This document shows positions 1 through 64,000 of a stretch of 64,000 nt of DNA, piece after piece. The position numbers and the translations under genes are program-made. Origin of the DNA: Zootoca vivipara (taxonomy: Eukaryota). The notes under the pieces were generated by a model. The model searched no databases and was not told the DNA's origin. It was given only the letters and a program-made list of their open reading frames with translations. Within the stretch, counting starts at the first letter, position 1. Every line of letters begins with the position of its first letter. The stretch spans positions 87,234,001 through 87,298,000 of the forward strand of contig NC_083279.1 of NCBI RefSeq assembly GCF_963506605.1, in the 5' to 3' direction.

Positions 1-98
1 TCCTAGGATTCCTGAATGCAGCCTTTCAGTCTGATGAAGGAAGTATTTCTAAGCTGAAAGTTTCTAGCAAAACTCAGTTTTGACCTTTCCCTTTGTAG

Positions 99-2702
99 GG
101 ACAATTATTTGTTTAACCAGACAACCTGGAGCGTCTGCAAAAAACCCGAAAATATCATCCTTTGGAACATTGTGTTGTTTTCCCTCCTGCTGGCAATCGG
201 CATGGCTGAAGCCATCCTCTGCCTCATTCAAGTGGTCAACAGTCTCATTGGCTTCATATGTGGCTTGAGGGAAAGAAAGGTGAGTGCATGAGAGAAAATT
301 GGGGTGTGCACTTCAGATCTTCCCGCCTCCAATAAAGTGTAGCAGTACAGGGGAAGAGAGAAGAAAAGGCAACACAAGCAGCATTACGGGGCATTGAATA
401 AATTCCTTATAAAGACAATTGTGCGAATGAGGTCTAGAAAACCATGAGTTGTGTTTGAGAGAATGAACGGGGAGCTTTATCCTTGGTTTATGAAGGAGTG
501 CAACTGGTTGGCCATTTTGTATTTGGGTTTTAGTTGTGAAACGTTTGCTTTCCACTCAGAGCAGGTATTGGGAACCTTTGGCCCACCTTTGCATGGCTAC
601 CGCTACAGTTGCCCATTTGCATTCAATGTGTCATGGTTGTTGTGTCGTGGGTTTCTTAATACTAGTCATTGAGTGACAACATCTTCATGATAACAGCTCT
701 TTATTTAAGGCAACAAGACAAGACTGACACTGAGGGCAGGGAAGCTACATTTATAGGGACGGGGGACTAGCTAGAAAGGGATACATTTTGGAGGGAACAA
801 TATCAGGCAATCACAGTGCTGCCTTTTGGAGGAAACCAATAAGACAGAGGACCCAAATACAGCAGCTTAAATGAACCAATAGTAGCTGTACTGTTATGTA
901 CTGAGCTGAATCATAGAACAATAGGATCCAGAATCAGCAGTCTGATTGGTCCGCAGGAGCCACCCAATCCAACTCCAGGTGGAAGTGAATCCGCAACCTG
1001 ATTGGCCTGCAGGAGCAGCCAATCAGGCGGCTGGCAGAAGTGAATCCGCAACCTGATTGGCCTGCAGGAGCACCCAATCAGGCGGCTGGCAGAAGTCAAT
1101 CCACAAACTGATTGGCCCACTGGTGTAGCCCTGAAGTAGCCAATCACGCAAAGCCCATTGTGTAAATAATGTATATAAGCAGATGGTTTTGGGAAAAGGG
1201 CATTCTTCTCCTTGATGACTACGAGCTGAATAAAGAGCATGAAATTCACTCTCGACTCCGAGTATATTTCATGTACCTTCTGGAACCAAAAGGCAGTTAC
1301 TTTATCCTAAAGCAAATACAGACAATAATAGTACAGATATAAAATCCTTTGACTCAATACACAACACTTGTATTCCTATTTGGGGGGATCTCAGGCCTCT
1401 AGGTCAACTGTGGCCCTCAGACCTCTCTCTTAGGCCCCAAGGACTCTCCCCAACCTCTCTCCAGGCCTGCCCCTCCTCATCTGTGCTCTAGGCCCTCCTG
1501 ACTGGAATGTGCAGGGCCGTCTTAAACGCCCCTGCCGCTGTGGTGCGCCGGATCTCTCCGGCGCCCTCCCGCCCCGTTTCCCAGCGCGGTGGGCGGGTGG
1601 GCGCAGCGGCGGGCGGGCAGGCAGGCACAGCGCAATCTCTCTGGCGCCCTCCCGCCCCGTTTCCCAGCGCGGTGGGCGGGTGGGCGCAGCTGCGCGGCGG
1701 ACCGGCGGATTGGCCGGCCAGCGGGCGGGCGCAGCTCGCGGTGCCTTTCTGGCGGGCCGGCGCCATGGTGCCCTGCGCCACTGGGGGTCTACCTAGAGCC
1801 GGGCCTGGGAATGTGTCTTTGAACAGTGATAATCCCTCTTGGCTGACTGGCTGGAAGACGGGGGGCGGAAATGGCCTACTGCACAATGATAAAATTGACA
1901 TGGTGGGAAGCAGCAATGCTTCTGAATACCAGTTGCTGAAAACCACAGGAGAAGATTGTGCTATTGTGCTCAAATCTGGTCAGTTTTATTGTATATAGCC
2001 AAAGGCCTTTACAATGGACGACAGGGAATAAAAGGAAAACTTGCTGCCAGCACAAATTTGGCTACCTGGGGTGCAATATATAGATGTTTATCTGCTAGGA
2101 GTTGTGCTCGGATCCTGCTTGTATGCTTCCCACTAGCACCTGACCACTATAAGAACAGGATGCTAGATTAGATGGACCATTGGCCTGATCTGGCCTGCTG
2201 TTACCGTATATAGCGTAGGGTTGCCATATTTCAAAAAGTGAATTCTGAAATAGTTTTTTTAAAGGAAATTCGCCCAAAACCTCCGACATGTGTTGTCATA
2301 CTTCCAGATTTTCCAGGACATTTCAGCGCTTTCAGCCCAGACCCTGCTTCCGACGGCCGAATCCCAGCTATGTCCAGGAATTTCTGGACGTATGGCAACC
2401 CTAATATGGTGGTTCCCCATAGCTTGGGTGCACAACCTGTATCCACCAAAACTGTGTGTTCCGTATTGCAGGCCCAAGTTCATGGAACTCCTTTCAAGTT
2501 AAGGTCAGATATGACTCCTCCCTACTGAACATCTGGGGCCGAGTGAAGACTTTTATTGCTATTTTTACAGCAGACATTTAAACTAAATTCTGAAAAAGTA
2601 AAAGGAAACTATGCTATCTGACTGCGATCTTGACTTATTTTGTTAAGAGAACTCACCCTCCCTTCTTTCGCTTGCTTGCAGACGGATATTGCAGGAATGT
2701 GA
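99..2702 (+). CDS. Transmembrane 4 L six family (TM4SF1-like) gene, last two coding exons (5' part lies outside the window)
   Basis: Exon 99-279 (ctttgtag|, |gtgagt) encodes DNYLFNQTTWSVCKKPENIILWNIVLFSLLLAIGMAEAILCLIQVVNSLIGFICGLRERK, matching the L6-family pattern YL..TWS.C..P..I..WN..LFS.LL..G..E.ILCLIQV.N...G.ICG. Terminal exon 2682-2702 (cttgcag|ACG GAT ATT GCA GGA ATG TGA = TDIAGM*) is in phase 0. AATAAA at 3003-3008. Exact paralog not determinable. Confidence 0.85.
638..1366 (-). mobile_element. Solo LTR-like element (outer), interrupted by a nested LTR
   Basis: 8-bp inverted termini TGTTGTGT (638) ... ACACAACA (1366). Minus-strand TATAAA (750-755) and AATAAA (700-705), several CCAAT boxes. 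TSD degenerate (ATGGT/CTTGT). Confidence 0.6.
892..1271 (+). mobile_element. Solo LTR (inner, sense orientation)
   Basis: TG...CA ends with perfect 5-bp TSD TGTAC (887-891, 1272-1276). 55-bp tandem repeats with CCAAT/ATTGG boxes (982-1117), TATATAA 1172-1178, AATAAA 1229-1234. Confidence 0.85.
1512..1807. mobile_element. GC-rich non-autonomous hAT-type element
   Basis: CAGGG...CCTG termini, 8-bp TSD GGAATGTG (1504-1511, 1808-1815), internal ~55-bp direct repeat. Confidence 0.75.
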
Positions 2703-3273
2703 CCGACCTATGGAGAAGACAAAGGACAAGCAACCAACAGCCAACATGTGTAAAGTCAGGGTAGTGTGTGTTGTATATTTATAGCCGAGGTGGGGAGCCT
2801 GGGGCCCTCAAGATATTGCTGGACTCCCAAATCCCACCAGCTCCAACCAGCATGGCCAATGGTCAGGAATCATGCAAGTTGCATTTAACCTGGGAATATC
2901 TGGAGTGTCACAGGTTCCCCACCCCAGATTTATAGCAACCAGAAACACAGCGGATTCTTACAACCAAAAAAAGAATCCCAAAATGTTCTTTCTTTCTTTT
3001 TCAATAAAGTGAAACACTATATAGGTAGGGGAAAAGGTTGTGTGTAATTTATTTAGGACTTTTCTGAGATTATACTAGATGGACCATTGGCCTGATCCTG
3101 GAGCCTATCCTTATGTTCTTGTGTTTCATTTATACCATCTCCCTTTTGAAAGCAAGCAAAGGACAGGTGAGTGTCCTGCCCCCCCCCAACATAAATCCAT
3201 TGGCTTTTAGCAAATAAATTATGCTGTTCGATTCAGACATATTCCCGTGTCATGTGGAATAGCAAAATGAATA

Positions 3274-3558
3274 CAGTGGTGCCTCGCAAGACGAATTTAA
3301 TTCGTTCCGCGAGTCAATTCGTTCTACGAAAAATTCGTCTTGCGAATCATGGTTTCGCATAGGAATGCATTGAAACTTCTTTTTTTGCCCATAGGAACGC
3401 ATTAATTAAATTTCAATGCATTCCTATGGGAAACCGCGATTCGCAAGACGATTTTTTTGCAAAACGAATTCGTCTTGCCAGTCACCATCAGATCGCAAGA
3501 TGCATTCGTTTTGCAAAAAATTCGTCTTGCAGGGCATTCATCCTGCGAGGTACCACTG
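3274..3558. mobile_element. Tc1/mariner (Tigger-like) MITE
   Basis: TIR CAGTGGTGCCTCGCA...TGCGAGGTACCACTG flanked by TA. Related copy at 41944-42231. Confidence 0.8.
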
Positions 3559-3690
3559 TAAAAGGCCCTTTACGCTGCTGGGTGCAATACAAAGAGAAGC
3601 CAAAGTGCCCCAGCAATATTTAATCTTCTGTCCCACATGCAGATTCTACAGCTATTATTATAAATGAGCTAATTTTTGTATACTACCCAT

Positions 3691-3860
3691 NNNNNNNNNN
3701 NNNNNNNNNNNNNNNNNNNNNNNNNNNNNNNNNNNNNNNNNNNNNNNNNNNNNNNNNNNNNNNNNNNNNNNNNNNNNNNNNNNNNNNNNNNNNNNNNNNN
3801 NNNNNNNNNNNNNNNNNNNNNNNNNNNNNNNNNNNNNNNNNNNNNNNNNNNNNNNNNNNN
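3691..3860. other. Assembly gap (170 N)
   Basis: Run of N. Confidence 1.
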
Positions 3861-4850
3861 AATCAGTACGCCTCTGAATTGCTAGAAACCCCAAGTGGGG
3901 TTAAGTGCAGTTGGACCCATGTCTTGCTTGCAGGCTTCCCATAGGCTTCTGGTTGGCCACTGTGAGATCAGGGTGCTTCACTTGACAGTAGAGGTTCTTA
4001 TGTTCTTAGTTGCCCGAGATTAAATCCCAGGAAAGAGAGAGACTGAGATTGATGTTTATGGTGTCTAGAATGGACAAGCAAATATTCTGAAACCTTTCAA
4101 TTTACCTTGTTTTAGAGACGTGCGCATTTAAACCAGTCTTGTTTCTTATCTGTGCTTCCATCTGTATCATGTCTTGCCTGTAAATATTAAATGTTGTTGC
4201 ATTATTGTTTGAGGCATGCTTCTTTTATTAGCTGGAAGAATGATTGGCTGAAAAGAGGCTGCATGGCAGAGTCCACTCAGGCAGGCTTGAAAAGTCCACA
4301 TGTATCCAGTCTTGAAAACCTCATTTTGCTTCATATCTATTTGCTGCAGGGCATCCTTCTTCAAAGGAGATGAACATCTTGAATTTTGTATTCCTAAACA
4401 GTGGCAATGTAGGTTAGGCTGAGAGTAGAGATTGGTGATTTCATTTTTCCAATCTCTAATTCACTTCTTCATGTTTCTACATCAGTTTGCAAATTCTTCC
4501 TTTTTAAAGTCTTCGGGAAGATTCATAATCATTTTAGTGTGAATTGGCACATTTTTTCTGCAGTTTTGCCCAATGTACACATTTCTTGCAATGCATTTTT
4601 GTACCTTGTTTTCACTAATATACACTTTGCCCTAGTACATACATTTGCATACACATTCCTTGGTTGGAGAAGTGCACTGCAAAATTCAATTCAGAAAAGT
4701 GCTAAATGCAAAGGATGGGCATGTTTTGGTTTGCATCTTGTTTTGTGAATTAGGCAAGTGTGAATTGCATAAGTTCACCTTTAAATGTGAACTGGATCAA
4801 ATTCCAGTTCCCTAGATGAAAGACATTGACTTGCACAAGGCCATCCAAAT

Positions 4851-5101
4851 CATGGGTTGGCAACCTAAGGCCTGGGGGCTGGTTCCGGCCCAATCGCCTT
4901 CTTAATCCGGCCCGTGGACGGTCCGGGAATCAGCGTGTTTTTACATGAGTAGAATGTGTGCTTTTATTTAAAATGCACCTCTGGGATATTTGTGGGGCAT
5001 AGGAATTCGTTCATTTTTTCCTTCAAAATATAGTCCGGCACCCCACAAGGTCTGAGGGACAGTGGACCGGCCCCCCTGCTGAAAACGTTTGCTGATCTCT
5101 G
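4851..5101. mobile_element. hAT-type MITE (same family as 9297-9545, opposite orientation)
   Basis: Reverse-complement similarity to 9297-9545. Degenerate 8-bp TSD ATCCAAAT/TTACAAAT. Confidence 0.7.
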
Positions 5102-5548
5102 TTACAAATGCTTGAGATCTTCCCTCTCCCTTTCTTTCTCTTGTAATCCCCCCCCCCAATTCCAAAGTACCTTCCTTCTAAGTTTAAATGTACATTATTT
5201 ATTTGTATCCACTCTTCTTAGCAACGAGGAAGAAATTCAGTTCGGTTCACAAACCTACCTGATTTGTACTTCCCAAAACAAGATACAAACGGGAATGCAG
5301 CAAAATCCACACGTCTCTGAATTCTGCAGTGCAACTCTCCAATGCTGAAAGTAACATTAAAATGCATCGTATATGGGAGAAATGGTTTGCAACAATGTGT
5401 AGGAGAAATGTGCTCTAAAATGGAATATAGGACACTGCCTTGCACCAAGATAGATCACCATATCTCAGGATTTCCTACAGTCATTGGCAGTGGATCTCCA
5501 GGGCTTCAGACAGGAGTCTCTCCCAACTTTGTCAGCAGATGCCAGGAG

Positions 5549-5868
5549 CATAGCTGCCAAGTCTCCCATATTCCCCGGGAAACCCCTGTTTTTCCAGCCG
5601 TTTCCCGCTGGCAGCCTGGATTTAAAAAAAACCCTGTGAATCCCCTGGATTCTTACTGGCCTGGGGAGGCTCCTTCTGCACATGTCTGGAGTCTCTGGAC
5701 ATGCGCAGAAGCAATTTCTGGCACGGTGGCCATTTTGGAAATGGGCATAGCATGTGTAGAAGCAACTTCTGGTGTCGCTCTACCCAGTTCCAAAATGGCC
5801 GCAGCACAACTTCTGGTTCCGCGCAGCTGCCGATCCCGGATTTTTCAGTCTGGAAGTTGGCACCTATG
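5549..5868. mobile_element. hAT-type MITE, CATAGCTGCCAAG family
   Basis: TIR CATAGCTGCCAAGT...AGTTGGCACCTATG, 8-bp TSD GCCAGGAG (5541-5548, 5869-5876). Confidence 0.8.
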
Positions 5869-6199
5869 GCCAGGAGCTGAACCTGGGACCTTCTGCATAA
5901 GGGGTGGCCCAGGATGTTTTGCTACTGTAAGCAAAACATCCCCCCTCCTGCTGCTGCCCACAGATTCAGGCCCCCTCCCTGCCCCCGCTGTCGCCTCTGT
6001 GTGCCACCTTGCCACCACAACTACCACAGAACACAACACCTTATAATATGATCATGGGGCATCCAGAAAGTATAGCACAAGGACACAAATCATTCCCAAA
6101 GTATAATTGCAAACTAGCCTCTTGCATAAAATGTACCTTAAGGATGCCTACAAACTCAATGAGAGGTGTGAGCTTGCTTTTGCCAGGTAATCTCATTTA

Positions 6200-6970
6200 C
6201 CGCGTTTCCCCATGTATAAGACGAGGTTATTTTATTTTTAATTCATGCTAAAAAAAATTGGGTCGTCTTATACATGGGACCCAGGTGGCGCTGTGGTTAA
6301 ACCACTGAGCCTAGGGCTTGCTGATCAGAAGGTCGGCGGTTCGAATCCCTGTGACGGGGTGAGCTCCCGTTGCTTGGTCCCAGCTCCTGCCAACCTAGCA
6401 GTTCGAAAGCACGTCAAAATGCAAGTAGATAAATAGGAACCGCTACAGCGGGAAGGTAAACGGCGTTTCCATGTGCTGCTCTGGTTTGCCAGAAGCGGCT
6501 TTGTCATGCTGGCCACATGATCTGGAAGCTGTACGCCGGCTCCCTCGGCCAATAATGCGAGATGAGCGCACAACCCCAGAGTCGGTCACGACTGGACCTA
6601 ATGGTCAGGGGTCCCTTTACCACATGGGTAGTGGAGAGGTGGGATGGGGGTTTGGTGCCTGCCGCAAGCAGGAGATTGTCAGTGGCATATTTGCGGGTGA
6701 TTGGTCGGTGCGGCAAGTTCTGCAGGCTATTGGCTGCTGTGGCAATAGGGTGGGTGCTGTGCTGTGCTGTGCTTGCGTGCCAAAGATTGGTGGCTTCGTC
6801 GATGTGCGTGCGATTGGCTGTGGCGGTCCTGCAGGTGAGCGATTTTCAGCAGCCCCCCCCAAAAAAGCTCAATAGCTCTGGGCAATCTCCCCCCATTTTC
6901 TCAATTTGAAGTCCCCCAAAAGAGGGGGTGTCTTATACATACACGACATGTTATACATGGATAAGTACGG
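6200..6970. mobile_element. TcMar/pogo-like non-autonomous element hosting a Sauria SINE
   Basis: TA|CCGCGTTTCCCCATGTATAA...TTATACATGGATAAGTACGG|TA imperfect TIRs. Confidence 0.65.
6279..6621 (+). mobile_element. Sauria SINE
   Basis: tRNA-like head (GGTGGCGCTGTGG A box, GGTTCGAATCC B box), tail ending GGGGTCCCTTTACC, TSD ACATGGG (6272-6278, 6622-6628). Confidence 0.9.
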
Positions 6971-7485
6971 TATGTTAGGTCCAATGTGAGACAAACTCTC
7001 ATCTCATCAACTCAAATAAACATTTCTCTTTTCTGATCTTGATAGTATTCTGTGCTATACTAGACGGACACGTTTAAAAGTCGTTTGATTGTCGTTGAAT
7101 CTTCCTGCCACGCTTGCCATCCAGTGTGATGTGCAACACCCTTTAAGAACCACTGCTCCAAGACCTCACTTGGTATCCACAATGCCTATGCTGCATCTTT
7201 TTTGTTTGTTCCATTAATCTCTCATTTTCCCCCCAGTATTAAAGGACACACCAGTAGAGATTGTTTTGTCTGTTGAGAGAGAGAGATAGGCGGGGTCCTA
7301 TTCCTTGACTACAACGTCATAAACTGCTCGGCTCCCACTTTGCGCACACCCCAGTTTAGTCCTTCAGACAGCAAAGGTTCGCCAGTGGAAGAGTTTGCAG
7401 AAGGTACGTCTGACAAGACACGGGCGTTTGCTGCTTGAACTTGGCTCCACTGCCAGAAACTCACAGCTCCTGATAGCTGGAGAAG

Positions 7486-10400
7486 ATGGCTTTGAGCACA
7501 AGTGGCTCGGTGGCCCTGGTTGCTTTTTATGCTGTTACTTTAGCAACTGGAATATGGGCTTCCTGGAAAGCCAAGAAGCTCAAGAGCAGGAAGCCCAGTG
7601 AAGTGGCCATGGTGGGAAACAGGAAAATGGGTTTTTGCCTTGGACTGTTCACCGCTACCGGTAAGTACCAATTTCCCAAAACCAAGGAGGTTGTGGACTC
7701 TCCTTCTGTGGAGGTTTCTAAGCAGAGGTTGGATGGCCATCTGTCATGGATGCTTTAGTTGAGATCCCTGCATTGCAAGGGGTTGGATTATATGATCCTT
7801 GAGGTCCCTTCAAACTTACAATTCTAATGACTCATGGTGTGAGGCATCATGGTGTTATAGGATTCCCAATTTTTAAAAGGAACTAACATGATATCAAGGC
7901 AGAGTCTAGAAATGTGGTTGGGTGATTAAGGACCCCGGGAAAATGCCAAAATTCAGAAGGGGAAAGTCAGAGTTTTCGTGTTTGTGTGTGCATTTTTGTG
8001 TCTGTGGCCTTTCCTAGCTTTAACGGGGAGATGCCGGGGATTAAACATGAGACCTTTTGAATGCAAAGGGAGTGTTCTACCACTGAACTACTGCATCTGA
8101 GTCTTAGGTCTAGAAGTTTTGCAGCAGATTTTATTTTAAAGCACTTCTTTCCCCAGGTTATTTATTTATTTATTTATATTTTAAAGTCCCCCCCCAGTTA
8201 TACAAAATAGTGAAAAAAGAAAGAAGGTTCAAATATACTAATATAGCAGGTTTTTATTTTATTTTAAAGCACTTCTTTTCCAAAGTTTATTTATTTATTT
8301 ATTAATATTTTAAAGTTTTTCAGTTATACAAAAAATTATACACACACACACACACCGTATATATATATATATATATCTTATATGCATATATGTTTATTAA
8401 TAACCTGCTATATTCTGTACACACTTGTTCCAAATATCAATATGTCTATCCAAACAAAGCCGGCATCTATAATCAATCTATTCATATGTTGCAAGTGCTG
8501 TCGTGTCTTCAATCCATTGATTAAAGAGGGCCAGATTTTTGTTTTTCAAATTCATCAATATCAGTCTTTTGGGCATACTTAGAGCATGTAGAAACCGTTT
8601 TCGTTGTCCAGATGTCAACTTCCATATAATAAGTGTATAATTCAAAAGAATATTTCCCTCTGAATATTTTAAGTTTTTCCTTACAGTTGTATTTATACAG
8701 TTCAACCCTTTCACCCAAAACATAGTGGGAACAGGACAATGTAAGAACACATGTTTCCAAGAGGCATTATCCTCCAACAAGGAGCTGCATCCGACAGTCC
8801 TTTTCTATACAAAAGTAATGGAGTCCAATAGATTCTAAATATTGTTTTCTGTTGTGTAAGCCTTAGTTTAGAGGGACCCAGGTGGCGCTGTGGTTAAACC
8901 ACTGAGCCTAGGGATTGCTGATCAGAAGGTCGGCGGTTCGAATCCCTGTGACGGGGTGAGCTCCCGTTGCTTGGTCCCAGCTCCTGCCAACCTAGCAGTT
9001 CGAAAGCACATCAAAATGCAAGTAGATAAATAGGAACCGCTACAGCGGGAAGGTAAACGGCGTTTCCATGTGCTGCTCTGGTTTGCCAGAAACAGCTTTG
9101 TCATGCTGGCCACATGACCTGGAAGCTATACGCCGGCTCCCTCGGCCAATAATGCGAGATGAGCGCGCAACCCCAGAGTCGGTCACGACTGGACCTAATG
9201 GTCAGGGGTCCCTTTACCTTTTTACCTTTAAGCCTTAGTTTAAGATCCATCAATGCCTTTGCTATGGAAGCTAAAACACTCTCACACTGTCTAGCTCAGG
9301 GGTCAGCAAACTTTTTCAGCAGGGGGCCGGTCCACTGTCCCTCAGACCTTGTGGGGGGCCGGACTATATTTTGAAAAAAATATGAACGAATTCCTATGCC
9401 TCACAAATAACCCAGAGATGCATTTTAAATAAAAGGACACATTCTACTCATGTAAAAACATGCTGATTCCTGGACCGTCCACGGGCAGGATTTAGAAGGT
9501 GATTGGGCCGCATCCGGCCCCCGGGCCTTAGTTTGGGGACCCCTGGTCTAGCTGGTATAGGAACATCCAAATCTTTCCCCGCAATTGTTTCTTACAGTCT
9601 GCATATCAAACTTATTTATTAATAACAAAAATCTATAAAAAGTAATTGCCGGGTTTTTTGTTTCAGAAGATTTGGACAACTGTTCTAATACCTTCTGGTG
9701 TCTCAGAGGCTGAAAAGGCAGCCCAGGCAAACCCTGTTGTTGCTTTTTTAAATTAGTTTTTATTAAAGATTTTCTTGTGCTACGAAACAAACGGGGGGGA
9801 AAGTACATATTTTGTCTGCAGTTTCAATTCATAGTCTTTTTTGCAATTTGTTTACATGTAGTGAGAGACATTTTTGTTATGGACATCTTGCGATTGGGGG
9901 GAAATAGAAGGGGGAGGGAGGGAGAGATGGGGGTGTTGTTCTTTGTCACAAGACTTTGTAGCTGCAGATATTGCTATTGGAATGCATCTGACGGGTGGTA
10001 ATGATCTCGTAAAACACTTAACGTATAAAATTCGTCTTCCTCATCTATCAGTTGATCCACAGTCATTATGCCGCTTCCATCCAGTGTTTCCATACATGCC
10101 ACCTTTTTCCCAATTTTAAAAATGGGGTTCCCCACAAAGGCAATTTAGCGTGGATCAAATCTGTTTTTTGTTCGGCATTATATTCCATATCTTTCTAACT
10201 GACTTAATTGTGTCAAGAGTTTCCTTAATTTTCAAAAACTGTATTTTGATCTTAATATCGTCCAACCAACCAAAGGTGCCGTTAATGCAGATTCTCATGT
10301 GGCCACTTCTTTTCCAAAGTCAATAAATAAATAAAACCTCTCGTCAGTCTGAAAGAGAAAATATTGCAAAAGAGGTTTTCATTGCCAGGGATTGAGACCT

Positions 10401-13400
10401 GAGATGTCCTAAGTGCAATGCAAATATTCTATCACTGAGATGCGGTCCTTCCCTTGTTGTTGTTGTTTAGTCGTTTCCGACTCTTCGTGACCCCATGGAC
10501 CATAGCATGCCAGGCACTCCTGTCTTCCACTGCCTCCCGCAGTTTGGTCAAACTCATGTTCGTAGCTTCGAGAACACTGTCCAACCATCTCATCCTCTGT
10601 TGTCCCCTTCTCCTAGTGCCCTCAATCTTTCCCAACATCAGGGTCTTTTCCAAGGATTCTTCTCTTCTCATGAGGTGGCCAAAGTATTGGAGCCTCAGCT
10701 TCAGGATCTGTCCTTCCAGTGAGCTCTCAGGGCTGATTTCCTTAAGAATGGATAGGTTTGATCTTCTTGCAGTCCATGGGACTCTCAAGAGTCTCCTCCT
10801 TCCCTTATCAGGGGCTTATAAGAATTGGGGCTAAAAGCAGCGCAGAAAAGCATTTATTTTTAGCTGGATTGTCCATTTTGAGCGAATTTCCAAGTTTACG
10901 TTTGTTCTTCCTGCTTTCTTTCAGCCACGTGGGTTGGAGGAGCCTACATCAATGGCACTGCTGAAATTGTCTACCTGCCTTCAAGAGGACTCGTGTGGGT
11001 CCAAGCCCCAGCAGGATTTGCTGTGTCTCTCCTTCTTGGTAAAGTTTTCAAAGAAGCTTAAATATGTAACTATTCCATCCAATAAAAATCAGTACTGGAA
11101 ATGATGAGAGCCTCGTCCAAGGGGAATGCAGAAGTTTGACTTTGATTCACATTGCCCTTGTTGCATACGAAAAGGAGCAATCCAAACACAAGATCCGCTG
11201 GGATGAGGGGGTTTCCGGATAGATGGATCTTGGGCCGAATCTGGACTATGAAACTAAATTTCCCTATCTTGGGTCCGCCATAAATACTTAGAATCATAGA
11301 ATCATAGAGTTGGAAGAGACCACAAGGGCCATCCAGTCCAACCCCCTGCCAAGCAGGAAACACCATCAAAGCATTCCTGACAGATGGCTGTCAAGCCTCT
11401 GCTTAAAGACCTCCAAAGAAGGAGACTCCACCACACTCCTTGGCAGCAAATTCCACTGTCGAACAGTGCAAACCCTCTGATCCTGTGAAGCCGAAGCCAG
11501 GGAAATACCCAAAAAGGGGTGCTCCAGGGGTGTGGCAGAGGCAGGGCAGAGGAGGAGACAGCCCCTATTTCAAACTCCTTTCAGCTCAGTCACAAGGCTT
11601 AGTAACCCAGCAGATTGCTATCCAACAATCCCTGAAGGTCACTGTGATGACTATTCCCAGGTTAGAGTGCTGGTCCAGGTGTGAGGAGACCCCGGTTCAA
11701 ACCTCCACTCAGGTATGGAAACTTGCTATGTGATCTCAAGCCAGTCACCTTCTCTCAGACTACAGGATTGTTAAGGATAAAATGGGAAAGAGGAACCACG
11801 TATGCCACTTTTAGCTCTTCAGGGGGAATTTTGGGTCTTTAAAAACATTGCTTCCGCCCAGATGACAATAATAATTGCAATACAACTGCTTTTTAACAGG
11901 TGGGCTCTTCTTTGTCAAGCCAATGAGATCAAAGAATTACGTGACAATGATGGATCCACTCCAAGAAACGTATGGGAATGTGATGGCAAGCCTCATGTTT
12001 ATTCCATCGTTGATAGGGGACATATTCTGGTTTGCAGCTATTCTTTCTTCCTTAGGTAACTAAACATCTCTTGCTTGTCTGAAGGACTGAAGGCTTGTTT
12101 CAGTAAAGTAGTAACTGCTTTAATTACAGCCCATGAGTCTGTGCAGCCCACATTTCCACTCCATCCATTTCAAATGTCTACAGATGGGGAAACCAAGAGG
12201 AGGATAGATGGAGTGATTTGCCCTAAATCGGATGGGGAACCTCAGACCAGGCAGCCCAAAGTGGCCCTAGATCTCTCTCTCTCTCTCTGGTCCTTGGGCA
12301 CTCTCCCCAGGCCACAGCCGCTCCTCAGCCATGTCCTGCAACAACCCTACTTCATACCCACCGTGAAGAATAACCAGAACTGCTAGTGTTTCCACATCTG
12401 GGAATGTTCATAATGTCTAGAGCAGTGTTTCTCAACCAGTGTGCCTCCAGATGTTTTGGGACTACAACTCCCATCATCCCTAGCTAGCAAGACCAGTGGT
12501 CAGGAATGATGGGAGTTGTAGTCCCAAAACATCTGGAGGCACACTGGTTGAGAAACACTGGTCTAGAGTAGCCTTTCCCAACCTCTGGCACTCCAGATGT
12601 TTTGGAGTTCAAAGGCCATCAGCCCCAGATGTATGGTCAATGATCACAGTCCAATGATTGGAACTGTAGACTAGTAACAGCTGGAGGACACCTGTTTGGG
12701 GAAAACATCTGCTCTAGAAGAACATCTCTCCCTATGTTAATGCTTGTATCTCTTAAGGAGAAATTCTGTCACTTGTGTTGCACACTAATATAATGATATA
12801 AGGGAAATTGTGTAGCATTAAATTTCATACTGTAGCTTAATGTTGTCCTTTTTTCCGCAGGTGCAACCATGCAGGTCATTTTGGATATCCATGGTATTTT
12901 AGTCATTGTTATCTCTGCATGCACAGTTATAATCTATACTTTATTAGGCGGCCTGTACTCGGTTGCATATACAGATGTAATACAGCTGGTCTTTATAACA
13001 GTCAGCCTGGTAAGTCCCAATATTGTTATTTTACTACTCACTTGAAATGCTGGTTTGATTTTTTTAAAAAAAACCATATCCATATTCTACACACACGGGG
13101 CTTGGTCTCAGTCTCTGTGAGGGTGTGATGGGTACAAAATGCTAGGACAAAATTATGAGTCTGGGGATAATCTTTGCTTGCAGTGAATCTGAGCACCATC
13201 AAAGTGAATGAGTGCTCTCTCTACATGTGTGGAGCTAGAGCTTCAGGTGTGAGCAGGAGTTGTGTCTCGAGGACCCGCCACTGGAGCCAGTTCTCTACAT
13301 AGCTGCCAAGTACCCCGTTTCCCCCGGGAAAACCCCATATTTTCTTACCGTTTCCCGCAGGTGTCCCGAATGGCAAAATACCCCATATTCCCCCGGATTA

Positions 13401-16400
13401 CGGAGCTCCTGCCGACGGCCATGTTCTTCTGGTGCTGCGCCGGCACCAGAAGTCGCTTCTACACACTTCCGGACATGCGTAGAAGCGACTTCTGGTGCTG
13501 CAGACATTTTGGAAATGGGCACAGCGGCATCGGAAGTCCCTTCTACGCATGTCCGGAAGTGCGTAGAAGCGACTTCCGGTGTCGCGGCACTGTTGATCCC
13601 GGAACTTGGCACCTATGGTTCTCTATAGTAATCATCAGCAACCAGCTGCTCGTAAGGTCAAATATTGTCTGTGGGTGAGCAGCTATCGACCCATCACTCA
13701 CCTATGTCCCCTGTTTGATGGATTTTGGTGAGCAGGAGAGGATATTTCATTTTACTTTCCTCTTTTCACTTGTGGGTAGCATATTTTGCAAACCAGAGCT
13801 CAAGGCTGGTGTCCTTGAGGGAACCTGGTGGGGGAAATAATTCTGATGTTTCTCTTTTTACCGCAAGTGGGTTTGTATCCCCTTCGCCCTCATGAACTCT
13901 GCAACAAAAAGCATTTCCTACACTGCTGTGCATGACGTCTTCCAAGCACCTTGGATTGGAAAAATGGAAGTGAAGTATCTTGGAAGGTGGCTCGATGACT
14001 TCTTATATTTGGTAAGAACTGCTCCCAAGGCAGATGGGGGTGTGCAAGCTGGTGGTGCTTGCTGTTTTATTTCATTCTGGCCAGACCGTAGACAGTGGCA
14101 TATGGAGACTCTCGGTCACCCGGGGTGGCAACCCGCTCCGTAGTGCGCACTATAGCAGCACCGCCGGCAAACCGCGAGCAAGCTGTGGAGCGAGGTTTTT
14201 TTTACAAAGCCTCGCTCTGCAGCTTGCTCGCTCACCTGCTCGGTGTGCGCTTTGCTTCTGACTGCTGGGGCGGAGGCGAAGGGCGGGCCAGGGAGGGGTG
14301 TGCGGCTGCCGCCCCTCTCTGACCCGCCCCTCGCCTCCGCCCCAGCAGGAAGAAGCAAAGCGCGCTGGCCGAGCAAGTGAGTGAGCAGCCAGCTGCCGAG
14401 CAAGGCTTTACCGGGTGGCGGCTGGCTGCTCGCTCATGGGGGGGGGGGGGGGGCACCGATTGTCAGCAAGCTCCGCGCATGGTCCCGCCTACCACTCTGT
14501 TGAGTGGCATGTAAAGCAGACAACGTTGGCTGCTTCACATGCCACTCAACAGTGGCGGATGGCTGCAACATCAGGGCTTGTGCGATGGCAGTCGCTGCAC
14601 CGGCGGCCGTCGTCGGTGGAGGTGGGGGGCGCGCCGAAGTGTTCCCCCCCCCCCCCGGAGTGGAACCCAGGGCACCCTGCCCCCATCGCCCCCCTTGCTA
14701 CGCCCCTGACCGTAGAAATAGTTGTGTTGGATGAGCAGGGGAAATGTATACCATGTCTGCAGAGGAAAAACACCCGTTCACAGGTGCAATTTGAATTGGA
14801 GCCACATCTGAGAATGGATTTCCAAGCGGCTTCCTGCAACGCCCCCATTACTGGTTACACTGATAATTCTGAACAGCAAACTGCCTTGCTCTTTGCTCAA
14901 GTTTGGTCCACAGTGAGTGGGGGAATTAAAGATTTGGACCTTGGGGTAGTATTGCCCCTTTCTAACATTTGTTTCTGCGGTTTTCTTTTTGTAAATAAAA
15001 TCGGGATTTTTCCTCAGGACGGTGGAGGGTTGATTATGTTGCATCCCATTTGTGAGGTGGCGGCGGCACTCGCCCCTGTTCTGATAGGAAATGCTTTGCA
15101 GGAGGGACGGACCCAAAAATGGGGGGGGGGTCAAGGAGGGTCAGTTGTTCAGGAGTCAAAAACGTCCCTACTTTCACCTGAAGAATGTTGGAGGGTATTA
15201 GATTGTCATTTGTTCTGATCTATTGCTGAATAGATTCCCAAGGGTTTTCCCTTGGGAAGAAACGAGGCAAGAGGGAAACCACTTGGAACCAGAGCAAAAT
15301 TGGGAGTGAGCCCTTCATCACTCAGACAAGACTCAGTTGGAATGGAAGGCCACAAGGCCTAAAAGCACTTGGATTGTACAGTGGTACCTCTGGTTAAGAA
15401 CTTAATTCGTTCCAGAGGTCTGTTCTTAACCTGAAACTGTTCTTAACCTGAGGTACCACTTTAGCTAATGGGGCCTCCCACTGCCGCCGCCATGCATTTT
15501 CTGTTCTCATTCTGAAGCAAAGTTCTTAACCCAAGGTACTATTTCTGGGTTAGCGGAGTTTGTAACCTGAAGCATTTATAACCCGAGGTAACACTGTATT
15601 GCCTGAAGTGACTTTTGGGCTGGCTGTAATGTGGTGGGAGGCTGAGTGATATGTTCATAACCTTCTGCTTCTCTTCCAGGCTCTTGGGAGTATCCCGTGG
15701 CAAATCTATTTCCAGCGAGTTCTCTCAGCCTCTTCTCCAAATGAAGGAAGACTCATCTCCTACCTTTCTGGACTGGGGTGCTTCATCATGGCCATCCCTT
15801 CTGTTGTCATTGGGGCTGTCGCTGCTTCCACAGGTAAGCCATATGTGTTTGCTCTTGTGCCCCACAAGAAGTTCACACCTGGGGGGGAACAAATGAAGCG
15901 AAAGTGACACAGAATACGCTTCAGGCAGCAGAGCTGCAATATCAACAGGCGGCAAGTCACTCAGCATACACACCTTGACCTAAAGAGCAAAACAATCCCA
16001 ACCCATCCTAAAACCCTAAGCGGGGAGTGAGAGTGACCTAGGCTTGCCACAGACATAGGCTTAAGTGAGAAAGCTGGAACATGTCCAGAGGAGGGCAACC
16101 AAAATGGTCAAAGGCCTGGAAACAATGCCTTATGAGGAATGGCTTAGGGAGCTGGGTATGTTTAGCCTGGAGAAGAGAAGGTTAAGGAGTGATATGATAG
16201 CCATGTTCAAAAATATAAAAGGATGTCATATAGAAGAGGGTGAAAGGTTGTTTTCTGCTGCTCCAGAGAAGCAGACACGGAGCAATGGATTCAAGCTACA
16301 AGAAAGAAAATTCCACCTAAACATTAGGAAGAACTTCCTGACAGTAAGAGCTGTTCGACAGTGGAATTTGCTGCCAAGGAGTGTGGTGGAGTCTCCTTCT

Positions 16401-19400
16401 TTGGAGGTCTTTAAGCGGAGGCTTGACAGCCATCTGTCAGGAATGCTTTGATGGTGTTTCCTGCTTGGCAGGGGGTTGGACTGGATGGCCCTTGTGGTCT
16501 CTTCCAACTCTATGATTCTATGATTCTATGGTAGGGAAGGATATAGCTATCCAGAAGTAAGTGGAACGCAAGTTAGAGATAAGGAGGACTTTTGTTTGAG
16601 GGTTATACTCTTCCCACCAGTAAACTTCAGCAGCAAGGCTACAGCATCTCTCTCCCCCATTCCTTGGTCTTCATAGGGCTGGTCCTCAATGATACTGTAG
16701 TTACCTAGAAAAAGAGCTGCTGGAACTCACCATGAATGCCTCCCTTGTTCTCTTAGAATGGCAATGGTGCCCACCTGAGAGGTGCCAGAACTGAGTTCCA
16801 GCAAGTTCCAGCTGGGAAAAAGCCCTGCTAGTCCTTGAGATGATGGAGAAGCAAAGAGGAGGTCCCAGGGGAGCTTTGAGGGCTCCTCAACAACTGAACA
16901 TCTCGAGTTTCTCAGTTCTTTTGAGCCAATGTGCTGCTATAGAATGGGGACAAGGTCTTTTGGATGAGCAATTGTCCTCACACCTTCATTCCATTGCTCA
17001 TTTGCTACAAGTTCCTGTCTGTTTGCCTTTTTGTGATCAAAAGGACATGGCCTAGTGAGAAGCCACTAAGTGGTTATCTGTATGTTTCCTGAATCCTGAG
17101 TTCATGCTTGGTAGATGCTAGACTATGCAGAACCCCAACAGGAGGTGGGAGTTTGGTTTGCTTGATAACACAAGACTAGTGTATTGACCTTTAAGCATGA
17201 AGAGATCAGGTAGTCTTAGCCATGCCTTCCAGGGCACATTTTAGAGAAAGACTAGCTCCGAGATAGTTCATTGAGGGGTGTATTTTATATCAAATAATGC
17301 CAGTTTATGATGCCATGATCTACAACAGGTTTCCCCAAACTTGGGTCTCCAACTGGTTTTTTTTTTTTTACTACAATTCTCATCATCCCTGGGCCACTGC
17401 TCCTGCTAGTTAGGGATGATGGGAGTTGTAGTCCAAAAGCAGCTGGAGACCTAAGTTAGGAAAACTCTGGTCTGCAGTAACAAACCATATAAATTCAGAT
17501 TAGCACACACCATAACACCACCCGGAGGACCGCAAGTCCTCCCTGATTCTTCTGGGGAGAAAGAAGTTGTGATGAATTTTAGGGACAGCCAATTTCGTTC
17601 AAAGACACGCTGTTCCTAACCTAGCCTACTCTCCCTGTTGGTAAAAGTGATAGGGAAGACTTCCTGTTCCTTTGCATGCGTTAACCCTCATGCTGAAATA
17701 CGATCAAACCTTTTAACATACATGACGCTTCTCTGTTTCCTTCCTAAGACTGGAACCAGACTGCCTATGGCCTCCCCAGTCCCAACGACAGAGGAGAGTC
17801 TGCCCTCATCCTCCCACTGGTTCTCTACCATCTGTGCCCAACGTATATCGCCCTTGGTGGCTTGGGCGCCCTGGCTGCTGCCGTGATGTCTTCTGGGGAT
17901 TCTGCCTTGCTCTCTGCTGGTACCTTGTTTGCTCACAACATATACAGGAAAGTCTTCAGGAAAGATGTGAGTTGCTGCGAATAATATCGACACCAGCGGG
18001 CGGAGGGAGGTCTGTGGGGGACGCAAGCGCCTTCACTATATTATTTTCAACGCCTGCTAAAAATTTTGTTTTGTTTTGACAAGCCCACCCAGATATGTGG
18101 AATGTTGATTTGTATTTTAATCTGTTTTTAGTTTATCACGGATTTTGATTTTTTAAAATGATTTAATAGTTGCTTGCAACTGTTTTTACGAATAGTTTTA
18201 TTGTTTTATTCCTGTCGTAAATTGCTTTGAGGTTGTTGTTTTTTTATAATCAAGCAGTGCATACATTTTTATGAAATAAAAATAAACATAAAGTAATGCA
18301 GGAATTCCCTCCCAATGCAAAACAGAAGCATGATTTTCCCGCACCTGGGGCGGAAAAGGTTAAATCCTTTCTCCATGTCTGCCCTGATGCCGTCAATTAT
18401 CCCTTCCCCTACCCCATGATATCTGTATTAAAAATGAAAGAAACTGAATGTTAAATGCAAAGCCAAATCTAGGTTCTCTCTATAAGAAGAGAGAAACTTG
18501 AAAGGCCACAACAGAAATATGCACTGGAACATAATAAAATTTAAAGATAGAAAGCCAGTAGTTACACAGAGTTACACTCAAAATGATCACAGGAAATAGA
18601 TTCGTAACATTTCATAAAATATATTGCAAGGCTCCTCATCTCATTAACTAAACCGGCTCTTGGAGTTTGCGGTAAGCAGTTGACTTCACCAGTAAGAATA
18701 TAGCAGAGACCTTTCTTTTAAAACGAAATGAAATAAAGCAATTCTTAATTTAAGGTGTCCCTGGGAATTTCCAGGAAGCGGTAACAACAGGGTTCAAGGC
18801 CACCCCAAATCCCAGAAAGACAATTTAAATAGAATACATAATAATAAGTGAAATTGGTAAAAGTTACCCAGCTGAGTGTAGTCGTGTCAGACTTAGGACC
18901 TAGCAGACCACCTGAACTCAGCTATGAAGCTGCCTGGGTGACCTGGGTGGTCCAGTCGCTGTGTCTCGGCCCCCAGCCTACCTCACAGGGTTGTTGTGCG
19001 GGTAAAATGGAGAGGAGGAGAGTCATGCACGCCACCTTGAATTCCTTGGAGGAAAGGCGGCATAGAAATGTAATAGCACCTAAACAAATAATAAAGCACA
19101 TATTTCTTTATTTCCAGGCATCAGAGGAAGAAGTGCTATGGGCGATGAGAATGTCCATGGTGATCTTTGGCATGATGTCCGCAGGTCTAGCTTTTCACGC
19201 CCATTCCATTTATGACCTCTGGTTCCTGAGTGGAGAACTCGTCTACGCTCTCCTCTTCCCCCAGCTCTGCTGCGTCCTCTTCATTCGCAACACCAACACT
19301 TACGGCTCCGCCGCCGGGTTCTTCTTGGGCCTCCTGCTGCGCCTCTTGGCAGGGGAGCCCACCCTGAACCTCCCCCCGGTCATCCATTACCCAGGATGCT

Positions 19401-19624
19401 CTCTGGTTGACGGGGCCTATGTCCAGCTGTTCCCATTTAAGCTGTTCACCATGCTGGTATCTCTGCTGACCATCGTCTCCGTCTCGCATCTGTCCGCCTT
19501 TCTATTTAAGGCAAACGTCCTTCCCCGCAGATGGGACGTCTGTAAGATCATGCGAGCTGACAGGGTGGTCATTTCCTTACCCCAGAGACGAAAAAGAGAT
19601 GCCTGCGCCAGAACAGAGTTTTGA
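7486..19624 (+). CDS. SLC5A7-like: High-affinity choline transporter 1-like (SLC5A7/CHT1 paralog, SSS family), 538 aa, complete
   Basis: Coding exons 7486-7660, 10925-11038, 11900-12055, 12861-13009, 13868-14011, 15680-15833, 17749-17966, 19118-19624 (175/114/156/149/144/154/218/507 nt, 1617 nt total), all GT-AG and in frame. In-frame stops lie just upstream of the ATG. CHT1 motifs: [100 protein letters not shown]. Internal exon sizes match those I recall for SLC5A7. AATAAA at 20991-20996. Confidence 0.95.
8400..8740 (-). mobile_element. Degenerate L1/Tx1-like LINE ORF2 C-terminal fragment
   Basis: Minus-strand translation [31 protein letters not shown] resembles L1-clade ORF2 ends. A-rich tail-like sequence lies downstream on the minus strand. 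Boundaries approximate. Confidence 0.45.
8873..9228 (+). mobile_element. Sauria SINE, full length
   Basis: Same consensus as the 6279 copy, (ACCTTT)-type tail, 14-bp TSD TAAGCCTTAGTTTA (8857-8870, 9229-9242). Confidence 0.92.
9297..9545. mobile_element. hAT-type MITE
   Basis: CAGGGGTC...GACCCCTG TIR, 8-bp TSD GTCTAGCT (9289-9296, 9546-9553). Confidence 0.85.
10456..10796 (-). mobile_element. RTE/Bov-B LINE 3' fragment
   Basis: Minus-strand [67 protein letters not shown] is the Bov-B ORF C-terminus. (CAA)n tail, 10-bp TSD TCCTTCCCTT (10446-10455, 10797-10806). Confidence 0.92.
11290..11466 (-). mobile_element. CR1 LINE 3' end fragment
   Basis: (ATTCTATG)n tail on the minus strand. Reverse complement of 16351-16527 with one difference. 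Confidence 0.9.
12423..12560. mobile_element. Palindromic hAT MITE (GACTACAACTCCCATCA family)
   Basis: Long inverted arms CAGTGTTTCTCAACCAGTGTGCCTCCAGATGTTTTGGGACTACAACTCCCATCA, 8-bp TSD GTCTAGAG. Relatives at ~17326-17470, 21344-21467 (TSD CCCTATGG), ~27565-27703, 36808-36943 (TSD CTCTAAGT) and 45743-45858. Confidence 0.85.
13298..13617. mobile_element. hAT-type MITE, CATAGCTGCCAAG family
   Basis: TIR CATAGCTGCCAAGT...ACTTGGCACCTATG, 8-bp TSD GTTCTCTA. Confidence 0.85.
14093..14708. mobile_element. GC-rich non-autonomous hAT-type element
   Basis: CAGTGGCATA...TACGCCCCTG termini, 8-bp TSD ACCGTAGA (14085-14092, 14709-14716). Confidence 0.75.
15379..15596. mobile_element. Tigger-like MITE
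   Basis: TA|CAGTGGTACCTC...GAGGTAACACTG|TA. Same family at 19925-20148 and 33870-34056. Confidence 0.8.
16064..16530 (+). mobile_element. CR1 LINE 3' fragment (ORF2 C-terminus plus 3' UTR)
   Basis: [46 protein letters not shown]...[23 protein letters not shown] and (ATTCTATG)n tail. Confidence 0.92.
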
Positions 19625-19725
19625 GCAAATGGGAGACAAATTGTATTGGTATTTTACCCATGATCCTTCTTGAAACCATAGCTCTTTGATTGAGGTCATC
19701 TTCTATGCTGTGTGATTTATTGTTA

Positions 19726-20148
19726 CAGTCATACCTCGGTTTAAGTACACTTCGGTTTGAGTATTTTCAGTTTAAGTACTCCGCGGACCTGTCTGGAACG
19801 GATTAATCCACTTTCCATTACTTTCAATGGGAAAGTTCGCTTCAGGTTAAGTACGCTTCAGGTTAAGTACAGACTTCCGGAACCAATTGTGTTTGTAAAC
19901 CGAGGTACCACTGTATTATTCTTACAGTGGTACCTCTGGTTAAGAACTTACCTTGTTCTCGAGGTCCGTTCTTAACCTGAAACTATTCTTAACCTGAAGC
20001 ACCACTTTAGCTAATGGGGCCTCCTGCTGTCGCTGCGCCACCGGAGCACGATTTCTGTTCTCATCCTGAGGTAAAATTCTTAACCTGAGGTACTATTTCT
20101 GAGTTAGCAGAGTTTGTAACCTGAAGTATTTGTAACCCAAGGTACCAC
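19726..20148. mobile_element. Two adjacent Tigger-like MITEs in the putative 3' UTR of the SLC5A7-like gene
   Basis: 19726-19913 (TA|CAGTCATACCTCGG...CCGAGGTACCACTG|TA) and 19925-~20148. Confidence 0.75.
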
Positions 20149-20604
20149 ATCATCATCATCATCATCATCATTATTATTGAAATCCATAGTCACAGCAAAG
20201 TGCCCTCTCCCATTGTGGCACAACCTCCAACACCTTTCTTTTTTTCCTAGTCCCATTAATCCAATGTCTGGGCTCTTTCAGTAAAAACATGAAGCCTTTG
20301 AAGCCCTTTAATCGGTGCTGCAGCTACAGATTTGTTGCTCTTCGATCGTTTAGTTGTATAGAGTGTCTTAATTGATTGGTTACTTTTGCCAAATTTGTAG
20401 CCCTCTGTGTAATGAGGGGGGAAATTCCAATTCTGAAATGCATCCTTTATCAACAGTACCATCAACAGTAGGAGTGGAGCATGTGTCCTAATTTACAGAG
20501 GACGGTCCTCTATTTGAAGGTGTCGCCTGAAGGGTTGACATTTTAAAGAATCCCAAGGAGGGAGAGTTGGAGGAGCTCGCACAAAGCTACAATTCCCAGA
20601 GAGG

Positions 20605-20694
20605 CATAGCTGCCAAGTTTTCCCTTTTCTCACGAGGAAGCCTATTCAGCATAAGGGAATTTCCCTTAAAAAAAGGGATAACTTTGCAGCTATG
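20605..20694. mobile_element. Short hAT MITE, CATAGCTGCCAAG family
   Basis: TIR CATAGCTGCCAAGTT...AACTTTGCAGCTATG, 8-bp TSD CAGAGAGG. Confidence 0.8.
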
Positions 20695-22265
20695 CAGAGA
20701 GGCTTAACAGTCAATGCTTCTTCACAGGGAACTCTGAGATTCGTAGCTCTGAGAAAAGGAACAGGAATCTCCTAACAACTCTCAACACCCTTAACAAACT
20801 ACATCTCCCAGGATTCTTTGCGGGAAGCCATATTTAAATGAATGGTGTGAAAGTGACCCCAGTTTCTAAATAGCAGTTGCTCAGCACAAATAGTAAGAGA
20901 GATTGAGTTGCCTCGGTGCCTTCTGTTTGTGATTTCCAGATACTGGACTCGATGGATCTTCCTTCAAAAACTTTCTTTTCTTTTTGTATTAATAAAACGC
21001 ATGATATAAAACAAGACCTGATTTGATGGTTTGATCGCCTCCTATTGCGCCTCTAATTACGTTGTCTTCCATAGATTTTGCCGTGTATTTTACTATTTAT
21101 TTGCAAGCCACTCTGAGGCACTTGTGACTAATAAGCCCCCAACCTGCGACCGTGTTATGTACTGAGCGTCAGCCATCATTCTGTACCCACTGAAATTAAA
21201 ATTTTGCAATGTTAATTTCAGAAGGCACATATTTCCGTTCACAAGTTGTGGAGGCTTGTCCATCTGAAAAATCTGTTTGATCTGAAGACTCTGAAAGCAA
21301 ATATAAGGCATTATTTCCACGGCCTACTTAAAAAGCCCTATGGCAGGCTTCCTCAACCCCGGCCCTCCAGATGTTTTTGGCCTACAACTCCCATGATCCC
21401 TAGCTAGCAGGACAAGTGGTCAGGGATGATGGGAATTGTAGTCTCAAAACAAGGTTGAGGAAGCCTGCCCTATGGTTTGACCAGCCTCTCTCTTCCCCTC
21501 ATGCTTTACTTTAATGCCTACATTAACTAAAGCTTCAAATGAAAATTCTAACCCAGCCTGGAAGCTAGGCAGTGTATATCAATGTTATAAGTCTGTAGTT
21601 AACTGACTGTATACCCTAAAATGTTCCCCACAATCTTTTGCCATGCAAAGGGGTTTGATTGCTGAAATGCAAGAGGCTCTTCAGAAAACAAGTTAACATG
21701 GTAAGGGTAAATAATATGCTAGGTATTGGTAAGGGGATAGATCAGTTATATCTAATTCTCTACACACCCACATGTGTGAGTTAGCAAACAAAAGAAAAAT
21801 GGCTGGTGCCTGTTTTAACAAATGCAGGACTAGTGCGTAAAGAGCCCCAGTAGCATTCTTTAAATCCCACTGTTAGGCAGGTTTAGTGAAATATAAGAAG
21901 AGGCTTTTAAACCTTCTTTTAAAGCATTCCAACTACTTCAGGCAACTAGCTCCCTTTCCCCCTTCTGCAGAGAAACAGACCACACACTGAAGTAAGTTTA
22001 AAATATATTTTACTTACAGTTGTGCATTGTTCTTATCAGCAATAAGAAAATGCAGGTAAATGTTCTTAGTGGAAAAAATACATCAAAGAATGTTGAGGCA
22101 ACTACTGAAATGGTTTAACTTTTTTTAGAAGACCCCCCAATGTTGTTGAGTTTTTGGTTTTTTAAAAACAAAAATGCCAAAAATTTGTGATTTTTCAATT
22201 GACTTGCCTTTGAAATCCCAGTAATGTATAGCAACTCTAGGCATGTCTGCCTCTGTCACTTGCAG

Positions 22266-22267
<2 letters not shown>

Positions 22268-22335
<68 letters not shown>
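22268..22335. repeat. (GA)n microsatellite
   Basis: Uninterrupted GA run. Confidence 0.95.
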
Positions 22336-22339
<4 letters not shown>

Positions 22340-22964
22340 GGAACAGGAAATGAGCCTTACTTCCTCTCAGGAGGAGAGGAGAGGCAACACCACTGAACCT
22401 TCTCTGACAATTTAGAACTCTGTGGTCTGTAACCCTCTCACATACTAACTATCACCGTTAGGTTTGATTTCAAATCTCTCACAGATAGATACTTCTAACT
22501 CAAAGCAACCTAAAATTGCCAAAACCCACCCCACCATTTGAAGAGAGACAAAAAGAAACAGAACTGTAACCTTTGTGCAAAATTTCTGAAAACCTAATGC
22601 AACATATGGCAGATAAGGAGTGTTGCGGCTCCTGCTAAGCAGATGCTCCATTTGTAAATGCCTTTTTCTTCCATTATTAATGACTAGGTCCCACTTTTTA
22701 TAGGAACTTGAAAAACCACAAGAGACTGCAGGAAAACTGCACTCAGAGCGATCTTGAAAGATGGATCTCTGTTACAAAGGCAGACATGCAAAGGAAAGGC
22801 ACCCCTTGAAAACTATGGCTCTTAATCAGCAATCTAAGTTCAGATTTCACAGCAGAGATGGGCGACCTTTTCTCTGTAGAGACTTGAGCACCACATTCTC
22901 TTGGGGGCAATGTGTTGGGAGGTGCATGGTAGCAGAGGGTAGGGCCACCCCCCTTTCTTAAAAA

Positions 22965-23405
22965 CATAAGAAGAGCCAGCTGGATCAGGCCAATGGCCCA
23001 CCCTGTCCAGCATCCTGACCAGGTGCCTATGGGGAGCTCACAACAGGACTTCAGCACATGAACCCTCTCCCCTCCTGCAGTTTCTAGCAACTGCTATTCA
23101 GATGCATTTCTACCTTTGAAAGTGGAGGTGGAGCATAGCCATTGTGACGGGTAGCCATGGAAAGCCTGGTCCACTATGATTTTGTCCAATCCTCTTTTTA
23201 ATCCATCCAATATGGTGGCCATCACTGCATCCCATGGAAGCGAGTTCCATAGTTTAACGATGTGCTGGACAAAGAAGTACTTTCTTTGATCTTCCAACAT
23301 TTAGGTCCATGAGTTTATCTCATTATCAGAGCTTTTCACTACCCACTCTTTCCATGCCATGTATAACATTTTACACTTCTATTGTGTCAACTCTTATTCA
23401 CCTTT
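22965..23405 (-). mobile_element. Old CR1-like LINE fragment
   Basis: Minus-strand translation RKYFFVQHIVKLWNSLPWDAVMATILDGLKRGLDKI, plus an AACATAAGAA tail-type sequence. Confidence 0.65.
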
Positions 23406-23408
23406 TCA

Positions 23409-23440
<32 letters not shown>

Positions 23441-23441
<1 letters not shown>

Positions 23442-23735
23442 GTGATATTATTTATACCCTGCCCATCTGGCTGGGTTTCACCAGCCACTATTGGAGGCTT
23501 ACAGCACATATAAAACATAGCAAAACACCAAACATTAAAAAACTTGCCTGATACAGGGCTGCCTTCAGATGTCTTCTAAAAGTTGTGTAGTTCTTTATCT
23601 CCTTGACAACTCAAGGGAGGGTGTTCCACTGGAAGGGTGCCACTACCGAAAAGGCCCTCTGCCTGGCTCCCTATAACTTCGCTTCTCGCAGTGAGGGAAC
23701 CACCAGAAGACCCTCAGAGGAGGACCTCAGTGTCT
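23441..23735 (-). mobile_element. L2-like LINE 3' fragment with adjacent (GAT)n tail
   Basis: Reverse-complement similarity to 46400-46783. (GAT)n at 23409-23440. Confidence 0.6.
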
Positions 23736-24919
23736 AAACAAAAAAGTCTCCATTGGTCTCATCCACTCAATCTGGTGGAGCCTGTCTTCGCATGCAGGGG
23801 AAGTCCCTAACTCAGCACCTCGCACCAGGTTTAGCCAGCCACGTGTCCACAGTCGCATGCTGACAGCTTCTAAGAGTCACAGCTGAGTGGAGAGTCAGGT
23901 GGGGACGAAAGGTGGACAAACTACCCAGAAGGAGCATGATGTGCAGGGGTGGAGGAAGGGGTGTGTGGTGGGTGCGTTCCACCCTGGGTGCCACCACTGA
24001 GGGGGGTGACAAAATGCCGGGCGGCATTCACCGCGGGGCCTGCAGCGTGCCCAAACCACATGTCTCTCCTGGGAGAGACGCAGTGGCTTGGGTACACACA
24101 GGTTCCACACTGCCCAGACGATCCGCCCACTGCCTTCCCTCTAGCTGTAGGATGGCTGAGTGGGAGAAGGAAGGCAGACTCTGGAGGCCCTGTGGTGCGC
24201 CCCGCCCCTATGGGCAGCTTGCTCCGCTCCTGCTGATGACGTGTCCCCCACCAGGGGTCCCCTAGCACCCCAAACACTCCTACTCCTTGAAATCAGACCT
24301 ACTGAAATTAATGGGCCTAACTTAGTCGTGCTCATTCATTCCAATGAGTCTACTCTGAACTGCATACGACCCTATGCCTGTTTACTCGGAACCAGAACGA
24401 AGTCCAGCTCAGTTTAGGATTTCCCTCAGAAGTAAGCCCAGCTCAGCGCAGTGTAACAGGCAGAACAGAAACCAGAGGAATTATTCATCTGCTTGTCATG
24501 CGGCAGAGCCGGCTGAGTGGCTCATTTCCTGAAAGGAACATTACACTGCTTGCTGCTGCTGCTGTTCTCCGCCAATTGCATCCTCAATCAATATCGGAGG
24601 GAGGGTAGATATTTATTTATTTTAAGGGCGTGAGAGCCGAGGCAAAGAGCCAGGCTTCACCTCACAGTTCGGTGTGGGTTTTCCAAGGGAAGGCTCTGCG
24701 TCTGAGGGAACGCGGTGAAACCTGAGGGAACCTGCAGAGACTAACCCACACAGCCCCTCGGGTATCCGATTGTTTGCTGGCTTCCAGGAAGAGGGGATGG
24801 AAGAGAAGAACAGGGTGTGGGACGGACAAGACACACACACACACCCCAATCTGGATTCTGACATGCGGTTCTCCAGACACTGGATTAAATGAAGGCCGGC
24901 AAACGTTTCCCGTCTTCTG

Positions 24920-27900
24920 ATGAGGCCTCTCGGCTGTCTGCAGAGCTGCAGACAAGACGTACGGCTAGCAATCGCCATCCTCTGCCTGACAGCTGGCTGG
25001 GCTCTGCCGAGTAAGTGCTTTGGGCTCCTCGCAGTCCCCACACCTCTTTCCGCCGCCAGATCAGGTTGTGGTGCCAGGCGCATTGCTGAGCTCGGGTCCT
25101 GCGTGCAGGTTTGCCACAGGGGTGATCTGCTTGGCCGCTGTGAGAATGGCGCACTGGGCTAGATAGGGTCATTGCTCTGATCCAGAAGAGCCTGTGAACA
25201 TCCCGGTCCCACAGTGGCCAGACAGACGCATGTGGGAAACCCGCAAGTAGGACCCGAGCATAAGAGCACTCTGCTCTCCTCCTGGTTTCCAGCAACTGGC
25301 ATGTTCCTTGTGTGTTCCTTTCCTAAACAGTCTCATCACTTCCATCACTGCTGCCTCCCTGTTTGGTGTTTGTTTGTGTGGTTCAAGATGCATGGAATTG
25401 TTTTTTTAAGACCTTTTTGAAGTTGCTTTTGTTGTTTGCTGGAAAGAAGGGCTGCGTATAAATTAAACAGATTAATTCCTTTTGCTGGTAATCCCCAACT
25501 AGCATGCAGCTCCTGAAGCCCAGCACTGCTAGAGGGGGAAACTTTAGCCTAATAATTGTCTTCCTCCATCTTCTTTTTCATCTCCTTTGCCTTCGGCTCC
25601 CTTCTTCCTTTGTGGCAAAGTGTAAGCATTTGCTGGGCTGTGGGCCAAGGTGGACATGGCAGGTCGCTTAGATTTAGAATAATAGAATCACAGAATTGCA
25701 GAGTTGGAAGGGACCACGAGGGTCATCTAGCGGCCCAACCCCCAGGAATCTTTCGCCCAATGTGAGGCTTGAATCCATGACCCTGAGATTAAGAGTCTCA
25801 TGCTCTACTGACTGAGCTATTCTCTGGGGTTTTTTTTCAGTTAAGGTATTTGGGCTTGGCCTAAAAAGGAACACAACCTGGTGCGCTCCCCCCCCCTCTC
25901 TCTCACACACACAATCTCTCTGCACACTAGAGTTATTCCTTTGGGCATCTGGAGTCCATATATTACATATTTTCCAAACTGTGTATGTAGTTATACATGG
26001 TTGTATGTGTACCCAACCACACTGCAGTCATTTGAGCCTGTGGTTGCTCCTACCATTGGACAGAGTGAGGCAAGTGCTTCAGGCGGCAGATGCGGAGGGC
26101 AGGCAGGCAGCAGTGGCGATGCGCTGGAGAACAGATCAATTTGTGCTGCATGGCCTGTCCTATGGACCGGCTATCTTGCTGTCCTCAGGTGTGGTTGGAC
26201 ATAGGAGACCACCTCTAGGGTCTGAGGTCCCTCCCCACCCCTGTAAAGTATTTGAGCAAGCTGTCGTCGTCCCCCCCCCCAAGTGGATGGGCATTTCCAT
26301 TCAAATGGTGTGCATGCACTGCCTCATGTGATAACATATGCAGGGCGGGGCTTACCTCCCCCACCCCAATATTTTGTTCAAGTTGGTAGAGCATGAGACT
26401 CTTAATCACAGGGTTGTGGGTTCAAGTCCCACCTTGGCCAAAAAAAATTCCTGCATTGCAGAGGGTTGGATTAGATGACCTATGCAGTCCTTTTCAACTT
26501 CACAATTATATGATTCTAAGTTGGTGGAGGGTGCTGTCCCATTGCCAGTTTTGATGGAAAATCCCACAGCCAGTCTGATCAGCATCTCTATGTAGGAGAA
26601 GGAATCCCCACCTCAGGCAGCAAAATGCCCTGTTTGAGGCTGAAGCACACAGCTGTATTCATCACTTAGAAACTTAGGGAGCTGCCTTATACTGGGGCCA
26701 CCTGTGTTCATCTGTCTCAGCCTTCTCTGATCTGAGGCCCTCCTGACAGCCCCAGCCAGCATGGTTGATAGTCAGGGACGATGGGATTTGTAGTCCAAAA
26801 TTATCCGGAAGGCATCTGGTTGGGGAAGACTGACCAAGCCCTCTCTGCCTGCTCTGACTGGCAGTAATGTTTATGAATGCTGGTTGCTGGGAATCCCAGT
26901 GTGTTTTTGTGCTCATGCCCTGCTTGCAGATTTCCCTCTGTGGTATCTGATTGGTCACTGTGAGAACAGGAGGCTGGACTAGATGGGCCATTGGCTTGAT
27001 CCAGCAGGCTCTTCTCAAGTTCTAACTTTCTGACACAATACCCAAACTGAAACAGGGCTACAAATATCTCTGGCCTTTGCAATGCAATTTTCCAGCCAAG
27101 CAATGTGTACAAAAATGTACACATTATACACAATGTGTACAAAAAAGTGTACAAAATTTGGAGAAAATAATGTACGAAAACACAAAATTGCATACAGAAA
27201 TGTGTACATTGGAATAAGTTGCATTAAAATGACAATGAGTTTCATAAGGATCTCTTTAAAGAACTTAAGGTGTAGCAAAAATAGGCCTAGAGAGAAACCA
27301 AATGTAACAGATTTGTCCATCCCGAGTGACACTAAATAGCTGGCCTCCTCACAACCAAATTTATTTTTATTCATGGCATTTACAGTATATCCCACCTTTC
27401 GCTCCAGGTAGCACACGTGTGTCTCCCCCTCCTCATTCAATCCCCACAACAACCCCATGATCTTAGTCTGAGAGGTAGTGACCAGCCCAATATCACCCAG
27501 AGAGCTTTGTGTTCGAGTGGGGATTCGAATCCTGGTCTCCCTGGTCTTAGATGAGCACTCTAGCCAGGGTTTCCCAAACCTGGGTCTTCAGCTGGTTTTT
27601 TTTGAACTACAACTCCCATCATCCCTAGCTAGTAGGGCCAGTGGTCAGGGGTGATGGGAACTGTAGTCCAAAATCAGCTGGAGACCCAAGTTTGGGAGAC
27701 GATGCTCTAAGCATTGTTTATATGCCACCCTAGCTCAACACAGACAAGGCCAATCCATCACCCAAAGAAAGGCCGACTTCCCCCTTTGCTTTCTTCTTCC
27801 AGCTCGAGGAGGAGAAGCATCATTGCTGGTCTCACAACCCAACATGAACACCACGGTGGCGCAGAACGTTTTGCTGTCCGTTGCGCATACCTTTGGAGGC

Positions 27901-30900
27901 TCCCCCGTCATCAAGTGGACCCACACGTCACCCAGGGGCACGTCCAAAATTGCCGAGTGGAAACCGCGAAGCTACGCCAACATATCCAGCGGCTACGTAG
28001 ACAGAGTGAAGATTTATGACAATGGTTCTCTTCAGCTGCTGAACGTCGATATCAGAGATACTGGTTATTACTTAGTCACGGTGAGAGAAGAGTTTGGGAT
28101 CACCATCTATGGCACCATCCTGTTGAATGTTTATGGTATGAAATGAGAGGATTTAATATTTTCTCTATTGCCGACTGCTCGCAATTCGCTCTTTGGCAGG
28201 AGTTGGGAGCTAAAGCTGGGCTGAATATCCCCATCCCACAATTTCATCATAGGAATGCTTGGCTCGCGCAGAAATGGGAAAGGTGATAGTTGGAGAGTTT
28301 TCAGGGGGTAGGCAGACTTTTAAGCCTGACCTTAAGTGGAGAATGTTTCCCTTCTTTCTTTTTCACCTCCTGCCTTACCACCCAAAACCAGGTACAGTAT
28401 GTCCTTGATCACCACAAGGTGTTTTTTCACACATTCAGCTGAATTTGAGTTAGAAGCCTCTTGCAGACCTTCCCTGCTTGATGCGGGGGAGCTCAGGAAC
28501 ACAATGTCCACAGATAGATCATTCACCTGTTCAGGTAAATGTCCGAGAATGTGCCAAGAAGCTGGCATCTGACTAATAAATGAACGGATATTTATCTATC
28601 TAGCAAATTCATTGCCACCAAATTACCAGCAGTGGTTCAGGGTTGGGTCACTGTCAATTGCCATCATGGATCATTTGCTAAGTGTTGTTGTTGTTGTTGT
28701 TGTTGTTGTTAAGGTTTATTGGATGAATAGATGTGCCGTGTTTCTCCAAAAATAAGCCATACCCCGAAAATATGCCATACCCCGAAAATAAGCCATAGTG
28801 ATAGGCAGTTTAACCTTGTAGGTTAACCTTGTAGGTTAAACTGTACCATACTTAATAAAAAAAGACATCCCCTGAAAATAAGCCACCGTGTGTTTTTTTT
28901 GAGGAAAAATAAATATAAGACGGTGTCTTATTTTTGGAGAAACACGGTATATTCTCTGATTCAGGGGGATTCCCATTCTACCCAGGGGCAGAGCAAGCTG
29001 TGGTTTTGGTGCTGCCAAAACGGTCCGCCTGCTGGCTCCCTCTGAGCTGTAGGGTGGCAGACAGACTCCTCATCATCTCTGTGATAAAAAACCAACAACT
29101 CTAGCTCTGCACAAAATGCTCACCAACTTTGGCTCCTCCCAAAAATATGAAATAAAGTCAAACCATTTTTGCAGGGTGACAAGAAATTTTCTGCACCAGG
29201 TACCACCTGACCTTGCTACATCACTGATTCTACATCTTGTTATCCTGATCTGGGAACCCTAAGGCATTACAGCAGGACAAAACCTTATGAAATAGAGAAT
29301 TAAAAACCTGATAAAGATCAGGTTTTCAACAGATAGAGGGTGGTGGCCAGTGGCTTCTCCTTCTGTGTGTTTGTGTGCTGTCTGCCTTTGCCTTTCTCAT
29401 TGCTGAGGGAGACTTCAATGAAAGTGAGATGCAGCCAGGATCTAAGTCAGACCATGGCAACAGAATGTAAAGTCCTGGGGGAGAGTAACCTGTGCCAGGT
29501 TTGTGGTCCCGTTTCTGAATGCTTCCCACGTAAGAATCCCCAACTCCTCCCTGCAAGTAAACAATGAGCATGGGACGGCGAACGCTTTTATTTGCATAGG
29601 GAAACATTTCAAAATGCAATTGCTTTGACTGCCCACCTCCACCAAAAACCCAAAACAGATACAACTCCATTTCTATATCATTGCTCTACTGCAGGGGGGG
29701 CCAACTCTCAAGAGACTGTGATCTACTTGGGGGTAAGCTGTTAAGCTTTTTTTTAAGGAGGAGGAAAGCCCTGTTTTTTTAGAAGTTGTTGAGCTTTTGT
29801 AGGGGAGCCAAAGTTGTTGAGCTTCTTTGGGGCGAGCCAGTGATCTACCACAGACGTCCAGTGATCTACCGGTAGATCACGGTCTTCCTGTTGGACATGC
29901 CTGCTCTCCTGCATAGGTAGAACAAACTCCAGATAAGTCACAAGGGTGATTGATGGCAGCGGCGGTGGGGAAATTCAGAAACAGAGAGGTCCAAAAGCAA
30001 TGAGGGCTTGGCAAAAAGGCTCAGCTGGGATCCTGCCAGACAACCTGTTTATTCAGCATTCATCCTGATTTGCTTGCACAAAGCTTATGCCATGGTTAAA
30101 TGGTATCTGATATTTACTGTGCATTTGTTTGTGGGGAGGTAATTCAACAAGGAACATTCCCCCTGGTTTGCTTGATTACACACCCTCCCATTAATCATGT
30201 GTTCACTTCCCAATGCATATGACTGTCACTTTCCTAGTTGCAAAAGGTGTTATGGTTTTTTCCCCTTCTTAGTGCATTTGTTGTGCTGGGGTGACAGAGG
30301 ACTTTAAACCCCTTTAATTGTGCAAACCTAAATAAAGGATGTGCACTTGAATCTATCCCACAGGATAGTGATAGTCTGGAGGCACCCCTCGATGACTCAT
30401 GATTTCTTTTCCAAGTGTCCTAAGTCAACTTTCACTGTGTTGTCTGCCTCCCCTTTTCCTTCAGAGATTATCTATGAAGACCTGCATTTCGTAGCCGTCA
30501 TTTTTGCCTTCCTCGCAGGTGTGTCTGCCATTCTAGTCTGCCTCATGTGGCTGTGCAATAAATTAATGCAGCTGTTTCAGAAGGAGAGGCACCGGATCAA
30601 AGGTAATCTTTGCAGCAGCATGTAAAGGAAATAAATAATCTTTCATTTGCTCCAACTGTACCTGTTTGTCAGAGATAGCTCCTGATTTGGGGGGTGGGGT
30701 TTGCTATCCATTCTCGGAAAATGGTTTCTTTGGAGGATGCTTCGTTGAATTGTTGTTATTGCGAGTTGCAAACACTGTTCTTCAGCAGGAATCGGAAACC
30801 AGCGACCCTGCAGTTGGCAGTCCAGCTCCCATCAGCCCCAACAAACATAGCAGAGATCAGGAATTACAAGAGTTGTAGTTCTCCATTCCTCTTAAGAAGA

Positions 30901-33471
30901 GTTTAGCTCCATGGACATTAATCTGGGAAGCACATGCATATTTCTTTAATGCACACCTGTAACTTTAAAAATGGGCCACGGGTGGCGCTGTGGTCTAAAC
31001 CACAGAGTCTAGGGCTTGCCAATCAGAAGGTTGGCGGTTCGAATCCCCACGACGGGGTGAGCTCCCGTTGCTCGGCTCCTGCTCCTGCCCACCTAGCAGT
31101 TCGAAAGCACGTCAAAGTGCAAGTAGATAAATAGGTACCACTCTGGCAGGAAGGTAAACGGTGTTTCTGTGCGCTGCTCTGGTTCGCCAGAAGCGGCTTA
31201 GTCATGCTGGCCACATGACCTGGAAGCTGTCTGCGGACAAACACCAGCTCCCTCGGCCTGTAGAGCAAGATGAGTGCGCAATCCCAGAGTCATCCGTGAC
31301 TGGACCTTATGGTCAGGGGTACCTTTACCTTTAAAAATGCATGCACGTGAGCACTAAAGCAGCTAGTGCCACTGGCATTTTACATTCTGCAGCAGTATAA
31401 TTTGAACTCTGATCCTACTCAGGGACAGTGCTGAATGCATGCTAGGAAACTTGCATGTATGCATACTTCAACCCTTAAACACACTCGCAGAAGATGCACA
31501 TCTTTTACAATGCACAACCCTGGGAATGTGTCTAAGGGACATTGGGACCCAGGGATTATCATCTACACTGGGATCTCAATTTGAGTGCCAAAGCACAGTT
31601 ACACACGAGACAGTTGCAACAGTATATTAAACAGTTGTGACATTCTTTCCCATCTCTTCAGGAGGCAGGAATTTCTTAGCAGGCAAATCAATGTAGGAAG
31701 GATGCCCTGAAAGAGGGATATTTAAAAAAATCAGCCAAGTGTAAATCTGGGCATATGGTACAGACAAACCTCAGTTGTTGAACATAATCCGTTCGGCTTT
31801 TGAAATGTTCGACAACCGAGGCGTGGCTTCCAATTGGTTGCAGGAGCTTCCTGCACTCAGGCAGAAGCCATGTTGGATGTTTGGCTTCCGAAAAACGTTT
31901 GAAAACCGGAGCATTTACTTCCAGGTTTTCATTGTTCGGGAGCCGAAACATTCCAGAATGGAGGCGTCCGGGATCTGAAGTTTGACTGTACCAGCAACAG
32001 TGCTGCAGTATTCAGACTTAATCTCTCTCTCGTCCCCCACCCTCCTTCAGTTCCTCTGCACCTTGTTTGCAAACTGCATTATCTATTTGGCTTGAAAGAT
32101 CTTCGGGCAATTTCAAGCATGCAAAGACATAGACAAACACAGCAGGCTGTTTGCTTTACAACTATGGCAGTGGCAGCTGAGAACACCTGCGGAGAAGGCC
32201 TTATTGTGCCACAGCCCTTGTGCAAACAAGCGGACTTGTCATATCCCTTTCCATGGAATGTCAGAAGTTGCCTTAGATAGGCGATAATTATTTTCCAACT
32301 GGTGGTAGCAGCTCTCTAGGGTATCAGCTAGAGATCTTCCACATCACCTGCAGATAATTTTTAAAAAACAAGAGGTGCTGGGACCCTCTGCTTGCTAAAA
32401 CAAAGTGCACTGCTACTGAGGCACGCCCAGTCCATTTAAAGTGACAGTCCCTCCCTCTTTTGACACTTTGCAGTCCTGCTTCCTTTGCCTCTTGCTGCAA
32501 GACCGCAAACTCTCCCGCTGCTCAGTTTTATGCAACCTATGAGCTTCCTATCAGATTTTTGTGAATGGGACAATCACAACTTCCATCATCCTCGACTGCC
32601 CATCTTGGCTGAGGCGGATGGGAACTGGAGTCTGAGGAGCACAGATTCCCTATTCCTGCAGGATCAATCCCCTTCTAGGCCTCATATGAAGGCACCCCCT
32701 CACCGAAACTATCTTCCTTGCTGAGTGAAAAGTGCCTCTCCTTTGCATACAGATGGTCCCCCTGGTTTAGCTTCATTAACTCCAAAATTTAGGACCCCGC
32801 CCAAACCTGTGCTAAAGTTTTGCAGCCATTTCGCAGCAAAAATCCTGTTTTGCAGTGCTCCCCCCAAAAACCAGGTTTTTCAGTTAACCAAAAATGTAAC
32901 CTTTTCTGAATTGCTTCAATTTGGCAATAGTTTTGCAGTGAACCCTGGCATCTGCCCATAGGGCTGGGAAAAGGGCAGTGCCTTAAAAACCCTGGAGAGC
33001 CATTGCCACTTAGCATAAACGATACTGAACTGGTCTGACTCTCCATTCCCCTCCCGGCAACTCCATTGCCTTTCCATGTTCCATGACTGGGTTTTCTCCA
33101 TACAACTGACACCAGAGCAGATCTGGAAAAGGAAGGATATCAAGAGAAATAGCATCTGCAAAGCTGCTGTAAATGTAGTGCACACACTTTACACTTGGAT
33201 CTTTTGGTTTAATTGGTACAGATTTCAGAGGGGAGGTGTAGTATAAACATGGGCCTGTTTAGGGGAGATTATGTAACACTAATGCCCTGTTTATAGAGAT
33301 TTGCAGCAGGTTTTCACTATGCTCATGAGTTGTATGCCATTATCTCTTAGCTATGTTTTTTATTTTGGAACTGCTCCTTTCCAGTCGATCCGTTCTCTAA
33401 ACAACTACATTCTCCTTTCATTTACAGCAAGCGCAACTGAAGAGACTGAGCTGCAAATGATGGGGTGTTAA
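24920..33471 (+). CDS. VSTM5: V-set and transmembrane domain-containing protein 5, 201 aa
   Basis: Exons 24920-25010 (signal peptide MRPLGCLQ...), 27803-28135 (IgV: KIAEWKP..YANIS..YVDRV..YDNGSLQL..VDIRDTGYY.VTV), 30465-30602 (EIIYEDLHFVAVIFAFLAGVSAILVCLMWLCNK, TM) and 33428-33471 (ASATEETELQMMGC*). 606 nt, in frame, next to MED17 as expected from synteny. Confidence 0.95.
28736..28947. mobile_element. TcMar/pogo-like MITE
   Basis: Perfect 21-bp TIR CCGTGTTTCTCCAAAAATAAG, TA on the right flank. Confidence 0.8.
30974..31328 (+). mobile_element. Sauria SINE
   Basis: A/B boxes, ACCTTT tail, TSD CTTTAAAAATG (30963-30973, 31329-31339). Confidence 0.9.
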
Positions 33472-33869
33472 ATGTGGAACAGTTTAGATGTACGAGACAA
33501 TTTTCTACCTCAAAAATGAACACTAGTAAGAGAGGAGACAGGCATCCAGAAGACACAAGATGTATGTTTCTTCTGTTGTAAGATATTTCCTGAACCAGAA
33601 AAGCAAAGATTAATTGGAAGCTGATTCAGAGACGCTTTTGAGAGATACTGTGGAATTTACAATGGACAGAACATGTAAAGAGGACGGAATGCTTCTGTTG
33701 TTCAACCTGTATCAAGAACAAACACTTAAACTTTGCACTGGCAAATATGACGACGACATGACTGAGGACTTCATGTGCTAAAATTTGCACCCACGATAGT
33801 GGACAATCTTGAATGTGCATAGGTAGGGGGGGGGGGAATGCAGCCTTTTAAGGAAGGTGCAACTGTTTA

Positions 33870-34056
33870 CAGTGGTACCTCGGGTTAAGAACTTAATTCT
33901 GGAGGTCTGTTCTTAACCTGAGGTACCACTTTAGCTAATGGGGCCTCCTGCTGCCGCCGCACGATTTCTATTCTCATCCTAAAGCAAAGTTCTTAACCCG
34001 AGGTACTATTTCTGGGTTAGCGGAATCTGTAGCGTCTGTAACCCGAGGTACCACTG
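33870..34056. mobile_element. Tigger-like MITE in the putative VSTM5 3' UTR
   Basis: TA|CAGTGGTACCTCGGGTTA...TAACCCGAGGTACCACTG|TA. Confidence 0.8.
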
Positions 34057-35045
34057 TATTAACTTATTCCATTTTAGAAACAAATTAAAGTAGTAATGGG
34101 CAACTCGCATCAAAAACATTTACCGATGATTGGGTTTTTAATTTAAAGAATAAACCAACATTAGAATGATGAAGTTCAAGTTCTTTCATTGACCTTTTGA
34201 TGTTAGACGACAAGATGAGCATCCCATTTACTTATTTCTATCCCTCCCCTGTTTTTCTGGCACTCAGGACGGTGTAGATGGGGATCATCTCATTTTGTCC
34301 TCACAACCACCTTGTGAGGTAGGTCAGGCTAAGAGTGATATGGCTCAGTGGGGATTTTAATACGGCTTTCTAACTTCTAAATACAGTACTGCATACACTA
34401 TGCCACAAGCTTGCATTGATATTTTGCATTTAATTCCCTGTGCTTGTATGTCTTTGGAATGACAATAGCATTCCAATAGAATGGTTAAACGAAATGGTGC
34501 TCGCAACTGTCTTTAGCTGTGGCTGTTGGTGAATGTTTCAGGAATAAAACTGACAAATAAGCTGCCTTGTTAAGTGTTTTGATCATCATTAATAAAGAGT
34601 TATTACCTGAACATACATCTGTGACATCAAAAGTCACAGATGCGGATCTGAGCACTGCAGAAATAACTACTGCTATGGCAAAGACCTCCTCTAAATGGAA
34701 ATGTTCCAGCCTGTTCTGGGCTGCCCTTGCTAAACTGGGCATAACCACATTTTCTACAGAAGCAGCCCAGGTAATCCCTTTATAAAGATGGGGCAAAGAG
34801 GACTTCCATTTTGCAAATCTCGTGAACTATTCATCAAGGACTTTGGACTCGAGCAAGACAACAGCAGTGTAATTCAACATTCAGAAATGGCAGGAGAAAT
34901 TGCTTCCAGAAATTGCTTCTGGGGGGAGGAGAAAAATGAAATGAATGACGTTTCACACGTTATGCAACTTTAGAACCATCAGGAGTGTATAAGAGTCATT
35001 CCCTTTTGTGCCAAAACAATAGTCCTTTTTGTTTCGTCGCTAAGC

Positions 35046-45393
<10,348 letters not shown>

Positions 45394-46399
45394 CTTCGCC
45401 TCAGCTTGGGTCTCCTCAGAGGCTCTGCGTTCAAGTGTTCGAGAAGGCCTCGCCGAGCATGCGCGTTAAGGGCTACGGTGCCTGCGGAGGGACGAGGCAG
45501 AGCAGCGAATCAGGTTTCCCTCCTCAGCGGCTCTGTGCGTGAGAAAAATCCCGGCTGGCCTTGCCGAGCATGCGTGTTACGGACTACGGTGCCTGCGGAG
45601 GGACTCGGCTAAAGCAAGGGGAGAAAAAAAGGAGTTCAGGCTCCCCCTAGTGGCCCCCGGAGGTTGTTCCCGGAAGAGCTCGGGATTTGCAAGGGGCGGG
45701 GATAGAACGGAGGCGGCGGGGGGGGGGGCAGGACCGCGAAATCAGCCTTCCCCAACCTGCCGCCCGCTGGATATTTCAGACTACAACTCCCATCAGCGCG
45801 GCTCATTGGGAGTTGTAGTTTTTTTAGCAACTGGAGGGCACCGGGTTGGGGAAAGCTGAACTAAAGCGTGTGGCGGCAGTTATTTATGAGCAGCATGCTT
45901 TTACATGCATCTTTTATTTATTTGCACGTTTGCTCTGCACGGAAAATTATACTTGCTGGGTTTTCCACTCTCCAGGTCAGGAATGGGGAAGCTGCCCGCC
46001 TTGTTGGTGTTGGGCTTCAGCTCCTATCACCTGATGATCATCTGTCTGCACTTGCTGGTGCTGATGGGAGTGGAGTCCAAAGACACCTGGAGGGCCGCAG
46101 GTCCACCCATCCCTACTCCAAGCTCCACAAGACTCCGCAGAGACTTTGAAGTAGGTGTGCAGTGCAATACCACCAAGGTTTATTCTAGAGCAAGTCCCGC
46201 ACCGAATTCCAAAGAAGATGCTCCGAGACAAGCATTTGTAAGATTGTAGCTGTATGTTACAAGCCTTGTGCATTTGGGGTGGGGGTGGGGGTTGGTCCTG
46301 TAAAACTCCAATCCAAAGTTCCTTTCAGTCAGATGTAGTTACTACCAAGCCCAGGGGGCTGAGTCAGGTCCCCCCCCCCAAGCAAATTTCCCCTTGTTG

Positions 46400-46783
46400 G
46401 CAAAAAGGAGCAAAAAAGGCTCCCCATTAAATTGATCCAGTATACCTGAAGGAGCGTCTCCACCCCCATCGTTCTGCCCAGACACTGAGGTCCAGTGCCG
46501 AGGGCCTTCTGGCGGTTCCCTCATTGCGAGAAGCCAAGTTACAGGGAACCAGGCAGAGGGCCTTCTCAGTAGTGGCTCCCGCCCTGTGCAACACCCTCCC
46601 ACCAGATGTCAAAGAGAAAAACAACTACCTGACTTTTAGAGGACATCTGAAGGCAGCCCTGTTTAGGGAAGCTTTTAATATTTAATAGATTGTTGTATTT
46701 TAATACTTCTGTTGGAAGCCGCCCAGAGTGGCTGGGGAAACCCAGCCAGATGGGCGGGGTATAAATAATAATTTATTATTATT
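46400..46783 (+). mobile_element. L2-like LINE 3' fragment
   Basis: RAFSVVAPALCNTLP..V-type LINE ORF2 end followed by an AATAA/(ATT)n tail. Boundaries approximate. Confidence 0.65.
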
Positions 46784-48282
46784 ATTTGATAAGCAGAAAC
46801 AGCTGTTTTGCATGGGGGGGGGTTCTGTGTGCCCTGCAAACGTGTGTGGGGTAGCCACACTTTGCACTGCTAATCAGCTCCTACCTAGGGAGTAAAAAAG
46901 CTTAGCCACTCCACTTTAACTAACATAAAAATAACTTGCTTCAGTCTTTGAGGTGCCATCGGGGGTTACTGTACTAGCACAGCAGAGGATCCTACACCGA
47001 ACAAGAACTTTTACGGTCATAAAGCTGCACTAATTGCAAGGAGAAAATTGTCTAAACAAACCGAGTGCAGCAGATGACTCAGAACTGCCACTTTCCAACC
47101 AGCTTTTTAGTTTATGTGCATTTGGGGGGGGGGGGGAGTTTGCCTATCCTGCCTGGAAGAAAAGGGATAAAATAATAATAGATTCAAGTGCAATTTTAAG
47201 ATGTTTCACCTGGGACAAGAAGTGCTAAGAAAAAGCGCCACACCCAAATGAAGCACCCTTGGGTGAAATGGGCAATTGACGTGTGGTTTTGTTGCAACCT
47301 AAAGCCAGGAGGAAAACAGGATAAATTCAGTGCTCCAGTACAACTTCTGGCTCCCTTGCTAACGCAGCAACACGAGTCCCATGTCTTTTTCTTCTTTCTT
47401 CTTTGGCGATCACTTGTAGCGTAAACCCCACTGAATTCAAGAGGGCTTAAGTAGACGGTTAGGATTATGCTGTAAGCTGGAGACTTGCCCAAATAATAAT
47501 AATAAAGTGGTGTGTATCCATGTATTCTCTCTGCTGCATCCAAATCCTGTTTGGGGATGGTCACATCATTCCTATGCAGCAAATTTGTAGGCGTGGGATG
47601 AGTTACTGAGGGATATGGCTGAGACTATCATGAGGGAACCTTGCACTTTCGAATTTGTTGGTGTTAAAGCAAGGGAGGTTTGGCAACCGGCAGCCTCAGG
47701 CCCAGACTGGTCCATTGGGAGGTGCTGCTTGCTCCAAGAGAAGCTATCACCCTCTCCTTCCTGAAGCGGCTTGGGGCAGGAGGCAGACAGGCTCCAAAAC
47801 AGAGAAGGGCTTACAGAAAACAACCCCCCCCCCGATCTCTCTCCCCTCCACCCTCTCGGGTGTTTCAGGCATGGACAAAATGGCAATATATGTTTTATAT
47901 GTGTATGTGGCAGCTGGACTTAATAAACAACAACAACAAAAGCTCCTCACCTTCCACTCAGTGGCCTGTTTGTAAAAAATGTTATTAATGAAAGTAGGAA
48001 GTTGAGAAAACAGCTGGTAGAGACAACCCTCCCCGCAATTTAAGTAATTGACTCCAGGTGTTCCTTGTCATCAGATTAAATTCAGCTGTATTTCCAATCA
48101 CCCATTAATTATATGCCCCTGCCCAAATAACAAGCAAAATAAGTGCTATCTTCCTGTGGTTATTGGAGTCCATCTTGTGACCGACATTTCATTCCGGTTT
48201 AAAGGCAGATTTCTACCAATTGGCCAGACTTTCTGTTCCTTGGCTGAGCTGGCTTCCCGCTGCAACCTGACCCCGCCTCGCT

Positions 48283-50341
48283 TTAATCCCGGCCAACCAT
48301 GTGCGTCTCTTTGGGCTTGTCAATTCGGAAGAGAAACTCGGCAGGTTCAAAATACCCCAGGTACTCGATGGTCTCCGGGGTCGTGTCCTGGTGGTAGTGG
48401 CCTCCCTCGCCGTGGTGGCTGAAGCAGTGCGTGTGCTCGAGGCGCAGGTCAAAGCCCTGGGGAATACAGGAAGAAGTAAAATCAAGCTCAGGGACAAGGC
48501 CATGCCGCAGGCCCAGCCCTCCGTTGTATGCTTCCTTATAATGAATTTATGAAGAGAGAATCAGAAAACAGACGAAGCACTGCCGATCGCTGCACTCTAA
48601 CAAGTTTAGATTGCAGACAGAAAGCGATATGCTGGAATGCTCCCCCACTGGGGTTGGTTCTGACCACCAGTAATGTCTACGTAGTTAGACAAGCCAACAT
48701 TTCTCTCCCCCCCCCAAGAGAACCCACGCCGAATACCAATAAAGTGACTTACTGGATCATGGGAAACCAAAACGGGTTGGCAAACTAGCGGAGCCTTCAT
48801 TTCATAAAACTTGAGCCAGTTGTTCACTTCCTCATCGGTTTTCAAAGGACAGGCAGAAAAATCTGAGGGCTATAGGAAAAACACAACTATATTTGAGGAA
48901 AGGAAAAGTTGGGAATGTCGGAGCAAAGGTTAGCCTGGTAATGTCCATCAGAAAAATATCCTACATCTCAGCACAGTGGGGAAGAACGGGACCAGCCGGC
49001 CTACCTCTCTTTCCAGGTGCAAACGATTGATGAGCAACTTCAAGACCCCTGCTCTCTCTCCTAATACTACTACTACTACTACTACTAATAATAATCCCCA
49101 GACAGGTTTTTTTTATAAAAACAACAACACTTTAAACCAGACTTAAACTGGACAGTCCTTCAAATAGAAGACAACTTTTAAAAGACGACTATCTTTTTAC
49201 ACCTCTTTGAAAATAGGGGGCTATAATGTAGGACACAGGACCACCCTGCATAGGAACTATGGGTTGCTTATTGCCAACAAACCACAGTCTGAAGCCATGG
49301 TTTGTTGTTGGCTTTCAAACCTTGATCCATTTCAACATGCGACTCCAACACCCTTCCTTAACTGTGGTTTGTTTGGCCGCCTGAGACACTCACCAAGCGG
49401 CTGTAAGTTCAAATTGCATACAGCAAACACAAGTTTGCAATTTAGAGTATTTTCTACATGCATTTTTTCCTCCTATGCAAAAACCTAGACCTTGTTTATC
49501 ATGGCAGTTGTACAAGGGAAGAGAACCATTATTTATTACTTACCATAATATGAATTTTTGCTTTTCCTTTCTGGATAACGAATGTACCTCCCATGCCAAC
49601 TGGTTTGTCACCGTAATATTTTTCTAAGGCTTTCCTCATGCAGGATATGAAATTCTCCTCCCCAGTTCTCCGATTTGCTTTCACTTCAATGACCTTTAAA
49701 AAAAAAGGAGAGAAACTGTGTTTATATTATGGGCACTAATCGGCACGAAAATGTTGATTATGCAACTTTCGATTCCTGTTTTGAAAAAAGCAGCACAGCT
49801 TATTTTAATATACAGCATAGCTCTCAGTAATATTGTGAGAAGGCTTCATAGCTACGTAAGGCTTCTTTCCTAAACAGCAAGTGCTGTCACTACCTCCCCC
49901 ACAGCAATTCTGTCAGGGCAGTGCTATCATTCGCCTGAAACCTCAGAGAGAAGAGTTTCCTTTAACACAACTCAAATGAATTTATGGTGGAGGCTATTCA
50001 CCACAAACCAGGCTTCTCCAGAGTTTCAGGTAGGGTCTTTCCTAGCTGTACCTGGAGATGTTGGGGATTGGATCTGGGACAACCAGCACGCTACCGTAGG
50101 CAAGTGCTCTCCACCTTCAACTACATGCAAAGACTGTATGCATTAAAGTCAATGAGACCATACCTTGCCAGGAAGACCTTCGCTGGCATACAAGTTGGCC
50201 AACAGCCCAAATTCACAATCCTTATATTTGGAGCTGTACTGTTCCAGCAAGCACCCGCCATCTTCTGAGTTAATCTTGGCCAAGTAACTCTGATTGATAG
50301 CTGGCTTTTCCTCGTTTTTAGCTTGAACGATAGGGATAAGC

Positions 50342-50408
<67 letters not shown>

Positions 50409-53400
50409 AACTTTCCTAAATGGATCTGCTCTGTTTATTGGGCATCACAATCAATAAAAAGAACCACCCACTGACACTCCAGGTTAAGGTCTCTTTAAAT
50501 GTAGAATGTACTGTTCAGAGGAAGGCAGAGGTCCTGAACCGTGCAGTCCTATATGTGTCTAATCAGAAATAAGTCATGTCAAGTTCAGGGTAGGTGGGTA
50601 GGTGGGGCTGACCTGCTGATAAGCAGGTATAGGGATTTCAGCCTAGGTGCCACTGAAATTAAGTAGTGTGCAACCAGGATTTGAGTCCGGTTAATGAAGG
50701 GAACCTTTCTTCTGAAAGAAGCTCTATGTAGCAAGAGGATTTGGTGTTTACCACTGGATTTTGAGCATTCTATGTTGAAATGCTGTACCAACTTACATGG
50801 CGCAAGTACCCAAAGGGGCTTAACTTCTAGGTCGGGGATAAGACCCTTGGAAGCTTACCATGTGCCCTCCATTTTATGGTTGCCATTTGCCCAGAATTTC
50901 CCGGACATACACAGAATACTGCAGTCGGGAGTAGTGTCTGGGCGGAAATTATTCAGGGAAAATCCAGGCGTATGGCAGCCCATGTTGGCAGTGGTGTTTT
51001 AGTCATTTCCCTTAAAAATAGCTCAAAAACTTTGGGCAAAACTGAAAAATATGACCACCCTACTCTATTTGTGCCTATTTGCTTTTAAAGCTTGTTGGTT
51101 TTATTTAAACAATTTATGTACCGCTTTACCGCAGTAGTCTCTCAGCGGTTTACAAGGCATTTTAAAGAATTCCACATAAGCTGCTTAGAGATTTGTTTAT
51201 CTTTTATTAAGCAGCCGACATACGGCTCGTTTAAAGAAATATAGGAGGGCACGTTTTTAATGTCACCTGCAGCCTGGCCTTGACCCAAGGTCACCTGAGC
51301 AGGAGCCTAAACCCAGGCTGCTCCAGATGAGCCCTCTCAATCATTACACTAGCTCTCTTGATCGAGTCTGGCATGCATGTTAAGAGCTAATATTTACCTA
51401 CCTCAGCATTGACTCCGACAACCCTGGAGGAAGCCGCTCCGGCTCCAAGAAAGAAAGCTCCTGGTAGCTGCATTTCCTTTGCAATTGTGTTCAGGTCATA
51501 AACCTAAACAAGAAAGGTGTGTTGGGTTTTCCACTAGAATTGCTGTTCTCCATTGTAAAATCTTCATGCTATGCCCGGGACATGCTTTGAAGGTGCATAA
51601 CAGAAGGACCAACTCAAGAGTAAGCCCACTTGGACATATCTAACGAAGTAGATCCATAGCTGCCAAGTACCCCGTTTTCTCCGGGAAACCCCCGATTTTA
51701 CTTACCTTTTCCCGGTGGTCCCCCGTATCACTTCGTCTCCCGTTTTTCTCCGTTATTTTCTCCTGCCAGCGGCCATTTTTTTTCTTTCCGATTAGCCCTT
51801 CTATGGGCACAAAAAATGGCCGCCGCCGGCTTCAAAAGTCGCATCTACGCTTGTCCGGAAGTGCATAGACACGACTTCCGGTGTCATCGTCGGCCATTTT
51901 TGGTGCCCATAGATGGGCGGAGCGACACCGGAAGTTGCATCGACGCACTTCCTGACATGCGTACAAGTGACTTTAGAAGCCGCCGGCGGCCATTTTTGGT
52001 GCCCATAGAAGGGCAAAGCGACACCGGAAGTTACGTCGACGCAACTTCCGGTGTCACACGGCTGCCGGTCCCGGATTCTGCAGTCCGGGACTTGGAAGGT
52101 AAGAGTAGATCCACCAGCCCAAGCATTTCCCCTTTCCCAATGGAACTTACCTGCCCTGCCCTGCCCTCTCTCTCCATGCTCCCTCCCACTTCCCAAATAC
52201 AGGTGAAATTCAGAAAATTAGAATATCGCCCAAAAGTGCATTTATTTCAGTAATGCAACTTATTATTTTTTATTTTTATTTTTACAAATGCTTTCTTTTG
52301 GAAATTCCACAGTAATAAAACAAATAGTCACAATAATACAAAAATAAACATCACTATTAAAAGATAAAGGTAAAGGGGACCCCTGACCATTAGGTCCAGT
52401 CGTGACCAACTCTTGGGTTGCGGCTCTCATCTCGCTTTATTGGCTGAGCATGACAAAGCCGCTTCTGGCGAACCAGAGCAGCACACGGAAATCCGTTTAC
52501 CTTCCCGCTGTAGCGGTACCTATTTATCTACTTGCACTTTGACGTGCTTTCGAACTGCTAACTTGGCAGGAGCTGGGACCGAGCAACGGGAGCTCACCCC
52601 GTCGCGGGGATTCAAACCGCCAACCTTCATTAACTACATGCCATTTATAATTGGCCAGCCTAACGACAAATAATTACAATTACAACAAATAAAGGCTTGA
52701 CATATCTTGCTTTGCATGTCATGCATCTATCTCATATATTGGTTTCACCTTTTAAGTTGCATTACTGAAATAAATGCACTTTTCGACGATATTCTAATTT
52801 TCCCGAGTTTCACCTGTATGCTCTGGAGCAGCGGATCGCAGGGCTCATTTAAGCGGCCCACGAGCCGCCCCTAAACCGAGCTGCCTGCTCGGCGAGTCCC
52901 CACGCGCTGCGCTAAATAATTACAACGCGGAGCAGGAACTTGCTTCCGTGGCACTGAAAATTGCGCCTGCACAGATGCGATCTCCGCAGGAGTGACCAGG
53001 CGAGGTAAACCTTGCCGACCCCTGCTCTGGAGAGTTCAGGGAACCCCCAGAACAGATCTGGGGGCATGGGAAGCACACAGGGAGAGGAGAGGAAGGTGAG
53101 GTTCCATTGCTCAGCTTAAGTCTGCTTTGTTGGGATGCCACGCACTGAAATTAATCGACCTAAGTTAGTCATTATCCATGGATTTCAACGGATCTAACTT
53201 TGAGTACAACTCACATTAGATACAAGCCCATGTTTGCCGGCAGATCTACTATGTGGCCACAGGTAGTAACAACTCACCTTCTCTTTTTGTACAAGAGGCA
53301 AAAGGTATGGGACGCCGCCCACGTCGGCGATTCTAGGCTTGCCGCAAATGCCTGTAAGGCGACCAAAAGAGTTTAGTTTCTTCAGAAAACTATGGCCAAT

Positions 53401-55243
53401 GGTGGGGAGTCCAGGAACATCTGGAGGGCAATATGCTCCCCATCAGCAATTTAGCGCCATTATGAATCTGCACTAGCCAGTGGTGGGCAAATAATAGGGA
53501 AGGTTGCTGCCTCTATGCTCTGCTTGCCAGGGAGAGACTCTCAGGCAAGGCCTCTTTCTATCTGCCTTGCCCCTCCCTCCCTCCTGCCTCTGCTTCTCGT
53601 TTTGTATTGTATTAGGTTGTATACTGTGGTTTGCTGTGTTTTATTGATTGGAGTTTAGAAATTACTCATTGTAACTGTTAGGAGTGGAATTCTGTTTAAT
53701 TCTGAAGTGCTGATATTTAATATTATTCTATATTATTTTAATGAATGTTGAATGTTATTTCATTTGCATATTGTATATTGTATTGTGCATATTGTCTTAT
53801 TTATATGATGTTAGCCACTCTGAGCCCAGCTTTGGCCGGGATACAAATAAATTTTATTATTATTATTATTATTTGGCCAGCAACTGCTGGACCTAGTTTA
53901 GTAGAGAAAACACATCACTAGTATAAAATGCAGAGGCTTTCTTCTTCAAGCATAGCCATTAAGGGCTCCATCTTCTCCCAACTTTGAGACAATGGTAACC
54001 AAAGGAATCTCGAACTTTTGACTGGTTTGCAGCATAGGACCTGCCTATGTTATATCAACAGCCCCACCGCCCCCATTTCAGGTTGTGAGAGTCATTATGT
54101 AGGTCAGTGCGGAGCTTGCGGCTCTCAAGGTGTTGTTACACTACAACTCCCATCAGCCCTAGCAAGAACACCCAAAGGTCAGGAATTATGGGAGTTGTAG
54201 ACCAGTACTTTTTTTGGGTGGGGTTGAGGTTCCCTATCCCTGGAAGTACGGTATCAGCAGGTTCAGAGGAATCCTGGAGGGTTTTGGAAGTTATTTCTTT
54301 TTAAAAAAGAACCCCCCCCCCCCAAGAAAAGTGTGGACACTCAAAAACATCCCAGTGGTGACGATGGGTGCCCTCCCTTGATCAAGGAAAACAATAAAAT
54401 TACTTAACTGAGGTACTGTCCCCACAACATAAATCCTGGCTACGCCCATGAGGGGGACTAGGTATGCGCAAAACTATGAGGATTAACTTTTTGAGGAGGG
54501 TAAGGGGACACAAGTGGGAGCAGGGGAAGAAGAGGAACGCAATGGAGTATCCTGGAAAAGGACGTGGCTGGCTGGCACCTTGAACAGAAGTCTCCTGTGA
54601 AATAGACATTTCATAGATTTCACTAATTACCTTTAACAGGAAATGTGAAGGGTTCTTTAGTCAGATCAGGGCAGTCCACTACAGAAACCTGAACATCTGC
54701 AAAGTTTTCTTTCAGTCCATTTTGCAAAACTAAAAGGTAAAGAGCGCATTATTACTGTTGTCTTTAGAAATACTTAGGACAAGCTTTCTGCAATGAAACA
54801 AAACAAAAAGCACCAACTCAGCAAGACGACAAAGTGCAAAAGCACCAACTCAGCAAGGCAAGGATATTGCATTAAAATGTGCACCCTGCATTCAAACGCC
54901 TTCTGAGCGGTGCAATAGTAGTGTAGGAAAGAGCTTAGCTTTTGCCTCTTCTCATTAGGCATAGATATGGGACTAGTGGATAAATAAAAGTTCTTCTCCC
55001 TCCCTAGAACTCTTGGACACCCCAAGAAGCTGCATGTTGGAAGAGGCAGGACAGAGAAAAGAAACCACTTCATGCAGCTTATCGTTAAACCATGGAACTC
55101 GCTTCCACTGGAGACTCCAGAGGTTTCCCCTCCCATTTCGTACGTCACAACATTTTTGTAACATCAAAGAGCCATATCTACTCACCTCCAACAAGTTCTT
55201 CCAGGCTAGGTACGTGAAAAGCAAACATCTCAACATTGGCCAT
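48283..55243 (-). CDS. C11orf54: C11orf54 homolog (PTD012, Zn-binding ester hydrolase / beta-keto-L-gulonate decarboxylase), 316 aa
   Basis: Coding exons (high-low): 55243-55186, 54729-54631, 53351-53278, 51503-51402, 50340-50164, 49693-49544, 48869-48753, 48456-48283, 951 nt total. Motifs FHVPSLEEL, VVDCPDLTKEPFTFPVKGICG, VGGVPYLLPLV, YEMKAPLVC, GFDLRLEHTHCFSHHGEGGHYH (Zn-binding His), and terminal GRD*. Confidence 0.97.
50343..50405. repeat. (GA)n/(CT)n microsatellite at a C11orf54 splice acceptor
   Basis: Pure repeat abutting the CTAG acceptor at 50341-50344. Confidence 0.95.
51655..52103. mobile_element. hAT-type MITE, CATAGCTGCCAAG family, CpG-rich
   Basis: 8-bp TSD AGTAGATC (51647-51654, 52104-52111), internal repeats with CCGGAAGT and AAAATGGCCG. 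Confidence 0.8.
52200..52816. mobile_element. Tc1/mariner non-autonomous element containing a truncated Sauria SINE (52361-52628, minus strand)
   Basis: TA|CAGGTGAAA..GAAAATTAGAATATCG...CGATATTCTAATTTTC..TTTCACCTG|TA. The SINE is flanked by ATTAA direct repeats. Confidence 0.8.
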
Positions 55244-56599
55244 CTTTTTCTTATTTCGTGAAGCAAACTGAACAGCTAAGCTGTGGAGAGATCAGAGTAC
55301 ACCCCAGAACAGGTTACACGGTCTGTTAATGAACACATAAGTTTAGTGATTAAATACAAGCTATGCGTGTTTGCACAGGCTTTTTACAATATACCTTTTC
55401 AGTTACTATTTGGGATGCAGGCAACAATCATGTTATGTGAGGCTGCATCCTGAGTAACTAGAAACCTAGCTGTGCCAATAGCCTGTTTTCATGGCTGCAC
55501 ATTTCCCAAGCTTTCAACATGTCTGTTTTTCCATTCTCTCTGACTAAGAGGGTTGCGAAACTCAGCAGCCTGACATTGCTCCATTAATCATACACCAAAT
55601 AAAAAGGACAACACATTGCTGGGTTTTTATTTCGCACCTAAATTACCATCCTCTTCCAACAGCTAATTTATACAAACCACTATCATGTTCTCCCATTTGC
55701 GGCTTTGCTCAGAAGTATAGCCTATTAAACTCAATGGGATTTACTTCCAGCTAAATGGGATTAGGATTGCAGCCTTAGCCTCACACTGGAAGGATAGGGG
55801 CAGTAGGCTAATTTCTGACACACAAAAATGAGGAGGATAGCATCTAGACATTTTGTCTTGTCTCAGATTCTACAAATTAGCACAATTAACGTAGGACTAA
55901 TCTAGGGATTGTGGTTCATGGGATGGAGGGGACAACATCCCCACCTGGATGCCCCTGCCACTCACCCAACAACTGCCTTATGTTGTTTTACATTGTGTGT
56001 TTGCACTTATCCATTAACAAGGCAACACGGCACTGCAACCTTAAGGCTTGCTCAGAACTCCTGGTCCCTCTGAGTTTAAGACTTTCTCAGTGCAAACCTG
56101 CATAGGTCTACACAGAAGTAACCCTCGTTGTTTTCAACAGAGTTTGCTCTCAGGTAAGGGTGAATGGGATTTCAACGTTAACCACAACGTTGTAGAGTTG
56201 GAAGGGATCCTAAGGGGCATCTAGTCCAAATTAACAATTAACAAATTGCTTAAGCCCAGTTCCATGTTGCATGTCTACATGGCTGCAACTCGCTCTAGGC
56301 ACCTTGGCTGGGCAAAAAGTTTAATAAATAGCAATGCTAACAATAGTTACGGTAGCAAAGAGCCTGGGTTTGTAGCCTCGCATTACAAGCCCACGCCCAA
56401 TTCCTCATGCAGTCTCAATGAACTTAGTACTTCTGAGCAAAACACACATTGCCTTTCAGCATTCACCCAAAGCATCCCCCCAACCCATGCAAACAATTCT
56501 TGGCATACACACCCACCCCGCCCCATGGCTGCTTTAACTTACGGGAATGCAAACTTCACCTCCCTGCTCCTGTCTCAAGTTCCTTTCTTTGACTGCCTC

Positions 56600-57200
56600 T
56601 TTCGTAGGGTAGCGTCACCTGCCCACCGCCCAATCACCTCGCAGCTGGAGCGCCGCACCCGGCCACGCCCATTTCTGCCCGTCGCCGCTCTCAAGATGGC
56701 GACCCGAGGCTGCTCCTTCTACCGCATCCGGTCCCTTCCTCCCATCGGCGCCGAAATCAAACTCTCGCGGGATCTGGGGAAAGTTCCCCCCCCAGAGTAT
56801 TTAAGCGGCCCGGCGGCAGTTGTGCGGCCTTCTTGAACCGGCAGGATGGAGGAGGTAGGTTGCGGCAATCGGTCGGCATCGGCTCGGATGGTGGCCTGTG
56901 GAGAGATAGGGCTGTTGAGAAAAGGTTTAGGGGCGCCTAATGTAGGATGTGGGTAGGATATTGTGGGGTGAGTGGGAACTATAAGAGGTTAAAGCCCTGA
57001 TTCCCACCCCTCCGGCCGCTGTTTCGTCGCCTTTAACGATTAAGGATGGGTCTGGACTAGTCCTAGTTGATAGACCGGGGAGCCGAGGGCGGGTTAATGC
57101 TCGAGAACATAAATAGCACATAAATAAAAAGGGTTTGGGAGGCGCTCCGTGTTTACTGTTAAATCCTGCGTTTTCTCCTAAAGGCCGCAAGGTGGTGATC
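56600..57200. promoter_or_regulatory. Bidirectional CpG-island promoter of C11orf54 (-) and TAF1D (+)
   Basis: YY1 motif CAAGATGGCG (56692-56701), TCTCGCGGGA (BANP/ZBTB33-like, 56763-56772), TATA-like TATTTAA (56798), pyrimidine start CCTTCTT (56828), donor GAG|GTAGGT at 56854/56855. Minus-strand donor candidates near 56618 and 56637. Confidence 0.8.
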
Positions 57201-59226
57201 GTAGAGTAGCTTGACGGGGTATAAATGATAAATTATTACATTTCTTATTTCATGTTCACAACAATCCTGCGAGGTGTGTTAGGTGGAGAGATAAGTAACA
57301 GGCCCAAAATCATGGGGGTGAACCATAAGGTGTGGCTGGGGATTTGAATGCAAAGGGCTGACCTAGCTGCGGCACCAGGCTGATTTAATAAAACTCACTG
57401 GATTGAGCTGGCCCATCTCATAACACAATGCCTTGGTAAATATGGGATTAAGAAGTGCTATATTATGTATTTATAATATATAAGTGCTTGACGTGCAATT
57501 GAGGCAGCTTAAAAATAAAATAGGAATGGCTGCAAAGGGGGGGGGCGGATGAAAATATTATTGGAATTAAATTATCTATTAAAAACAAGCAGATAGTGAA
57601 CATGTTTTACTATCATTTTATGGAGGATGCTCTGCAGATTTAATTTGTGAAAATCCCACTGGATGTTATGGGTGGATTTATTTGGTCCTCAGAGCATGCT
57701 AAGAACCTCTGTGATTATACATAATAGTAAAGTAGCACCTTTTCAGTAACTGTTGCTTGGGTGCAAAGATGAATAAGTCTAGATTTAAAAAATGTCTTTA
57801 CTGTAAAGGGCAAATGGATAGTGTGAGGTGTGACGATCCTCCCTCCTCTATTACTAGCAGTGTGCTTGAAGGAATTCAGTTATTGTTCAAACAACCCACT
57901 ATTCCTTCTTTCTCCCAAATAAATTCCCTGTTTTTATATGGGTTTGCTAGTACATAGAGTACAGTTCCACCTTTCCAAATAACGTGGCTCCGTATCCTTA
58001 ACTCCAGGCAAATACCGTATTACAGGAACAATCTTGTGCCCTCAGTAAGGTTTCCCTCTCAACTCAGGTTTAGCCCCTGCAAGGCACTCTTTTCCCTCCA
58101 CTTGCCGCCTCTGTGCGTGACTTTGAGATGCAAACTATCCACCTGCTCCTCGGGCTCAGTTTTATCTCCCCTCTTCAGTCACCACCCTTTTGAGTTTAGA
58201 TACTTTGCTGGAATAAGGAGGAACATCCAATTTGACACAACATAGATGAAAGCTTTATTTAACTGGAAAACATGTATATTTCTTTATGGTTTCATTTGTT
58301 TAAACTCTTAGTTCATCATCTTTTCATATAACACAAACTTGTTAATACAGCTCCTGCATCCCTCTCTAACACTCTACTCCCCACAACTGCCAACTCTCAA
58401 CTGCCATTTAGAATCCCATCAAGCTCTGCCTCCCAAGGAACACCTGCCAATACTGGGAATCATCCCATGATGAACTGGAATCATCAGGCACTATTCCGCC
58501 GCATGAGGTTTCTTTGAAAATATAACCAGATTTTGTTTTAAGGCCTGAAGTCCTAAAGTTGCCTTAATAATTTAGCAAATAGTTGATCTGCGTTTGTCTA
58601 CCTGACTCCTAGTACAAACTAGAAATAGAATTTAGCTGATATTGCTGAAGGCAAAAACTCGAATTGTTGAGCTGACGACCACCAGCAGTCATGCTTCCCA
58701 AGACTTGATACAGATTCCAGCATGCTCAATTGGAGTTTGTTCTGATGAGCACCCAAATTTCTGAATCATGGTTATTTTATCCTTTTTTTGTATGTCAATA
58801 TATCAAAAATGAGGCCTACAATGAAGATTGTAATTAAGGTTAGCGTCTGATTAAATGGTTTCTGTATTTCAGACACAGGCTGAGAAAGATAAAACCGATT
58901 CACGGTCCTTCAGCTTTAATCAATTTCCCCTCCATCTGTATAATGGCTTTGCTACTTAAATTAATGCATTTCCATCTACATTCTTTTTTTAGTGAGACCC
59001 CATGATGAACTTTCCTAGCTGGAAAGGCTTTCTCCTTAGCACCCATATACTGGTACTCAACTTGCCTTTTTGCCCAGTAGGTCTGCAGTATGACTGTTGG
59101 TGACAAGATCTGCAACAGTCAGTAAAATGGTAAAATAATTAAAGGCTCAGCAGTATGTAAAGTTGACAAAAAATGGGAATAGACTAAAACTGTACAAGAA
59201 ACAGTTTAGGAAGACTCTACCTTGTC

Positions 59227-59570
59227 AGGTGGCGCTGTGGTTAAACCACTGAGCCCAGGGCTTGCTGATCAGAAGGTCGGCGGTTCGAATCCCTGTGACG
59301 GGGTGAGCTCCCGTTGCTTGCTCCCAGCTCCTGCCAACCTAGCAGTTCGAAAGCACGTCAAAATGCAAGTAGATAAATAGGAACCACTACAGCGGGAAGA
59401 TAAACGGCGTTTCCATGTGCTGCTCTGGTTTGCCAGAAGCGGCTTTGTCATGCTGGCCACATGACCTGGAAGCTGCACGCCGGCTCCCTCGGCCAATAAT
59501 GTGAGATGAGCGCGCAACCCCAGAGTCTGTCACGACTGGACCTAATGGTCAGGGGTCCCTTTACCTTTTT
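59227..59570 (+). mobile_element. Sauria SINE (slightly 5' truncated)
   Basis: Same consensus as the other copies, flanking direct repeat TACCTTGTC. Confidence 0.9.
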
Positions 59571-59765
59571 TACCTTGTCCCTGTAGGCTTATTGAAAACG
59601 AAGGCTGCAACCTTTCCTAAGTACTTCTAGAAAACACAACCCCACAGGCTCTGGAGGTGAGGGGGCACTGCTGAAATTTTCTGTATTAGACTGGTATGCT
59701 CTGATCTAAATGGATTAATTAAAATGCCATCAAAGTGCAATCATTTTCTTTCATTGTTTCAACAG

Positions 59766-61876
59766 GACTAACTGGTTTGCATTCCCTGAAGCCCTCAAAG
59801 AAAATGAAAGCTATGCTGCCAGCAAGTCTTGTTGGCCAATCTCCCGAGAGTCCATCTGGCAATGAAACACAGAATGGCTCTCCAAAGCCTAAGTTGCCTA
59901 AACCTAAACTTGACATCAAAGCCCTCTTTGACTACTACTCAAGGAAGCAGCATCTGAATACAAAGTGGAGACCAAGCACTAAGAAGAAGAAAGTTGCAAG
60001 GAGGAAAAGTGCAAAATGCAAGGAGCGGGAAACATGCGAGAGGAGACCCAGGAAAGAAAGAGTACCAGGAAAGAAAGGGAAAAAGGAACTTACTGAGAAA
60101 GTTGTTAGTTTTCCTTTTGTGGAGAGACTGTATGGAGTGAAACGCATTCCCATTAGAGTGGTGTCTCTGTATGAGGTAAGTAGCAGTTAAATCAGAGCAG
60201 AGGTTCCCAAACTTATTTCACCTACCGTGCCCTTTTCAGAAAAAAAATATATTCTGCACACCCCTGGAAATTTACCACCTTTAAGTGAGCAGACAAAGAT
60301 TCAGTGACAAATCTGCATTTTTTTAAATGTACATATATTTCTACCTACAACATACTAAAGAAAGATCATGTTGTAAAATAGCATACCTTGAAGCTTGAAA
60401 TTATAAAAATATTAAAATCAACCAGAGTAGCATACACATTATACACAGAAATGAAATAAAAATTATGAACCTTTAAAATAATCCTAACAAGAAGGATGAA
60501 CCTAGTACGCTGCTGTCAGTTTATTAATGTTTGGATCTAATTTTGTCAGCAGCATTTTTCAGTCACCACAATTAGCTATTTGCAGTTGATTTCTTTTTTT
60601 AAAGGTAACTGTTTATTTGGAAAATGAATTCTGGGAACGTTGGGAAACACTGATTTAGAGAAAGCAACTATGGTATATATACAATAATGCTCTGGTCTTT
60701 TGTACTGCATAGTGTTAATAATTTGCTTCCTGAGTAACAAACTTGATTGGGAAACAGTGTTTGGTGGTTGAAATAAAGCCTTATTGGTACACTGCATAAC
60801 AAATCAAATTTGTGGGCTTTCAGAATCTTTTGCCCTGGTTTATGTTCATAGCAGATCAAATTTCTTCTCCCCCAGCAAGCGGCTTTAAATGGATTCTTCA
60901 GGTGCGTTGAAATGCTGAAAATCGAGAAGTCCCTGAAAAAATCTTTGACACAGTTGAATGCTGTGGATGATCTAGAAAATGAAAGTCTGGAGTCAAGAAA
61001 GCACAAATATGTGGATGAGGATGAACTCCTTTCTCCCATTGAGGAGACAAAGTATGTATAATTATGTTTTCTTAAGCTCTGTATCACATCTGCACTCAGT
61101 AGAAACTTAAATGCAAGGGAAGAGTTGAAAATGGGAATCTGCTGATCTGCTTCATGCTAAGCCATCTTCTTCAACCCTTGCTTGTATCAATAGTTGATTG
61201 ATCACAGCACTTCGATTATACAATAGACAAGTATACTCCTCCTCCTAGACACACTCTGAAATTATACTTTGAGAGAAACTGATAAAAACCTGTAGATTGC
61301 TTGAGAATGTGTGACATGTGGCACACTTTCAGAAACATCAGGTTCGCAATGTTGTAATGTGCTTCCTATTTAACTAATGTATTCTTGCAGATTTTTCAGG
61401 AACACACCTTAGTTCTTGAGTTTCTCAGTGGACAAGAACTAAAACCCTTCTTGTTCAGAGTTACTACAAGATGCAGCCCTGAAATGAAAAGGTTTCAGTT
61501 AAGAGTCTGTAGACCCAACTAGGATTAGGTGGCAATTGGGCCAATAAGAAACTTGAGTGGACATTGTGCAGTGGCAAAGAGAATTACGAATTGGGGTCTC
61601 TGGGCTGAACCACATCTCTCTTTGCCTTGGGCTCCCCATTTACAGCAGGGAGGATAATACGGACATCCTGCACTCTATAGGGGAGTTGTAAGAATTATAA
61701 GTAGGAAATGCACAGGAAGCACTTTGAAAGCTAGAAAGCGCTATATGAATTATTTGATGTTTCTACTATTCTCATATACAACTTACAAACAGATAACTGG
61801 GCAATTGCTGTATTTCAGTGGAGATGACCAAACTGAGAGCTCTGCAGATAAAGAAGAAATGGGTGCCAAGATAGTG
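59766..61876 (+). CDS. TAF1D: TATA box-binding protein-associated factor, RNA polymerase I subunit D (partial; start unresolved, last exon not seen in window)
   Basis: Exons 59766-60175 (LDIKALFDYY..basic tract..FPFVE..YE), 60876-61051 (QAALNGFFRCVEMLKIEKSLKKSL..DDLENESLESRKHKYVDEDELLSPIEET, 176 nt) and 61819-61876 (58 nt), with consistent phases. Head-to-head with C11orf54 as in mammals. Confidence 0.88.
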
Positions 61877-62500
61877 GTAAGTCTTTGCTGACTTACCTAA
61901 GTCAATCACTTCAACTCAGTGGTTTTCAATCAGTGGGCTCCCTGGGGTGCCTCCATCCCTCTTTCCTTCCCTCCCTCTTCTGATGCCCTTTCCCTGTCTT
62001 TGCCTCCCAAGGGCTTTCACAGCTGTTGGTTGCAGCAGCCTTGGCTACAAGCTCCCCAAGCAAATGCTGCCTCGGGCTGGTCGGGGTGCTGGTTGCCAGG
62101 AGCTGAGGTGGTCTTGGAGTAAGGAAGCAAGTGGGTGAGGGAGGCCAGCCAGTCAGCCCAGCCCTTGCTGTTGGGAGTGGACAGACAAGTCCTAGGCCCC
62201 TGGGGGGGAGGCACATCTCTTTGGGGCATGGGGTGCAGCTCAGAGACCAGGGGCGGCAGCAACAGCTGCCCAGAGAACTGCCAAGAGTTGAAGAGGCTAA
62301 GGGCACACTCTGCAAGGGAGGATGTGTGAGAAAGGGCGAGAGGCTGCCAGCTCTGTGGGCAAGGGGTGACAGAACTGCGCCCCACAGGGGTGCCGCAGAA
62401 ACAAAAGTAGTTGGTCAAGAGAGTTGACTCAAAAAGGTTGAAAACCTCTGCTTTAACTTGTGATGATCTGCAAAATCCATAAGCTGCATTTCTCACACTA

Positions 62501-63009
62501 CAGTGGTACCTCGGTTTATGACCACAATTGGTTCCGGAAGTCTGTTCATAAACTGAAGCGTTCACAAAATGAAGCAAACTTTCCCATTGAAAGTAATGGA
62601 AAGTGGATTAATCCGTTCCAGACTGGTCCGCGGAGTACTCAACCTGAAGTGTACTTAACCCGAAGCATGGGTGTAATTGGTTCCGGAAGTCTGTTCATAA
62701 ACTGAAGTGAACTTTCCCATTGAAAGCAATGGAAAGTGAATTAATTGTTCCAGATGGGTCCGAGGTGTTCATAAACCGAGGTTCCACTGTACAGTCGTAC
62801 CTCGGTTTACGACCCGCTCGGGTTGCGAACAGTTCGGGTTACAAACTCCGCAAACCCGGAAGTGTTTTCGGCGGCGCGCGCATCCCGCGCATGCGCAGAA
62901 GCGGCGCACACGCTTTGCGCATGCGCAGAAATGGTGCTCGGTTTGCGGCCTTTTCGGGTTACGAACCGCGATCCGGAACGGATCATGTTCGTAACCCGAG
63001 GTACTACTG
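62501..63009. mobile_element. Two tandem Tigger-like MITEs sharing one TA (62501-62789 and 62792-63009)
   Basis: TA|CAGTGGTACCTCGGTTTA...CCGAGGTTCCACTG|TA|CAGTCGTACCTCGG...CCGAGGTACTACTG|TA. Confidence 0.8.
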
Positions 63010-63440
63010 TACTTAATTTGAGAACAATTCAATGAGGTTTCAGACCAATCATTTTGAAGGCTGTACTATACTCTTGCATGCAGCAACAATACTTCTCATC
63101 AGGACATCCTGATCTTTGACTTTAGCGGTGCTGCGTGATGAAACCCTTTCCCCAACCTGCCTTATTTCTATAGCTTATCTGGCAACATAGCATCTGTGGG
63201 AGCTGGAACCCATACTTTGTATAGTGTCTTTTAAAAGTCTCCCCTTTAAAATGGCACGCCTACACAATAGTGACCGCCAAGGACTCATCCCTTTCCTCTC
63301 CCCTTTTCATTGTATGTTTCAGAATCTATTTTGTATAGATGGTTTATATGATTTTATTGCTATATATAGGCCAATAAAGGTGTTGGAATTGGAAATGTCT
63401 TACAGACTTGTTGGCACCGTCAGCTGATGTTCGGGGTTGG

Positions 63441-63631
63441 TGGTCATACGACAGCACACAGTGTAACAAGGACTGAGAGATTTTTTGGGGGGGTTGTTTA
63501 ATCTCACTGTAAACAAGTGGTACAGTGACCATAAAGTATTTCTATTCTATTCTTGGCCTCTCCTATGATGGGCACATGCTCTTTAAACATGCCCGCATTT
63601 AATAGGGTGCCAGGACCAGGACTGGACATTC
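63441..63631 (+). ncRNA. Candidate H/ACA-like intronic RNA in TAF1D (unverified)
   Basis: Hairpin closed by TGGTCAT/GTGACCA, ANANNA box AAAGTA (63533-63538), second hairpin TCTTGGC..TCCTAT..GGGCA / TGCCC..ATAGGG..GCCAGGA, then ACA at 63626-63628. TAF1D is a known snoRNA host gene. Confidence 0.3.
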
Positions 63632-64000
63632 ACCCTCCTGTCTTCTGAACAGAGAGGCGCAGAGAGCAGCATTTTGTAAGCAAGTTGTGAGTGATCCCCC
63701 CGCCCATCTTTTCCCCATGTTTGCTGTGGGAGGGCATGCACCTACTATTTTATGGTTGTCTTCAGCTCTTGCATGTGGCAGCTGTTTTATGTCATGCTCC
63801 AATGGTAGCCATTTTTTTAATTTAAAAAACATGGGTGTTACTCTACACTAGTCCTACTCAGTATAGACCCATTGAAGTTAATGGACACTTAACTCAAATT
63901 TATTTCAGTAGGCCTGCTCTGAACAGGACTCATTTGAATAAAACCCCATGCACCTAGGATGTATGTTGGTTCTATAATTATGTGTGTCAGGAATTGGCGT

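Follow-up and report, generated by a model that had tools for sequence, protein, structure and literature searches.

An intact paralog of the choline transporter gene SLC5A7 (CHT1), from an ancient sister clade, in the lizard Zootoca vivipara

The window, a stretch of 64,000 nt of the Zootoca vivipara genome (NCBI RefSeq assembly GCF_963506605.1, contig NC_083279.1, positions 87,234,001 to 87,298,000 of the forward strand), carries a transporter gene at 7486..19624 (Table 1). The gene comprises eight coding exons encoding 538 a.a followed by a TGA stop codon, with GT-AG boundaries at all introns and, as described in an earlier sequence-only reading of this DNA, which had reported a complete SLC5A7-like open reading frame, no internal stop or frameshift. 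Exons 4 and 7 pass the cut-off of PF00474, placing the product in the sodium:solute symporter family (SSF/SLC5), and the internal exon sizes (114/156/149/144/154/218) and phases are identical to those of the canonical SLC5A7 of the same genome. No extra copy or pseudogene was found within the window or the 90 kb upstream.

Table 1. Features of the transporter locus in window coordinates. Lizard residues are given first, with human CHT1 equivalents in brackets; numbering follows the human CHT1 PDB chain for exons 1, 2, and 8 and a same-numbered primate CHT1 for the rest.
Feature	Position	Strand	Content
TM4SF/L6-family gene, last exon	58..288	+	Upstream neighbour
Coding exon 1	7486..7660	+	ATG; TM0; R46-K47 (R47-D48)
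K47 codon (D48)	7624-7626	+	Exon 1
Coding exon 2	10925..11038	+	W61, chloride loop VGGAY, Y66, R79 (Y80), A88 (I89), F90 (Y91)
G66A codon, chloride loop	10942-10944	+	Exon 2
A88 codon (I89)	11011-11013	+	Exon 2
F90 codon TTT (Y91)	11017-11019	+	Exon 2
Coding exon 3	11900..12055	+	W140 (W141), codon 12028-12030
Coding exon 4	12861..13009	+	D187 (Na3 site D188), codon 12974-12976; Pfam SSF match
Coding exon 5	13868..14011	+	Outer vestibule D242 (S243) and Y245 (L246)
Coding exon 6	15680..15833	+	S250 (G251), W253 (W254); inner path Q258/R259/S262; joint to exon 7 in run X1
Coding exon 7	17749..17966	+	NQT sequon (N300), Na2 S345/S346, Na3 D348/S349, H360 (R361); Pfam SSF match; spliced to exons 6 and 8 in run X1 contig
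Coding exon 8	19118..19624	+	D403 (G404), W405, F406 (Y407), G409 (S410), E410 (D411), T452 (Y453)
Coding exon 8, 3′ part			Short unrelated C-tail without MDKxxLV motif; stop TGA
F406 codon TTC (Y407)	19223-19225	+	Exon 8
3′ UTR start	19625..19752	+	Within run X1 contig (19423-19752)
Candidate AATAAA/ATTAAA hexamers	20991 and 21195		Downstream of the transporter gene
V-set Ig gene	27667..30622	+	Downstream neighbour

A domain scan of 36 open reading frames in the window and 263 of 270 upstream gave the order of the locus as an innexin/pannexin match, two multicopper-oxidase exons, a TM4SF/L6 gene, and the transporter gene, followed downstream by a V-set Ig gene, MED17, and a DUF1907 gene. We take the neighbours to be PANX1, HEPHL1, VSTM5 (the V-set Ig gene), and C11orf54, and presume that HEPHL1 and VSTM5 have nothing in between in human 11q21. 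Two bird gene models fuse the TM4SF gene with the transporter paralog and one gar model fuses the paralog with the last exon of the V-set gene, indicating that this neighbourhood is old. The gene encoding human CHT1 lies at a different locus.

Genome searches with exon 8 and with exon 7 each returned two loci, the window gene and, at a distance of 61 Mb along this contig, a canonical SLC5A7 (G000:C4:26.02-26.03 Mb), which ruled out the window gene as the sole SLC5A7 of the genome. The canonical lizard protein (575 a.a) has every human pocket residue and is identical to the window protein at 269 of 536 aligned residues (50%). In an IQ-TREE phylogeny (LG+F+G4) of 40 of the 88 aligned rows, the canonical proteins formed one clade (support 100/100) and the window gene fell into a second (100/100), the two being sisters (94.7/96); it therefore lies outside the mammalian-CHT1 clade, inside which another gene of the same genome sits. 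The second clade includes chimaera, shark, skate, coelacanth, ray-finned fish, amphibian, turtle, crocodilian, bird, and squamate proteins. Given this membership from sharks to sauropsids, the duplication is older than the shark/bony fish split, and relatives across jawed vertebrates rule out a lizard-specific duplicate. The window gene thus represents, in intact form, an old lineage that is sister to SLC5A7/CHT1. The phylogeny and synteny comparison, which had been proposed as a check, bears out the earlier claim of a second paralog. A pre-vertebrate split, at which a first FastTree run grouping canonical CHT1 with invertebrate proteins had hinted, was dropped because the addition of shark, coelacanth, and fish proteins made the vertebrate clades sisters. 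The two copies lie on contigs of equal length, which we take to be one chromosome, in 24 of 27 species with chromosome-scale contigs (the exceptions being gar, conger, and Ascaphus; eight pairs on scaffolds and an ambiguous turtle pair were not counted), which fits local duplication better than genome doubling but is no proof of it.

A 702-base contig of run X1 spans exons 6-7-8 at the predicted splice sites, differing at three letters. Given that the contig is joined and the genome has no intronless copy, it was read as a spliced transcript of exons 6–8; these are the joints directly seen, as mapping on exons 1–5 is swamped by intronic repeats. Run X1 has a depth of about 4.5, carries no tissue label, and is RNA only by our guess. 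Lack of expression had been named as an argument against the gene; this spliced contig speaks for transcription, but the depth on the window-gene exons was near zero in all three sets of raw RNA reads, each sampled to about 6%. The latter, together with a rate of evolution above that of canonical SLC5A7 (0.67 identity to the frog ortholog, compared to 0.84 for the canonical protein), could be taken to indicate a decaying duplicate, or even the only SLC5A7 of the lizard. We consider this very improbable and already largely refuted by the canonical gene with its full set of CHT1 pocket residues, by the intact and spliced frame, and by the conservation of the protein, which is 94% identical to its Podarcis counterpart, 80% to the worm-lizard ortholog P0002, and 67% to that of a frog, with full-length orthologs in >100 tetrapods.

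The paralog has likely been lost in mammals, as had been supposed earlier. No mammal occurred among the best 120 of 162 matches to exon 8 (the matches listed reaching frogs), the best 120 of 2498 matches to the bichir paralog, or the 30 of 150 representatives whose species names were checked, and the available text of PMC9309457 gives twelve SLC5A members, including a single SLC5A7.

All four substitutions relative to human CHT1 that the sequence-only reading had named were recovered, namely Y91F (F90 in the lizard), Y407F (F406), D48K (K47), and I89A (A88), as were the four tryptophans (W62, W141, W254, and W406, retained in alignment to CHT1), the AAVMSS motif, and the DWNQT site. These substitutions are not common to reptile CHT1, given that the canonical lizard gene has D48, I89, Y91, and Y407. 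F407 occurs in one canonical snake protein. The placing of Y407 in the aromatic cage did not hold: the available text of PMC11589582 gives the aromatic residues around choline as W62, Y67, Y91, W141, W254, and W406, making Y67 the sixth, and assigns Y407 to the outer lid, where it touches hemicholinium-3 and where Y407A, like S243R, weakens uptake inhibition. The Y407A mutant presumably still transports choline, as it was usable in choline-uptake inhibition assays (PMC11589582). Further changes in the lizard protein, not named in that reading, are G66A, S410G, G404D, D411E, L246Y, S243D, Y80R, Y453T, and R361H. Of these, we regard G66A, S410G, and G404D, along with the loss of the C-terminal endocytic motif described below, as larger differences than the four first named.

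Most of these changes are shared across the tetrapod paralogs (n = 110), with Y91F in 104, G66A in 103, S410G in 110, G404D and Y407F in 109 each, D411E in 104, L246Y in 93, and S243D in 103, while Y80 and Y453, of the groove that binds ML352, are replaced in all. The position of D48 holds N in 97 of the 110 and K in nine, and that of I89 holds V, L, A, or I in paralogs and F in 12 of 106 canonical proteins; on this comparison, D48K and I89A are lineage-specific. Shark paralogs keep Y91 and mostly G66, so that it was in tetrapods that Y91F and G66A became general, and carry Y67F in 11 of 11. In ray-finned fish, where the gene is multi-copy, W254 is replaced in 64 of 64 paralogs (Y in 52, S in six, F in five, and C in one, leaving out nine fused or unnamed rows). 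W62, Y67, W141, W254, W406, R47, Q259, and R260, as well as D188, S346, S347, D349, and S350, are kept in 108–110 of the 110 tetrapod paralogs. The lizard protein has all five residues of the Na2 (S346, S347) and Na3 (D188, D349, S350) sites and all four inner translocation residues (R47, Q259, R260, S263).

To set these changes against a background, we took 348 sites conserved among canonical proteins, of which 108 (31%) differ in the tetrapod paralog majority. Five of the six cage residues are identical, with only Y91 changed (to F), in line with this background (Fisher p = 0.67), and 14 of 15 ion and inner-path sites are kept (1/15 changed; p = 0.044). Of the eight conserved positions in the outer lid and inhibitor set, four are changed (p = 0.26), so that an enrichment of change in the outer lid was not significant.

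The measurements on human CHT1 in Table 2 of PMC13220886 bear directly on the cage: compared to the reference (KM 12.2 µM, Vmax 1181), Y91F still carries choline with a KM of 22.2 µM and a Vmax of 353 (30%), while W62F, W141F, and W406F reach a KM of 271–402 µM. A natural parallel is sfCHT of Salimicrobium flavidum (PDB 9rws/9rwt; PMC13220886), a bacterial, 14-helix protein and proven choline transporter, which like the paralog has the four-tryptophan cage and the inner path, lacks an endocytic tail, and departs from human D48, I89, and S410 (with S, W, and A, respectively), but unlike the paralog keeps Y91, Y407, and G66. Given the Y91F measurement, the usability of Y407A, sfCHT, and the variability at D48 and I89, the four changes first named provide no argument for a new substrate. 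The claim that they alter specificity was therefore not supported, Y91F keeping choline affinity and change in the cage not exceeding background, whereas the intact gene, its paralogy, transcription, and conservation, and the lack of a study of it that we could find, stood.

A move of the tetrapod paralog to another substrate, such as an amine that is smaller or has a different head group (ethanolamine, dimethylaminoethanol, TMAO, betaine, or carnitine), nonetheless has several points in its favour. In tetrapods, Y91F, G66A, S410G, G404D, and Y407F have come close to fixation as a set, the outer vestibule is lined by L246Y and S243D, and the clade tolerates pocket change, as seen for W254 in ray-finned fish and Y67 in sharks. 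In addition, the chloride of the chloride loop, bound by backbone nitrogens, contacts the choline hydroxyl (PMC11589582), and G66A in this loop (VGGAY, compared to human 63VGGGY67) may bear on that contact. We nevertheless regard a changed tetrapod substrate as unlikely, given that all four tryptophans are kept, that the three tested tryptophan changes raise KM 20–30-fold, that cage change is not above background, and that human Y91F keeps choline affinity. A changed substrate would be more likely in ray-finned fish, with W254 replaced throughout and multiple copies, than in tetrapods. We hold about as doubtful the broader proposal of a second CHT subfamily, in which a surface epithelial symporter of choline-like amines would have expanded and changed substrate in ray-finned fish, acquired a gate preferring non-choline substrates in tetrapods, and been deleted together with the TM4SF gene in mammals; if true, jawed vertebrates would have an unrecognised CHT subfamily serving osmolyte or lipid supply.

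The C-terminus sets the two branches apart. In CHT1, the SEENMDKTILV motif drives constitutive endocytosis and probably synaptic-vesicle routing (PMC5866402). MDKxxL[VM] is present in 117 of 120 canonical proteins, while DKxxL[VIL] occurs in the last 90 residues of none of the 207 paralogs, the window protein included; [DE]xxxL[LI] occurs in the last 45 residues of 12 of the 207, the window protein not among them. Paralogs instead have a short and variable tail, for which disorder is predicted. From the absence of the endocytic motif, we infer that the paralog is not sorted like CHT1, and the protein is likely resident at the cell surface. As truncation of the human CHT1 tail leads to reduced surface delivery, a missing motif does not necessarily raise the amount of protein at the surface, and surface residence is a prediction.

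Routing also bears on whether the paralog could be neuronal too, backing up CHT1 at low capacity and doing the same job in some cholinergic cells. Its exon plan, fold, and ion sites are as in CHT1, and cholinergic cells are present in the fish gill (PMC7141700), so that the gill signal described below could be neuronal. We find such a role improbable, given the lack of the vesicle-routing motif in 207/207 paralogs, the lower identity to frog than that of the canonical gene, and run X1, in which the spliced paralog contig was present with no contig over canonical exons 6–8. The last point is weak evidence due to low depth, the missing tissue label, and the RNA nature being only guessed, and runs X2, X17, and X18 likewise had no contig over canonical SLC5A7 exons 6–8.

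Hints of tissue come from fish. A gill gene called SLC5A7 is induced at smolting in salmon (PMC7141700), and its forward qPCR primer encodes RWDVFQ, a sequence found in three fish proteins of the paralog clade and in no canonical protein; [RK]WD[VIFL] was seen near the end of 138 proteins examined, none canonical. This assignment is a 6-residue match and concerns the ray-finned branch, with its different pocket (W254 changed in 64/64). Genes named SLC5A7, the copy unspecified, have also been noted in pupfish undergoing transfer to seawater (PMC8438076), in the skin and head kidney of salmon (PMC13142024), and, at 1–5 TPM, in stingray kidney (PMC9396271).

For the structural comparison to CHT1 proposed earlier, we used the ortholog P0002, whose model, folded with 76 sequences (pLDDT 87.9), has the same LeuT fold as human CHT1 (9bim; TM 0.93, rmsd 1.3 Å). 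SGLT structures match too, and the model shows family, not substrate, because CHT1 relatives contribute to half of the alignment information and also occur in the training set.

Taken together, we favour, with a probability of roughly 0.6, the reading that the paralog is a Na+/Cl− choline symporter, surface-resident and probably non-neuronal (epithelial), outside synaptic-vesicle cycling. With sodium bound at Na2 and Na3 and chloride in the TM1 loop, the same tryptophan cage would be primed, and choline would pass inward along R47/Q259/R260. The outer gate of CHT1 closes via a Y91-S410 hydrogen bond (PMC11589582); that of the paralog would shut without this bond, with Y91F alone expected to lower turnover and S410G, which removes the hydrogen-bond partner of Y91, expected to re-tune the gate together with G404D, Y407F, and D411E. 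The protein would then remain at the membrane of non-neuronal cells. Extrapolating from human CHT1 mutants, choline would remain the substrate with near-equal affinity, and we predict that hemicholinium-3 and ML352 act on the paralog with a potency other than on CHT1. The fish data alone suggest that it may provide tissues with choline for making phospholipids or osmolytes. Against this best reading, D48 and R361, at each of which loss-of-function variants cause disease (PMC7612411), are changed, and G66A sits within the chloride loop; as the changes act together, single human mutants may mislead. In the literature searched, we found no transport assay of any member of the paralog clade.

Compared to human CHT1 (PDB 8j74, 9bfi-9bfk, 9bim; PMC11589582), the paralog has the same exon plan and LeuT fold, the same W62/Y67/W141/W254/W406, Na2/Na3 sites, R47/Q259/R260/S263, and N301 sequon. 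The window protein shares about 50–53% identity with it and differs in Y91F with S410G, G66A, G404D/Y407F/D411E, L246Y/S243D, Y80R and Y453T in the ML352 groove, and a C-tail about 40 a.a shorter, without SEENMDKTILV. Database proteins named "CHT1-like" (P0001, P0002, P0069, P0435, P0447) are orthologs of the window gene (clade support 100/100) under automatic names, with many orthologs filed as SLC5A7 itself. PMC9309457, PMC7231471, and PMC5515482 refer to slc5a7 co-orthologs or expansions in fish, the last calling zebrafish slc5a7b not well described. For the ray-finned expansions (PMC9309457, PMC7231471, PMC7141700), the fish proteins we examined fall in the paralog clade (the stickleback, grouper, and zebrafish slc5a7b genes not being among those placed in the tree); unlike the window gene, these are multi-copy with W254 replaced, and the available text of the papers treats them as SLC5A7 copies. 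No paper defining the clade, its mammalian loss, or its function was found in the literature searched, most subscription papers and supplements lying outside its scope, consistent with the earlier description of the gene as uncharacterised.

The window gene is thus a real, ancient variant of a known transporter, apparently unstudied, and the gap is at the subfamily level, with no new kind of system. The view of SLC5A7 as one gene with a neuronal role derives from mammals, which have just that one; most jawed vertebrates have two branches. The "slc5a7" of fish transcriptomes in gill, kidney, and skin may be the second branch, as at least one primer indicates, and a CHT that naturally lacks the endocytic tail and carries Y91F/S410G offers a ready test of the outer gate and of vesicle sorting in CHT1.

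The paralog is present in several copies in ray-finned fish among the matches listed, and in these proteins the choline-cage residue W254 is substituted without exception (64/64 ray-finned paralog proteins among those matches). Copies from bichir, bowfin, and sturgeon are missing W406, a second cage residue, as well, and judged by sequence the ray-finned copies would be the strongest candidates for a genuine change of substrate. The gill smolting marker of salmon that goes by the name SLC5A7 (LOC106602131; PMC7141700) carries a primer motif of the paralog type and is probably distinct from the neuronal gene.

Among tetrapods, second paralog copies lie on the same contig in turtles, caecilians, and some frogs (P0020, P0024, P0036, P0112, P0241, P0243, and P0245), and in two of the turtle copies, P0020 and P0024, both Y91 and the chloride-loop residue G66 match CHT1. 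A Chinese alligator paralog (P0016) displays W254F, and Y407F, at the outer lid, occurs in the canonical CHT1 of a boa (P0140). The Podarcis model (P0001) ends in an unrelated stretch of 45 a.a., probably a prediction error. Two low-quality Tasmanian devil models labelled 'CHT1-like' (P0230 and P0240) share 71-72% identity with canonical exon 8 and lack the C-terminal endocytic motif.

Directly upstream of the transporter gene lies a TM4SF/L6-family gene, which also adjoins the paralog in two birds, as seen via the fused models P0037 and P0066. No TM4SF gene is known from the corresponding place in human, so this gene may have been lost jointly with the transporter paralog. The lysine-rich ORF beyond the DUF1907 gene had no Pfam match, and its location is consistent with TAF1D. 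The N run leaves the coding exons untouched, and the transporter introns hold numerous SINE and CR1-like fragments, which are abundant in RNA runs.

Features of the window and of the DNA pieces upstream of it (L-numbers)
Feature	Location	Strand
TM4SF/L6-family gene	window 58-288; L022:8996-9385; L023:8341-8595	+
N run, 170 nt, between TM4SF gene and transporter	window 3691-3860	
Lysine-rich ORF	window 59723-60187	+
LINE, endonuclease and reverse-transcriptase frames, upstream	L015:8888-10000 and L016:1-2324	-
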